A stretch of 64,000 nt of DNA. Origin: a virus. Its lineage: Duplodnaviria; Caudoviricetes. The position numbers and the translations under genes are program-made. Each line of letters starts with the position of its first letter. Position 1 is the first letter of the stretch. The stretch is taken from positions 1 through 64,000 of the IMG/VR virus record IMGVR_UViG_3300025133_009061; one strand, given 5' to 3'. Shown one piece after another: positions 1 through 64,000 of the stretch. The notes beneath the pieces are model-generated. The model saw only the letters and a list, made by a program, of their open reading frames with translations. It did no database searches and was not told the origin of the DNA.

Positions 1-2
1 AA

Positions 3-1676
3 GATATAAATTCCACGGGAATCCTTACTGGAAACAACGACAATATTGACCTTGATAGGATTCAGTCTTGTAATTATTCTTTTTCTATCTCGCGTCAAGA
101 TGTTAACCAATTTGGAGAATTGGCTGCGATTGATCGTATTATCACCGAGACTCCTACCGTTAGTCTAGAGGGTTCCTATTTGATGGCCAACATGGGGAAC
201 GAAAAGAAACTTGGTTTTAATATATTTGCCGGACCAAATGACGCCGCAGGTACTACTCCCGTTTCTTGTATATCTGGAATTTTAAACACCGAGACCAATG
301 ATACCGTAAAAAATTATTACATTCTCACGACAAAAGAAGGTTCGGACGCTGCTGGTAATACCGATAGTGGAAATTATGAAAGTATAGTTGGTATAGGAAA
401 TGCGAGTATAACTTCTTATAGTACGGAAGGGGCTGTTGGAGGTCTTCCTTCGACATCGTTTTCCGTAGAGGGTCAGAACCTAAACGTGGTTGAAACTCCT
501 TATACAGGAGCTTATGCTGGCTATACCGGACTAAATGCGCCGGGGGGCACACCTTCTGCTGTTTATGATCCAGAAAGGATTGATGGCTATGGTTTTGAAA
601 CTGTTGGTGATATTTTTGTAGGAATAACGGGAGCCGAAACATTTTCCGCGGGTTCAAGTAACTTGATGACGATAGTTGGGCTTGAGAGCGGTATAAGCGC
701 GGCCGACCAGCCGAACATGACGCAAACACCAAAGGGACTTCCGTTCGCTCTTCCTCAAGGATACGTACTTAAGAGTAACGACACCATGGCCCAATCTTCA
801 CCGGTAACTATAACGCTTGACGCGGCAGCTGAAAAGGGCGCAAACGTTATTCATGCTACAGTAGCTAATGGTCAGATCGTCACGCCAGTTGTTGGCCCTC
901 CTTACTTTATACCCGTGTTTACAGGTACACAAGCGTACAATCCCAACGTCCCTGTTGTGGCTTATATTTCAGGATCAAATCCATCTATTAATGCTACTGA
1001 TGGAACTGAAAACCTTTGGAACGCCCATAGTGGAAACGCTTCTGCCGCTGGCACTTTATTGAAACAAAAAGCTGGAGCTAGTTTAAATCCAGCGCCGATT
1101 AAATTACCTGTTCCGAGTACTAGTCTAAATACTTCTGATGTTAATCCTTCGGGGTCTATATCAACTTTGAGGCCCGGGGATATCACTTTAACTCTTAAAA
1201 AGAGCGACGGAAGCGCCGAAGATATAGCCGGAGCCTCGTTCAGTGACGCGCATATTCAAAGTTATACTATAAGTTTTGACTTGGGAAGAACACCAATGCA
1301 AAGGATAGGAAGCCGTTTTGCTTTTTCTCGTCCGGTCGATTTCCCTGTTACTGCCTCGTTTAGTTTCGATGCAGTCTTGTCAGACTTGACCACTGGTTCG
1401 ATTGCCGACCTCATAGATTGCGATGAGAATTACGAAGCAGTAGTTCAACTGAAGCACGCTCCCGATTGTAACGCGGCGAACGTAAAAGAAACCGTAGCTG
1501 CATACGTTCTCAAGAAAATCAAACTAGAGTCTCAATCATTTTCAACTTCCATTGGAGACAATAAAACAGTTACGATGGACTTTAGTTGCCAAATTGGTGG
1601 ACCCGAGCAGTCAGATGTAGGAGTATTCATGAGCGGTTATTCTACGGAAATCAACGAAAATCCCCTCTATTCGTAA
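3..1676 (+). CDS. Major tail tube protein, 5'-partial, two tube-fold repeats
   Basis: The frame is open from nt 3 (DINSTG...RIQSCNYSFSISRQDVNQFGELAAIDRII), so the track start at 120 is not the true start. A second repeat is HIQSYTISFDLGRTPMQRIG. It lies upstream of the chaperones and tape measure gene and is followed by a terminator. Confidence 0.7.
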   Translation, partial: DINSTGILTGNNDNIDLDRIQSCNYSFSISRQDVNQFGELAAIDRIITETPTVSLEGSYLMANMGNEKKLGFNIFAGPNDAAGTTPVSCISGILNTETNDTVKNYYILTTKEGSDAAGNTDSGNYESIVGIGNASITSYSTEGAVGGLPSTSFSVEGQNLNVVETPYTGAYAGYTGLNAPGGTPSAVYDPERIDGYGFETVGDIFVGITGAETFSAGSSNLMTIVGLESGISAADQPNMTQTPKGLPFALPQGYVLKSNDTMAQSSPVTITLDAAAEKGANVIHATVANGQIVTPVVGPPYFIPVFTGTQAYNPNVPVVAYISGSNPSINATDGTENLWNAHSGNASAAGTLLKQKAGASLNPAPIKLPVPSTSLNTSDVNPSGSISTLRPGDITLTLKKSDGSAEDIAGASFSDAHIQSYTISFDLGRTPMQRIGSRFAFSRPVDFPVTASFSFDAVLSDLTTGSIADLIDCDENYEAVVQLKHAPDCNAANVKETVAAYVLKKIKLESQSFSTSIGDNKTVTMDFSCQIGGPEQSDVGVFMSGYSTEINENPLYS

Positions 1677-1701
1677 TTAATACAAAAAATATAATTTATT
1701 G

Positions 1702-1727
1702 AAATCCTCCTTTGGGGGATTTTTTTT
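1702..1727 (+). terminator. Intrinsic terminator after the tube gene
   Basis: AAATCCTCC-TTT-GGGGGATTT stem (one G-U pair) followed by a T tract. Confidence 0.8.
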
Positions 1728-1735
1728 GTTTATAT

Positions 1736-1746
1736 AGTGTAATTAT
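1736..1746 (+). promoter_or_regulatory. GTGTAAT-class phage promoter motif
   Basis: AGTGTAATTAT directly after the terminator and 23 nt before ATG 1770. Confidence 0.7.
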
Positions 1747-1769
1747 ACATAAGATATAAGGTAAAAGGT

Positions 1770-2024
1770 ATGTCAAAGGAAGAAGGCCCAGATAGGGATA
1801 TTATCAATAATTTTTTCGCGTTTCAAACTCGGCGAAAGATAACAAATCTCTATAAACAATTCTTTTTCATCCTAGAAGATCTCCAAGTTAACGGAGTGAA
1901 AATCCCAGAAGAAACCCACCAAAGAATTCGTAAGAGAATTCTCGATTTAGGCAATGATACTATTCGGGAATTGGAAGAATACTTTGACAAATTCATAGAA
2001 TACAACAATAATAAACCAAAATGA
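1770..2024 (+). CDS. Hypothetical protein, 84 aa
   Basis: Motif and AAGGT upstream; ATGA overlap with the next gene. Confidence 0.75.
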   Translation: MSKEEGPDRDIINNFFAFQTRRKITNLYKQFFFILEDLQVNGVKIPEETHQRIRKRILDLGNDTIRELEEYFDKFIEYNNNKPK

Positions 2025-2818
2025 AGCGTATATACGAGTTCACTGTTAATAAAGAAGAAACGGTCAAGGAAGAATCCGTCGAGAAGAAAAAAGACGGTAC
2101 GGAGGTCACCACAGCCAAGGACGTAAAGAAGGAAATTCCTCACAAGTTCTTTCTGCGCCGACCTACTCGTGCGATGACTGACGAAGCAGAACTATATTAT
2201 GGCGTTAGGCTTGCAGAGGGGATAAAAGCGGGCCTTTTAACGCGCGCTTTACTCGAAAAAAGGTTCGAAAACGATGGTGGAACCAGAAGTGACGACGAAA
2301 ACAAGGAATATCAGAAAATAATCACAAAATTGCAGGGTTTTCACAAGGAGCAGTCCAAAATACTGGATATTGAGGAAAGAAAGAGGACCTCAGTACAAAA
2401 GAAGCGGCTTAAGGAGCTGGATAGTGAAATTAAGCCCACTAGGAGGGCGCTCAGGGACTTACAATTGGTGGAGGATAGTCTTTACGAGGAAACCGCTGAA
2501 AGTCGCGCTAGGAACAAGGTGATACTCTGGTGGATGCTTCATCTGGCTCACACCGCAGAGGGGGAAAAAGAGAACGAATTCTTCGGAGTGGGAGATTTTG
2601 ATAAGAAAATTGAACGATACGATGAAATTGACGAAGGAGAGGACTTTTTCGACATTGTTGTAGCTAGAAAGTTCGCTTATTACGTCAGTTTTTGGTTTGT
2701 GGGACGTCCAAACACACAAAAAGAGTTTCAGGAGATGATTGATTTAGCATTGAAGCTTGATGAAGAGGAAGCCGAGCCCGAAGAAAAAAAAGAAGAGAAA
2801 GCAAAAAAAAAGAGTTGA
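2021..2818 (+). CDS. Putative tail assembly chaperone
   Basis: Position between tube and tape measure genes; helical and charged; ends at an A_AAA_AAG slippery heptamer. Confidence 0.5.
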   Translation: MKRIYEFTVNKEETVKEESVEKKKDGTEVTTAKDVKKEIPHKFFLRRPTRAMTDEAELYYGVRLAEGIKAGLLTRALLEKRFENDGGTRSDDENKEYQKIITKLQGFHKEQSKILDIEERKRTSVQKKRLKELDSEIKPTRRALRDLQLVEDSLYEETAESRARNKVILWWMLHLAHTAEGEKENEFFGVGDFDKKIERYDEIDEGEDFFDIVVARKFAYYVSFWFVGRPNTQKEFQEMIDLALKLDEEEAEPEEKKEEKAKKKS

Positions 2819-2864
2819 GTAAACTCTTCGGTGTTTCCATGGATCGGATAGAGGCTAAGATCTA

Positions 2865-3863
2865 ATGGAAGATGGAAATTTAAAGATTGTTTTTTCTGAG
2901 ATTTTGCGCGGTTATACGCTCGTGACTCTTCCTTTTTTTGGCAACTTAAGAATAAAACACTTCACTAATTTCGATTCGGCCGAATTAGATATTAAAAACC
3001 GTTTCTTTTACGAAAAAGCCGTATCCCAAGGACTTCCCACGAGAAAAGAGCGCGTTAACCACTTAATAAAGGAGAACATTTGGACTGACAAAGAGAATAA
3101 GGAGATATTAAACCTTAAAAGTCTCATCGCCGGTTTAAAAAACTCCAAGTCAAAGGTTTTTCTGCAAGCACATATTGATCAAATCAATAACGACTTAAAA
3201 AAAAGTCAGGGAGAACTGTCCACCCTTAGCCTAAAGAAGGAAGAATTGATTGGGTTTTGCGCTGAAGCATATGCTGCTAGGAGAATCAATGAACACTATA
3301 TGCAAAAAGCTCTCTTGAAGGAAAACGGCGAAAAACTTTTCAGTGACGAGGAATTTGAAGAACTTGAGGAGGGGAAATTGGTAGATTTAATTGGGGCATA
3401 CAACAAGAGCACTAAAAAATTTGACTCTAACAGTTTAAAGAGACTTTCTCTCTCTGGTTTTTTTACTAATCTTTTTTACCTGTGTGAAAACAACGCTTAC
3501 TCCTTTTTTGGGAAACCTTTGGTTCAATTGACCTTCTATCAAATTGAGCTTTTCGGGTATGGAAGGTATTACAAAAGTTTAATTGAAAATTCAGACAATA
3601 AACCGCCTGATGAAATATCGAGCAACCCAGAAAAGATGGTAGAGTGGTTTGAGTCCTCCAAAAATGTTAAGGAAACCTTGGATAAATCCAAGGTAGTGGG
3701 GCAAGACGGAGCTTCCCAATCTTTGGTTGGGGCAACATCACAAGATCTTAAGCGTCTTGGTTTGGATAACCCAAATGAAACCATTAATCTTGCTAAAAAA
3801 GCTGCGGAGAAGGGTGGTAGACTTAATATGGAAGATATGATGAAACTACACGGAGTATCCTAA
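2865..3863 (+). CDS. Putative tail assembly chaperone (lambda gpT position) or hypothetical protein
   Basis: Helical 332-aa ORF immediately upstream of the tape measure gene; assigned by synteny only. Confidence 0.45.
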   Translation: MEDGNLKIVFSEILRGYTLVTLPFFGNLRIKHFTNFDSAELDIKNRFFYEKAVSQGLPTRKERVNHLIKENIWTDKENKEILNLKSLIAGLKNSKSKVFLQAHIDQINNDLKKSQGELSTLSLKKEELIGFCAEAYAARRINEHYMQKALLKENGEKLFSDEEFEELEEGKLVDLIGAYNKSTKKFDSNSLKRLSLSGFFTNLFYLCENNAYSFFGKPLVQLTFYQIELFGYGRYYKSLIENSDNKPPDEISSNPEKMVEWFESSKNVKETLDKSKVVGQDGASQSLVGATSQDLKRLGLDNPNETINLAKKAAEKGGRLNMEDMMKLHGVS

Positions 3864-3869
3864 AAAAAT

Positions 3870-3880
3870 AGTGTAATTAT
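3870..3880 (+). promoter_or_regulatory. GTGTAAT-class phage promoter motif
   Basis: AGTGTAATTAT, 10 nt before the tape measure ATG. Confidence 0.75.
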
Positions 3881-3890
3881 CCCTAGGAAT

Positions 3891-6800
3891 ATGGCTAGGG
3901 ACAAAATAACGGTCGATCTCATGCTTGCTACCAAGCAGGCCGAACGAGAAATCGCAAGGATTAATCGTAAGTTGGGGGACATGGGGAAGACCATGGGAAA
4001 GGCTTTCGGGGGAACCGGAGCCGGAGGAGATAAAGTTCGTGCCCTAGGAACAGGGCTTTCCAAAGCTACCGTCAAAGCTGACGAATTCAACAAGTCCATG
4101 GAGGCATCCAATGCGCGTGTTATAGCCTTCGGCGCGTCCGCTGGTCTTATAATGGGAATTGATCGAGCTTTAAAGGCGATGGTGTCTTCAGCTATTAAGG
4201 TGGAGAAAGCTCTTTTAGACGTTAATGTAGTATTAAACGCTACGCACCGAGATCTCGAAAAATTCGGGAAAGGGATGTTCAAAGTAGCAAAAGACACCGC
4301 ACAAGGCTTCGATACTGTTGCCGAAGCCGCTACAGAATTAGCTCGTCAAGGTTTGGGGATGGAAAAAACATTAGGGCGTACGAAAGACGCTCTTATTTTA
4401 ACTCGGCTAACTGGAATGGGTGCGGCGGATGCTGTTAAGACTTTAACCGCAGCAGTGAACTCTTTCAATAAAGAAGGCGTAACTTCTGCTCAAATCATTA
4501 ACCGCATGGCCAAAGTTGATGCCGCTTTTGCTGTAAGTTCAGAAGATTTGGCTAAGTCAATTTCTCGAGTAGGTGCTTCTGCTGTTTCGGCTGGAGTCAA
4601 TATGAATGAATTGATGGCGATAACTACGGCTGTGCAACAAAAGACGGCACGTGGGGGCGCGGTTATCGGTAATGCTTTTAAAACCATATTCACCCGCCTG
4701 CAGAGAAAAGACGTTTTACAAAACCTCAGAAACTTAGGGGTGGCTGTTAACGATTTGGGGACCGGAAAGGCTTTGAGCGGTATTCAAGTATTGCAAAATT
4801 TAGCTAAAGAGTTCGATGGTTTAGGTAAAGCTACCCAAGCCAGTACAGCGGAACAGGTAGCGGGTGTTTTTCAAGTTAACATATTAAAGGCGGCTCTTTC
4901 CGATTTATCTTCAGTTAATTCTCAGTACGCTAGTTCATTAAGGGTCGCCAATTCCGCTACCAACGAGGCCTATGAAAGAAATGAGCAATTAAATCAAAGT
5001 TTAGATGCGCTGGTTAATCGCACTTTGGCTAATTTAACCGCGGCGGGTGCAGGGCTCGGGGGAACGTTGGAGCCAGCCATTAAAAATGTTTTAGGAACAG
5101 TCAATAACGTTATAGAGGCCTTTGGTAAAGGCGGTAGTTTCGAGGAATTCGGTAAGACTATGGGGAGCGGTTTGATGAAAGGGTTGGGGGCTTTTATTGG
5201 GGGTCCCGGTCTTATTGTGATGACGGCGGTGTTTGGTAAAATAGCTTTAAGTTTAGGAAGATTTGCTGGTCAGGCTTTGCAGGACGTACTTGGTCTTAAT
5301 CAAGCGACGAAACAGCGTGCCGCGCTGGAGGGGGCGGTTGTAGCTCATATAGCTTCAGAGCCTGCATTGCTGTCTCAAGTTAGAGCGGGCACCCTTAATG
5401 TTTTAGCGGTAGAGAAGGAGATTCTGGCGACCGTTAGGTTAGCAAGCGCCGAAAGGTCAAGAATTCAGGCTTACGCGAGTCCGTTGACGGGAGCCTTAAT
5501 GGGTCGAGGTATGCGGGCGGGACCTAAGGGGGCCACGTTACCCGGTGGGGCAGCGGGTTTTGTTCCCAACTTTGCTAATGCAGGATCTGAAAGAGTAGCT
5601 GCAGCGGCTGGAGGTTATAGAGCTGGAGCTATAAAGACGATGAACCAACCGGGCGCTGGAACAATGATGTATAACTCGGCGGAAACTGTTAAGCGTTTTC
5701 CGGGCATGAGTCAGTCGGCTATAATGCCTCCTCAGGGTAGCCCTGCTGGAGCCGGTTATAAGTCAGCTTTCGGAGCTGCGCATGGATTTGATCCTTATGC
5801 TGCTGGGGGGTTTGTCCCGAACTTCGTAGGGGTCGTAAGGCCCGGTTTGCGTCATACCGGATATGCAAATCAACCTGCAATGTACACCCAAAAAAATAAG
5901 CCCCTAACAGACAACCAAAAAAAGGGCGCTCTGGAAAGGGGCGGTCATCTTACAACTCCGGGTGGAAATATTGCCATGTTAGTTCCCCAAGGTCAGCGAA
6001 CGGGGATGATGACTGGGCGAGGGGAAGGAAAGTATAATAAATTTACTGCTCAATTTCCTGTTTTGTCTTACAGCAAGGGCTTTCTAAATAAAAAGTATCC
6101 ACGGGAGCCGGAGAGAGTGGATGATCTTATGAAAGCTGCGGCAGCAGATGTTACAAGACAATTTGCAGCCAGTATTAAACCTCCAGCAAGAAGGCCCGGC
6201 AAAAGGGAAGTTATAGCCGCTTTAGACAGAACTGCTGGAGCGCGCGGAGCGTTTCAGTCAGCGGCGGGGGCGTCTTTTGAGGTTGGCATGGACTTGGCTT
6301 TGGATAAAAAAGCTGCCGCTCAAGAGCAGAGATTCGGCGATTTTGACTTAAGACCTCCGTATTCAAAGAAGGGGAGAGAAATCTTTGGGGGAAGTTTTTC
6401 TATCGGTGATTTTAAGATAGCTTCGGGTACTTCTAGCAAGAACAGTATGGCTGGTAAGATAGCTAAAGAGCTAATCACTAATGGGCCGGGAAGAAGGTTT
6501 ATATCACACGGAGCAAAGCCGGGGAAAGCTACCGGTTTTGTCCCTAATTTTTCTCCCATAACCAACGCCATAGGAAGAGAAATGGCGGCGGGAGTTCCGG
6601 CTTCTGCTATAAGAGTTGGGAGTAGTCCCTCTTTAAAGGGAGCAGGGAATCCCGGTGGTGTTGGGGTTTATAATACCATACATGAACCGGCTGGTTTACA
6701 GCAGGGAATATCACGAGCAAGGTCTCAAGGGGTGAATCCTAAGGGTCATGGGATTCCTAACTACGCCTCCCCCATACTTGATCCCTATGGAAAACCAGTT

Positions 6801-9800
6801 GCTTCGCCGAAGAGTGTGATCTTAGCCGACTCTGTTGATGATCTTGCTGGTGGTTCTAAAAGTGCGGCTTCAGAAATGAAAGGAGCCGCGGAAGAGGCAA
6901 GGGGAATGAAAATGGCTATGGCCGGTATGGCCGCTCAAATGCTGGCTGGGGCAGCGGCTTCGAATATGGCTCCCGGTCTTGGTCAAGATATGGTAACCGG
7001 CGCAGGCTCAGTGGCTGGATACGCGGGATTGGGTTTTGCTTTTGGCGGTCCAGTTGGAGGAGGGGTGGGTGCGGCTATAGGGGGTTTAGGTATGGGGGTA
7101 ACCTATCTTAAGAAACATACCGACGAAGCTAAGTTGTCCTTTGATAATTTGTCGGCCGAGTTACAGAAGATTACAGAAAACTCTAATCAAGTCTCTCAGT
7201 CTCTTGGGCTTGTTGGCGAAAAAATAGCCAAACTTGCCGGAGAAAGGGACCAAGGGAAAAGAGTGCAACTCGTACAGGAGATGGTTTCGGAGATGTCTAA
7301 TTTAATTACTAACGTAAGTGATCCAGCCGTTAGGAAGCAACTTCAAACCGAATTTGGGACAATGGACAAATCTCGGTTGAACCAAGCAAAATTAAGTGAG
7401 CTAAAAGATCGAATACTTGCGGAGCTTGGTACTGGGAAACAGCTAAAAGAGGCTCAGTTAATGGGTACGAATGTAAGAGCCGGAGATAGTAGTTGGACCC
7501 AGTTTATGTCTAATCGTCTTGGCAAGGGTCAGTATGGTCAGGCGGCAGCGGGCGGAGCGGGCCTTACTTTGGGGAATGCAAATCCTTTAGCTTGGTATTC
7601 TAGGACTGTTGGTTCAATAGGTAGTTTATTAGGAATGGGGGGGGACAGTTACAGTTGGGGTGCGGCAGGTCAAGCTCAGGGTGGGCAGATGAGGCAGTTG
7701 AGCGTACGGCAGTCTGTTCCTCAGTTCGCAACAGCTCTGATGAAGATGAAGGGCACTGGGGGACGCGAGATTAGTGAACTAATGATGGGGGATAAAGGAA
7801 CTCGGACCTCTTTGGAAAGTTTGCAGTCCGACTTTGAGGATGATGGTGGCTGGAAGAGTAAAACTGCATGGAAGGCTTTTGAAAAAGGTGGCGTAATGAT
7901 GGAAGCTCTGAAAGGGGCCGGTGTGGTAGGAGACATAAGGAAAAAAATAAGAGAGTCTCTTGATTCTACGGAAGCAAGAAATATACTACTCCGAACCTTG
8001 TTTGGTATGGAAATGTCCGCCATAAAAACAGAATGGGGAGATTGGATGAGTGATGCGCCTGCGGTTGAAGCTGACGCTACAGCCAAACTTTCACGAAAAC
8101 AAAGAGGTATCCTGAATCAGGACATAGGAGCTGCAGAAGCCGCACCTCTCCCTGACCGTGCCCCGTCGGGATTAGACGAATACTATGCGCTTATCAAAAA
8201 TTTACGTGAAGCTAGCGCTTCAGTTAAAGAGTTTGGTTTGGCGACCGCTCGTCAAGTGGTTCACGAGAAACAATTACGTTCGATACAAAGTCGTTATGAC
8301 ATAGGCTTGGCGGGTAAAGGGATGGGGGATTCCCGAACTGTAGCTCGAAAGACAATGGAAGTTGCTTTGAATGAGGCGGAACAAGGTCTTATAGACGGAA
8401 CCAAAGCCGCTATAAACACCTTTACCTCAAAAGTAGCAGATGGTTTTGAGGGCATGTCAGTTGAATTTAAGAAATGGGCAGCGGGGCAAAATTTCTTTAA
8501 GGGAGGTTTTTATGAAGGGGGCGACACGACCTTAATGGGCAAGGGCATTTCTGGATCTCTTCCCGGAGGAGATTCCAAATCCAAGTCTCAGATGGCAATG
8601 TCTCTCTTCAGAGCCATGACTACGGGCAATATAGATCGGGTAGCTTTAAGGAAGGAATTAGAAGCAGCGCAAGAAAAAGTCGAAAAAGGTGATCAGACGG
8701 CTTTGGGCGTCAGGGAGCTAACAGTGTTACAGGTGGCTCCTAAGGTCTTAACGGTTTTAGACGCGGCGGTAAAAGAATATAACACGAATATCTCAAAAGA
8801 AACCGACTTAAGAGAAAAAGCTATAGAGGCGGCAAAGACGGGGAACAAAGTTACTCTTAAGACTATAGAACTGGCAGGTAGGTACGCTCGAGGAATGGAG
8901 CTTCAAAATCAACGTCTTGGCTTAAGCAGAGCAACGGAACGATTAGATTTTATTGATGACGACTTAGCATCAGGAAGGATAACTGGGAAACAGTACGCAG
9001 GATTCAAGGGGTCTCAAAGAAAGGCGAGTCGGGATTATTTAGGGCTCACAGAAGAAAATATGAAGTCTAGTATCTTTAAGGATACGTTTACATATAACGC
9101 TAGGGAAGCATTAGAAGACTTTGAAGCGGGACAAGCATCGGTAGCTGAGAACATGAAATCCTCTTTCGCCAATGCATTTCAATCTATATCAAGCGGCGCT
9201 AACAGTGTTCAAGGAGCCTTAGCTAATATGGCCCAAAGCATTCTTAATTCCATCTCACAAGTTTCCTCCAATATGTTTACTAACATGATGTTTAGCAAGA
9301 TGGGGTGGCAAGGTTCTCAAGGGGGTCTTGTTCCCGGTTATGCGGGAGGAGGAGTTGTGAGGGGGGGTTCAGGCTACAAAGATGACGTGCCTACGATGAT
9401 GCAAGGTGGGGAATTTGTAATAAAAAAATCTTCAGCGCAAAAAATTGGTTATGGAAACTTAAATGCTATAAATGGCTACGCCGAAGGTGGTCTCACTCAA
9501 GGTCCATCCATGTGGAAAATGGGAGCTATAGGTGCGGGTGCCAGCGCTCTTTCTGGGGTTATAGGTTCAGCGATGCAGCCGGGAGCACCGAGTCCTTTGC
9601 CTTCTCGAGATTATGGATTAGGTAGAGGGAAGCATGGTTACTTCGGGGGTGCTGATCCTGATGCTGGTCAGACTGATATGATTACTGGCGCGAGGGGCTC
9701 AGCAGGAGTATCCTTGGGGAAGGGGTTCGTTTATTATCGCCGCGACCCCGAAACGGGAAGGCTCATTAGTGAGCGCGCAAGGCCCACTGAGGGGCGTTTT

Positions 9801-10640
9801 GAGGTAAGCCAGAGGCTTTCTTTGTTGGGGCGTCTAGGAGATGACCCTCAGACTAGCCGGATGTTTGGTAAAGAGCAGGCTATGTCTAAATATCAGGATT
9901 ATTTAGAGACCGAGACGCAAAGCCGAAAAGATCAAATTAACGCCGTTAAGAAACAAAAAAGGAGCAGGCTTATCGGCGCTTACATGAATGCTGCCATGCT
10001 GATTGGTGGAGCTAAAATAATGGATGGAGCAAAGGCTGCGGCTCCAGCAATGGATCAAGTTAACGCTACAGGAATGCCTGATTGGGCTACGGCAGGTACG
10101 AACATAAACTATGGGCCTACCCCGGATGTTCTGACGTCAACTGGAATGCCTTCTTGGGCGTCAGGACAACCCGGAGACGCTTTGGGTGGGTACAAACATT
10201 ACGCAAACGGAGGCAGTGCGAGCGGTACTCCCGCAATGGTGATGGGTGGAGAATATATAATGAGTCCTGATACTGTTCGGACGTACGGTACCAACTTCAT
10301 GCACGAATTAAATAGGGGTAACGTTCCTAGTTACCAAGGTGGGGGTCCTGTTGGGGGAGCGTCTTTGGGGAATCAAGGTGGTCCTCACAGCGAAACTTTA
10401 ATTGGAGGTAATACAACCAACAATGTTAAGATAAGTGTTAACGTCGATAAAAATGGTAAAACAGACGCTTCCGCAAGTGCAGGTACGGGAACCTCATCTG
10501 GAAAGGGCGACGAAACAGATAGAGACGAAGTAGAAAACAACAAGGCTTTAGGTCAATTGTTGCAAGGAGTTGTCTTGGAGGAGATCGTCAAACAACAACG
10601 ACCCGGTGGTTTGCTACGTAGGAGCCCCAACGCTCCCTAA
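3891..10640 (+). CDS. Tail tape measure protein (TP901-type N-terminal domain)
   Basis: 2249 aa, Ala/Gly-rich. PhageMin_Tail-like segment (AEAATELARQG...RMAKVDAAFAVSSEDLAKSISRVG). C-terminal YAGGG and GGEFVI motifs. Confidence 0.9.
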   Translation: MARDKITVDLMLATKQAEREIARINRKLGDMGKTMGKAFGGTGAGGDKVRALGTGLSKATVKADEFNKSMEASNARVIAFGASAGLIMGIDRALKAMVSSAIKVEKALLDVNVVLNATHRDLEKFGKGMFKVAKDTAQGFDTVAEAATELARQGLGMEKTLGRTKDALILTRLTGMGAADAVKTLTAAVNSFNKEGVTSAQIINRMAKVDAAFAVSSEDLAKSISRVGASAVSAGVNMNELMAITTAVQQKTARGGAVIGNAFKTIFTRLQRKDVLQNLRNLGVAVNDLGTGKALSGIQVLQNLAKEFDGLGKATQASTAEQVAGVFQVNILKAALSDLSSVNSQYASSLRVANSATNEAYERNEQLNQSLDALVNRTLANLTAAGAGLGGTLEPAIKNVLGTVNNVIEAFGKGGSFEEFGKTMGSGLMKGLGAFIGGPGLIVMTAVFGKIALSLGRFAGQALQDVLGLNQATKQRAALEGAVVAHIASEPALLSQVRAGTLNVLAVEKEILATVRLASAERSRIQAYASPLTGALMGRGMRAGPKGATLPGGAAGFVPNFANAGSERVAAAAGGYRAGAIKTMNQPGAGTMMYNSAETVKRFPGMSQSAIMPPQGSPAGAGYKSAFGAAHGFDPYAAGGFVPNFVGVVRPGLRHTGYANQPAMYTQKNKPLTDNQKKGALERGGHLTTPGGNIAMLVPQGQRTGMMTGRGEGKYNKFTAQFPVLSYSKGFLNKKYPREPERVDDLMKAAAADVTRQFAASIKPPARRPGKREVIAALDRTAGARGAFQSAAGASFEVGMDLALDKKAAAQEQRFGDFDLRPPYSKKGREIFGGSFSIGDFKIASGTSSKNSMAGKIAKELITNGPGRRFISHGAKPGKATGFVPNFSPITNAIGREMAAGVPASAIRVGSSPSLKGAGNPGGVGVYNTIHEPAGLQQGISRARSQGVNPKGHGIPNYASPILDPYGKPVASPKSVILADSVDDLAGGSKSAASEMKGAAEEARGMKMAMAGMAAQMLAGAAASNMAPGLGQDMVTGAGSVAGYAGLGFAFGGPVGGGVGAAIGGLGMGVTYLKKHTDEAKLSFDNLSAELQKITENSNQVSQSLGLVGEKIAKLAGERDQGKRVQLVQEMVSEMSNLITNVSDPAVRKQLQTEFGTMDKSRLNQAKLSELKDRILAELGTGKQLKEAQLMGTNVRAGDSSWTQFMSNRLGKGQYGQAAAGGAGLTLGNANPLAWYSRTVGSIGSLLGMGGDSYSWGAAGQAQGGQMRQLSVRQSVPQFATALMKMKGTGGREISELMMGDKGTRTSLESLQSDFEDDGGWKSKTAWKAFEKGGVMMEALKGAGVVGDIRKKIRESLDSTEARNILLRTLFGMEMSAIKTEWGDWMSDAPAVEADATAKLSRKQRGILNQDIGAAEAAPLPDRAPSGLDEYYALIKNLREASASVKEFGLATARQVVHEKQLRSIQSRYDIGLAGKGMGDSRTVARKTMEVALNEAEQGLIDGTKAAINTFTSKVADGFEGMSVEFKKWAAGQNFFKGGFYEGGDTTLMGKGISGSLPGGDSKSKSQMAMSLFRAMTTGNIDRVALRKELEAAQEKVEKGDQTALGVRELTVLQVAPKVLTVLDAAVKEYNTNISKETDLREKAIEAAKTGNKVTLKTIELAGRYARGMELQNQRLGLSRATERLDFIDDDLASGRITGKQYAGFKGSQRKASRDYLGLTEENMKSSIFKDTFTYNAREALEDFEAGQASVAENMKSSFANAFQSISSGANSVQGALANMAQSILNSISQVSSNMFTNMMFSKMGWQGSQGGLVPGYAGGGVVRGGSGYKDDVPTMMQGGEFVIKKSSAQKIGYGNLNAINGYAEGGLTQGPSMWKMGAIGAGASALSGVIGSAMQPGAPSPLPSRDYGLGRGKHGYFGGADPDAGQTDMITGARGSAGVSLGKGFVYYRRDPETGRLISERARPTEGRFEVSQRLSLLGRLGDDPQTSRMFGKEQAMSKYQDYLETETQSRKDQINAVKKQKRSRLIGAYMNAAMLIGGAKIMDGAKAAAPAMDQVNATGMPDWATAGTNINYGPTPDVLTSTGMPSWASGQPGDALGGYKHYANGGSASGTPAMVMGGEYIMSPDTVRTYGTNFMHELNRGNVPSYQGGGPVGGASLGNQGGPHSETLIGGNTTNNVKISVNVDKNGKTDASASAGTGTSSGKGDETDRDEVENNKALGQLLQGVVLEEIVKQQRPGGLLRRSPNAP

Positions 10641-11503
10641 TAATTGAGGGACTCAAGTTTTTTCACCCTTTGGTCCAACAGTTGAAACCTTCGGTCAATT
10701 ATTTCTACCGCTTCGTTGTAGGTGCTTTGGGGATCTATGCTGTTGGGAGGTAAAAGGGGAATGCCATTAACTGGTGAATAGTCAAATGTAATCTGGCACA
10801 ATTCGGCGTCCAAAGTTTCTCCATAATATTTTTTGTTTAAATTTAGGGCCTGTTTTACTATGACAATCTCCCCTTCTTTAACGCCGTCAGGTAGGGGGTA
10901 GGATATATTTATCTTGGTTCCTTCCCCTGTGAATTCTACATGTGTTATATCTCTTTCCAGAATAGAGGCGTTAGGAGAGGAGTCGAATGTTGTTTCCACG
11001 TTTATAGTTTTGCCATGAGAATCCATAAAACTAACAGGAGAGGATGGAGGTATGATATATTTTCCCTTGTCGACGATGACCAATGTCACTTGGTTGTTTT
11101 CGCCAACGTTTTTTATTTCTATTTGGGTATATTTTCCCGTTAGATTTTCACTGGAACTAGAGGGGACACCGCCTTGGGCAAAGAGTCTATCTCCTTCTTT
11201 AAGGTCGGTAATTGAGGAATCCGAGAATTCAACAGTTTCAGCTTCGTATTCAGTGAAGGTTACCGATGTTATATCGTTTCTGAAGAGTTGATGGACGAAA
11301 TTTCCTTTTACGAAAAGTGCTTCTTTAAAGATTGAAAATTTTCTTTTTATAGTTAGGTCTTCCAATGCTTCAGCCCGATAAAAAATATCGTTATTAGCCA
11401 GCTTTACAAAAGCTCCATTTACGCATGAGACGGTTCGCGTGGAGGAAATGTAAAGTTTGTCTTGTCCTTTTTCTATGGAACCAAGAAAAGTTTCAGGTTT
11501 CAT
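10637..11503 (-). CDS. Hypothetical tail-tip-associated protein
   Basis: 288-aa beta-rich ORF directly downstream of J, with a C-terminal coiled coil (IIDRRFQLLDQRVKKLE). Confidence 0.6.
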   Translation of the reverse strand: MKPETFLGSIEKGQDKLYISSTRTVSCVNGAFVKLANNDIFYRAEALEDLTIKRKFSIFKEALFVKGNFVHQLFRNDITSVTFTEYEAETVEFSDSSITDLKEGDRLFAQGGVPSSSSENLTGKYTQIEIKNVGENNQVTLVIVDKGKYIIPPSSPVSFMDSHGKTINVETTFDSSPNASILERDITHVEFTGEGTKINISYPLPDGVKEGEIVIVKQALNLNKKYYGETLDAELCQITFDYSPVNGIPLLPPNSIDPQSTYNEAVEIIDRRFQLLDQRVKKLESLNY

Positions 11504-11512
11504 GTTTATATT

Positions 11513-14500
11513 CTATTGATTAGTCGCTAGAATACCAAATCTAACTTTTATAAGTGAGGGAACCCATTTGTTCATTTCAAATCTCCTTTCGTTATTCACC
11601 CTCATCCTCCCTATACCCTCTCTACCATTGTATGGAGCATATTGGCTACGTAATTTATCCATATAATAGTTTATGATAATGTCACCGCTATCTGGTTTGT
11701 CTACTCGGGTAGAGGTATAAACACCCATTCCTCCATCCATCTCGGGGAAAACAGATATAGCGGATGACTCAAGGTTCTTAAACAGCTCTTGAGTTAATTT
11801 GATTTCAATCCAGATTTGTGTTGCAAAGCCAGAGTTTCCCTTACTTGGTTGTGATACCTTGTATCTGACGGACATTCCTTGGCCTAGAGCTACGTTTTTA
11901 AATACGCAATTCTTTTCAAGCAAAGCGGCTGGAAGCGGGTCCCCTATACCTTCTTCTCCCAAAATTGAATACTTATTGTCGACAGGATATCCCAGTTTAC
12001 CCATTTCCAAATCAACCCACTCCACCGCTTGAAGTGAGGCGAAACTTTGTGTGCTATCGCGTGTCCAAGATTTCTTCTCTTTATCCTTAACGGTCCTCAC
12101 GGGCGTAAGCCCCTCACTGAGAATTCCTAGTTCACACCACCCGCGAAAAGCTAATGCAGTATCCCCGGCTGCCATGATACTGGATTCCCCCATGTATAGG
12201 GAGGTCCCAGCGGGGGCTAGTGACTCATTTATCTTACCGTCTGCCCCCACAATATTAAGAGGCTCCGCGAAGTCTACAGGTATGGTAGACATGTTAATAT
12301 CTCGATCAGTAAAGATTTTGGGGGTTTTCTTGTTAGTTCCATTGTTTTCTCCCACCAGTTTGGCTGTTTTTCCGTCGGCTTCGAAACCTCTTAAAAGTGA
12401 TAGTTCGTCGAAGAAGCCAACAACGAGTTGTATGTTTTCTACTCTTGGGTCTGAAGCCTTTGGGAGAGGGAGACGTAGGGCCTCCAGCGTATCGCTCTCG
12501 TTTAAAAGATAATATCCCCGGTGGAGTTCGTAGTCTACGTCGACCGTTGCTAGGAGACCCTCCGAGCTCAACACGCCGCCAAAAAATTTGTTAGCTTTAG
12601 TCCCTATTAAACCAGCGTTTGTGTTTTCTGTACTATCTACTTTATAAGCATTAGTGCCTTCATTGGCTTTAAGGTCTACTTTAAAGGCCGCGGCCTTCGT
12701 CGGAGTCTGAATGTCGCTCCCGTCACCGAAGGTCATCGTGTTGTCTCCTGTCGTGTAGTAGTAAATAAGTCCCGCTACATTATTAAAGTACTTCTCTAAA
12801 TCTTCGTCGGTGGATACGGTTAGTCCAGCATTTGCCCCTGCTCCTTCCGAGTGTTGAAGCGTAATGTCGAGGAAACCGTTAGGGTACATCGCTGTTTGAG
12901 CCACGTAGGGGTAGTTTTGCGTATAAGCTTCATAAGGCTGAAGCCAGTCGGTCGTAAAAGGGTTGTTATCAAAGGCTCCCGTGGAGGCAAAAATCAGCCC
13001 GCTAGGTGGCTCGATTGAGACGCCCATGATATCGTATTTTGTAGTGCTTCCTGCCCAGTTGGATTCACTTTCATTATTCCCGATAGTATTGGCCCACACC
13101 TCATTTCGCGAACTTGTTTTCCCGTACTGATCATGAGCTTCAACTACTATGTCATATTCGCGTAAAGGAAAATCCTCGTCGTTATTAGTCACAATATAAC
13201 CGCTGGGTTCGGCGCGGATAAAGTACTGCTCATTTTGCTCTCCTTCTTTAATTTCCGCCAGTTCGGTAGCGTCCGTGATTTGGGTGAAAGCGGGTTCACT
13301 TTTCCAAATCGTCGAGTCACCCGTCGGGCTGACTACAGCATCACCACGGAGCCCTGTTACAACATTGGGATCGTTGTAGGTAGATTTAAAGGCGAAATCT
13401 GGAGAAAGCGCCGCCGGGGTGAACCCGGTAAACTCTAGGTAAATTTTACTATCGGGAATGTTGATGCTGTCCGCCTTAGAGGGTTTTCTTATTGTGATGC
13501 GATAATCAGTAAGATTTTGAGCAGGGGTTAATTCATAATAAGGGTCATCATACTTGCCCATGTCCGGATGATCCGGGTCTTTGACTTCATTCATTATCGA
13601 TGTGAAAGAAGCGTTCCATCCAAAAGTTGGTTCCATCGAATCAATGGCATGCATGGTCGTTTTACTACTGCTTGCCGGAACAATGTTTTCCGTGGTCAAT
13701 TGGCTGATGCTGATAGCGTTAGCTATACTAAAGGATTGCGCGTCTGTTTTGGGTGCGTCTATCTTAATTTTACCTAATATCCCGTCAGAAATAGCTCCTT
13801 CTTTAGACAAAGCGAAAACAGCAACGTGATAGTTTTCAATATCAGGTTCGTAAATTAAAAATTCAGCCGTGTAGTCTTTTATTTTTGCGTCAGTAATGTT
13901 TCCATCATCGTCTTTCTTTATTTCGTATGTCCCGTATTTTGACGTCGATCCAGCCGTTTTTCCCGGAATGAAGAGTTCTACACCGGTTTCGTATACCCTC
14001 CAGTTACCGTGATTAACAGCGAAAGGTAGTCGATTCGAACCATCAACCTTGCCTACGTCTTCAGGTAAATTAAAATTTGCTCCACGAGAAATACAAATAG
14101 CGTAATCCAATGTTTCATCCGCTACTGTGTCAGTATTTATGAACTGTTCGGCGCTGTTTTCTGGGTCGGTATTGATTTGAGCAGATTCATAACCGGCAGG
14201 TAAAAACTTCACCTTCAGAGTCAGGTATTTATCCAGTAGAGGCACGTCTGTCTCCGCTGAGTACCCGCTTGGCCACGCATAGTCTATATCAAGGTCTAGA
14301 GCCGTAGATGTTGCGGCTCCGTCCGGTTTAGGCTCACCGTAAGGAAAATAAAGTGGTTTAATCTCATTAATTTCAGCTTGTCTGCCGGTAACGTGTCCAG
14401 TTGGAAACATTGGTATTTTAGAGACGTTTTTACCCTCAAATTTTATAGCGTTTTCGACGTCGTCATATTTTCCGGTCGAGTAAGCTAACGCGGAAACCGA

Positions 14501-17248
14501 ATAGGAGCTATTATCATTTTCCGTCACGTTAACAATTCTATAATCGGAAGAATTTCCACTCACAAATTCGTCGTCATTTGCAGCGGAAGGTTCACAGCTC
14601 CAAATTAGGTTTTGGCCCGAGAAACATCCGCCAGAATAGGATTCCGAAACGGGAGCAGCCGTGTACGCACCTTGTACGTCATCGTTTGTATAACCTGTTA
14701 TGACGTAATTGGTGAAATCAAATTTATTACCGGTCCCTCCAAAGGCGCTTCCTGTGTTAAAGAAAATTTGAGTGCATACGCCGCTGCCGCTTACTAAATA
14801 ATCAGACCTAAAAGTATCGCCTCCCGCAAGAGATCCCGTATAGGTTTTAGTGTGTGCGCCGCTGAAAAACACTGTTTGAAGCTGATTCCTGCTGGTCTTG
14901 TTTGAAGAGTCAAGCTCTTTGGTTCCCGTGGGGTAATCATAAGTTGGGGTAAGAAGATCCAGTTTGTACAATTTATCTGTTTTAAAAGAAATTGCCTGAT
15001 CAACAATGATGTTGTCGAAATTGGTGCCATCAAAGGGAGTGACCTCCCCATCACTATTTTCCGAATCATCCGAGTAAACTAGAGGTTCAACACGATTGGT
15101 TCGACCACTATACTTCAACGGGCTTCTAAAGTTGTCGTAAATTTGAACAACGTCCCCCGGTTTAAGATATGCTCCCTCCATACCGACCCCAAATGATACC
15201 GTTTCGGTTTCGTTAGCTTCGCTAGCCAGAATCCATTTGGCAAAACGTCTGGCTTGACCTTTACTGGTGCATCCCAACGCAGAGGTTTCAATTTCCCTAA
15301 TACCATACCTTCTTACTGATTCTTCGTCTTCGACATATTCGACCGCCGGTTGGAAGAAGTTTCTTTTGTCGTTGTATCTCACTATGGCTACTGTGTGACG
15401 AGCCTTCTTTGCGGAAGAAGCGTAATTAAAATCCCCATTAACGACATTGGACGTAGTAAACTGGGTAAGGGGGTTTTTGAATTTGTCTTGAACGGCCATA
15501 ATGGAACCGTTTGCGTAATAAGCTATGCCACGAAAAGCTGACGCCAAGTCGTTTACGACCTTGAAGGCTTCTTCGCGACTTGATATCATGTAATTGAAGG
15601 TAAATCTAGGTTCTATACCGCCGTAGCCATCAGGGACAAGAACGTCACAGTATTGTGCTATTTCGTAAAGAGCCCATTTGTCAATGTCGTCTTCCTTGAT
15701 GTATTCCCCAAGTCCGTAACGAGGATTAGTTAGAATGTCGTAAAAACACCATGCAGGATTATCGCACCACTCCTTTATAAAGATTTCCTCCTTTGACTCT
15801 TCTGCGTTGCTATCTGTAGTGATATCAGTAGCAGAAAAAGTTTCCTTTTTGAATTCTCCATTCCAATTGTTTTCGTCAAGGGTAGCACATACAGGTTTAT
15901 TCCAGAACGCTTGAGTCTTTTCGCTTCCAGCTCGCGTAGAGAAATACCAAGGGTTAGAACCTGTCCTTCGGCGACTTTTGGTGTTGAAGCTCGCGTTTGG
16001 GAAAGCTGCTGCTTCGTCACTTCTCCCGTATGTTTTTGTTTCGGGGTCGTAATTGTTGGGAACCTTAATCTTCAAAAGACGCGTATCATATGCTCGAGAA
16101 GGAATCCGAGAAAAGGTTTGCGCATCAAATTGAGAATATATCATAGAAGAGTATGGATATCTCAGTTGTGTACCGTAGACTTCTACTATGGAGTCCACGA
16201 AGGAAACATTCCTTAAGAAGGAAGTAAGGGACTCTGGCGTGAGGCGGACAATCCTTATCCTCCACCCCTCAAAAAAAGCAGTATCAGCCAAGTCTTCCTT
16301 GGAAAGATCGATGATAGTGGTTCGAATGTACCCTTGATCTATCTTGCCGGTGACTCGTTCAGTGATGGGACCAATCCATTGTTGTGGAGAGAGAACGGTT
16401 TTATCCAGTACGATATCGACCGTTTTGCCTAAACTTGCCGGTTGGAATCGTTGATCAAAAATAGGTTGATAGTAAATTGCATATTCTATGGTGCGAGCCT
16501 TTGTGTCTCCGTAACCTGCGGACGCCGCTCCTTGCGCTGCTAGTTGAGACGATTTTTTGTAGGTCTTGGGTCCTGCCTGTAGGCTTTCAAACAGGGCATT
16601 TATTTTAATGTTTACCTGTATCTTACTGCATTCTTTATTTAGTATGGTGTAGGTCTTAGAATATTTATCTATTTTTGTGCCCGCTTTTAGTTTAGCCGAT
16701 CTTTCGTCAGTGGGGAATTCTCCATCTCCGCTAGCTACTTCTGGTCCGTACAGTCTTTCGCCGATCCCCCTTTGAACGCTTAAGTCTAGCAGGGGGTCAC
16801 CGGTCATGCCGGTGTAGTTGTTCATGTCAGTACTTAATGTCGGAAGAGTTCCGATAGGTCCTCCAACCACTTGATGGACGTTAACGGATTGAAAGTTATA
16901 ATAACCATCTTTGTCAACAACTGGAACGTCATTCCAGTAAATAGAACGTAAAAAACCCAACTGCAACTGTTCGGCGCTGTTTGTAAGAGAGGCTGTTACG
17001 GGACCACTTATTCCGGTAGCTAAGAAAAGATCGAGAGTGACTTGGGTGTATCCTGTTTCGCCTTCGTTCCCCATGTATTGGTAGTTACCGCTTACAAGAC
17101 CGTCTATTTCTCCTTCGCTTAGCAAGTCTGCGGTTTCAGCGTAAGAACGAGAAGTTACATAGTCATAGTCAGGGGCTGTACCCACCCTTACAGCGGAAAC
17201 ATCAGTTACGACTGGGCGTCCTTGTTTTTGTTTTTTCTTTTTTCCCAT
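11513..17248 (-). CDS. Tail tip / host-specificity protein, lambda gpJ-like, with long C-terminal extension
   Basis: DLLSEGEIDGL, WCDNPAWCFYDILTNPRYGLG, EPRFTFN, GCTSKGQARRFAKW, PGDVVQIYD. Start moved to ATG 17248 (MGKKKK), 7 nt after the gpI-like stop. Confidence 0.9.
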   Translation of the reverse strand: MGKKKKQKQGRPVVTDVSAVRVGTAPDYDYVTSRSYAETADLLSEGEIDGLVSGNYQYMGNEGETGYTQVTLDLFLATGISGPVTASLTNSAEQLQLGFLRSIYWNDVPVVDKDGYYNFQSVNVHQVVGGPIGTLPTLSTDMNNYTGMTGDPLLDLSVQRGIGERLYGPEVASGDGEFPTDERSAKLKAGTKIDKYSKTYTILNKECSKIQVNIKINALFESLQAGPKTYKKSSQLAAQGAASAGYGDTKARTIEYAIYYQPIFDQRFQPASLGKTVDIVLDKTVLSPQQWIGPITERVTGKIDQGYIRTTIIDLSKEDLADTAFFEGWRIRIVRLTPESLTSFLRNVSFVDSIVEVYGTQLRYPYSSMIYSQFDAQTFSRIPSRAYDTRLLKIKVPNNYDPETKTYGRSDEAAAFPNASFNTKSRRRTGSNPWYFSTRAGSEKTQAFWNKPVCATLDENNWNGEFKKETFSATDITTDSNAEESKEEIFIKEWCDNPAWCFYDILTNPRYGLGEYIKEDDIDKWALYEIAQYCDVLVPDGYGGIEPRFTFNYMISSREEAFKVVNDLASAFRGIAYYANGSIMAVQDKFKNPLTQFTTSNVVNGDFNYASSAKKARHTVAIVRYNDKRNFFQPAVEYVEDEESVRRYGIREIETSALGCTSKGQARRFAKWILASEANETETVSFGVGMEGAYLKPGDVVQIYDNFRSPLKYSGRTNRVEPLVYSDDSENSDGEVTPFDGTNFDNIIVDQAISFKTDKLYKLDLLTPTYDYPTGTKELDSSNKTSRNQLQTVFFSGAHTKTYTGSLAGGDTFRSDYLVSGSGVCTQIFFNTGSAFGGTGNKFDFTNYVITGYTNDDVQGAYTAAPVSESYSGGCFSGQNLIWSCEPSAANDDEFVSGNSSDYRIVNVTENDNSSYSVSALAYSTGKYDDVENAIKFEGKNVSKIPMFPTGHVTGRQAEINEIKPLYFPYGEPKPDGAATSTALDLDIDYAWPSGYSAETDVPLLDKYLTLKVKFLPAGYESAQINTDPENSAEQFINTDTVADETLDYAICISRGANFNLPEDVGKVDGSNRLPFAVNHGNWRVYETGVELFIPGKTAGSTSKYGTYEIKKDDDGNITDAKIKDYTAEFLIYEPDIENYHVAVFALSKEGAISDGILGKIKIDAPKTDAQSFSIANAISISQLTTENIVPASSSKTTMHAIDSMEPTFGWNASFTSIMNEVKDPDHPDMGKYDDPYYELTPAQNLTDYRITIRKPSKADSINIPDSKIYLEFTGFTPAALSPDFAFKSTYNDPNVVTGLRGDAVVSPTGDSTIWKSEPAFTQITDATELAEIKEGEQNEQYFIRAEPSGYIVTNNDEDFPLREYDIVVEAHDQYGKTSSRNEVWANTIGNNESESNWAGSTTKYDIMGVSIEPPSGLIFASTGAFDNNPFTTDWLQPYEAYTQNYPYVAQTAMYPNGFLDITLQHSEGAGANAGLTVSTDEDLEKYFNNVAGLIYYYTTGDNTMTFGDGSDIQTPTKAAAFKVDLKANEGTNAYKVDSTENTNAGLIGTKANKFFGGVLSSEGLLATVDVDYELHRGYYLLNESDTLEALRLPLPKASDPRVENIQLVVGFFDELSLLRGFEADGKTAKLVGENNGTNKKTPKIFTDRDINMSTIPVDFAEPLNIVGADGKINESLAPAGTSLYMGESSIMAAGDTALAFRGWCELGILSEGLTPVRTVKDKEKKSWTRDSTQSFASLQAVEWVDLEMGKLGYPVDNKYSILGEEGIGDPLPAALLEKNCVFKNVALGQGMSVRYKVSQPSKGNSGFATQIWIEIKLTQELFKNLESSAISVFPEMDGGMGVYTSTRVDKPDSGDIIINYYMDKLRSQYAPYNGREGIGRMRVNNERRFEMNKWVPSLIKVRFGILATNQ

Positions 17249-17255
17249 ATTTTCC

Positions 17256-18023
17256 TTAGTCGTTCGGTGTTGATCCCCATTTCGATACACGATTAGCCAA
17301 GAGGCCTCCTGCATTAGGAATATTATAAAGAAGGCCGTACTTGGTCTGCCCCCATGTATCTTTCGGGAGCACCTCAGCCGGAGAATTTACAGTATCTACG
17401 GCGGATTGAATAACATGGCTTCCTATTACTAAGCGACCGTAACCAACAAACACCGGTCCCCCTTCTCTTATTGTGTTTTGAGGACCCCCTAAAAGATAAG
17501 CCTTTCCTCCTCCTTGTTCTATTTCCCTAAAGTCTCCAAACTTGGGCATTTCTGTTAAAAGGTTAGTGACACCCGCTGCCACAAGTCCTATGCCACCTAA
17601 AACATAAGCGGCCTGCATTCCGGAACTAAGTGATGCTCCTAGCCCGAAGGCTCCTACCCCTGTCGCTATTAAGACTATCCCTAGGATTATAGTAAAAATG
17701 TCCATGATCTCTGAACCTTCCAGTACCGGAACTATGTCTATTCTTTCTATTTTTTTTGTTTTCATTACGAGTTCCGAAGCAGCCAACCCTTCCGCAGTAT
17801 TAGGGTCCTTTCCCTCTTCGGTCGCAAAATCTTGTTCGTTTATCAGTACCCGATATTTAATATTTTTCCTATCGTTTTCGAGAAGTTGTGAGTAAAATGT
17901 CTTTGCGTTACATTGGATTCCTCTCACTGCATCTCCAACGCTGTTGACAGCGAGGTTCCAGTCGGACTGCCCCATTTGCTCTCCCAAAATGCCATGAAGC
18001 TTTATGTTAACTAGTTTATTCAT
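17256..18023 (-). CDS. Tail assembly protein, lambda gpI-like
   Basis: VNIKLHGILGE ubiquitin-like N-terminus, IDIVPVLEGS, hydrophobic segment, GGPVFVGYGRLVIGS. Confidence 0.85.
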   Translation of the reverse strand: MNKLVNIKLHGILGEQMGQSDWNLAVNSVGDAVRGIQCNAKTFYSQLLENDRKNIKYRVLINEQDFATEEGKDPNTAEGLAASELVMKTKKIERIDIVPVLEGSEIMDIFTIILGIVLIATGVGAFGLGASLSSGMQAAYVLGGIGLVAAGVTNLLTEMPKFGDFREIEQGGGKAYLLGGPQNTIREGGPVFVGYGRLVIGSHVIQSAVDTVNSPAEVLPKDTWGQTKYGLLYNIPNAGGLLANRVSKWGSTPND

Positions 18024-18747
18024 ATTTCTTATGTCTATATATTTTATACATTCTCTTCTTGTAAATAGAACTTAAATCTTCGATACAGGGGTATTTGTTA
18101 CGAGCGTGGTGAATCATGGTTCCGTTTCCCAAGTAAACGGATACATGGTTGGGCCCCCCTCCTTTTATGAATTCAAACACTAATACGTCGTGTTTTTTTA
18201 GTTGTGACGAAGGGTCCAGTTCTATTCCGATATTTTTTTTATTAAGCTGGAAAAGTCGGGCGATTAAATAGGGATCTTTTTTATACCAATCGTTTCCTAA
18301 AGTGTTTTCTCCCTCGAGTTTTATTCCTAGGTTCGCATAGTACTCTTTCACTATACTGTAGCAATCTGATTTGCCTATTTCAAACAGGCGGTTATAAAGG
18401 AAAGTTTTGTTCTTCTTGTAATCAAAAAAAGAGAAAGTGTCCTTGTTGGTGTTATATAATATATAATTAATTTGGTGAATGCGACTGTTATTCATGTCGT
18501 TCACCGAGAATTCTTCGTTTGCGGAGTTGTGGGAATGGTAGGTAGCCACAATTTTACCGTTACGTGAAGCACGTAAGTAGTCTGATGGGTTTATAGAAAA
18601 ATGAGCAGTAGGTTTTTCTGAACTATTCCTGCATGGAAATGAAGTTGGGGCGTTATCTTGATCCACTATTAACCCACAACACTCGTTAGGTTTTTCGCGA
18701 AAGGCGTGATCCTTTATTCTTTCTTTAATTAACGGGGAAAGTTTCAT
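18016..18747 (-). CDS. Tail assembly protein, lambda gpK-like (JAB/MPN plus NlpC/P60)
   Basis: ECCG and HSHNSANEEFSVND (JAB motif); SDCYSIV and NHVSVYLGNGTMIHH (NlpC/P60 Cys-His). Confidence 0.9.
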   Translation of the reverse strand: MKLSPLIKERIKDHAFREKPNECCGLIVDQDNAPTSFPCRNSSEKPTAHFSINPSDYLRASRNGKIVATYHSHNSANEEFSVNDMNNSRIHQINYILYNTNKDTFSFFDYKKNKTFLYNRLFEIGKSDCYSIVKEYYANLGIKLEGENTLGNDWYKKDPYLIARLFQLNKKNIGIELDPSSQLKKHDVLVFEFIKGGGPNHVSVYLGNGTMIHHARNKYPCIEDLSSIYKKRMYKIYRHKKYE

Positions 18748-20087
18748 TATCCTTGACCCACTTTTCTAGCGGCAGGAAAACCTCCAAAAGGAAGTTTGCC
18801 CCGAGTTATAGCACAACTTTGCTCGCCATTTTTATTATTTTCGACGCCCCCCTGAGAGTAAAGACCCCATCTTAATCGACATCCCGTAAGGGTTTTAGAA
18901 CATTCATCCGCGACCCAGTAGTCGGTGTTAGGAGGGGGATTTTTTTTGTTTTCGGCCTTTGTAATATCACGTCTCGCAACATAGTAATATTTAATGTCGT
19001 CTTTATATAAAAAAACAGACACTCCTTTATAGTAGGCGTAATAATTCTCATCGCCTTCCCCTCCATTAGTAACAACTTTCTTCTCGGTATTAGCGTCGAC
19101 GCTCCACAGGGAAAGCCCCCCCTGAAGGGAGCCTCCTATAATTTCTGTTATTTTTTCATCATTATCGTCCGCCACAGGAGGAGCTACGGTGGGGAGACCT
19201 ACTCCTGTACCGCTATTTTCTTTAAGTTTTCCAATGGTCTTTGCCGTGGGAAGCTTTTTAAGTCCGGCTTTTCTCAAAACGGGAACGTTTTGTCCGTCGT
19301 CGTATTCCCCTGTGACAGGGTCCCTAGTCGGATTGATTTCAGGTTTATCAGCGTGTTGATACCAGCATCCGCAGCCTCGGTATTGCCACATGCATTTATC
19401 AGAGACAATCATCCGTTTGGGAAGCTTTATGCCTTCTAGATCGAAAATTGAAGAAAGTTGGTACTTTAGAGTACTTTTATTTTCTGCTATTTTTCTTTCT
19501 ATATAATAAACCTCGGTAGGAAGTTCTGCGTACGGGTCCGGTTCGTATCCTACTGGTAACTGTTGTCCGATTGAGGGTTTATCACGGAATTGTCGCGGAA
19601 CGAAGTTCCTCATATCCAAATATTTGGCGAAGGTTCGTCTTCTTGTAACTTTAGCGCCAATTATATCCCCAAATTTTCTAATTTCGTGTTTAAGTAGAGC
19701 TAGTTGGTCTGATCCTGTTTCGGATTGACTGGAGATTGATAGGGTTGGTTGGGGGAGGGTTCCCTTACTACTCGTTTCAAATCCTTCGGTTAGGATAGGG
19801 GCTGGATAATAGGTGTTATTTTGCCAAAGCACATAGGAGTTGATGATTTTTATATTGTTATGGAATCTTAAGACGGAATCTTTAAGGTTTTTATTGAGGC
19901 CTATTTCTTTAGCTTGAGAGCTTAGGTTTTCGATGTGTCGAGTGGTTAGTAATTGTTGCAAGTCTATCTCTACCAAGGTAATTAAAGCTGATGGAGTAAG
20001 ATTAGTTAGTTCAAAATTAAGAGATTTAATTGAACTTTCAGCAATCGCTTTAGTCGGAGGATCTAGTTGTCCATTGATATAGGGCAT
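18747..20087 (-). CDS. Minor tail protein, lambda gpL-like
   Basis: PAPILTEGFE, VTRRRTFAKYLD, CMWQYRGCGCWY, CSKTLTGCRLRW, PFGGFP. The Cys set matches the Fe-S-binding Cys of gpL. Confidence 0.9.
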   Translation of the reverse strand: MPYINGQLDPPTKAIAESSIKSLNFELTNLTPSALITLVEIDLQQLLTTRHIENLSSQAKEIGLNKNLKDSVLRFHNNIKIINSYVLWQNNTYYPAPILTEGFETSSKGTLPQPTLSISSQSETGSDQLALLKHEIRKFGDIIGAKVTRRRTFAKYLDMRNFVPRQFRDKPSIGQQLPVGYEPDPYAELPTEVYYIERKIAENKSTLKYQLSSIFDLEGIKLPKRMIVSDKCMWQYRGCGCWYQHADKPEINPTRDPVTGEYDDGQNVPVLRKAGLKKLPTAKTIGKLKENSGTGVGLPTVAPPVADDNDEKITEIIGGSLQGGLSLWSVDANTEKKVVTNGGEGDENYYAYYKGVSVFLYKDDIKYYYVARRDITKAENKKNPPPNTDYWVADECSKTLTGCRLRWGLYSQGGVENNKNGEQSCAITRGKLPFGGFPAARKVGQG

Positions 20088-20089
20088 TT

Positions 20090-20686
20090 TTAATTATTCT
20101 TTTCTAAGAAGGTGGCTTTCACTGTATAGTTATCAAAAAAAGTAAAAGTACTGTTAAAACTAGAACACACAAAGAGTTTCCTGAAACCTACGTCTGCATA
20201 TATAGGAGGCAGGTGTTTTATCCCAAAAGATTCAGCCCCTCTTCTTGCCCGTAAAAATTGGATAATGGCCCTTGCTTCTTTTTCGGTTCTCATTTCAAAT
20301 GTTGCGGAGAAGTTAATCAATCCGTTATAGATACCATCTTGAGTACGTTGTTCGTATCCGTTTCCAAAAGCAACCGTAATGACTCGTGGAGCGTGTTCTA
20401 CCGTTGCGTTATAGGAGGGTTTCCATAAGAATTGAGGTCTAACGGTACGCCCCCCAGCTCGAGCGTTACCTCCCCAAAATTCATTATTTAATTTCGGCCT
20501 TCCGGAGGAAGTAAAGGGAGATTCACCGGTAGAGGTTTTTAGGGCGTAGTAATAGTTTATTTCTTTGGGGATTCCTCTAGTGCTAGTGCCTCCCCCAATA
20601 TAGATCGGAGACTGTACGATATCGTTTTTGTTATACTCTACCGTAGTGCTAAACTCGTCGATTTTATAAATACTATTTATAGCCAT
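20090..20686 (-). CDS. Minor tail protein, lambda gpM-like, with N-terminal extension
   Basis: FLWKPSY...VITVAFGNGYEQRTQDGI...FSATF; first gene of the M-L-K-I-J order. Confidence 0.85.
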   Translation of the reverse strand: MAINSIYKIDEFSTTVEYNKNDIVQSPIYIGGGTSTRGIPKEINYYYALKTSTGESPFTSSGRPKLNNEFWGGNARAGGRTVRPQFLWKPSYNATVEHAPRVITVAFGNGYEQRTQDGIYNGLINFSATFEMRTEKEARAIIQFLRARRGAESFGIKHLPPIYADVGFRKLFVCSSFNSTFTFFDNYTVKATFLEKNN

Positions 20687-20709
20687 TTTCCCTTAAACCT
20701 TTATTTATT

Positions 20710-20737
20710 ATATTACACGCAAAAAGTAGTGTAAAAT
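20710..20737. promoter_or_regulatory. Back-to-back pair of GTGTAA-class motifs
   Basis: Minus strand GTGTAATAT (20718-20710) towards gpM; plus strand AGTGTAAAAT (20728-20737) towards ORF 20750. Confidence 0.7.
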
Positions 20738-20749
20738 AAAGATAAGGTA

Positions 20750-21580
20750 ATGTTAGGAAGAATCAGGAGAGATGCGGAAAGTATCACCATTAACGGGAGT
20801 GGGATACAAGGGGTTCAGTCTATATCCGCCAACTATTCCTCCGTTGCTCAACCCCTTAGGAATTTGGGTATAAATAGTATAAAATATGCCCCTGAAGGCC
20901 CTCAAACAGCAACTTTGGATGTAAGCAATCTCCTCATTAATACTCTTTCTCCCGCGGCTCCAGCTACCTCTACCGAATTAATGCAAAACTTCACTGGTGA
21001 CATCGCTTTTAGTGGCGTAGTTAACCACGGAACCAAAAATTTTATTTTTACAGAGGGTTACATGGAAACTTATTCAGTAAGCTGTGCCATAGGGGAAATT
21101 CCCAGTGTTTCTACCAGTTCTGTAATTTATGGGGAATTCGGGACGGGAACGTTGGCTAATGTGCCGACAGATAGCTACCCAAGCGTCGTAAATATTCCCA
21201 GTTATAGCTCTATGGAGATCAATTTAGATACTTTCAACACTAATCGCGTTAGTTCTTTCAATGTGGCCATAGCTACCCCTCGACTACCTTTGTATGCCGT
21301 GGGCAACGACGTACCTACAGGGGTTATAGCTGGAACTCCCGTGGAAGTTAATGTTAATTTTACTATTGAGCCTGATGACTATGAAATAAAAAACATGAGA
21401 TTTGTTCCGGATCAGACAGTTTTTGAGAATACGGTAATAACTTTGAAAAAAAACAACTCTGATGCTACATTATTAACATATTCTTTTAATGACATGCTTT
21501 TAACGTCAGAATCTTTTCAAGGGGGTGTAGATTCCAACGCCCAAGTTAATTTTAATTTAAGATCATTCATTTTGAGGTAA
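20750..21580 (+). CDS. Tail tube-like paralogue 1
   Basis: Two repeats: VQSISANYSSVAQPLRNLG and VSSFNVAIATPRLPLYAVG. Confidence 0.55.
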   Translation: MLGRIRRDAESITINGSGIQGVQSISANYSSVAQPLRNLGINSIKYAPEGPQTATLDVSNLLINTLSPAAPATSTELMQNFTGDIAFSGVVNHGTKNFIFTEGYMETYSVSCAIGEIPSVSTSSVIYGEFGTGTLANVPTDSYPSVVNIPSYSSMEINLDTFNTNRVSSFNVAIATPRLPLYAVGNDVPTGVIAGTPVEVNVNFTIEPDDYEIKNMRFVPDQTVFENTVITLKKNNSDATLLTYSFNDMLLTSESFQGGVDSNAQVNFNLRSFILR

Positions 21581-21584
21581 AAAT

Positions 21585-21593
21585 GTGTAATAC
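21585..21593 (+). promoter_or_regulatory. GTGTAAT-class motif
   Basis: GTGTAATAC in a 29-nt intergenic gap, followed by AAAAGGTTATG. Confidence 0.6.
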
Positions 21594-21609
21594 TTGTAAA
21601 TAAAAGGTT

Positions 21610-22494
21610 ATGGCAACGGTATTTTACGATAAGGCAGCGGTAAGCGTCGATTTTAACGGCGCTGGTGAAACTCTTTTAGCTTCTGATTTTACTGTCAATT
21701 ATTCAACTTCGGCGCAACCTTTGTACGCGATAGGCAACAAAGGTGCTTTGGGTCAGTTTCCGTCGTCGGCGCGGGTTGGAGATGTTTCTTTTAATTTTAT
21801 TACCTCTCTAACTGGTCAGAATTATGGTCAAAAGGGAAACATTATTAACTTTTTAGCTAGCGGGATAAAACATTCCGTGGGGTCAACGGCTTCCGGAGTT
21901 ACAATTAGCGGAGCAGGGGTTAAGGGAATCGGATTTTTGAATTCTTACAGCTTTAACGTGGCCAGTAATTCCGTCTCCACTTCTAGCGCGAGTTTTACTT
22001 TTTTTGGTCACGATAATGAGCTTCCGATGAGTGGAAGATTAGCTGATTCTACCGCTACCGTGGGGCTCGGTACTACCTCCGGTGGTTCTTTGGCAACCGG
22101 GATAGCTCACGGTAGGTATACGCCTCTAACGACCTTAAAGACTACAATAAATCCCGGAGGGGGCGACGCGCAAGTTGGAACAGTTTTTGGTGCTGACTAC
22201 TCAATTTCTCTTAATCATAATCCAATTTATAAAGTGGGGCAGGAGTTTCCTACTACCTCTCTTTATACCACCGCTCAGGAATCTATCAATGTAACAGAAG
22301 ATATTTTCCAATCTGGGTTGGCGTTTGACGAAACTGCAAGTGATTATACCATTGATCTGCATGGTCTCGACAACGCCTCCACCAATGATAAAATGCAATT
22401 AAAAATGATCTCTGGTAAACAGGTCTCTACTTCGATGAGCGCAGGTTTGGACGATATAGTAAGAAGCCAAAAAACTTTAACCGCCTCATATTAA
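21610..22494 (+). CDS. Tail tube-like paralogue 2
   Basis: Two repeats: ASDFTVNYSTSAQPLYAIG and GADYSISLNHNPIYKVG. Confidence 0.55.
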   Translation: MATVFYDKAAVSVDFNGAGETLLASDFTVNYSTSAQPLYAIGNKGALGQFPSSARVGDVSFNFITSLTGQNYGQKGNIINFLASGIKHSVGSTASGVTISGAGVKGIGFLNSYSFNVASNSVSTSSASFTFFGHDNELPMSGRLADSTATVGLGTTSGGSLATGIAHGRYTPLTTLKTTINPGGGDAQVGTVFGADYSISLNHNPIYKVGQEFPTTSLYTTAQESINVTEDIFQSGLAFDETASDYTIDLHGLDNASTNDKMQLKMISGKQVSTSMSAGLDDIVRSQKTLTASY

Positions 22495-22495
22495 T

Positions 22496-23398
22496 GTGTT
22501 CTATACTGCCAATAACGCCAAACTTAAAATTGATGGAAATGAAATCATTGCCGCCAACGCTTCTATATCGCTAAGCGCGTCTCTTCAACCCAAGTATGAT
22601 TATGACCAACGAAACACTAGGGATTTTGTCGCTAACAAGGGCATAGGTGGAACCTTAAGCTTTAGTTACTACTTGACGGGAGAAGATTATTTTAAACAAT
22701 TTATTAGCGGTCAAGGGGAGCCGGTAGGAGTTCAGGCAGCGGGCTCTGTAACTTATGGGAATCCTATTTCCGGAAACTTTGGGGGACTTAATTTTGAAAG
22801 TGGTTACTTAAGTTCTTATTCCGTTAACTTTTCACCTAACGCGCCGGTTGTAGCCAACGCAACCGTTTCTTTCTTTGATGACTTAAGTACTCATAGTGAT
22901 TTCACCCCCACAGAAACGGCTGCTCCTGATATTGATACCGTTTTAAATTGTCGTAATGCTAGGGTTATCACCGGAAATCATGGTTGGGATCCAGAAAGTC
23001 AGACGGAGAATATAGATAATTTTATAGCTGGGACTTACAACTATGCGATAGAAATAAACCCGGTTTACTTAATGGGTGAAACAAAACCCAGCGCTGTAAG
23101 TTACGGGGTTCAAAGCGTGAACATGAATTTTGAGCTGGACAACCCAACGGGATTTTTGCCGTTCAGTGGGTGCGATGCTATGGTATCTGTTCAAATGAAA
23201 AGTAGGATAACTGACGTCTATAACGCGGAAACTTTTACCTGTTCCGGAATCATTAATCAACGGAGTTTAGCCTCCTCTCCAAACGATTATATCAAGCATA
23301 CAATAAATATAACCGAAAATGACGTCTCAGAATTTAACACAGCTCCAAAAAAGGTGATAGACAACGCAGGAGGGTCGGTGGGTATAGGAAGCTCATAA
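22496..23398 (+). CDS. Tail tube-like paralogue 3
   Basis: Two repeats: ANASISLSASLQPKYDYD and AGTYNYAIEINPVYLMG. Confidence 0.55.
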   Translation: MFYTANNAKLKIDGNEIIAANASISLSASLQPKYDYDQRNTRDFVANKGIGGTLSFSYYLTGEDYFKQFISGQGEPVGVQAAGSVTYGNPISGNFGGLNFESGYLSSYSVNFSPNAPVVANATVSFFDDLSTHSDFTPTETAAPDIDTVLNCRNARVITGNHGWDPESQTENIDNFIAGTYNYAIEINPVYLMGETKPSAVSYGVQSVNMNFELDNPTGFLPFSGCDAMVSVQMKSRITDVYNAETFTCSGIINQRSLASSPNDYIKHTINITENDVSEFNTAPKKVIDNAGGSVGIGSS

Positions 23399-23416
23399 AC
23401 AGGATGATAAATTAAA

Positions 23417-26400
23417 ATGCCAGCAACTTTTTATCCAAAGAAGAGATTTCAAATTAGTGGAGAGAACGTTAATTTTATTCCGGAAATATCATTTGGTGGT
23501 GACCCCGTAGAGAACTTGGTTTACGATGGAACTACGGGAATTTCAGGGGTAGTCCCACCCGGTGCCGTAACGGCGGATCTTTTGATAAATAACGGGCTCG
23601 GGTTGGCTCCGTACGGGGTGTTGCAGGTTGTTTTAGACTCAGAGAGTCAGGTAGTGGGTGGTTATCTGGAAGACGATACCGTTAGCGGAAAAGCTGGGGA
23701 ATTAATCAATATTACTGGAGAAAACTTTTACCACATTACAGATGTGAAGTTCGGGGAAACGGAAAGTACCTTTACTGTAGATTCAGATACAGAAATAAAC
23801 GTTATCGTTCCAACCAATGCTGGTTACGGGGGGATAACGGTTTTTTCTTCCGAAAGAACGGGGCTAGCGGGAAGCATAACGGAAGCTAGTGGTATTTCTC
23901 CTAATTCTTTTGTTCCTATCGCGAACGTAACAGGGCTAAGTTCTGGAACTTTGTCATCGGGAGAGACCCTAACTATACAGGGAGAGTCTTTAAGCGCGGT
24001 GACGGGCGTCTCCTTTCCTCGAATGGAATCTCATCCGGCCGCTATTTCAGTTTCTGACGTCACTTCTACGTCATTGAATCTTATAATTCCCAGCGGTAGG
24101 GTTCAGGGGGCTCCTACAATGCATATGAGAAGCGGCATAAGTACAGAAGCTCTTTCTACGATTTCCTTTTCTCAAGCGGCTCAAATCAAGTCTAATATTA
24201 ATTATACCGGACATACAGGGGCAAATCTGAATGTTTATGGTTGGGATTTTACCACCGGAACCCTTCACCCTATAGGGGAAATACCGGGCTCTTCTCCGAG
24301 TAGGAGCGGTTATTTGGTTCGAATAGGAGAAGAAACAGGCATGTTTGACTTGGATCCCGCTTACGTGTCTAACGTTTTTGTGGGGTTGCAGCGTTTGTCC
24401 GGCGTGATCCCTTCTGGGATACCGGTTGAGGTGAATAGCGGTGTGGTGGGGGTCGGTACTAATATAAGCTCTCTCATAAAAAGGATACCCATAAGTATTT
24501 ACAGCGATAACTATCCCACCACGTACCAAAGCACAGGATCGTTTAGACCTGTTCCGGATTCCCCCACTATACTTTCTGTTACGCCCTCGTCAGGTATATC
24601 GGGAGACGCGGTAGTTATTGAAGGAACAGATTTATACAATATAACCGGGGTACTTTTTACCGGTTACCCTAGCGCTGGTAATGTAGGTTTGGGTCAAAAT
24701 TTACCTATTTTGGAAGTTAGTCACGTTTCCTCTTTAGGGAACCAGATTGAGGTTAGTGTGCCGGACGACGTAGAAGTCTCTATTCCCGAAACTAATTATG
24801 GTATTATTGCGTCTGGAGCTTTCGGAGAGGCCTCGTTTGGTTTGGTTTCTGACATCCCTACGGGTTTTGTAGCGCTGGGAAAACCTAAAATAAACGAGGG
24901 TTACCCTCAGCCTGACGGGGTAGGGGTAGAAGAATTAGTGTTACCTAATAGTACTGGGATTATAGAAGGGAGCGGTATTTATTCCGGAACCAGCGTGCTC
25001 TTATACAAGGGTAGCGTTGCTAATGAAGCTAACCTACTGGGAGAACTGCCTTCCAGTGGTTACAGTACGACAGGGGGAAATAATGTAGTGGAGTTTACTT
25101 ATCCTAATGCTTTTGATTTTTTACCACCAGACTTTAAAATAAGGCTAAAAAACGATAGGAGCTATTCGCTTAATTCCAAAACGATTCAAGCTTTCAGAAG
25201 GCCGATTATCAGCGGGTTCACTCCATTAAGCGGTGTCTATGGGGATAACATTACGTTGACGGGATATTTCGGTACTCCCGGAACCGGGGCGGGCGAGGTG
25301 GAGGGACCAATAGTTCCCAGTGGGGTGAGCGTTGGCCAAGTGAAGGTTTCCGAAGGTGATTTTAATCTTCTTAGCGAAAATCTTATTATATTTAAGATCC
25401 CCGATAATGCCGCCAGTAATATAGTTAACGTCGTAACCAGTGGGGGCAGCTCCTCAAGCAACCAAGTGTTAACAGTTTTTCCTCCGAAGCCTTATATTAG
25501 CGGATATTACCCCGGCGAAGGAGACAAGCCTTATATTACGGGAGTAGGTAATACGGGTTTTGCGGAAGATCAAGTATTTGGAAAGGGGAACCTTATGACA
25601 ATCACTGGTTCAAGGATGAATCTCCTTACAGGAGTTTTGTTTTCGGGAACGGATGGCACTATTGGGGTTAATTCATTTGTTCAGAAGAGTAATTCCAAAG
25701 CGGTTGTCCATATTCCTACAAATATCAACCCTGAAAGCGGACATTTTATACTAAAAGATTTCGAAAACAGATCTAACGATAATGCTGTTTCCAGCGTGTA
25801 TGCAAACAAGTTTCCGGTTCCATTGAATATCGCCACCGTATCGGGCCTTTCGGGTCTGTTGTTGCCTGATCCTACAACTCAGTCTACCTTGCAGCGTTTT
25901 GGATTGAGTGGACAAAATATTTCGGGGTTGGTCCCAAGTTTCCCGACTCCTACTGGAGACTTTACAAATCTGGAAACGCAGGGTTTCAGTAACCCTGTCA
26001 CTTATTACGTTGACTCTAATGGAGTAGAGACTCTTACAGCAAAGGTTCCGAGGGGGATAACAAATGGATCGGTACGTCTTTCGGGATTAGGAAACTCCTT
26101 TGTTTTAGATACTAGTGAATCCTTTCTTCCCTTGGCTGCAGCGAGTACCATAACTCCGGGGCTTCCGAATCTGACGCTAGCAACTGGAACCAACATGCTT
26201 ATAACCGGTTACAACTCTTACAATAGCACGGCTCAAAGCGGGTCTCGGTTGGTGGGTATTACTGGCACAGGCAATAAGGATAATACGGCTCAAGTTTATT
26301 TTTACCCAATAAACACCTACAGTTCGGGGTTAATGGGTAGTACCTCTATATGTAAGGATTCCATTACTTTTCAGCTAGATAGTGGCTTTATTGGGACAGG

Positions 26401-26971
26401 ACGCTTCTTTATCGTAAACCCGTGGGAAGACTTTGGTGACATCGAGAGTGAGTTTCCCGATTCTTTAAGCGCTTCCGGCGACACCTTGAATAATCAAATA
26501 GCTTCTTATCCTTTTGAGTACGTTCTTCAGGGGACTAGGGTTGATGTTACGGGTTACACTCCAGCGAGGGGAGTCACGGGGGATAACGTTACCATATCGG
26601 GAGAAGGTTTTACTCCTGTTACTGGAGTATTCTTCAAAATTCCTAACGGTCCTCTTTTGGAGGCCGACTTTACATTAAACTCGGACACTCAAATAACCGC
26701 GACGATTCCCCCAGAGGGGATAGAAGCTCGGGGTATGACTGATATTATTATTTCTGGAGGGACTAATGATACGGTAGCGGATTTTGAAGTATTGTTGGAC
26801 GCATCTACGGTTAAGTTTAACATTTTGTCAGAAGGAGATGTTCCTGTTGATATTACTCGAACTTCTCAATTCTCGATCGAAGAAACGCACGATGGGGTCA
26901 TCTATATCGTCACTAAAACCCGATACCCCGACGGAACAACCGCGATTACAAGTAGTGTTCCCAAACTCTAA
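23417..26971 (+). CDS. IPT/TIG (Ig-like) repeat protein, probably virion-exposed
   Basis: At least six repeats such as PTILSVTPSSGISGDAVVIEGTDL, PIISGFTPLSGVYGDNITLTG and VTGYTPARGVTGDNVTISGEGF; Ser/Thr/Gly-rich. Confidence 0.8.
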   Translation: MPATFYPKKRFQISGENVNFIPEISFGGDPVENLVYDGTTGISGVVPPGAVTADLLINNGLGLAPYGVLQVVLDSESQVVGGYLEDDTVSGKAGELINITGENFYHITDVKFGETESTFTVDSDTEINVIVPTNAGYGGITVFSSERTGLAGSITEASGISPNSFVPIANVTGLSSGTLSSGETLTIQGESLSAVTGVSFPRMESHPAAISVSDVTSTSLNLIIPSGRVQGAPTMHMRSGISTEALSTISFSQAAQIKSNINYTGHTGANLNVYGWDFTTGTLHPIGEIPGSSPSRSGYLVRIGEETGMFDLDPAYVSNVFVGLQRLSGVIPSGIPVEVNSGVVGVGTNISSLIKRIPISIYSDNYPTTYQSTGSFRPVPDSPTILSVTPSSGISGDAVVIEGTDLYNITGVLFTGYPSAGNVGLGQNLPILEVSHVSSLGNQIEVSVPDDVEVSIPETNYGIIASGAFGEASFGLVSDIPTGFVALGKPKINEGYPQPDGVGVEELVLPNSTGIIEGSGIYSGTSVLLYKGSVANEANLLGELPSSGYSTTGGNNVVEFTYPNAFDFLPPDFKIRLKNDRSYSLNSKTIQAFRRPIISGFTPLSGVYGDNITLTGYFGTPGTGAGEVEGPIVPSGVSVGQVKVSEGDFNLLSENLIIFKIPDNAASNIVNVVTSGGSSSSNQVLTVFPPKPYISGYYPGEGDKPYITGVGNTGFAEDQVFGKGNLMTITGSRMNLLTGVLFSGTDGTIGVNSFVQKSNSKAVVHIPTNINPESGHFILKDFENRSNDNAVSSVYANKFPVPLNIATVSGLSGLLLPDPTTQSTLQRFGLSGQNISGLVPSFPTPTGDFTNLETQGFSNPVTYYVDSNGVETLTAKVPRGITNGSVRLSGLGNSFVLDTSESFLPLAAASTITPGLPNLTLATGTNMLITGYNSYNSTAQSGSRLVGITGTGNKDNTAQVYFYPINTYSSGLMGSTSICKDSITFQLDSGFIGTGRFFIVNPWEDFGDIESEFPDSLSASGDTLNNQIASYPFEYVLQGTRVDVTGYTPARGVTGDNVTISGEGFTPVTGVFFKIPNGPLLEADFTLNSDTQITATIPPEGIEARGMTDIIISGGTNDTVADFEVLLDASTVKFNILSEGDVPVDITRTSQFSIEETHDGVIYIVTKTRYPDGTTAITSSVPKL

Positions 26972-27180
26972 AGGTCGGCTTCTCCTATATCTATGAAATA
27001 AAGTAGCCTCAGTAACTTTTCCCTTCCCACTTTTTCGTCTATGAGCCGTATAGGCAGTTCCATGTTAAGATTGGGGTTAGGAGTGGTTAGCCAGTCACCT
27101 ACATAGTCATCGTCCATTACCGAACAACACTCATTAACGAGATTTACGAATTCGATTAAGTTTTCCTTTTTAATTTCCAT
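26968..27180 (-). CDS. MbcA/ParS/Xre antitoxin C-terminal domain (DUF2384-like), stand-alone
   Basis: WLTTPNPNLNMELPIRLI matches the WL.TPN..L....P..L motif. Start moved to ATG 27180 (70 aa). Confidence 0.7.
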   Translation of the reverse strand: MEIKKENLIEFVNLVNECCSVMDDDYVGDWLTTPNPNLNMELPIRLIDEKVGREKLLRLLYFIDIGEADL

Positions 27181-27817
27181 ACTGGGTATATTTAGCGTTG
27201 AAGGGGATAGATATCCTGAGAGAGTCGGTAGGGTTAGGGTCGACATAGTGGGTGAGCCAAGAAGGAAAGATAACTATTTTTCCCTCCTTTATTTTATAAG
27301 TAAATAAACTGGTATCATAAGGATTGTCTGAACGGTACCAGTTTTCATTTTCCTTACTCTGGGGGTTAGGGGATGAGAATCTATGTTGCGAGCGAGGGTC
27401 TAAAAAATGAACAAGCCCAGAGTTTTCGGGGAAGCTTGCATAATAACAGCCTGAATAATCGTTTCCCGGATGGATGTGAGGAGGGTTGAAGTTTCCTTTC
27501 TGATTGACGTTTAGCCATGGGTCGAACCGCTCCCATTCTCCCTCATCCCAATCGTGAATTTTTTCTACCTTTTTTAGAAGCTTAAAAGTTTGAGTTTTAA
27601 AGAAAGAAAAAAGACTTTTTTCTTCGTCAAAATTTAATTCATCTCCCCCGTAAGAACTTAGAGAAGGGTTCCCCGATTGTTGGATGTGCTCTTGAGCTTT
27701 AGGGGAAGAGATAAACTCCATAACTTGGGGTTTAAACTGCTCATGGTATGGGAAATCGAATTCCCACACGTCAGTGATAAAGAGGTCGTGCTTTATCGTT
27801 CCCTGCTCTTTCTCCAT
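27170..27817 (-). CDS. 2OG-Fe(II) oxygenase (TIGR02466-like)
   Basis: WLNVNQKGNFNPPHIHP...SGCYY and IVIFPSWLTHYVDPN...RISIPFN. Confidence 0.9.
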   Translation of the reverse strand: MEKEQGTIKHDLFITDVWEFDFPYHEQFKPQVMEFISSPKAQEHIQQSGNPSLSSYGGDELNFDEEKSLFSFFKTQTFKLLKKVEKIHDWDEGEWERFDPWLNVNQKGNFNPPHIHPGNDYSGCYYASFPENSGLVHFLDPRSQHRFSSPNPQSKENENWYRSDNPYDTSLFTYKIKEGKIVIFPSWLTHYVDPNPTDSLRISIPFNAKYTQYGN

Positions 27818-28485
27818 TCGTCGTATTGTCTTCGGCGTTCGTTTTGGTCAATGTCCGACTTAATTTGATGTTGTCCAGACTGAAGGGACTCCATTCTTTT
27901 TAAAAGGTAATCTCTCTTTTCCCCTTCTTCCATTCTACTCAAGTATTCTAACCCCTTTTCAATAATTCTTGGGTCTACTTGAGACCTCCGAGAGGGAACG
28001 GTTACGACCTGCGCCTTAATAGAAGGGGAGCTTTTCTTTTCTTCTTTTTTAACTTCTTTTTTATCGCGCGGGTAACGGCTTGAGGAAGAGGTCTTTTTAA
28101 CGACAGGTGCTTTTGTCACAATAGTCGGAAGACCGTTAGTTTCAAAGCTTAGGAGTTTGTTGTTACCGTTAGTTTCTATGAGGACAGAATCTTCAAGCAC
28201 CTTCTTAAGTTCTATATTGTATTGTTTTTCGTTTATTCCGAGAGAGACAAATTTATCGGACTCTCCAGCTTTCCTAAGTACGAGATGAACCTTATTAGTA
28301 CCCTTCCATCGAGTGATTCCGGTAAGAAAGACGTTCGGAGCTAAAATTCCGCTGACGGGAGGTAATATTGCAATTGGTTTTTCGCTTGTCAATTCGAAAG
28401 CATTTCTTTTGGCTATGCTTGAGTATGTATTATCGGCCCCATGAAGAGACACCGCAAAAAGGAAAAAGATTACAAGGTTTTTCAT
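27793..28485 (-). CDS. Exported protein resembling GspC/PilP-type envelope proteins
   Basis: Signal peptide MKNLVIFFLFAVSLHGA, then NTYSSIAKRNAF...VFLTGIT...SLGINEKQYNIELKKV...LLSF. An alternative ATG lies at 28491. Confidence 0.45.
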   Translation of the reverse strand: MKNLVIFFLFAVSLHGADNTYSSIAKRNAFELTSEKPIAILPPVSGILAPNVFLTGITRWKGTNKVHLVLRKAGESDKFVSLGINEKQYNIELKKVLEDSVLIETNGNNKLLSFETNGLPTIVTKAPVVKKTSSSSRYPRDKKEVKKEEKKSSPSIKAQVVTVPSRRSQVDPRIIEKGLEYLSRMEEGEKRDYLLKRMESLQSGQHQIKSDIDQNERRRQYDEWRKSRER

Positions 28486-28493
28486 ATACATCT

Positions 28494-28901
28494 TTACACT
28501 TTAAGATCAATTCCCTCGTCCCTTTCTACATTTAAGGAGTAGGCGGTGTTAATTGGGGTGGCGTTCCCTGCCGTTCCTGCTGGTTTTATATCGTTAATTA
28601 AATATCGAGGCCCAGCCCTTAAGTCGAACATTATTCGGTCGTATCGAACTCCAAAATACCTAAGCATTCTTTCTGTATGATCCTTGTGTTTAGCGTCTCT
28701 TGCCGTAGTCAGCACGACGGTGTCCTCCTCGGGCAACTCTTTAAGAAAGCTGACGCTTTTTTCAATTGGGGTTTCGAGTGTATGGCTGTCTTCTCCTAGA
28801 GATCTTATGGCGCTATCTATATCCTTGTTGTAGAGGTGTTTAACGATGGTTCCGTCAATATCGATGAACCAAGTCTTGTTGAGGGATTCTTCTGCTATCA
28901 T
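28494..28901 (-). CDS. HAD-superfamily phosphatase
   Basis: FIDIDGTI (motif I), LTTAR (motif II), RYLINDIKP. Start ATG 28901 overlaps the upstream TGA. Confidence 0.8.
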   Translation of the reverse strand: MIAEESLNKTWFIDIDGTIVKHLYNKDIDSAIRSLGEDSHTLETPIEKSVSFLKELPEEDTVVLTTARDAKHKDHTERMLRYFGVRYDRIMFDLRAGPRYLINDIKPAGTAGNATPINTAYSLNVERDEGIDLKV

Positions 28902-29476
28902 AAATCTTTGTAAAGCTCCAAGCATTTTGGGTCTTTTTTAAGTCGTCCCGATTTTTTGTATGCTTCCTTGCGGAGTTCGAGAGGTAGGCTATGTTTGTTT
29001 CTTGCCCAGTTGGTTATTTTTTGAAAACAGTTTTCTACTCGAACAAAAAATCTATATTTAAAAGAGTGTTTTCGATAGTCGTCGAATATTTCTTGTTCTG
29101 TATCCCACATTTTCTGGACTTCTTCTGATTCTTTCTTGGTGGATTCTAGACGAAAGCTAACAAGTTCTTTTTTATCTACTTTTCCGTTCTTAAAGCTGAA
29201 TTCGCATTCTATCCAGTACTCGTCTTGATCTTTGTTTGTTACGCGGTCGTGAAAGCGAATAGTGGTATTCCTTTTTACTTTCTCCCACTCTTCGAAGGGG
29301 CGAGCTTCCTTTTTCTTTTTGTAAAGATATTGACGGTGGACTTTATAAAGGTCCATTAGATTGTCTAGGTCTTTCGTTTGGAAGCGGTGGCTTTTATCCA
29401 ACAGCTTCTCGTTCTCTTTGTCTAGTAGACTCCGAAGATATCCCTTCGGCACCATTATCTCGTCGAACATTCCCAT
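28898..29476 (-). CDS. Hypothetical protein (MGMFD-type N-terminus)
   Basis: Probable start MGMFDEI at 29476; contains FQTKDLD. Confidence 0.7.
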   Translation of the reverse strand: MGMFDEIMVPKGYLRSLLDKENEKLLDKSHRFQTKDLDNLMDLYKVHRQYLYKKKKEARPFEEWEKVKRNTTIRFHDRVTNKDQDEYWIECEFSFKNGKVDKKELVSFRLESTKKESEEVQKMWDTEQEIFDDYRKHSFKYRFFVRVENCFQKITNWARNKHSLPLELRKEAYKKSGRLKKDPKCLELYKDL

Positions 29477-29666
29477 TTTTTTCCTTGTATGTAACCCCGC
29501 ATCCATCTGCGGAGGTGTTTAAAGTTTCATTTATGATTAAAATTACCTTTTCTGAAAGGGGGTATTCCCTTTTTAGCATTTCGTCAGCTATGGTAAGCGC
29601 TTCGTATTCGTTAGCATTTTCTATTTCAAGGTTGCAGGAACAAGTAATTATGGTTTTTTTACTCAT
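29394..29666 (-). CDS. Hypothetical protein
   Basis: Start is coupled to the upstream stop, but the 3' end overlaps the next gene by about 80 nt, so the C-terminus is doubtful. Confidence 0.5.
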   Translation of the reverse strand: MSKKTIITCSCNLEIENANEYEALTIADEMLKREYPLSEKVILIINETLNTSADGCGVTYKEKNGNVRRDNGAEGISSESTRQREREAVG

Positions 29667-29847
29667 TATCTTTCTTGAGTAAAGTCTCTGTTATGAGGGG
29701 TAGATTAGCTGAGGAAATGATTTCCCGAGCAATCTCAACGGGAACCCCGCGTTTTAAGAGGGTTTGGTGGAGACTGTTTCCCTTGGCAATATATTCTCTT
29801 AACGAAGCCAGTAAAAGAGAAGTGTTGCCTGTTGGGGTATGGCTCAA
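29659..29847 (-). CDS. Hypothetical protein, 62 aa
   Basis: Tightly packed in the minus-strand operon. Confidence 0.65.
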   Translation of the reverse strand: MSHTPTGNTSLLLASLREYIAKGNSLHQTLLKRGVPVEIAREIISSANLPLITETLLKKDNE

Positions 29848-29848
29848 T

Positions 29849-30070
29849 TTAAGCTGGTTCGGCGATAGCTGCCGTTACTTTGGCTTCAAGCACCTTAACC
29901 CTTTCGTTAGCTTCGACGGCTCGGTTAGCTGCTTCTGTCGCCATGGAATCTATTTCTGTGGCGTGAGAAGAGGCTTCTTCAGCGGCATTTCGTGCGTCGT
30001 TAGCTGCATCTTGGGTGGCTGCCGCACAGCGGCGTGAGGACTCTAACATTATTTTAAGATAATTAGACAT
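29849..30070 (-). CDS. Ala-rich coiled-coil (alanine-zipper-like) protein
   Basis: AAATQDAANDARNAAEEA...EAANRAVEANERV heptads. Confidence 0.6.
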   Translation of the reverse strand: MSNYLKIMLESSRRCAAATQDAANDARNAAEEASSHATEIDSMATEAANRAVEANERVKVLEAKVTAAIAEPA

Positions 30071-30089
30071 ACATCATATATTTTATCAG

Positions 30090-30284
30090 TTATTCTCCTT
30101 TTTCAAAAATTTTTTTAAGGTTTTGTAGTTCTTTCAGGAAGTCGGCTGACATTTCTACCTTTATAGCGTCCTCGTCGTCCATTATCGGCATGTCCGTTAT
30201 TATTTTTTTATATTTTTTAATTAAATTGGTTATAGTGCGGTGGGTTTTTCTAGGCTTTTGTCTCTCAAATTCTGATATATTCAT
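30090..30284 (-). CDS. Hypothetical protein, 64 aa
   Basis: Packed in the operon. Confidence 0.65.
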   Translation of the reverse strand: MNISEFERQKPRKTHRTITNLIKKYKKIITDMPIMDDEDAIKVEMSADFLKELQNLKKIFEKGE

Positions 30285-30462
30285 TCTTTTTCTCCATATT
30301 GTTTTTGACTCTACCCATTAGGTTTAAAAGGTCGTCCATTTTTTTAAATTCTCCGTTAAGGACCTTTCCGCGATTGTTTCCCAGTTCTAGAGAAACCTCC
30401 ATGAGCTTGCATACAGCTTGTTTTAACATAAAGGATTCTTCGCTATAGAGGAAGTCTGACAT
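30265..30462 (-). CDS. Hypothetical protein, 65 aa
   Basis: Packed in the operon. Confidence 0.6.
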   Translation of the reverse strand: MSDFLYSEESFMLKQAVCKLMEVSLELGNNRGKVLNGEFKKMDDLLNLMGRVKNNMEKKNEYIRI

Positions 30463-30512
30463 ACTTATCTAAACTCTATTACATTCAGGAAGCTCACCTA
30501 GGGAATTTTTAA

Positions 30513-31295
30513 TTAAAGATTAAAATAATTAGCCTGAAATTTGAGATTTCCGTAAAAAGTATTAAATCCTCGATGCCCCAAAGAAATGTCCGGAAGGACG
30601 GTAATTTCTCCTCCTAAAGACTTCCAAAGCTTGCAGAACCCGTAGTCTTCGCTTTCGTACTTCTTTGTCTCAGGGTTCACTTTGCACTGAAAAATGTCAT
30701 AGAAATTGTCTTCGGCCTCCATGTAGCCATCAATATCGTTAACGTATTTTATTTCGGGTCTAGCTTCGATAATCTTTTCAATACAGGAACGGCTGATCAG
30801 CATGAAGCCCGTGGCAGCGTAGTTGGCTTCTACCGGTTGTCCATTTTTACTCTTAGAGTAGGACTCTCGGGGGAGCTCAGTCGAAAAGTCAGTAGCCAAA
30901 TGTCTCCATTGCTCAGGGAAGTTTCTAGAAGCTCCCATGACTTGCATTTTTTGATGACTCCAATACTTTTTGGGGTAAACTCCAACCACAACTTCCTTCT
31001 GCTGATCCACCAACTTCAAAACGTCATGAGCATCGAAGCTTACGTCCGTATCTACAAAAAGCAGGTGGGTGTATTCTTTAGCTAGCATGAAGGCGACAGA
31101 TGCATTTCTTGCTCTACTTATAAGACTCTCAAACCAAATAGATCTCATGCCGAGGTTAATATTCTTTTGGCGACACAAAAGCAGCAGGTTTATGGTGCTC
31201 ATCATGTAGTCAGAGTGAACCATCCCCGTGTAGCCTATCACAGGGTAGAAGATATTTATTTTTGAGTAATCTAATTGGGGAGACGAGTTATTCAT
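30513..31295 (-). CDS. GT-A fold (GT2-like) glycosyltransferase
   Basis: ESLISRARN, HLLFVDTD (DxD), GVYPKK, ATGFMLISR, SEDYGFC, LGHRG. Confidence 0.8.
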   Translation of the reverse strand: MNNSSPQLDYSKINIFYPVIGYTGMVHSDYMMSTINLLLLCRQKNINLGMRSIWFESLISRARNASVAFMLAKEYTHLLFVDTDVSFDAHDVLKLVDQQKEVVVGVYPKKYWSHQKMQVMGASRNFPEQWRHLATDFSTELPRESYSKSKNGQPVEANYAATGFMLISRSCIEKIIEARPEIKYVNDIDGYMEAEDNFYDIFQCKVNPETKKYESEDYGFCKLWKSLGGEITVLPDISLGHRGFNTFYGNLKFQANYFNL

Positions 31296-31551
31296 TGATA
31301 AGGAGAGCTACTTCAAGAATTCTTTTTTTGTTTATTGGTTTCATTCTTTTGATCTCAAGATTTTTCCCATAAAGACTACCCTCAAAACCAAACAAATGAA
31401 CTTCTACCCCATTTTCAAAGGCACAAATTGCTAGGCCGTGCCCATAGTTTGTTTCACAAAGGTAAACCCCTTTTTCGCATTCAAGCTCCACGTTTGCAGT
31501 GGGAAGGCCCATTAAAGAAGCCTCTCCTTCTCCATGTATCACCCTAGGCAT
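31288..31551 (-). CDS. Minimal riboflavin kinase (flavokinase domain of RibF)
   Basis: RVIHG...MGLPTAN...GVY...VEVHLFGFEGSLYG; PTAN and the catalytic Glu are present. Only 87 aa, lacking the usual C-terminal helix. Confidence 0.75.
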   Translation of the reverse strand: MPRVIHGEGEASLMGLPTANVELECEKGVYLCETNYGHGLAICAFENGVEVHLFGFEGSLYGKNLEIKRMKPINKKRILEVALLINE

Positions 31552-31557
31552 TAAATT

Positions 31558-33492
31558 TTATCTTATGGGGCATGCTCCACCTTCACATTCGAGTCCTTCC
31601 AATACGTGACCGTTCCCAACTTTGGTGGGAGTTACTTTTTTGACGGCCATAGAAAGTTTTTTATAAGTCTCTGCGTCTATCTGTTCGTAAGGAGCCTGAT
31701 CGAATCCATGATCTTGGTGAAGAAGGAACGATACGCTTTTAATGTTGTTTTTATAATTCTTTCGGAGCCACTCTTTTATTTCTTGGAGTTCTTCTTTCTT
31801 ATAGTAGACAGTGCAGGAGACAGCGTTGTCGGACCACTCTTTTTGAATCTTCTTTACTAGATCTAGTTGATCTACCGCTTTCATATCTTTCGCAAGCTTT
31901 GCGCTTTTTCCCGACCGACAGGGGAATTCAACGATCACCGTGTCTCTATTCAATGAGCCATCAAAGTTTTTTACGTATTCGACATGGTAGTTCATCTCTC
32001 TGCAGGTCTGCACAAGCGCATCTTCACTTGACATCCTGACGCGACGAATGTAATACCGCGAATAAGCGGGATGGACTCCGGGGGTCGCTCCCGCTAGCAA
32101 ACTAAGTGTTCCGCTGGGCTTGACCGTGGTTAACTTAATGCTTTCTGGCCAGCCTTGTTTCTTGCTCCATTCTTGATCGTACTTGCGAAGGGCTTTATAG
32201 CACGGGTCGAGCCATTCTAATTTTCCGTTATCGGTAGATTGACAAATACCAGTGATGCCCTGCCCTATCCTAAAATTTTTGTGAACTATTTTATTAGTGT
32301 CTTCGTGAATGAATGGAAGAGCGCAGATTGCTTTTTGAGTTTTATAAAGAAGAGTCGCGCATTCAATCATTTCTTCTTTGGATTCAATATTGTTTAAATA
32401 AAGCTCTGCCAAGTTGCAGCACTCCTTGTCCGCGAGGGAGATTTCTCCGCAAGGGTTGGTGCCTTCGCAGTTTTCTTTGCTTTTTTCCCCGGTTCTTCCA
32501 AACTTGGAACTCAAGTTAAGGTTAAAAAAGCCATAAGGTTCCCCGTTCCCTGCATAACCATCCCAAATACCTTCGGCAATGTGGTCGTAACTGTCACAAT
32601 AGATGGTGTTGTTGCTCATGGCCCTCCAGTTCGGAATGTTACCCAAATCCCATCTTTTAGCCTTGATGTACAGGTAGTCATCTGGGTCCCCCAAGGCTAT
32701 TTCTGCGGAGCGTCTAACGTTTCCAGCCACTACTACAGACCCAATAATATTTGCAATATCTAAAACGTCTAGGCTTCGAAGCTTCTTGCCTTCCCTTTCT
32801 TTTATTACTCCTCCTATCTTATTTATCCCTTCGATTAAGATCTCCGGGCCACTAGCGGTTCCCCCAAACCCTTGAATGGGTTTTCCAGCACTCCGGACGA
32901 GAACAGTTGAGTAACTAAAAGATTCACCTGAGACGAAATAAGAGTCGAGCACTTTGGCTAATAAACGTACCCATCCTTCTCGGCTATCGGGGACAATAAA
33001 GTCGGCATCATTAGTGTTCTGGACAGTTATGTTTACTTCTTTTTTTACGCGAGGAAGTTCATGGATGTCTTCGCGCCTAATGGAGTAACCTACTCCGCCC
33101 CCCAGCATAAGGTTTTCGAAAATGAAACAAAAATCAGTGGGTTTTTTGATAGCGGTGAACCAGCAGTTCAGCAAGCTGTTCCCTCCAAACCTGTCTACGG
33201 TGGAGGTGCCGAGCTGCCATAGTCCTCGGCCAGCAAAATTGCATTTTAAATTAAAAACCAAATCGAATAGTTTTTCAGCTTCCTTTTTTGTGTATCCTGC
33301 GCCGATTTTTTGAGCTCCGTTAATACATCTCGCTATGGTTTCGTACCATTCTTCAAGAGTTCCATTCTCCTTGACGCGAGAATAGGTTCGCTTGTAAACG
33401 ATGTAGCCTAAGCCGTTGAAGCCCCACTTGGGCTGTTTGTTTTTGTACTTCTTGAGAAAGTCGTTAGTGATGATAGTGGTGTCTTGTTTCAT
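31558..33492 (-). CDS. nrdJ: Class II (adenosylcobalamin-dependent) ribonucleotide reductase, monomeric RTPR type
   Basis: LLNCWF, GGGVG, GTNPCGEI, TTVKPSGTLSLL and C-terminal CEGGACPIR; no ATP cone and no beta-subunit gene. Confidence 0.92.
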   Translation of the reverse strand: MKQDTTIITNDFLKKYKNKQPKWGFNGLGYIVYKRTYSRVKENGTLEEWYETIARCINGAQKIGAGYTKKEAEKLFDLVFNLKCNFAGRGLWQLGTSTVDRFGGNSLLNCWFTAIKKPTDFCFIFENLMLGGGVGYSIRREDIHELPRVKKEVNITVQNTNDADFIVPDSREGWVRLLAKVLDSYFVSGESFSYSTVLVRSAGKPIQGFGGTASGPEILIEGINKIGGVIKEREGKKLRSLDVLDIANIIGSVVVAGNVRRSAEIALGDPDDYLYIKAKRWDLGNIPNWRAMSNNTIYCDSYDHIAEGIWDGYAGNGEPYGFFNLNLSSKFGRTGEKSKENCEGTNPCGEISLADKECCNLAELYLNNIESKEEMIECATLLYKTQKAICALPFIHEDTNKIVHKNFRIGQGITGICQSTDNGKLEWLDPCYKALRKYDQEWSKKQGWPESIKLTTVKPSGTLSLLAGATPGVHPAYSRYYIRRVRMSSEDALVQTCREMNYHVEYVKNFDGSLNRDTVIVEFPCRSGKSAKLAKDMKAVDQLDLVKKIQKEWSDNAVSCTVYYKKEELQEIKEWLRKNYKNNIKSVSFLLHQDHGFDQAPYEQIDAETYKKLSMAVKKVTPTKVGNGHVLEGLECEGGACPIR

Positions 33493-33511
33493 TCTGTAAA
33501 TCTGTAGGGAT

Positions 33512-33533
33512 TACGACCTTTACTGAGGTCGTA
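33512..33533 (-). promoter_or_regulatory. Perfect 8-bp hairpin at the 5' end of the nrdJ leader
   Basis: TACGACCT-N6-AGGTCGTA between the promoter and the ATG. Confidence 0.55.
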
Positions 33534-33538
33534 GGAGA

Positions 33539-33567
33539 AGCATAGGGGTTTCGGGGAGAACTGTCAA
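33539..33567 (-). promoter_or_regulatory. Sigma70-like promoter with YCCCC spacer box (nrdJ)
   Basis: TTGACA-GTTCTCCCCGAAACCCC(17)-TATGCT. Confidence 0.8.
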
Positions 33568-33568
33568 G

Positions 33569-33736
33569 CTATTTTTCGATGATTTCTAGTTTCTCGTCCG
33601 TTTTCTTTTGTAGGTTTATTAAATATTTTTTTGCTTCCGTCAACCCTTCTTCGGTGTGAGGGAACGCGCCGTATGACCATTTTCTTTTCTCCGATTCAAT
33701 AAGGTAGTATTTTTTATTTTTTTTGTTTTTTGGCAT
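33569..33736 (-). CDS. Small basic hypothetical protein, 55 aa (not in the ORF track)
   Basis: Manual translation MPKNKKNKKYYLIESEKRKWSYGAFPHTEEGLTEAKKYLINLQKKTDEKLEIIEK fills the gap before the promoter. Confidence 0.7.
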   Translation of the reverse strand: MPKNKKNKKYYLIESEKRKWSYGAFPHTEEGLTEAKKYLINLQKKTDEKLEIIEK

Positions 33737-34043
33737 GTTCCTCGAGCATTTGAGAGATCGTCTCTTCGAGATCTTCTATTTTCTTTTCTAGTAAATCCAG
33801 TTGGTCGTTTTCAAACTTCATTCTTGTCATTAGAATGTTCACCTCTTTAAGGTTTTGGGAACAGGTATCTTCAATGAACTCGTCGGTGGAGTAGCTCCAT
33901 CCTTCTTCCTCTTCGTCCATCTTAGCAAAGAGTTCCTCAGCTCTCTTCTCCCAGAAGTCGACGCTTTGAGCGCTAATTTTGGAGGCTTCTACGACTTCCT
34001 TTTTTTGGTCGAGAAGTTTTTTTAATAAAGTATCAATCTTCAT
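33714..34043 (-). CDS. Hypothetical coiled-coil protein
   Basis: 109 aa, charged and helical, packed in the operon. Confidence 0.7.
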   Translation of the reverse strand: MKIDTLLKKLLDQKKEVVEASKISAQSVDFWEKRAEELFAKMDEEEEGWSYSTDEFIEDTCSQNLKEVNILMTRMKFENDQLDLLEKKIEDLEETISQMLEEHAKKQKK

Positions 34044-34221
34044 TTTCTAAAGTCTCCCTAATTAGTTTAAGTTTATTTGTTACGAAACTTTCCCCCGGAT
34101 TTTTAACGGGGTCTTTACTTTTAAGTTTCGCGTCTTGCCAGATAGACGTATCTATTACCTGATTGAGCAGCGTAAGTATCTGCTTGTAAGTAGTATGCGT
34201 GATGACTCTGTCCTCGCTCAT
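34033..34221 (-). CDS. Hypothetical protein, 62 aa
   Basis: Packed in the operon. Confidence 0.65.
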   Translation of the reverse strand: MSEDRVITHTTYKQILTLLNQVIDTSIWQDAKLKSKDPVKNPGESFVTNKLKLIRETLENED

Positions 34222-34232
34222 TTGAAAATATC

Positions 34233-34427
34233 CTACTTCAAAAGTAAAAAATTGTCAAACTCAATTTCGTCCCAAGTCGTTGCCTTGGAAGACTTTCGGT
34301 GTTGGGAATAGCATACAGCCAGACGCTGTTTGGGGTCTTTGTACTCTTGGTTCATGGTGGGGCTGGCCATGCAAGAATTAATGAAGTCTTCTTTTTTCTG
34401 GTCTTTTCGAGGAGATGGAAGCGGCAT
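34233..34427 (-). CDS. Small two-Cys phage domain protein (MPLP...FI.SCM...QRLAVCY)
   Basis: Motif recalled from phage head-associated proteins; has its own GTGTAATTAT motif. Confidence 0.7.
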   Translation of the reverse strand: MPLPSPRKDQKKEDFINSCMASPTMNQEYKDPKQRLAVCYSQHRKSSKATTWDEIEFDNFLLLK

Positions 34428-34431
34428 ACCT

Positions 34432-34441
34432 ATAATTACAC
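34432..34441 (-). promoter_or_regulatory. GTGTAAT-class phage promoter motif
   Basis: GTGTAATTAT-AGGT-ATG, directly after the hsp20 terminator. Confidence 0.75.
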
Positions 34442-34469
34442 AAAAAAAACCGGGCCGAAGCCCGGTTTT
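34442..34469 (-). terminator. Intrinsic terminator with C(UUCG)G loop after hsp20
   Basis: Minus strand AAAACCGGGC-TTCG-GCCCGG followed by T8. Confidence 0.9.
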
Positions 34470-34481
34470 CAGAAAACCCTT

Positions 34482-34838
34482 TTATTTTATTTTTATTTCT
34501 TTGGGTTTGTGTTTGTTTTTTTGTTTAAACGTTAACCGAAAGACCCCATTCTTCAATGAGGCGTCCGCTGAGGACAGGTCGGCTTTTTCTGGGACCTCGT
34601 AAGCTTGTCCAAACTTAACTTCTTTGCCCCTTTTTGTGGTTTTTCCTTCCAAGTTGAGGTGTCCGTGCTGATCTAATCGGACTTTGACGTCCTCCTTAGA
34701 AAAACCGGGCATTTCTACCTCAAATACGTAATCTCCATCTTCTTCTGCGAAAACGGGATCAAAAGTCTTTTCTATCTCTGTGAATAACGGCGTTGCGAAA
34801 TCAAGCAAGCCCCTGCCAAAAGTATTATGTAAATACAT
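34482..34838 (-). CDS. Small heat-shock protein Hsp20
   Basis: VEMPGFSKEDVKV and ASLKNGVFRLTF alpha-crystallin motifs. Confidence 0.92.
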   Translation of the reverse strand: MYLHNTFGRGLLDFATPLFTEIEKTFDPVFAEEDGDYVFEVEMPGFSKEDVKVRLDQHGHLNLEGKTTKRGKEVKFGQAYEVPEKADLSSADASLKNGVFRLTFKQKNKHKPKEIKIK

Positions 34839-34849
34839 AACGTTCTTTT

Positions 34850-34865
34850 AGCAAGGGCTGTGCCA
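34850..34865 (-). promoter_or_regulatory. Sigma54 (-24/-12) promoter of hsp20
   Basis: TGGCAC-AGCCC-TTGCT gives an exact GG-N10-GC spacing, ending 11 nt before the ATG. Confidence 0.8.
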
Positions 34866-35001
34866 TAGTGTCTCTTTGTACTAACTTCAGCCTCTAGCGA
34901 GGAGAGAATACCCCCTATTTCATTGGCCGAAGTGTGCCTTTTGCTCTCGCATGATTCTTAGATGAGGAAGGCTAACCTCTCCTTTTGTGAATCTGTTTTT
35001 C

Positions 35002-35017
35002 GTGACCGGTGGGTCAC
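35002..35017. promoter_or_regulatory. Palindrome GTGACC-N4-GGTCAC, candidate enhancer (UAS) for the sigma54 promoter
   Basis: Perfect 6-bp inverted repeat about 140 bp upstream of the -24 box. It overlaps a stop codon, so it could instead be an RNA hairpin. Confidence 0.35.
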
Positions 35018-35229
35018 AAAGTCTCGTAAGATAGGGACCGTATGTCGTACATTGAAATCTTTTCCGTAACGGATGGGTTGTCAAAGCGCGAAATTAAAAA
35101 GTATTCTTCGTCTATAACCTTTTCTACCTTTCCCCTCCATCCTCCGTTTTTAATGACATGAACATCAGCTCCTATCATCTTGACGTTGTGGGACATTATC
35201 TCTGCGTAAGCGGGGTTTTTTTGCTGCAT
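35014..35229 (-). CDS. Hypothetical small beta-barrel (SH3/KOW-like) protein
   Basis: IGADVHVIKNGGWRGKVEKVID pattern. Confidence 0.55.
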   Translation of the reverse strand: MQQKNPAYAEIMSHNVKMIGADVHVIKNGGWRGKVEKVIDEEYFLISRFDNPSVTEKISMYDIRSLSYETL

Positions 35230-35235
35230 TGTATA

Positions 35236-35709
35236 TTATTGTCCGGAGCTTCCGAATCCTTGCTCTCCCCGTGAAGACTCTTCTAGTGTTTTCATAGATT
35301 TCCACTCAACAGTATGACATTTCTCAATAATCAGTTGAGCTATTCTGTCGCCCGGTTTTATTTCCGTTCTGTTCGCTGATCCAAACATTGCTTCAAAAGC
35401 ATTAGGTTTTAAATTATAACCCTCGAAGTTCAAGTTTATCAATAAAACTTTTACTTCGCCTCGATAACCGGAATCTATTACCCCGGCCATCACGTCTATA
35501 CCTTTCTTACACGCTAAACCGCTCCGTGGGGCCACTCTCCCGTAAAAACCTTCGGGAATTTCCACGTTGATTCCTGTTGAAATCAGCTTTCGCTGAAAGG
35601 GTTCGAGAGTGACGTATTCTCTGGAGAAAAGGTCATATCCTGCGTCAGATGCGTTTGCCCTGAAGGGTTCTTTTCCTTCCGGATTTAGTTTTGAGTATTT
35701 AATTTCCAT
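35236..35709 (-). CDS. dut: Trimeric dUTPase
   Basis: AGYDL, PRSGLA, GVIDSGYRGE, GDRIAQL, RGEQGFGSSG; insertion of about 12 aa before motif 4. Confidence 0.97.
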   Translation of the reverse strand: MEIKYSKLNPEGKEPFRANASDAGYDLFSREYVTLEPFQRKLISTGINVEIPEGFYGRVAPRSGLACKKGIDVMAGVIDSGYRGEVKVLLINLNFEGYNLKPNAFEAMFGSANRTEIKPGDRIAQLIIEKCHTVEWKSMKTLEESSRGEQGFGSSGQ

Positions 35710-44897: not shown

Positions 44898-45693
44898 AGA
44901 AGAATTTGACAGGATTTTAGCTCTCGTTAAAGGAAGGATCCCTTTTGCTTTCTCTCGTTTCTCAGACGGAGAGGTTACGGTGCTGCGAAACAAGACCGTC
45001 GTTCTTGCTGAAGACCACTTCATCCAAGGAGATATTCACGGCGACCAAAAAGTTTATGCTAACAGCTACATGCCTGAGGAACAAAAAAGCTTTATCCCTT
45101 CCCTCAATAAAAGAGAGTACGAAAAACTCATAGAAGCTTTCAAATTTAAGAAAAAAAATTACATAAAAGGTATTCCGGGACAGAACAGTTTGGATGGCGG
45201 ACAATCTTGGAAATTTTGTACGGAATTGTACGGCCCGGACGACTGGGAAAGTTTATCTTTTTGTAACGTGATGATAAATGGAAACTATTCTCGTTTTATT
45301 AAAGAAATGCTTCCTTTGTTCGAGGGTAAAGATATAGTTTTGGTGGCCAATGAGAACTCCAAACTCGATCAGCTTCCATTTGAGGTAAAAAAATTCTTTG
45401 CTGTCGGAAGCAATTGCATGGTAAATAATTTCGATCTACCGGAAGAAGTGGGGGAATGGATAAAAAATAACAACATAAAGGACCACCTTTTTCTTTTTTC
45501 GGCCGCTACGCTGAGTAATTTTTTATGTTACGATTTATTTAGAAGGCACGACAACAACCAGTATATGGATATAGGCTCCTCGCTGGGGCCTCTCCTTCAG
45601 TTGGAGGGATGGAAGTCTAGCAGAACCTATCTATTAGCTTATTGGGGAAACGTAGACCATCCCGTCCTACATGAAGAGGACGTTTGGAGCTGA
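44884..45693 (+). CDS. GT-D fold (DUF1792-like) glycosyltransferase
   Basis: FAFSRFSDGE and DIGS motifs. Confidence 0.6.
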   Translation: MKNYREEFDRILALVKGRIPFAFSRFSDGEVTVLRNKTVVLAEDHFIQGDIHGDQKVYANSYMPEEQKSFIPSLNKREYEKLIEAFKFKKKNYIKGIPGQNSLDGGQSWKFCTELYGPDDWESLSFCNVMINGNYSRFIKEMLPLFEGKDIVLVANENSKLDQLPFEVKKFFAVGSNCMVNNFDLPEEVGEWIKNNNIKDHLFLFSAATLSNFLCYDLFRRHDNNQYMDIGSSLGPLLQLEGWKSSRTYLLAYWGNVDHPVLHEEDVWS

Positions 45694-45694
45694 A

Positions 45695-46333
45695 ATGAAA
45701 ATAACGATACTAACAGATAACCCCAATAGCTGGATCATTCCTTTTGTAGAGAGGTTTAAAACTTTTCTACAGGAAAACCATCAAGTTTCCCATGTCGTCG
45801 ACAAGAAATCGATAACATCGGGAGACATCCTGTTCATGCTATCGTGCGAAAAACTTGTTCCTCAGAAAATTTTAAATTTAAACTCCAACAATATAGTGGT
45901 TCACCCTAGCGCTCTACCTAAAAACAGGGGATGGTCTCCACTTACGTGGCAAATACTAAAAAATAAAAACACTATACCTGTATCACTTTTTGAGGCCGAA
46001 GAAGACATTGACAGTGGCCCTATTTATTTACAAGAAAATATAGAGCTGGATGGTAGCGAACTTATCGACGAAATAAAAAAGAAGCAAGGAGAAACCACAT
46101 TAAAACTTTTGAAAAAATATATCGCTAACCGCAACGCCCTGATACCACTCCCACAGGAAGGCGAACCCTCGTTTTGCAGCAAGATCACCCCAGAGCATAG
46201 CGAAATAAATATTTCGCTTTCGATTAAAGACCAATTCGACAGGCTAAGGGTAGCGGATAACGAAAGGTATCCAGCCTTTTTCCACCACAAAGGAACAAAG
46301 TATATTCTTAAGATTTACAAGGAAAAGAAATGA
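45695..46333 (+). CDS. Formyltransferase-family protein B
   Basis: DILFMLSC...NIVVHPSALPKNRGWSPLTWQIL...DSGPIY...QFDRLRVADN.RYP. Start ATG 45695 follows the upstream TGA. Confidence 0.85.
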   Translation: MKITILTDNPNSWIIPFVERFKTFLQENHQVSHVVDKKSITSGDILFMLSCEKLVPQKILNLNSNNIVVHPSALPKNRGWSPLTWQILKNKNTIPVSLFEAEEDIDSGPIYLQENIELDGSELIDEIKKKQGETTLKLLKKYIANRNALIPLPQEGEPSFCSKITPEHSEINISLSIKDQFDRLRVADNERYPAFFHHKGTKYILKIYKEKK

Positions 46334-46935
46334 GAAACCCTTTTGAAATAGTTGAATGGTTCGAAGAATCTATCGCTGAATATACCGGCGCTCCTTACGC
46401 TATTGCTTGCGATAGTTGCACCGACGCCATATTTCTTTGTTGTAAATATTTACAAGTACAAGGCTCAACAATAACAATCCCCGCTCGCACTTATATTTCT
46501 CCCCCTCAATCTATATTGCAAGCGGGAGCAAAGGTGGAATTTGAAGATATTGAATGGAGCGGAATTTATCAACTTAAACCTCATCCTATTTACGACTCAG
46601 CTAAGCGCCTTACTTCCGGCATGTATATACCGGGCTCGTATATGTGCCTTTCGTTTCACCACAAGAAACCTCTTAAGATAGGAAAAGGGGGAATGATCCT
46701 TACGGACGACACAAAAGCCATAGAAACCATAAGGCGACTGAGGTACGAAGGGCGTACGATAGGCATCCCTTTTCAAGACGACGACCTAGGAGACGGCGGT
46801 TGGAATATGTATATGACACCGGAGCAAGCCGCTAGAGGACTAACTTTACTAATGGGTTACCCAGAACACACAGAAGACCAAGTCGAAGACCCTCCCTACA
46901 GAGACTTGAGGACTTTTAATTTATTTAGAAAATGA
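46330..46935 (+). CDS. DegT/DnrJ/EryC1/StrS-family PLP aminotransferase, short form
   Basis: IACDSCTDA, PARTY, YDSAK, LSFHHKKPL.IG.GGMILTDD; 201 aa with the C-terminal domain absent. Confidence 0.8.
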   Translation: MRNPFEIVEWFEESIAEYTGAPYAIACDSCTDAIFLCCKYLQVQGSTITIPARTYISPPQSILQAGAKVEFEDIEWSGIYQLKPHPIYDSAKRLTSGMYIPGSYMCLSFHHKKPLKIGKGGMILTDDTKAIETIRRLRYEGRTIGIPFQDDDLGDGGWNMYMTPEQAARGLTLLMGYPEHTEDQVEDPPYRDLRTFNLFRK

Positions 46936-47741
46936 AAATCGCTTTATGCTTACATGGATACTTTGTTAATTCCGGAGGTACTCAAGCTTCTGTTCGAGGG
47001 GCACAATATATAAAAGATAACATTACAAAAGACAACAATGTTGATATTTTTGTTCACGGTTGGGAACAGACACCGAGCACCCAAGACTTAATAACCTCTA
47101 CTTATAACCCTACGCAATGCTTGTTTGAAACACAAAATGAATTTGAGGAAGAGTTAAGCAAGATTAAATTTTCTGATTTTGACGACAGTTTTAATCGCGC
47201 TCAAACGGTGTATAAAGGAAATTCTCCTTTTCAAACCTTAAGCTTCCTTTACTCACGTAAACAGGTAATGACCCTCAAAAAAAATCATGAAGAAGAAGCG
47301 GGGTTTAAGTATGACTGCGTAGTGTTAGCTCGTTTTGACTTAGGCCAACGAGGGAAAGAGTGGCCTCAAAAATATTACGCCACAGACATAAGATTTGACC
47401 CTAGCCTAGATATGAATTATCTATATTCATGCTTTTGGGATCAGCTAAATTGGGGCTACGCTGATCACTGGTTCTATTCTAATTCTGCAAATATGGATAT
47501 CGTTGGGAACGCTTTTGACAAAGTTGTGTCTTATTACCAAAGCGATTCTGATTATTCTAAGGCGATAACAAATGGATGGCCGCACAGTAATAACCAAAAC
47601 GAATTTAGCAATGAGATGCTCAAAGATGATCCCTCGGAAGATTTAGTTAAATGGGAAAAGTGGCACTGCATAGACAACCACAAGTACTACAAGTGGTATT
47701 TTCTTGATACGGGACTGTATAAAAAAAGCAAATTTGTATGA
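46932..47741 (+). CDS. Putative glycosyltransferase / glycan-modifying protein
   Basis: MKIALCLHG, DIFVHGW, YDCVVLARFDL, YADHWFYSN. Confidence 0.5.
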   Translation: MKIALCLHGYFVNSGGTQASVRGAQYIKDNITKDNNVDIFVHGWEQTPSTQDLITSTYNPTQCLFETQNEFEEELSKIKFSDFDDSFNRAQTVYKGNSPFQTLSFLYSRKQVMTLKKNHEEEAGFKYDCVVLARFDLGQRGKEWPQKYYATDIRFDPSLDMNYLYSCFWDQLNWGYADHWFYSNSANMDIVGNAFDKVVSYYQSDSDYSKAITNGWPHSNNQNEFSNEMLKDDPSEDLVKWEKWHCIDNHKYYKWYFLDTGLYKKSKFV

Positions 47742-48472
47742 CCAATATAAAGGACATTTCAATTATTATGTATTCTCATCACGATTATGGTGATGTATGG
47801 CCCATGTTCACCGGTCAGATAGATAAATATTTTCCAAAAGAAGTTAACAGGTTGATATTTTCAAACACGACAACTCTCCCAATACCGGAAGGGTGGAAAA
47901 TTATAGAATACGACGACGGCTCCGCTTACAACAACAAAGTCTCGTCTTGTCTCTCTAAAATAAATACAGAATTTTGTCTATATCATCAAGAAGATATGCC
48001 TCTGTACGATTCCCCCGACATAAAAACAATAGAATCATTTCTCCCTGAGATTTCCAAAGGCAACATAGATTTTGTTAAGCTTATTAAAGGCGGCCTAACT
48101 GAAGACGTCCCCTATAGATTTCGTTATCCCGGTTTATTTAAAATACCAAGTGACGCTCAGTACATTTACGCTAACCAACCCAGCGTCTGGAAAACATCCC
48201 GACTTAAAGAGATATTCCAATACACTTTCACACCCACTATAAGAGACTTTGAAATAAAAGCCCAAAATAGTTGCCGAGCTTTAGATATCAAAGGATGTTA
48301 TACCCACAACAAAGAGAGCCAAAGAGGTGAACTCCACTGGGACTCCTCAGTTTATCCTTATGTGGCGACTGCTATAGTGAAGGGTAAATGGAACACTTCT
48401 CAGTACCCCCAAGAACTACGTGAATTATTCAAACAATATAAAATAGACCCATCAAAAAGGGGGGAAGCATGA
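47738..48472 (+). CDS. GT-A-like hypothetical glycosyltransferase
   Basis: SIIMYSH..Y.DVW, FCLYHQED, NQPSVWK. Confidence 0.5.
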   Translation: MTNIKDISIIMYSHHDYGDVWPMFTGQIDKYFPKEVNRLIFSNTTTLPIPEGWKIIEYDDGSAYNNKVSSCLSKINTEFCLYHQEDMPLYDSPDIKTIESFLPEISKGNIDFVKLIKGGLTEDVPYRFRYPGLFKIPSDAQYIYANQPSVWKTSRLKEIFQYTFTPTIRDFEIKAQNSCRALDIKGCYTHNKESQRGELHWDSSVYPYVATAIVKGKWNTSQYPQELRELFKQYKIDPSKRGEA

Positions 48473-48999
48473 TCAAGCTTTTGATTTTAGATGTAGACGG
48501 CGTCTTAACCGATGGAAGAAAAACCTACAATGCAGAAGGACTCGGGTGTTATAAAGTTTTTTGTGATAAGGATTTCACGGCGATAAAACGCCTCAAAGCA
48601 GCGGGGGTCAAGGTGTGCTTTCTGTCCGGAGACGAGAACATAAACAGGGCCATAGCTAAAAACAGGGATATAGACTTCTACTTCTCTAGAGGCAAGTGCA
48701 AGACGGCTTTTCTGAAAACCTTCAGTAAAAAATATAATTGTTCTTTTTCTGAAATGGCCTTCGTGGGGGACGATCTTTTTGATTTATTGATCGCTGAAGA
48801 AGTCGGCTATTCTTTTTGTCCGTCCGATTCATGTCCCGAAATTAAAGAAGAAGCAAGCCTTGTGCTGGAAAACAAAGGAGGGGAAAACGTAATAATGGAA
48901 CTGGTAACCTACCTAACCAACAACAAACTGATTCCCACCACTTCACCCAAGGAAACGTTAGAAAGAGTCTACGCACTGGATGAAAAAGAAAAGTTTTAA
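48469..48999 (+). CDS. KdsC-like HAD sugar-phosphate phosphatase
   Basis: LDVDGVLTDG, LSG, FVGDDLFD, GGENVIME. Confidence 0.85.
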   Translation: MIKLLILDVDGVLTDGRKTYNAEGLGCYKVFCDKDFTAIKRLKAAGVKVCFLSGDENINRAIAKNRDIDFYFSRGKCKTAFLKTFSKKYNCSFSEMAFVGDDLFDLLIAEEVGYSFCPSDSCPEIKEEASLVLENKGGENVIMELVTYLTNNKLIPTTSPKETLERVYALDEKEKF

Positions 49000-49690
49000 A
49001 CTGGCACTTTTTGGAAAGCGTTACCAAGACCGGATTTTTTCTATACCCACCTTTAAAAAGGGGGAAACAAATATAGCCAAGACCACCGAGGTCCAACTAG
49101 GAGGAATTTATAATATTGACAGGTTAAAATTCCCCCGCCTCAAAACTAAACTCTTTGAGGAAGGCAGCGTCGAAGCGGTTATAATCAGTGAGTTAAAAAG
49201 CTCGAAACGTAGTTCTATCCTTTCCAATCCGCAATCTTTTGAAAGAAGGGATACCTCATGGAAAAACTCCCATGACTGGACCCATCTAGCTTATGTAGAT
49301 GATATTCATTCTTCCTATTTGCCTTATTTTTCGCAGCCCAACGTAAGCATTGACTTCTGTACCCTAGATCCACGGGAGAAATATTTACCGATTATTCATG
49401 CTTGCTCTATAGTGTTCGATTCCCGAGAAAGGAAGCCGCTTTACAACAAAATAAGAACTAAAACGCCCCTAATGTTTCATGACGAATACGGCTGTGAATG
49501 CGTGGTTGACGGAAAATCCACCCATTCCTTTAAAATGAAACCCATAAAAGGCCTTCAAGTTAACGGAGCCGGGGATATATTTTGTGGAATATTTCTTTTT
49601 CAACTGTATAATTTAGGTCTAGAGGTGGCCGTTAAAACGGCATGTAGAAAAACCACCGACTATTTAAAACTAAACTATGAAAAAGTATAA
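48980..49690 (+). CDS. PfkB-family carbohydrate kinase, divergent
   Basis: C-terminal VNGAGDIFCG anion-hole signature. Confidence 0.7.
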   Translation: MKKKSFKLALFGKRYQDRIFSIPTFKKGETNIAKTTEVQLGGIYNIDRLKFPRLKTKLFEEGSVEAVIISELKSSKRSSILSNPQSFERRDTSWKNSHDWTHLAYVDDIHSSYLPYFSQPNVSIDFCTLDPREKYLPIIHACSIVFDSRERKPLYNKIRTKTPLMFHDEYGCECVVDGKSTHSFKMKPIKGLQVNGAGDIFCGIFLFQLYNLGLEVAVKTACRKTTDYLKLNYEKV

Positions 49691-50834
49691 CCTGCTTCTT
49701 CCTATCGCAGGCAAAGCGCAAAGGTTCTTGGACAAGGGGTATACAATGCCCAAACCCCTAATAATGACCAAAGACAGGCATGTTATCGACTGGTCCATGG
49801 ATTCTATCGACATGGATGAGTGTAACGTAATCTTTGCAGTACGCTTAGAGCATATCAACAATTTTTCTATAGACGATATCTTGAGGCAAAAATTTGGTGA
49901 CGACATTAAAATCGTAGTGATAGACCGGATAACAGACGGTTCCGTTTCAACATGCTTATTAGCCAAAAATCTAATTAACAATGATTTACCCTTAATAATC
50001 TACACCCCAGATGTTTACTTTGAAGATCCGTTTATTCCTGCGGCAATCGATCCTAGTTTAGACGGCTTTATTTTGACCTTTAAGGCCAACAGTCCGGCCC
50101 ACAGCTATGTAGAACTCAATGAGTCAGGGCTTGCGGCGCGCACAGCGGAGAAAGAAGTGATAAGCGAAAACGCGGCCGTAGGAGTCTACTATTACAAAAC
50201 AGGCAGGATGTTTGTGAAATATGCGGAAGAAATGGTCGAAAAAAATATAAGGACTAAAAATGAGTTCTATATTTGCCCCATGTATAATTCATTAATTCGT
50301 GATGGGCTAAAAGTAGGGATATCTCAAGTTAAAAAAATGCATGTTTTAGGAACTCCTCCCGAATTAGAGTTTTTTATTGATCATGTTACGAGTCGCTTTG
50401 GGGAAAAGCCAGTGGCCCTTTGTGGAGACCATTCGGGATTCGACATGAAGACTATTGCCCAAAAGGTATTGGACAAAAATCAAATTCCCTACATAGACTT
50501 TGGTACCTATGTTAAAAAAGATTGTGACTATAACGAATATGTCATGGCGGCAGCGGATTCAATAAAAAACAAAGTATGTGATTTCGGAATGGGTTTTTGT
50601 CGGACTGGTCAAGGAATCAATATACTTGCAAATCACCTAGAAGGAACAACGTCAGCTTTGGTTATAGATGATTATATGGCCGAATATGCCTTACGACACA
50701 ACTGTGCTAATTTCTTTTCTATTCCGGAAAAATATGTTTCTGAGAACGACTTGGACAGAATGGTTAAGATTTGGAAAAAAACTTCGTTTGACGGAGGAAG
50801 ACATATGACCCGAATGAAGAAAACAAGGGGGTAG
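49677..50834 (+). CDS. Sugar nucleotidyltransferase fused to an RpiB-type sugar-phosphate isomerase
   Basis: N-terminal LPIAGKAQRF..GY..PKPLI; C-terminal CGDHSGF, FCRTGQG..ILAN, ALRHNCAN. Confidence 0.85.
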   Translation: MKKYNLLLPIAGKAQRFLDKGYTMPKPLIMTKDRHVIDWSMDSIDMDECNVIFAVRLEHINNFSIDDILRQKFGDDIKIVVIDRITDGSVSTCLLAKNLINNDLPLIIYTPDVYFEDPFIPAAIDPSLDGFILTFKANSPAHSYVELNESGLAARTAEKEVISENAAVGVYYYKTGRMFVKYAEEMVEKNIRTKNEFYICPMYNSLIRDGLKVGISQVKKMHVLGTPPELEFFIDHVTSRFGEKPVALCGDHSGFDMKTIAQKVLDKNQIPYIDFGTYVKKDCDYNEYVMAAADSIKNKVCDFGMGFCRTGQGINILANHLEGTTSALVIDDYMAEYALRHNCANFFSIPEKYVSENDLDRMVKIWKKTSFDGGRHMTRMKKTRG

Positions 50835-50836
50835 CG

Positions 50837-51484
50837 ATGAAAGACATAAAGCTACACAAGAGACTTCTGAAGTTGCTCCATGACCACAACGAAGAACATA
50901 TGGGGAGCTGTTTTTCATGCGTTGATATCATAGATAATATTTTTGAAAACAAATCCAAGGAGGATATTTTTGTTCTATCTAACGGTCATGCTGCTTTTGC
51001 TCTCTATTCAGTACTAGAAAAATATTACCCCCACATAGATGCAGACAAACTCGTCGAACGTCACGGTGGTCATCCAAACCGAGACGAAGAAAACCATATC
51101 TATTGTTCGACAGGGAGCCTTGGAATGGGAATCATGATAGCGGTAGGTCGTGCAGTTACGAACCCTAACCGCACAGTTTACGCGATGATCAGTGATGGGG
51201 AATCCACCGAAGGTTCCGTCTGGGAAGCTCTGAGATATATAGAAGAAAAGAATGTAGAAAATATTGAAGTTCATGTTAATGCGAACGGGTATGCTTGTTA
51301 CGATGAGATGGATGTTGATTATTTGGAACGAAGATGTAAGGCCTTCATGCCGAGAATTCATTTTCATAGAACCAAAGATCAAACTTTTCCATTTTCTTTC
51401 TTGCAGGGTCTAGACGCACACTATATAAAAATAAACAAAAAACAATACGGAGAAGCTTTGGAGGCCCTAAACAATGAGTGTTAG
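50837..51484 (+). CDS. Transketolase-like ThDP enzyme, N-terminal subunit
   Basis: LSNGHA, STGSLGMG, SDGESTEGSVWEA, NAN. Confidence 0.9.
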   Translation: MKDIKLHKRLLKLLHDHNEEHMGSCFSCVDIIDNIFENKSKEDIFVLSNGHAAFALYSVLEKYYPHIDADKLVERHGGHPNRDEENHIYCSTGSLGMGIMIAVGRAVTNPNRTVYAMISDGESTEGSVWEALRYIEEKNVENIEVHVNANGYACYDEMDVDYLERRCKAFMPRIHFHRTKDQTFPFSFLQGLDAHYIKINKKQYGEALEALNNEC

Positions 51485-51953
51485 AAAAACTTTCGTCAAA
51501 CTTTTACACGACCAAATGAAAAGAAATAAAAAAATAGTTTTAATTCTTGGTGATTTGGGTTACGGGCATTTTGACGCTATTAGGGAAGAATTTCCGCGTA
51601 GAGTCTTTAACCCCGGCGCGGCGGAGCAGCTAATGTTAGGGATGGCTTGCGGGATGGCCATGGAAGACAAAATACCCGTATGTTACTCCATGACTCCGTT
51701 TATTTTATATCGACCATTTGAAATAATAAGAACCTTTATAGATCATGAAAAGATTCCCATTATTCTTGCGGCAGCGGGGAGAGACAAAGACTACGCTTCG
51801 GCAGGGTGGTCTCACTGGGCAACTGACGACAAAGAACATTTATCAGGCTTTAAAAATATTTCAAAACTCTGGCCGGACGAACAGTTACTTGAAACGGAAT
51901 TTCCAAATATAATAAACACTCAGCTTCCCTATTATGTTAATTTGTCGAGGTAA
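51474..51953 (+). CDS. Transketolase-like ThDP enzyme, pyrimidine-binding subunit, short
   Basis: GDLG, NPGAAEQ.M.GMA.GMA, RPFEIIR, SHWATDD; no C-terminal domain. Confidence 0.85.
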   Translation: MSVRKTFVKLLHDQMKRNKKIVLILGDLGYGHFDAIREEFPRRVFNPGAAEQLMLGMACGMAMEDKIPVCYSMTPFILYRPFEIIRTFIDHEKIPIILAAAGRDKDYASAGWSHWATDDKEHLSGFKNISKLWPDEQLLETEFPNIINTQLPYYVNLSR

Positions 51954-51955
51954 TT

Positions 51956-52039
51956 ATGGACTTTGATTTATTAGTACAAGGCCCGCTAAACAAGCAAAGG
52001 GTATGCGTGGTATGGTGGGAATGGATTTTTAAAATATGA
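51956..52039 (+). pseudogene. Probable gene remnant, 27 aa
   Basis: MDFDLLVQGPLNKQRVCVVWWEWIFKI. Its start and stop are coupled to both neighbours, and the VQGP N-terminus is typical of glycan-locus proteins. Confidence 0.4.
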
Positions 52040-52455
52040 TTCTAATAGCACATAGAGCTAACTTAAACGGGCCAGACTACTCTACAGCAAACACTCCCCG
52101 CCAGATAAATAAAGTTATAGAACTGGGGCTAAACTGCGAAGTAGACGTGTGGAAAGTTAACGACGACTTTTTTCTAGGACACGACGAACCCAAGTATAAA
52201 ACAGAGTTGGAATTTTTAAAAAACGACAAACTATGGTGTCACGCCAAAAATTTGGAAGCCTTGGAGAGCATGCTTTATAATAACATACATTGCTTTTGGC
52301 ACGAAACCGACAAATTCACAGTAACCTCGAAGGGATATATCTGGACGTTTCCCGGCGAGAAAGTTGTAGACAAGTCGGTGATCGTACATAAAGATGCTGA
52401 ATGGGAAAACAAATATGATTGTCATGCGGTGTGCAGTGACTATTTAACCACGTAA
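52036..52455 (+). CDS. GDPD/PLC-like phosphodiesterase, short form
   Basis: IAHRAN, EVDVW, LGHD, WCHAKN. Confidence 0.75.
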   Translation: MILIAHRANLNGPDYSTANTPRQINKVIELGLNCEVDVWKVNDDFFLGHDEPKYKTELEFLKNDKLWCHAKNLEALESMLYNNIHCFWHETDKFTVTSKGYIWTFPGEKVVDKSVIVHKDAEWENKYDCHAVCSDYLTT

Positions 52456-52456
52456 T

Positions 52457-53509
52457 ATGAAAAAAGTACTAATAACGGGAATACTTGGCCAAGACGGAGC
52501 TAACATGGCTGAGTACCTATTGTCTTTGGAAGGCGACATGGAGATATACGGAATGATGCGCCGAACCTCCAACGTTAATAAAAGTAACATTGAAGCCTTT
52601 GAGAACCATCCTAGCTTTAACTTGGTTTACGGTGACTTAACCGACAATATTTCGATCGACAAGGTAGTAAGAGAAATCCAGCCTGATTATTTTATTAATT
52701 TTGGAGCTAATTCCTTCGTAGGGTGCAGCTGGGACATGCCACTACAGGTTTTCGATGTTAATACTTTGGGGGTTATCCGATCCTTGGAAGCTATTAGAAA
52801 GTTTAAGCCGGAGTGTCGTTTTTACAGCGCCGGAAGCTCTGAGGAATTAGGTGATGTGGACTACAGTCCTCAGGACATAAACCACCCCATTAAAGCGAGA
52901 AGCCCATACGGAGCCTCAAAAGCAGCCTCGCGCCATTTAGTGAAAGTTTATAGGGAATCTTACAATATGTTTGCAATCCACAGTATCCTCTTTAACCACG
53001 AAGGACTTCGCCGGGGGGAAGAGTTCGTCACAAGAAAGATTACCAAAGGGGTTGCTCAAATCAAACGGGCAATAGACGCAGGGTCAGACTTTACCCCACT
53101 TCAGCTCGGAAACGTAAACGCAAGGCGAGATTGGTCTGATTCGGAAGACTTTATTAGGGCGGTATGGCTGATGCTCAACCAAAAAGAACCAAAAGAGTAT
53201 GTTCTTTCCAGCAATGAAACTCATAGCGTAAAGGAATTTGTTTCACTAGCCTTCCAAGAAGCGGGAATAGCGGGTTTATGGAGCGGTGAAGGCTTGGATG
53301 AAAAATTTAGAATTTTTCAGGAAAATAAAATTTTAGCAGAAGTGAATGAAGATTTTTATCGTCCTGCGGAAGTTGACCTGCTCTACGGTGACTCTAATCC
53401 TATTCGAGAAGAGTTAGGGTGGAAACCCAAGTTTTCCTTCCAAGATTTAGTCAAAAGGATGGTAAATAATGACCTTGAAATTGCAAAAAAACGGGCTTTT
53501 TCCCCCTGA
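52457..53509 (+). CDS. gmd: GDP-mannose 4,6-dehydratase
   Basis: LITGILGQDG, GDLTD, SSEELG, RSPYGASK, FNHEG.RRGEEFVTRKIT, RDW, RPAEVD.L.GD. Confidence 0.95.
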   Translation: MKKVLITGILGQDGANMAEYLLSLEGDMEIYGMMRRTSNVNKSNIEAFENHPSFNLVYGDLTDNISIDKVVREIQPDYFINFGANSFVGCSWDMPLQVFDVNTLGVIRSLEAIRKFKPECRFYSAGSSEELGDVDYSPQDINHPIKARSPYGASKAASRHLVKVYRESYNMFAIHSILFNHEGLRRGEEFVTRKITKGVAQIKRAIDAGSDFTPLQLGNVNARRDWSDSEDFIRAVWLMLNQKEPKEYVLSSNETHSVKEFVSLAFQEAGIAGLWSGEGLDEKFRIFQENKILAEVNEDFYRPAEVDLLYGDSNPIREELGWKPKFSFQDLVKRMVNNDLEIAKKRAFSP

Positions 53510-53544
53510 GCTTCCTCCCTTGGAGTTTTTCAAAAATACTAGCT

Positions 53545-53898
53545 ATGTGCCCCCTTTGCGAACTAAAAATTAAAATACACACCTATGATGAAACTGACCC
53601 CAGATGGATTATCATCGACTGCATGAGCTGCCTCCTCCCAATGAGCGTGTGGAGGGGCAACCCACTACACACCATGAAGATAGATCCCGTAGACCACCAA
53701 GAGATGGAAGAAGCCCTTCGCAAGGTAGCTAAGGAAAAGTTTAGTAATGAAGATTTTTACATAGATAAGAAGCAAAACGAGATTCCTGACCATCTTCACT
53801 GGCATGCACGCCCTAATGGATGGAAATTTCCTTTAAAATTTCGGATCAAAAATAAAATAATGGGTTTTTATCGAAAACTTATGAGAGACCCAAGTTAA
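53545..53898 (+). CDS. HIT-family nucleotide hydrolase
   Basis: N-terminal CPLC and HLHWH histidine triad. Confidence 0.75.
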   Translation: MCPLCELKIKIHTYDETDPRWIIIDCMSCLLPMSVWRGNPLHTMKIDPVDHQEMEEALRKVAKEKFSNEDFYIDKKQNEIPDHLHWHARPNGWKFPLKFRIKNKIMGFYRKLMRDPS

Positions 53899-53911
53899 GA
53901 AAAAAAAGGTC

Positions 53912-53940
53912 TTGACTTAAGTCCCCCGAAGAAGCATAAT
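53912..53940 (+). promoter_or_regulatory. Sigma70-like promoter with YCCCC box (recA)
   Basis: TTGACT-TAAGTCCCCCGAAGAAG(17)-CATAAT, with an upstream A tract. Confidence 0.8.
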
Positions 53941-53956
53941 TAGATCAGCTGGTGAT

Positions 53957-55054
53957 ATGGCAGAAAAGAAAAAAAAGAAAGAGTCTAAACTATTTGACGA
54001 CCCCATTGCTCAAATAAAGAGTTATCTTGATGAAAACAAAGAGGATCACTTTAACTTTGAAGAGGCTCCTACCTACGTGGTTTCCAGTGGAAGTTTGTTA
54101 CTGGATATAGAAATGGGAGGAGGAATTCGTCCTTCTATCATCCGTGCTTCCGGTCTAGCGGAAGGAGGTAAAACTTCATGCGCTCTTTCTTTTGCTAAAA
54201 ACTTTCAGAACACGGTAGATAACGGGATGGTTATCTATATAAAGTCGGAAGGAAGGCTTTCCCCTGAAATGATCGAACGCTCAGGGGTGGATACTTCTCC
54301 AGAAAAATGGTTTGTTTATAAAAGTAACATTTTTGAGAGCATCTTGCAATTAATGAAGGATTTAGTTACAAACAATTCCACAGACTGTAAATATTTTTTT
54401 ATTGTTGATTCGATGGATGCCATGGTTCCCAAAAACGACATAGATAAACCGTTTGAGGAATCCGATAAAGTTGCGGGGGGGTCGGTTTTAAGCTCTAACT
54501 TTTTGAAGAAAATGGCGTTGGCTCTTTCGAGTAGGGGTCATATTTGCTTTATGATTTCTCAAGTAAGGAGCAAAGTTAGCGTCAATAAGTTTGACACGGG
54601 TGACCCCAAACTTACAAACGCTTCCGGAGGAAACGCGTTGCTCCACTATTCGGACTGGATTTTGGAGTTTCAGCCCCGCTACCAAAAAGATATGATACCC
54701 CCCAAGTCAGACAGTCCACAAGGACACAACTGCAAGGTTATCTTCAGAAAGTCCGCAAATGAAAAAACGGGTAAAAAGGTAGAGTACCCAATTAAATATG
54801 GCCGCACAAACGGCAGAAGCGTCTGGACAGAGTATGAAGTTATCGGAATGCTTTTGCAGTGGGAGATGGCTAAAGCCAGCGGCGCTTGGATCACCGTGGG
54901 AGAACCTTTAATTAAAGAACTTAAAAAGGCGGGCTTAGAAATGACGGTCAAACATCACGGCGAAGAGAATTTGCGTAAATACTTGGAAGATAATATAAAA
55001 ATATGCGAGTTCCTTTTTAATAAATTTAGAAAAGCTTTACAAATTACAAAGTGA
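53957..55054 (+). CDS. recA: RecA/UvsX-family recombinase
   Basis: SSGSLLLD, GLAEGGKTS, IVDS, ISQVR, SGGNALLHYS. Confidence 0.93.
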   Translation: MAEKKKKKESKLFDDPIAQIKSYLDENKEDHFNFEEAPTYVVSSGSLLLDIEMGGGIRPSIIRASGLAEGGKTSCALSFAKNFQNTVDNGMVIYIKSEGRLSPEMIERSGVDTSPEKWFVYKSNIFESILQLMKDLVTNNSTDCKYFFIVDSMDAMVPKNDIDKPFEESDKVAGGSVLSSNFLKKMALALSSRGHICFMISQVRSKVSVNKFDTGDPKLTNASGGNALLHYSDWILEFQPRYQKDMIPPKSDSPQGHNCKVIFRKSANEKTGKKVEYPIKYGRTNGRSVWTEYEVIGMLLQWEMAKASGAWITVGEPLIKELKKAGLEMTVKHHGEENLRKYLEDNIKICEFLFNKFRKALQITK

Positions 55055-55467
55055 AGCTTTACAACACTTATGGAAGACTCGTATCTAAGAACGTTCAAAA
55101 GTATCGCGTTAAATGGGAAGGTAAATGCCGCTCCAACATTCAATTTAAAGTTAAACAATTTTTTAAACCTTATTGGATAAATCACATTTGCTATGAAGAA
55201 TTCCCCGTTTATGGAACACGAATGAAGGTAGACATGATAAATATGACAAAACGTATTGCCGTAGAAGTTCAGGGCGCTCAACACGAGTCTTTCAATAAGT
55301 TTTTTCACGGTAATTCTCGCGCAAAATACCTTGCTTCCATAAAAAGAGATTATGAGAAAAGGATATGGCTTGAAAATAATAATTTTAAAGTTTTAGAAAT
55401 AAGAGAAGAAGATTTAGCGTCCCTTTCTAGGGGGTACATTTTGGAGAAATTTGAAGTAAACATTTAA
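55051..55467 (+). CDS. Restriction-endonuclease-fold (Vsr/DUF559-like) nuclease
   Basis: EEFPV...VDMIN...AVEVQGAQH...D.EKRIW. Confidence 0.75.
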   Translation: MKLYNTYGRLVSKNVQKYRVKWEGKCRSNIQFKVKQFFKPYWINHICYEEFPVYGTRMKVDMINMTKRIAVEVQGAQHESFNKFFHGNSRAKYLASIKRDYEKRIWLENNNFKVLEIREEDLASLSRGYILEKFEVNI

Positions 55468-55470
55468 AAT

Positions 55471-55481
55471 AGTGTAATTAT
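55471..55481 (+). promoter_or_regulatory. GTGTAAT-class phage promoter motif
   Basis: AAATAGTGTAATTATCC is identical to the site before the tape measure gene; 4 nt to the ATG. Confidence 0.75.
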
Positions 55482-55485
55482 CCTT

Positions 55486-55770
55486 ATGACAGTAAACGAA
55501 GAGAATAGAATACCGGATATCTTGTTGGATCAGTTAAGTGAATGGTCCTGTGGGGGGTTCATGCTTTTCAATTTTGACGAACAAGGTAACCCGCAGGTTT
55601 ATTCGAAGGCGGAAGACGAAATGAATGCTATGTCTTTACAATACTTTGTGAGTCATTGGTCAAACGCGATGGAGACAATGAACTCGGACAGTTTTATGAA
55701 CAATTTAAATACTGTCTTTAAAAAACAAGATAAACAAGACGAAGAAGAAGGGTTTGAAGAAAATGAGTGA
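55486..55770 (+). CDS. Hypothetical acidic protein co-transcribed with the tubulin gene
   Basis: 94 aa; its stop overlaps the tubulin start. Confidence 0.75.
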   Translation: MTVNEENRIPDILLDQLSEWSCGGFMLFNFDEQGNPQVYSKAEDEMNAMSLQYFVSHWSNAMETMNSDSFMNNLNTVFKKQDKQDEEEGFEENE

Positions 55771-57052
55771 TACCAGTATAAACGAATACTATCCAGAAAA
55801 TAAACCATCCGAAGCGGTCCCCTCTCTTGTAGCGGGAGAAGCTATTACTCCTCCAAGCGGCGCACTACTACCAGAGAGTGACGCAACACCTGAGGAACAA
55901 AAAGAGGCTCTTGGGGTAACACCTACGGAAGTAACCGATTTAGGAATAGACCTTCCAGACATTCCACTTCCTGACGACGAACCCTTAGAGGACGATATTA
56001 AAGACGAGTTTAAAGATGCCGCCTTTAATTTTGCAGTTGTGGGGGTAGGCCAAGGGGGGTCTAGAATTGCGGAATCTTTTTGGAACTTAGGTTATCGGAG
56101 AGTAGGTATAATAAATACCGCTCAACAAGATTTATCTTTGATTAATATCCCCGATGAGAACAAGCTTCTCATAGGGGATGGGGGAGCTGGGAAAAATCCA
56201 GAAGCCGCAGATGAAGTTTTCCGGACGAGGTACGAAGACATTTTAGACTTTCTCAAGAAGACTTTTGGGAATGGATACGAAAGAGTTTTGGTTTGTGCGG
56301 GGGCAGGAGGAGGCACCGGAGCCGGAGGTGTCGCTAGGGTTATAGATATATGCCACGACCTTAGTCAATCGCTGGGTAAAGAAAAGAAAGATACGGACGC
56401 AAAAATTGGCTGTATTCTGGCTCTTCCGACAAGGGGAGAGGGGATAAAGGTTCAGGAGAACGCCAAGAATACGGTTCTTAGAACGCTCGAGCTTCAAAAA
56501 GCCGGGGTAGTTTCTCCATTGGTCATTTTAGATAATGAAAAAATTAAGCAACTTTACCCCAAGCTGAGCGTTAATCAGTTTTGGGGCACGGCAAACAACA
56601 GCGTCTGCTCCATCTTCCACCTCTTTAATAAGATTTCGGCGAAAGAGTCAGCTTACACCACTTTCGACAAGGCCGATCTGGATACCATTTTCTCTTCTGG
56701 GATAATCATGTTCGGAGCGACACCGGTAAAGGATTATACCGATACGGGCATATCCTACGCGGTAAGAGATAACTTGCGCAAAAACATCTTAGCAGGGATA
56801 GACGCGGCTACAGGAAATGTGGCCGCATGCGTTATTATTGGCGACAAAGGGTCTCTCGACAGGATTCCTCAATCCAGTTTGGAGCATGGGTTTGAGCAAC
56901 TGAGTCGAATGATGGGGGCTGGATCAACTGTTCATAGGGGAATTTACGCAGGAGCAAAGGAAGGCGTAGCTGTATACACAGCGATAGGCGGCTTACAGGC
57001 TCCTGATACTCTTTTTGACTATTTCTTCAAGGTAGATCGGGTATACAAATAA
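55763..57052 (+). CDS. Tubulin/FtsZ-family GTPase with an acidic N-terminal extension
   Basis: VVGVGQGGSRIA, INTA, GAGK, GAGGGTGAG signature, LDNE, FDKAD (T7 loop). Start ATG 55763. Confidence 0.9.
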   Translation: MSDTSINEYYPENKPSEAVPSLVAGEAITPPSGALLPESDATPEEQKEALGVTPTEVTDLGIDLPDIPLPDDEPLEDDIKDEFKDAAFNFAVVGVGQGGSRIAESFWNLGYRRVGIINTAQQDLSLINIPDENKLLIGDGGAGKNPEAADEVFRTRYEDILDFLKKTFGNGYERVLVCAGAGGGTGAGGVARVIDICHDLSQSLGKEKKDTDAKIGCILALPTRGEGIKVQENAKNTVLRTLELQKAGVVSPLVILDNEKIKQLYPKLSVNQFWGTANNSVCSIFHLFNKISAKESAYTTFDKADLDTIFSSGIIMFGATPVKDYTDTGISYAVRDNLRKNILAGIDAATGNVAACVIIGDKGSLDRIPQSSLEHGFEQLSRMMGAGSTVHRGIYAGAKEGVAVYTAIGGLQAPDTLFDYFFKVDRVYK

Positions 57053-57055
57053 TAG

Positions 57056-58567
57056 ATGCCCATATACTCTAATCAGATCGAGAGTCACGTCTTAGGCGGA
57101 CTTCTCAAACACCCTGATGTATTATCCGAGATAGATTCCTTCGTTAATGCAGCGGATTTTTATAATGACATTCATCAGACTATTTTTTGTGTTTTAAGGG
57201 ATTCCGTCCTTAATAACGAAAAGGTAGATAAGGTACTCGTTGCCACAAAAATATCTAATCTCGGGATTTCGTCCAAAGACGACATTGACATTTATGATTA
57301 CATCAATACGTTAAGTCATACGTCTATAACACGTGAGGCAGTCGCCGACTTCTGCAAAGAACTTAAGAAAGTCAGAGTTAGGAGAGAGTTAAGTGAAACC
57401 GCCGATCGAATAAAAGAGCACGTTTCCAAATTCTCAAATGATGATTTGGATTCAATTATAGCTTCAACGGATGCCATTTATAGTGAAAAGATCCTGAGTT
57501 ATTCGTTTGAAGACGCTCCGCAGAATGTTTTCGAAGATATTGAGTCGAAAATTAACGAAAGAGCAGATAACCCCGTTGAAGATACAGGGCTCATGACCCC
57601 CTTCCCCGCGTTTAACCGCCTTTATGGGGGGTTAAGGGATGGAAATATTTACGCTATCGTTTCTAGGCCAGCACAAGGCAAAACAACCTTCATAAATGAA
57701 ATGTGTCTTGGGACGGCGATTAGAAATAATGTTCCGGTATTAGTGCTCGACACAGAAATGGGGACCGAGGAAATCCAATTTCGAATGGCGGCAGCACAAA
57801 CAGGAGTCCCCCTTTGGCACCTTGAGACAGGGAGGTGGAGAAGCGATGAAGAAATGGCTCCCAAAGTAGAAGAGTATTTTTCGGAACTCAAAAAACACAA
57901 ATATTTCCATTACCACGTCAAGAATAAAACGGCTGATGAAGTATGTGCTATTATACGTAGATGGCACATGAGATACGTGGGCCGAGAAAACAGATGTATC
58001 GTTGCGTACGATTACGTTAAACTAACAGGAGAAAAGGTGGATAGAAACTGGGCCGAACACCAAGCTATTGGAGAAAAGATAGACAAACTTAAACGTGTGG
58101 CTGAAGAAATAAAAGCTCCTCTCATCACCGCCATGCAAATGAACCGTTCTGGTGAAAACTTAGTAGACGATAGTTCAGCCATCTCACTTTCCGATCGTCT
58201 CCAGTGGTTTGCTACGTTTGTTGCAATTTTCCGGCGAAAGACGATAGACGAAATGGATAATGATGGTGAAAGATTTGGGACTCATAAACTTATCCCCCTA
58301 AAGACGCGTTTTCAAGGACGGGAAGCTGCGGGACATCAGGATTTGATAAGAAGAAGAGTTACGGAGGTAATATATGGACAACAAGTAGAGAACGAAAAAT
58401 ATGTAAAAAATTATTTAAATTTTAGAGTGGAAAACTTTAAGGTAAAGGAAGAAGGAACGTTAGAAGACATAGTCAGGCACGATCACCAACCTCGTAACAT
58501 TCAACCTGAAACCACCGCTGAGTCGGGAATGGATGTTTTTATGGGGACCGGACCCACCACTACTTGA
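57056..58567 (+). CDS. dnaB: Replicative DNA helicase
   Basis: ESHVLGGLL, SRPAQGKTT, DTEM, YDYVKL, AMQMNR, LKTR. Confidence 0.92.
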   Translation: MPIYSNQIESHVLGGLLKHPDVLSEIDSFVNAADFYNDIHQTIFCVLRDSVLNNEKVDKVLVATKISNLGISSKDDIDIYDYINTLSHTSITREAVADFCKELKKVRVRRELSETADRIKEHVSKFSNDDLDSIIASTDAIYSEKILSYSFEDAPQNVFEDIESKINERADNPVEDTGLMTPFPAFNRLYGGLRDGNIYAIVSRPAQGKTTFINEMCLGTAIRNNVPVLVLDTEMGTEEIQFRMAAAQTGVPLWHLETGRWRSDEEMAPKVEEYFSELKKHKYFHYHVKNKTADEVCAIIRRWHMRYVGRENRCIVAYDYVKLTGEKVDRNWAEHQAIGEKIDKLKRVAEEIKAPLITAMQMNRSGENLVDDSSAISLSDRLQWFATFVAIFRRKTIDEMDNDGERFGTHKLIPLKTRFQGREAAGHQDLIRRRVTEVIYGQQVENEKYVKNYLNFRVENFKVKEEGTLEDIVRHDHQPRNIQPETTAESGMDVFMGTGPTTT

Positions 58568-59463
58568 TGGATTATGACATAAAAGAAATATTGTCCGAAC
58601 TGGGGTACTCCCTCCTCGACATGGGAAAGGAATACAGAACTAGTCCTCTCTACAGAGACTCAAGTAGCAACTCTGTTTTGTGTATAAAAAAGGATACGGG
58701 ACGCTGGATCGACTACAAAGACCAAAGATACGGCCGGTTCGAAGAGTTGGTGCAAATCACCCTTAATCTCAAAGATATTTCCGAAGCTAAGCAATATCTG
58801 GTTAAAGAATTTCATTTTGTAGCTCCCAAGCTGGAAAAAGAAAAACTTAAGAGTCCAAAAATATTCGGGAAAGAGAACCTAAAACACATCATCCCAGCTT
58901 ATTCTTATTGGACCAAACGAGGAGTGTCCCCAGACACTCTCAAGTTGTTGGAGAGCGGTGTTATGACGTCAGGAAAAATGGAAAACAGATATGTTTTTCC
59001 TATTTTTGATAGAACTAACAGGCTCGTGGGGGTAGCGGGAAGAGACATAACAAATAAGAGTCAAACTAAATGGAAGCTCGTGGGGGAAAAACGGTTATGG
59101 GTTTATCCCCTGAAGTACAATATGAAATATTTTACGAAAAACGGGAGCGTTATACTGGTGGAGAGCATTGGTGACATGTTGGCGTTATGGGAAGTTGGTA
59201 TAAGAAATGTTATTGTTACTTTTGGACTTTTTGTATCACCTAAGATCAAACAAACTTTGATGATGATTAATGCTCAAAAAATTTATATAGCTTTTAACAA
59301 CGATACGAATAATGCCGGAAACGAAGGAGCAACAAAAGCCTACCACAACCTCACTAAACAATTTGATGACTACCAAGTAGAAATAACCCTTCCTCCGAAA
59401 AATGACTTTGGAAACATGACTAAGGACGAAATACTAGAATGGAAAAGCCAAATAAAAATATAA
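58567..59463 (+). CDS. dnaG: DNA primase (TOPRIM) with a degenerate zinc finger
   Basis: RYVFPI, GVAGR, LVESIGD, AFNND...G..GA. ATG 58567 overlaps the dnaB TGA. Confidence 0.85.
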   Translation: MDYDIKEILSELGYSLLDMGKEYRTSPLYRDSSSNSVLCIKKDTGRWIDYKDQRYGRFEELVQITLNLKDISEAKQYLVKEFHFVAPKLEKEKLKSPKIFGKENLKHIIPAYSYWTKRGVSPDTLKLLESGVMTSGKMENRYVFPIFDRTNRLVGVAGRDITNKSQTKWKLVGEKRLWVYPLKYNMKYFTKNGSVILVESIGDMLALWEVGIRNVIVTFGLFVSPKIKQTLMMINAQKIYIAFNNDTNNAGNEGATKAYHNLTKQFDDYQVEITLPPKNDFGNMTKDEILEWKSQIKI

Positions 59464-60434
59464 AAGAAAGAGTCCTTTCAGCGTCCAGACTGAAAACTCT
59501 CGAGACCTGTTCTTGGTCTTACTGGTGCAACTACCACCTCAGACTCCCCCAAAAACAAAACGAGGGAGCTCTTCGAGGCACGGTTTGTCATTTGGTTTTC
59601 GAAATGCTCGTCAAAAAGAAACACAAAAAGCACTACACCTTAATAACCAAAGGAGGTCACATAAGGGGGAGCGCTGCGGTTTACCGTCTAGTAATGAAAC
59701 ACTTGATCCAAATGGAAAAAAGTTTCGACCTCCCCATGACCAACGAGGAAAACACCACCCTCATGAATGACATGATCTTGGTAGGCTTACGTTGTGACTT
59801 TTTCGGAACAGGTGGAAAGGTGGATAAACCAGAGCACGAATTCCTACTTGAAAACAAGAACCCGCCATACAAAATAAGAGGGTTTATTGATAAACCTATC
59901 GTTTATAAAAAGAACAAACAAATAAAAATTGTAGATTACAAAAGCAGTAAATATAAATTTCGAGGGGAGGAACTTCATTCTAATATTCAGGCGATGGTCT
60001 ATACGCTTGCTTCTAAAAATGAATGGAAGGGGTACAAGCCCACTGTTGAGTTTCAATTTTTACGTTTCCCTAGGCAACCCCTTCAGCAGTTACAGTTCAC
60101 AGATGCCCAATTGAGCGGTCTCGAATACTATTTATCCCACGCTTTCGGGGTAATAAATAACTTTACGGAAGAAACCGCGGTCACCAATTATGCCGCCGAC
60201 AAAAAGAAAGATGCGTGGTTATGTAAAATAGGAAAATGGCGCTGTCCATACATTGATGCCTATGATTATTTTGTGGTAGTTGATAAAAAAGGAGAGGAGA
60301 TACAGAAGTCTTTTAAGAAGGAGGACCTTCAAAAAGGCTTAAAAAAGGGGCAAAAAATAGAAACAAGAAGCTATGACGGCTGCCCACGACACAAAGGAAT
60401 GTCTGAAGATAATATCCTTGACATGTTCGCCTAA
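59439..60434 (+). CDS. PD-(D/E)XK nuclease (RecB/AddB/Cas4-like)
   Basis: LSASRL.T..CSW, GT..H, RGFID, IVDYKSS, Q...Y, C..G...CPY. Confidence 0.85.
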   Translation: MEKPNKNIKERVLSASRLKTLETCSWSYWCNYHLRLPQKQNEGALRGTVCHLVFEMLVKKKHKKHYTLITKGGHIRGSAAVYRLVMKHLIQMEKSFDLPMTNEENTTLMNDMILVGLRCDFFGTGGKVDKPEHEFLLENKNPPYKIRGFIDKPIVYKKNKQIKIVDYKSSKYKFRGEELHSNIQAMVYTLASKNEWKGYKPTVEFQFLRFPRQPLQQLQFTDAQLSGLEYYLSHAFGVINNFTEETAVTNYAADKKKDAWLCKIGKWRCPYIDAYDYFVVVDKKGEEIQKSFKKEDLQKGLKKGQKIETRSYDGCPRHKGMSEDNILDMFA

Positions 60435-60454
60435 AACACGTACACTCGGTGTTC

Positions 60455-61219
60455 ATGGATGAGATACTCCCCATATTTAAAAGCCATTACAGTTTGGGAC
60501 GTTCAATTTTAACCCTAAACAAACCGAAAAATACTCCTGAAAACGAAGGCGCGGATTCAATTTTTGATATTTGTCAAGAGGGCGGAATAAAAGATTTATT
60601 TCTAGTGGAAGATAATATGGCGGGTTTTTTGGAGGCTTACGCTAATGCCGAAGAGCTTCAAATAAAATTAATTTTTGGATTAAGGCTTACTTTCTGCTTG
60701 GATAACTCGAACAAAAGCGAAGAAGGGAGACGAAACTCCTACAAGAATATAATTTTTGCTAAAAACGCTGAAGGCTACAAACAACTTATTAAAATTTATA
60801 CCCGCGCTGCTCAAGAAGGGTTTTATTACGAACCTCGTATAGATTTCAACAGCTTGAAGCAATTCTGGACCGACGACTTACTATTAACTGTCCCCTTTTA
60901 TGATTCGTTTCTCTACTTAAATAAATATACCGATTCGAAATGTGTACCAGATTTTTCTTACGCTACTCCTACGTTTTTTCTCGAAGATAACGATACTCTC
61001 TTAGATCGGGACATGGGTAAGAGAGTGAAGGATTTTTGTGCAAATAAATATCAAATAATTCGCACTAAAAGTATTTATTATAAAAACAGAGAAGACTTTG
61101 GCGCGTACTTAACCTTTCGCTGCATCAACAAGAGAACGAATGTTCAGAAGCCGAACATGGACGGCATGTGTTCTGGTGAATTTTGTTACGAAAGTTACTT
61201 GGAGGTGGTAAATGGATAA
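60455..61219 (+). CDS. Stand-alone PHP domain of DNA polymerase III alpha
   Basis: FKSHYSLGRSIL, LVEDNMAGF, IFAKNAEGYKQL, PRID. Several PHP metal ligands look replaced. Confidence 0.8.
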   Translation: MDEILPIFKSHYSLGRSILTLNKPKNTPENEGADSIFDICQEGGIKDLFLVEDNMAGFLEAYANAEELQIKLIFGLRLTFCLDNSNKSEEGRRNSYKNIIFAKNAEGYKQLIKIYTRAAQEGFYYEPRIDFNSLKQFWTDDLLLTVPFYDSFLYLNKYTDSKCVPDFSYATPTFFLEDNDTLLDRDMGKRVKDFCANKYQIIRTKSIYYKNREDFGAYLTFRCINKRTNVQKPNMDGMCSGEFCYESYLEVVNG

Positions 61220-61877
61220 TCACTTATTAAGGTTTCAAAAGAAAAAATTTCTTTTTTTAGATTTCGAGACCTTTAACCTTAACCATCATTCTGATTTTAA
61301 CTTACCATGGCAGGTTGGTTTAATCTACCTCGAAACAGACGAAGGAGCCAACGGAAAAATAAGAAATAAGGAACTTTGTCGCCATGATCTGTACCTTAAA
61401 TGGGATAGTGACTTACGAATTGGCAAGGAAGCTAAAAAAATAACTGGCTACACCGAAAAGAGATTTCAAGAAAAGTGTATCCCTCAAGAAAAAGCGTTTG
61501 AGATAGTTTACGACTTGGTTGAGAAATGTGATTATATAGTAGGGCATAACGTCTTAGGTTTTGATGTTTATTTACTGAGAAATTGGTACAAAAAACACGG
61601 AAAAAAATACAATGACCTACCGTATAAAATACTCGATACTTTTGCTATGGCAAAATCAATAGGATTGAATTATGGTTATAAAAGCGCAGAATGTAGTTTG
61701 CTAGATTTTCAATTAAAAATGATTAATATCCGCAAAAAAGGCCTTCGAACCAGTTTGGGAGCTTTAGGTAAATCTTACGATGTTAAATATGACGCCTCTA
61801 AACTTCACGACGCGTTAGCTGATTTAGAGCTAAATATAAAAGTTTGGGATAAACTTAAGTATCACATAGATTTTTAA
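61212..61877 (+). CDS. DEDDh 3'-5' exonuclease (epsilon-like)
   Basis: LDFET, GHNVLGFD, HDALAD. Confidence 0.88.
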   Translation: MDNHLLRFQKKKFLFLDFETFNLNHHSDFNLPWQVGLIYLETDEGANGKIRNKELCRHDLYLKWDSDLRIGKEAKKITGYTEKRFQEKCIPQEKAFEIVYDLVEKCDYIVGHNVLGFDVYLLRNWYKKHGKKYNDLPYKILDTFAMAKSIGLNYGYKSAECSLLDFQLKMINIRKKGLRTSLGALGKSYDVKYDASKLHDALADLELNIKVWDKLKYHIDF

Positions 61878-61882
61878 ATAAA

Positions 61883-61890
61883 AGTGTAAT
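61883..61890 (+). promoter_or_regulatory. GTGTAAT-class motif
   Basis: AGTGTAAT in a 30-nt gap, followed by the inverted repeat AGGTAT-A-ATACCT. Confidence 0.55.
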
Positions 61891-61907
61891 GTAGGTATAA
61901 TACCTGC

Positions 61908-62156
61908 ATGCCAAGTCTAGATTTTATATATGACATCACAGAGAAGCTGGATGAAGAAAAGCTCGATTACCTCGTGCTCGCCATCAGAGAAGGGCGCAAA
62001 GAGGACAAAGTTGATGTGTTTTTTAGGGTGGATAAAGAAGCGGAACAGGTTTTCATCGCTTCTCTCGACCGAATAAAAGAAATAATAGAAGAAAGAGATG
62101 ACGACGATTGTCCGCCCACCAAGCCCAAAGCTAAAAGGAAAAGAAGAAAGAAGTAA
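61908..62156 (+). CDS. Hypothetical protein with a basic tail
   Basis: 82 aa, ending KPKAKRKRRKK. Confidence 0.7.
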   Translation: MPSLDFIYDITEKLDEEKLDYLVLAIREGRKEDKVDVFFRVDKEAEQVFIASLDRIKEIIEERDDDDCPPTKPKAKRKRRKK

Positions 62157-64000
62157 CTTTTCCTCAAACTTCTCGCGACTCAATCTGCCCCTTCATGGAG
62201 TCCGCTTACCCAGTTTTAAAATTGAAGATAAGTATATAAATTTATTTTCTCTAAAAAAAGATATCTCTACTTACGACTTCCTAAGGACAATGTGCTTGCG
62301 AAGATTCGAAAAGCTTAATTTAAGCAAAAGCGACAAAAAGGAAGTTTATATAGATAGGATAAAACACGAACTCAAAATTCTCAAAGAATTAAATTTTGTA
62401 GATTATATACTACTTGTATGGAAAGTGGTAAATTATTGTAGGGAAAAAGATATTCCACTAGGATTAGGGAGGGGTTCTGCAGCGGGCAGCATGGTATTGT
62501 ACCTTCTTCAGATAACTCAGATCGATCCTGTAAAGTATAGTTTATTTTTTGAAAGATTCGTTTCTAAGACTCGAGCCAAAAAGAAAATAGTAGATGGAGT
62601 GGTGTATCTGGACGGCTCCTTAATGTGTGATGTAGATATCGATGTTTGCTACTACAGAAGACAGGAAGTGTTGAGATATTTAGAAGATGAATTTAAAGGT
62701 AGCACTTCGAAGATCCTCACTCTCAACACCTTAAGCGGGAAACTCGTCATGAAAGAATGCGGTAAAGTGGTTGGAGACAAGCAGGAAACCGAGATGAACC
62801 TTGTATCTTCCCTTATTCCAAAAGTTTTTGGACAAGTAAAGGATATTAAAGAAGCCTATGACGAAGTTCCCGAATTCGCCGAGTGGTGCGACAAAAACCC
62901 TAAAGTTTATAAAATAGCACTTAAGATACGAAACCTTATCAAAAATAAAGGAGTTCACCCTTCTGGGATTCTGCTTTCTCATGACAAAATGATAGAAAGC
63001 TGTCCTTGCGAACTTGATTCGAGTAAAGAGCCTGTTTCCTCATTTGATATGAATTGGGTTTCCATGTTCAATGTAAAGTTGGATGTTTTGGGATTAAGGA
63101 CAGTGTCTGTGGTTCACGAATGCTGCAACATTCTTAAGGAAACTCAAAATATCAATATCGAGCCGGGAGACATCAACCTTGATGACGAATTTATATATCA
63201 AAATCTTTACGACTTAAAACAAAGACACGGATTATTTCAAATAGAAGCGGACGCTAATTACGAAGTATGCCGAAAGGTTAAACCTAAAAACTTGGAGGAA
63301 CTTAGCGCCGTGTTAGCTTTGGGTCGTCCCGGTGCATTACAGTTTGTTGACCAGTATGCTGATTATACCAACAATGAAATTTACGAACCCATCCACGTTC
63401 TTTTTGACGAAATCCTAAAGAGCACCGGGGGGGTAGCTCTTTATCAAGAGCAGTTGATGCAAATGGCCAATGAGATAGGCTTTACGTTGGACGAAGCGGA
63501 AATATTACGTCGAATCGTAGGTAAGAAAAAAACCAAAGAGGTACGTAAGTGGAAGAAGAAGATTCGAGAAAAAGTTAAAGAAAACAGATTAAGCAACGAG
63601 TGGATAGGGTCAAAAGGGAGCGTCGATGTAGGAGATGTCTTATGGAAGATTCTTGAGGATTCTGCCAATTATTCGTTTAACAAATCCCATTCGATTTCGT
63701 ATGCGTCTTTGGCTGCTATAACGACCTATCTTAAATTTAAACATCCCAAAGAGTTTTTTCTGGCTTTACTTAAGATGACGCGCTTTGAGCCGGATCCTAT
63801 TGCTGAAATTGCTAAGGTAAGTAGGGAACTTCCTAAATTTGGGATGAAGTTGCTTTCACCTAATTTGCTTAAATCTAAAATGGACTTTTCAATTGAGGGA
63901 GACAATATTAGGTTTGGCTTAACTTCTATTAAGGGGATTTCTGATAAATCTATCCAAAAACTTGAGAGTTTTAAAGATAAATATTCCAACAAATTTGAAG
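62098..64000 (+). CDS. dnaE: DNA polymerase III alpha catalytic subunit without PHP, 3'-partial, absent from the ORF track
   Basis: Manual translation is open from ATG 62098 to the window end: GRGSAAGS, FERF, CDVDID, HPSG, KLDVLGL, RPG, YQEQ, YSFNKSH. The start codon is uncertain. Confidence 0.95.
   Translation, partial: MTTIVRPPSPKLKGKEERSNFSSNFSRLNLPLHGVRLPSFKIEDKYINLFSLKKDISTYDFLRTMCLRRFEKLNLSKSDKKEVYIDRIKHELKILKELNFVDYILLVWKVVNYCREKDIPLGLGRGSAAGSMVLYLLQITQIDPVKYSLFFERFVSKTRAKKKIVDGVVYLDGSLMCDVDIDVCYYRRQEVLRYLEDEFKGSTSKILTLNTLSGKLVMKECGKVVGDKQETEMNLVSSLIPKVFGQVKDIKEAYDEVPEFAEWCDKNPKVYKIALKIRNLIKNKGVHPSGILLSHDKMIESCPCELDSSKEPVSSFDMNWVSMFNVKLDVLGLRTVSVVHECCNILKETQNINIEPGDINLDDEFIYQNLYDLKQRHGLFQIEADANYEVCRKVKPKNLEELSAVLALGRPGALQFVDQYADYTNNEIYEPIHVLFDEILKSTGGVALYQEQLMQMANEIGFTLDEAEILRRIVGKKKTKEVRKWKKKIREKVKENRLSNEWIGSKGSVDVGDVLWKILEDSANYSFNKSHSISYASLAAITTYLKFKHPKEFFLALLKMTRFEPDPIAEIAKVSRELPKFGMKLLSPNLLKSKMDFSIEGDNIRFGLTSIKGISDKSIQKLESFKDKYSNKFE

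Follow-up and report, generated by a model that had tools for sequence, protein, structure and literature searches.

A TubZ/RepX-like tubulin with a reversed tail arrangement in the replication operon of uncultured marine siphophages

To our knowledge, detailed accounts of a phage cytoskeleton exist only for PhuZ, which belongs to nucleus-forming jumbo myoviruses, and for TubZ of one plasmid-prophage. PhuZ carries an acidic C-terminal tail and acts together with the chimallin shell. Type III partition by TubZRC requires TubR, tubC and the C-terminal tail of TubZ. The relatives of a further tubulin, RepX or TubZ-Bc of the pXO1-type Bacillus plasmids (PDB 4ei7-4ei9), reside on low-copy plasmids of Bacillota behind an upstream winged-helix gene. 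RepX is reportedly needed for pXO1 replication and stability (PMC2875224). The phage-encoded PhuZ of 201phi2-1 and phiKZ positions replicating phage DNA, and PhuZ has also been reported to traffic capsids (PMC13282480). Here we compare with these systems a tubulin gene found among the replication genes of an uncultured marine phage with an equally uncultured host, a lambda-tailed siphophage with a genome of ~165-170 kb.

The locus and its gene order

The window, i.e., the whole stretch of DNA that was analysed, is 64,000 nt long. Its interval 55471-57052 contains two ORFs, a 94-aa acidic one (hereafter orf94) and then a tubulin-like one (Table 1). The stop of orf94 and the start of the tubulin gene overlap by 8 nt, and a gap of 3 nt separates the tubulin stop from the dnaB start. 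The first-pass annotation of this DNA had described a tubulin coupled to the 94-aa ORF and lying directly ahead of dnaB and dnaG, and the coordinates agree with that description. The longest possible frame opens at TTG 55754, yet the likely start is the ATG at 55763, which gives a protein of 429 aa, because the N-terminus beginning with MSDT is conserved across all close homologues.

The order recA-nuc138-orf94-tubulin-dnaB-dnaG-PDDEXK-PHP-exo is invariant over 40 loci from IMG/VR. Across these loci, identity reaches 73-80% for the tubulin, versus 56-60% for dnaB, 45-48% for dnaG and ~60% for recA; of the genes in the recA-nuclease-orf94-tubulin-dnaB-dnaG operon, the tubulin is the one that this clade conserves best. 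The 138-aa nuclease-fold protein is invariably encoded between recA and the tubulin module, and is kept both in the close clade and in two loci of a sister lineage (L072 and L076).

A short box, TAGTGTAAT, lies just ahead of orf94. The window has it in exact form three times, at 1735, 3869 and 55470, where ~0.5 exact copies would be expected by chance from length alone. The copies at 3869 and 55470 are found 13 and 7 nt upstream of a start codon, respectively, and the one at 1735 is intergenic, past a stop at 1676. Copies with one mismatch lie upstream of the starts at 20750 and 61908. This box is a possible promoter or regulatory element.

Table 1. Features of the tubulin locus, with positions in the window.
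Feature	Position	Strand	Evidence or remark
recA/UvsX-like recombinase	53957..55054	+	Pfam RecA 5.7e-21; phrog_97 3e-35; syntenic in 40 IMG/VR loci; upstream operon member
Nuclease-fold protein, 138 aa, basic (pI 9.7, net charge +10.8)	55051..55467	+	phrog_9084 6.3e-07; weak DUF559 match
TAGTGTAAT box	55470..55478	+	7 nt upstream of orf94 start codon; putative promoter/regulatory element
orf94	55486..55770	+	acidic 94-aa protein, pI 4.05
Tubulin/FtsZ-superfamily, TubZ/RepX-like GTPase, 429 aa	55763..57052	+	Pfam PF00091 47.3 bits; AF2; VIA; family profile
N-terminal peptide MSDT-x-I-x-x-YYP, residues 1-11	55763..55795	+	candidate docking peptide
Acidic Pro-rich disordered linker, residues 12-58	55796..55936	+	length varies; pLDDT 49-69
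Invariant DLGIDLPDIPLPDDE motif, residues 59-73	55937..55981	+	family hallmark D-hydrophobic-P-x-hydrophobic, ~26 residues ahead of strand S1
T1 loop GVGQGG, residues 94-99	56042..56059	+	G96, G99 invariant in 98-sequence family alignment
T4 tubulin signature GAGGGTGAG, residues 180-188	56300..56326	+	G182-G184, G186, G188 conserved family-wide
T7 loop FDKAD, residues 301-305	56663..56677	+	catalytic acidic pair D302 + D305
DnaB-type replicative helicase	57056..58567	+	Pfam DnaB + DnaB_C; phrog_19 5.7e-56
DnaG-type primase	58564..59463	+	Toprim + DNAG_N; phrog_47 2.2e-29

Fold, placement and family of the phage tubulin

The protein matches the Pfam Tubulin family PF00091 over residues 91-265 (E 3.8e-12, against a cut-off of 33 bits), and its AF2 model (pLDDT 88.2, pTM 0.82) has a two-domain tubulin fold, in which helix H7 joins the N-terminal GTPase domain and the C-terminal domain, with a core, neutral in charge, that spans residues 89-422. 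In a fold test with VIA, Z scores ranged from 22 to 36 to all tubulin-family structures, versus at most 9.5 to unrelated Rossmann folds. The T1 (G-x-G-x-x-G), T4 (GGGTG(S/T/A)G) and T7 motifs can all be read from the sequence, which bears out an earlier claim of intact GTPase motifs. In this superfamily, acidic T7 residues activate GTP hydrolysis in the neighbouring subunit. Within T7, D302 never varies among the 98 sequences of the family alignment, nor does D305 in alignment A5, and the FDKAD loop aligns with the NVDFAD loop of Escherichia coli FtsZ. Sequence and model together support an intact GTPase of the tubulin/FtsZ superfamily.

Compared with described tubulins, this protein is nearest to TubZ/RepX, both by sequence and by its modelled structure. 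The best sequence match found by phmmer was RepX/TubZ of Bacillus plasmids (2.5e-13), the family profile recovered RepX at 8.3e-44 (153 bits), and the RepX structure TubZ-Bc 4ei7 was matched by Foldseek at E 1e-24 and by VIA at Z 36.4 (rmsd 2.6 over 332 residues). VIA Z scores were 34.2 to TubZ-Bt, 32.2 to TubZ of phage c-st, 29.6 to FtsZ and 21.7-22.7 to PhuZ; those to CetZ (34.9 and 32.3) are near the TubZ values, with CetZ profile scores of 111-114 bits versus the 153 of RepX. RepX likewise has the two-domain fold, the GGGTG signature and the acidic T7 pair, and is tied to the replication of its own replicon as the phage tubulin appears to be, but the two proteins share only ~21-22% identity. 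The TubZ proteins of pBtoxis (B. thuringiensis) and of Clostridium phage c-st, the latter also phage-borne, are similar in fold and score below RepX against the profile (87 and 105 bits). The Pfam domain TubZ-like_C (PF22453) did not appear among the matches of the window protein at E<=0.01; two other members of the family, P0124 and P0170, have it, and it is recorded for P0126, P0133 and P0122.

FtsZ and CetZ belong to the same superfamily, yet identity to FtsZ is only ~20-22%, and the C-terminal linker and conserved C-terminal peptide of FtsZ have no counterpart in the phage protein. The NCBIfam ftsZ equivalog TIGR00065 gave 57.7 bits versus a cut-off of 295.2. In a quickly searched tree that had one FtsZ as its outgroup, weak deep support (80-83) and no CetZ or archaeal FtsZ, the starred clade of the window protein excludes PhuZ, and the branch leading to FtsZ is very long. 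The first-pass annotation had named grouping within host FtsZ as a recent capture as the result that would speak against its reading. Such a capture is rejected, because the ftsZ model falls well below its cut-off and the FtsZ branch is very long; the best relatives are RepX/TubZ.

For the viral tubulin family around this protein, 1414 representative clusters matched at a threshold of E<=1e-3; at E<=1e-30 there were 208, counted at 50% identity, and marine metagenomes contain hundreds of copies. A search of 185,579 species genomes gave just two matches, both on MAG contigs. Among 50,697 GenBank phages, tblastn and blastn turned up nothing related to either the tubulin or the 8-kb region, and the nearest DnaE of a cultured phage has only 31% identity. 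PHROGs held no match for the tubulin or orf94, nor did PADLOC give one. A literature search, in which subscription journals were incompletely covered, returned no description of a viral tubulin family of this kind, and this large family was thus found to be apparently undescribed. Some relatives carry inteins inserted in the T1 and T4 loops; intein insertion in nucleotide loops is typical of indispensable proteins. Since distant members of the family have different neighbours (a gene like T4 gp13, glycosyltransferases or a ligase), the linkage to replication genes may be specific to this clade.

Tail arrangement and the small upstream gene

The 88 residues ahead of the core carry a net charge of -19.5 and 12 prolines, and only 7 residues follow the last helix, close to the about 80 acidic, Pro-rich residues before the fold, and almost nothing after it, that had been noted from the letters. 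In the AF2 model, residues 1-60 are disordered, and residues 61-88 have a pLDDT of ~78 without secondary structure. Three elements can be told apart along this extension. In the end peptide, T4, Y9, Y10 and P11 are invariant in the alignment of close homologues (A1), and the peptide is retained in all 36 full-length IMG/VR copies. The linker shows indels and low identity in the same alignment, with a median length of 47.5 aa across copies. The DLGIDLPDIPLPDDE motif follows, with L64-P70 invariant in A1 and DLPDIPLP present in 35 of the 36 copies. Across the wide family its general form, D-hydrophobic-P-x-hydrophobic, lies 24-28 residues ahead of the core, and both in the window and in a 170-kb relative it is found in the tubulin only. 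From pLDDT alone, residues 61-88 are predicted to dock against either the core or an adjoining subunit.

A comparison of reference proteins found short N-termini and C-terminal tails of 40-90 aa in FtsZ, TubZ, RepX and PhuZ; RepX, for instance, has ~14 residues ahead of S1 and a C-tail of ~60 residues, whereas the phage protein has its acidic tail at the N-terminus and none at the C-terminus. The same holds for the phage tubulin family at large, in which N-terminal extensions have a median of 41 aa, are negatively charged in 89% of members, and face C-terminal extensions with a median of 6.5 aa, such that C-tails are nearly absent. The inversion relative to FtsZ, TubZ and PhuZ that the first-pass annotation had pointed out therefore extends to RepX and to the whole family.

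The gene upstream, orf94, encodes a protein with a net charge of -15, in which residues 8-66 form a core that hardly varies and the tail reads EEEEGxEENE. The 138 homologues of orf94 all have at least 66% identity and are each unnamed or hypothetical in their source, and it adjoins the tubulin in 40/40 close-clade IMG/VR loci. No family of Pfam, PHROG, NCBIfam or PADLOC matched it, the ESM Atlas returned unnamed viral clusters alone, and its profile against the PDB had HI1723 as a best, non-significant match (E 0.22). No winged helix was matched even at E<=1, versus three of the four plasmid upstream genes tested that gave one; the AF2 model (pLDDT 52) is unreliable and too poor to exclude a cryptic fold. 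In loci L072 and L076 orf94 is absent while the order nuclease-tubulin-dnaB-dnaG is kept, and because of this absence it is rejected as an obligatory partner of the tubulin. The 94-aa ORF had been proposed as a candidate adaptor: its acidity and its coupling to the tubulin gene are upheld, and the adaptor role itself is weakened by the lack of a winged-helix signal, the strong acidity and the absence from the sister lineage.

Possible roles during infection

No chimallin gene was found in the window, as already noted in the first pass, and this result now extends to three relatives at least 90% complete (G001, G002 and G003; 100%, 90% and 96%), searched with PF25677 and phiKZ gp54 at the sensitivity of one Pfam model, for which the phiKZ positive control scored 1121 bits. 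PhuZ itself lies outside the best 60 matches of the family profile. An identity with PhuZ or a phage nucleus is rejected on the low Z scores, this absence from the profile matches and the lack of chimallin. The 52-60 kb region contains no repeat array, there are no tandem repeats near the tubulin gene, and a k-mer cluster scan of the window came back empty; a 10-nt repeat cluster exists in the 170-kb relative, distant from the tubulin gene. No tubC centromere or other DNA site, no cargo adaptor and no TubR-binding C-tail was found. A canonical TubZRC system is rejected as well, since neither a TubR-like fold signal nor tubC repeats nor a C-tail was found at this locus. In the same three relatives no integrase or ParA was found, and the gene content (own Pol III, RNR and recombinase) makes the infection look strictly lytic, although a non-lytic state is conceivable since IMG/VR lists G002 as a provirus.

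Building on the fold, motifs, family placement, architecture, synteny and conservation established here, we propose that the phage tubulin polymerises, organises replicating phage DNA during lytic infection and is coupled through its N-tail, a reading to which we give about an even chance. As a GTPase of the TubZ/RepX type it would assemble head-to-tail, in a GTP-dependent manner, into dynamic polar filaments in which each GTP site is completed by the T7 loop of the adjacent subunit. It would be made alongside the phage replisome (recA-like protein, nuclease, DnaB, DnaG and split Pol III), and would most likely serve to organise replicating phage DNA or the replisome, or to hold either in position within the cell. 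We infer the timing of expression and the cargo, as we do polymerisation and the role of the tail. Such a role would be akin to that of PhuZ for the phage nucleus and of RepX/TubZ for plasmids, though it would involve no shell, TubR adaptor or centromere array. The N-terminal tail would provide the route of coupling to cargo, to an anchor or to a neighbouring subunit, standing in for the C-terminal tails of FtsZ, TubZ and PhuZ: the DLPDIPLP segment, at a fixed distance from the core, may dock on the core or on the adjacent subunit, and the variable acidic linker may display the conserved MSDT..YYP end peptide to a partner. Among factory positioning, partition and a block of host division, the context favours factory positioning, a choice that sequence alone cannot settle.

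We also consider a more elaborate version, doubtful as it stands, in which a large, virus-restricted, ocean-abundant branch of tubulins has moved its tether from the C- to the N-terminus. The D-hydrophobic-P-x-hydrophobic segment would then make the "tail-in-trans" filament contact of the TubZ and PhuZ C-tails, and the end peptide on its linker would grab cargo, be it the replisome, the DNA of the phage or, through mimicry of the FtsZ tail peptide, a host anchor, yielding a replication-stage spindle of new design in lytic phages that form no nucleus.

The different lineage described here supplies the most conserved gene of a replisome operon in abundant, uncultured marine siphophages of ~170 kb without a shell protein, and the wider family, with hundreds of sequence clusters, spans many large phages. 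This suggests that a cytoskeleton of their own is also at work in large phages that lack a "phage nucleus". Should these proteins polymerise and position DNA, intracellular organisation by virus-made filaments would be general to large phages and not peculiar to those with a phage nucleus. The reversed arrangement of the tail offers a natural experiment on how tubulin filaments are coupled to cargo.

Other readings of the tubulin have to be weighed against a role in replication. Phages often block host division, and the protein shares its superfamily with FtsZ; its acidic flexible tail also bears a conserved short motif containing "DIP", loosely like the "DIPxFL" of the E. coli FtsZ C-terminus. 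The motif could hence engage FtsA, ZipA or SepF-type anchors, or FtsZ itself, and either block division or tether filaments to the membrane. We regard this hijacking as unlikely, given that the protein is TubZ/RepX-like rather than FtsZ-like by profile score and identity, that the motif has none of the aromatic or basic residues present in the FtsZ peptide and is followed by acidic ones, and that the location and conservation of the gene tie it to the replisome. A further alternative is type III-like partition, in which the tubulin would segregate an episomal phage genome to daughter cells in a carrier or pseudolysogenic state, with orf94 or the basic 138-aa protein as candidate adaptor and an unrecognised centromere. 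This would fit the nearest solved relatives, which are partition or replication tubulins; TubZ does the same for Clostridium phage c-st and Bacillus plasmids. The small, translationally coupled upstream gene recalls the plasmid order tubR-tubZ, and the provirus label and the far-off 10-nt repeats point the same way. Yet orf94 lacks the winged-helix signal seen for most of the plasmid upstream genes, is acidic and is missing from the sister lineage, the operon vicinity has no repeat array, the tubulin no TubR-binding tail, and the near-complete relatives neither integrase nor ParA in a gene content that looks lytic; we find partition quite unlikely.

The position in the operon might also be incidental, with filaments that late in infection move capsids, as treadmilling PhuZ does, or other cargo, or that shape the cell, as the neighbourhood of head-completion (gp13-like) or unrelated genes in distant family members and the capsid trafficking by PhuZ (PMC13282480) would allow. 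In this clade, however, the gene is locked between nuclease and dnaB at every locus, and the protein is far from PhuZ, which makes a late role very unlikely. Still more improbable, and highly so, is a GTPase that does not polymerise or a decaying relic that retains the fold just to bind nucleotide: both the nucleotide-binding loops and the activating T7 loop are conserved across hundreds of divergent copies, and no gene of the operon is more conserved than the tubulin.

A tubulin-superfamily GTPase in the replication operon

Positions 55471-57052 hold two overlapping plus-strand genes, orf94 and a tubulin-like gene, which share 8 nt. The longest frame of the latter opens at TTG 55754; ATG 55763 is its likely start, since an MSDT... 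peptide opens every close homologue. The overlap, together with the start of dnaB 3 nt past the tubulin stop, bears out the placement beside an acidic ORF and ahead of dnaB and dnaG described in the first-pass annotation. Upstream lie genes for a recombinase and for nuc138, a basic nuclease-fold protein (pI 9.7) whose D-x10-E-V-Q pattern resembles that of restriction endonucleases. Downstream, dnaG is followed by a PDDEXK nuclease gene and then by the PHP, 3'-5' exonuclease and DnaE-type polymerase genes of a split Pol III-type replicase, whose DnaE is only ~31% identical to its best cultured-phage match (Enterococcus and Streptomyces phages). The nuc138 gene is kept between recA and the tubulin gene in every clade member and also in the sister lineage, and is therefore a core operon gene; its PHROG name, a mobile homing endonuclease, was rejected on the same grounds.

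Coordinates of features in the window and in its 170-kb relative
Feature	Position	Strand	Remarks
Box TAGTGTAAT, exact	1735, 3869, 55470		
Box TAGTGTAAT, one mismatch	20727, 61882		
Tape-measure protein	3891-10640		2249 aa
Possible sigma factor	37687-38289		200 aa
Glycan island	38648-53509		UDP-GlcNAc 2-epimerase, two GDP-mannose-dehydratase-type and two formyltransferase-like proteins, DegT-type aminotransferase fragment, GT2 and GT-D-like transferases, GDSL hydrolase, HAD phosphatase, RpiB fusion, split transketolase
UvsX/RecA-like recombinase	53957-55054		
nuc138	55051-55467		138 aa
orf94	55486-55770	+	94 aa
Tubulin-like gene	55763-57052	+	429 aa
dnaB	57056-58567		
dnaG	from 58564		
PHP	60449-61219		
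3'-5' exonuclease	61212-61877		
DnaE	62098 onwards		to 63999 in window
33-35-nt unit (relative)	103036-103113		2.3 repeats
CTGTAGTTA cluster (relative, L117/L116)	163749-164376		five copies

The window protein is an intact tubulin-superfamily GTPase, as its motifs had indicated at first reading. It scores 47.3 bits against Pfam Tubulin PF00091 (cut-off 33) and carries all three loops, T1 (GVGQGG), the T4 signature (GAGGGTGAG) and T7 (FDKAD), at positions conserved in a 98-sequence family alignment, most of whose members share 28-45% identity with it. The T7 loop aligns with NVDFAD of E. coli FtsZ, a loop whose acidic residues activate hydrolysis in the neighbouring subunit. An AlphaFold2 model built with this alignment (pLDDT 88.2, pTM 0.82) has the fold, and a Foldseek-independent structure search gave every tubulin-family structure a Z of 22-36, with all others at 9.5 or below.

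In a single-sequence search RepX/TubZ-Bc (4ei7) was the best match (2.5e-13), with FtsZs at 1e-9 or weaker; the family profile gave 153 bits for RepX, 111-114 for M. jannaschii FtsZ and CetZ, 105 for c-st TubZ and 87 for pBtoxis TubZ, and PhuZ was not among its best 60 matches. Structural Z scores descended from TubZ-Bc (36.4), CetZ2 (34.9), TubZ-Bt (34.2) and c-st TubZ (32.2) to FtsZ (29.6), tubulins (~26) and PhuZ (~22). We built a quick maximum-likelihood tree from 54 family members together with 4 plasmid homologues and 6 references, among which there was one FtsZ and no CetZ. It placed the window protein within a fully supported clade of eight and E. coli FtsZ on a very long branch; TubZ, RepX and PhuZ lineages nested inside the viral diversity with weak support (80-83), so that its deep order is tentative. 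Recent capture of a host FtsZ, the alternative origin raised initially, is ruled out by this tree, and with the NCBIfam ftsZ equivalog model the protein reaches 57.7 bits where 295 are required.

An acidic tail ahead of the fold

The AlphaFold2 model shows disorder over residues 1-60, then a stretch of intermediate confidence that lacks secondary structure (61-88), and a core spanning 89-422, leaving seven residues beyond the last short helix. The 88 residues before the core, the acidic, proline-rich stretch noticed at the outset, carry a net charge of -19.5 and 12 prolines; the core is neutral. Every aligned reference (RepX of pXO1, a Planococcus plasmid homologue, TubZ of pBtoxis and of phage c-st, E. 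coli FtsZ and PhuZ of 201phi2-1) has at most 25 residues ahead of strand S1 and a C-terminal extension of 40-90 residues, in keeping with the C-tails previously ascribed to FtsZ, TubZ and PhuZ, whereas the viral proteins show the opposite. Measured in 98 family members, N-extensions run from 3 to 94 residues (median 41) and bear a negative net charge in 89% of cases, and the median C-extension is 6.5 residues; an N-tail with almost no C-tail is a property of the whole viral family.

The tail has three parts. Seventeen close homologues and 36 full-length copies from IMG/VR begin with an end peptide, MSDT-x-I-x-x-YYP (T4, Y9, Y10 and P11 invariant); next comes a linker that varies in both length and sequence (median 47.5 residues), and then an invariant DLGIDLPDIPLPDDE block. 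This strict motif is limited to the tubulin in both the window and its 170-kb relative; a looser form (acidic, hydrophobic, Pro, any, hydrophobic) stands 24-28 residues ahead of S1 in distant members, and because it recurs across them we regard the block as a hallmark of the viral family. Two sister-lineage loci (L072 and L076) have another end peptide, MDYK-x-YM, on an identical linker-plus-motif plan. FtsZ bears its linker and peptide at the C-terminus, and the window family has a comparable disordered linker and end peptide at the opposite one.

Distribution and proposed role

When 1.84 billion representatives were scanned in full with HMMER, 1414 clusters matched at E<=1e-3, of which 208 reached E<=1e-30; the 90% clusters include hundreds of marine copies (Tara, ENA, JGI) on contigs of up to 195 kb, and IMG/VR holds at least 285 relatives. 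Among 185,579 species genomes, scanned with a pattern limit, there were only two matches, both on MAG contigs. The tubulin had no match by tblastn in GenBank phages and no PHROG family, and a literature search of incomplete coverage found no description of the viral family.

The order recA-nuc138-orf94-tubulin-dnaB-dnaG-PDDEXK-PHP-exo is kept in 40 close-clade IMG/VR loci, as far as the contigs reach. Where these loci diverge most, tubulin identity is 73-80%, against 56-60% for dnaB, 45-48% for dnaG, about 60% for recA and 46-51% for orf94, so that no gene of the replisome operon is better conserved. Distant members have varied neighbourhoods, and therefore the replisome link is firm only for the window clade and its sister. 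In several distant members LAGLIDADG inteins interrupt or adjoin the T1 and T4 loops; insertions of this kind typically occur in proteins that are indispensable to a phage. Six such proteins (P0124, P0143, P0160, P0170, P0192 and P0241) are 800-960 aa long with LAGLIDADG homing endonucleases; the P0124 intein directly follows the T1 GQGG loop, and the other five are inserted at the T4 GGGTG signature (query residues ~141 to 184). We know of no earlier report of inteins in tubulin-family proteins.

From sequence and gene context we infer the polymerisation, timing and cargo of this tubulin and the role of its tail. It would be made together with the replisome in a lytic cycle, polymerise, with T7 activation, and organise or position replicating phage DNA or the replisome, a reading to which we give an even chance. 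The N-tail would perform the coupling done elsewhere by C-tails, with the fixed-distance motif in contact with either the core or the subunit next in line, while the linker-borne end peptide binds a cargo or anchor. The initial observation is confirmed, and its interpretation is supported in part; of the functions first put forward (positioning of replication factories, DNA partition or a block of host division), gene context favours the first.

Hijacking of host division anchors seems unlikely. Partition of an episomal carrier state is, in our view, quite unlikely. Plasmid homologues from Bacillales and Cetobacterium have a small gene immediately upstream, with a winged-helix match, as expected for TubR, in three of four tested; the same search of orf94 found none, and no repeat array lies near the replication operon. 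A canonical TubZRC system was rejected, there being no TubR-like signal in orf94, no repeat array and no C-tail. Each of three relatives (100%, 96% and 90% complete) has a single tubulin gene and lacks a tyrosine integrase, a ParA-type ATPase and chimallin, the last searched with phiKZ as positive control, which extends the absence of a shell gene first noted in the window. A late trafficking role appears improbable, and a non-polymerising GTPase, given the conserved T7 loop, highly improbable.

The orf94 gene, first proposed to encode a candidate adaptor, does adjoin and overlap the tubulin gene; that role is weakened by the lack of a winged-helix match and by the absence of orf94 from L072 and L076, where nuclease and tubulin are direct neighbours. 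The protein has a markedly acidic composition (pI 4.05) and an unreliable fold prediction (pLDDT 52), and it has only close (at least 66% identity), unnamed homologues. Its profile gave a non-significant match (E 0.22) to H. influenzae HI1723 (2apn), a HesB/IscA-type protein, and its stretch C-G-G-F-x-L-F-x-F-D-E resembles the 'GCSGxxYxFxFD' motif of IscA; we treat this as a lead only.

Phage identity and surrounding sequence

Besides the tape-measure protein, the window encodes a minor tail protein and a tip protein of the lambda-J type, and the three identify a long-tailed siphophage; the length of the tape-measure protein implies an unusually long tail for such a phage. The window is colinear with a 170,406-bp IMG/VR contig (CheckV: 100% complete), at 66-72% nucleotide identity over aligned segments. 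Directly upstream of the replication operon lies a ~15-kb nucleotide-sugar/glycan island, and ahead of it a 200-aa ORF that is possibly a phage sigma factor (Sigma-70 region 2, 5.3e-06, just over the Pfam cut-off). Box TAGTGTAAT, with three exact copies against ~0.5 expected, stands 7-17 nt ahead of four start codons, those of orf94, the tape-measure gene and two further genes, the exact copy at 1735 being intergenic with no mapped start; the box may serve as a phage promoter or as a translation signal. The CTGTAGTTA copies of the 170-kb relative cluster within ~620 bp, and these and the 33-35-nt repeat, both far from the tubulin operon and outside the portion colinear with the window, are candidate origin, iteron or centromere-like sites.
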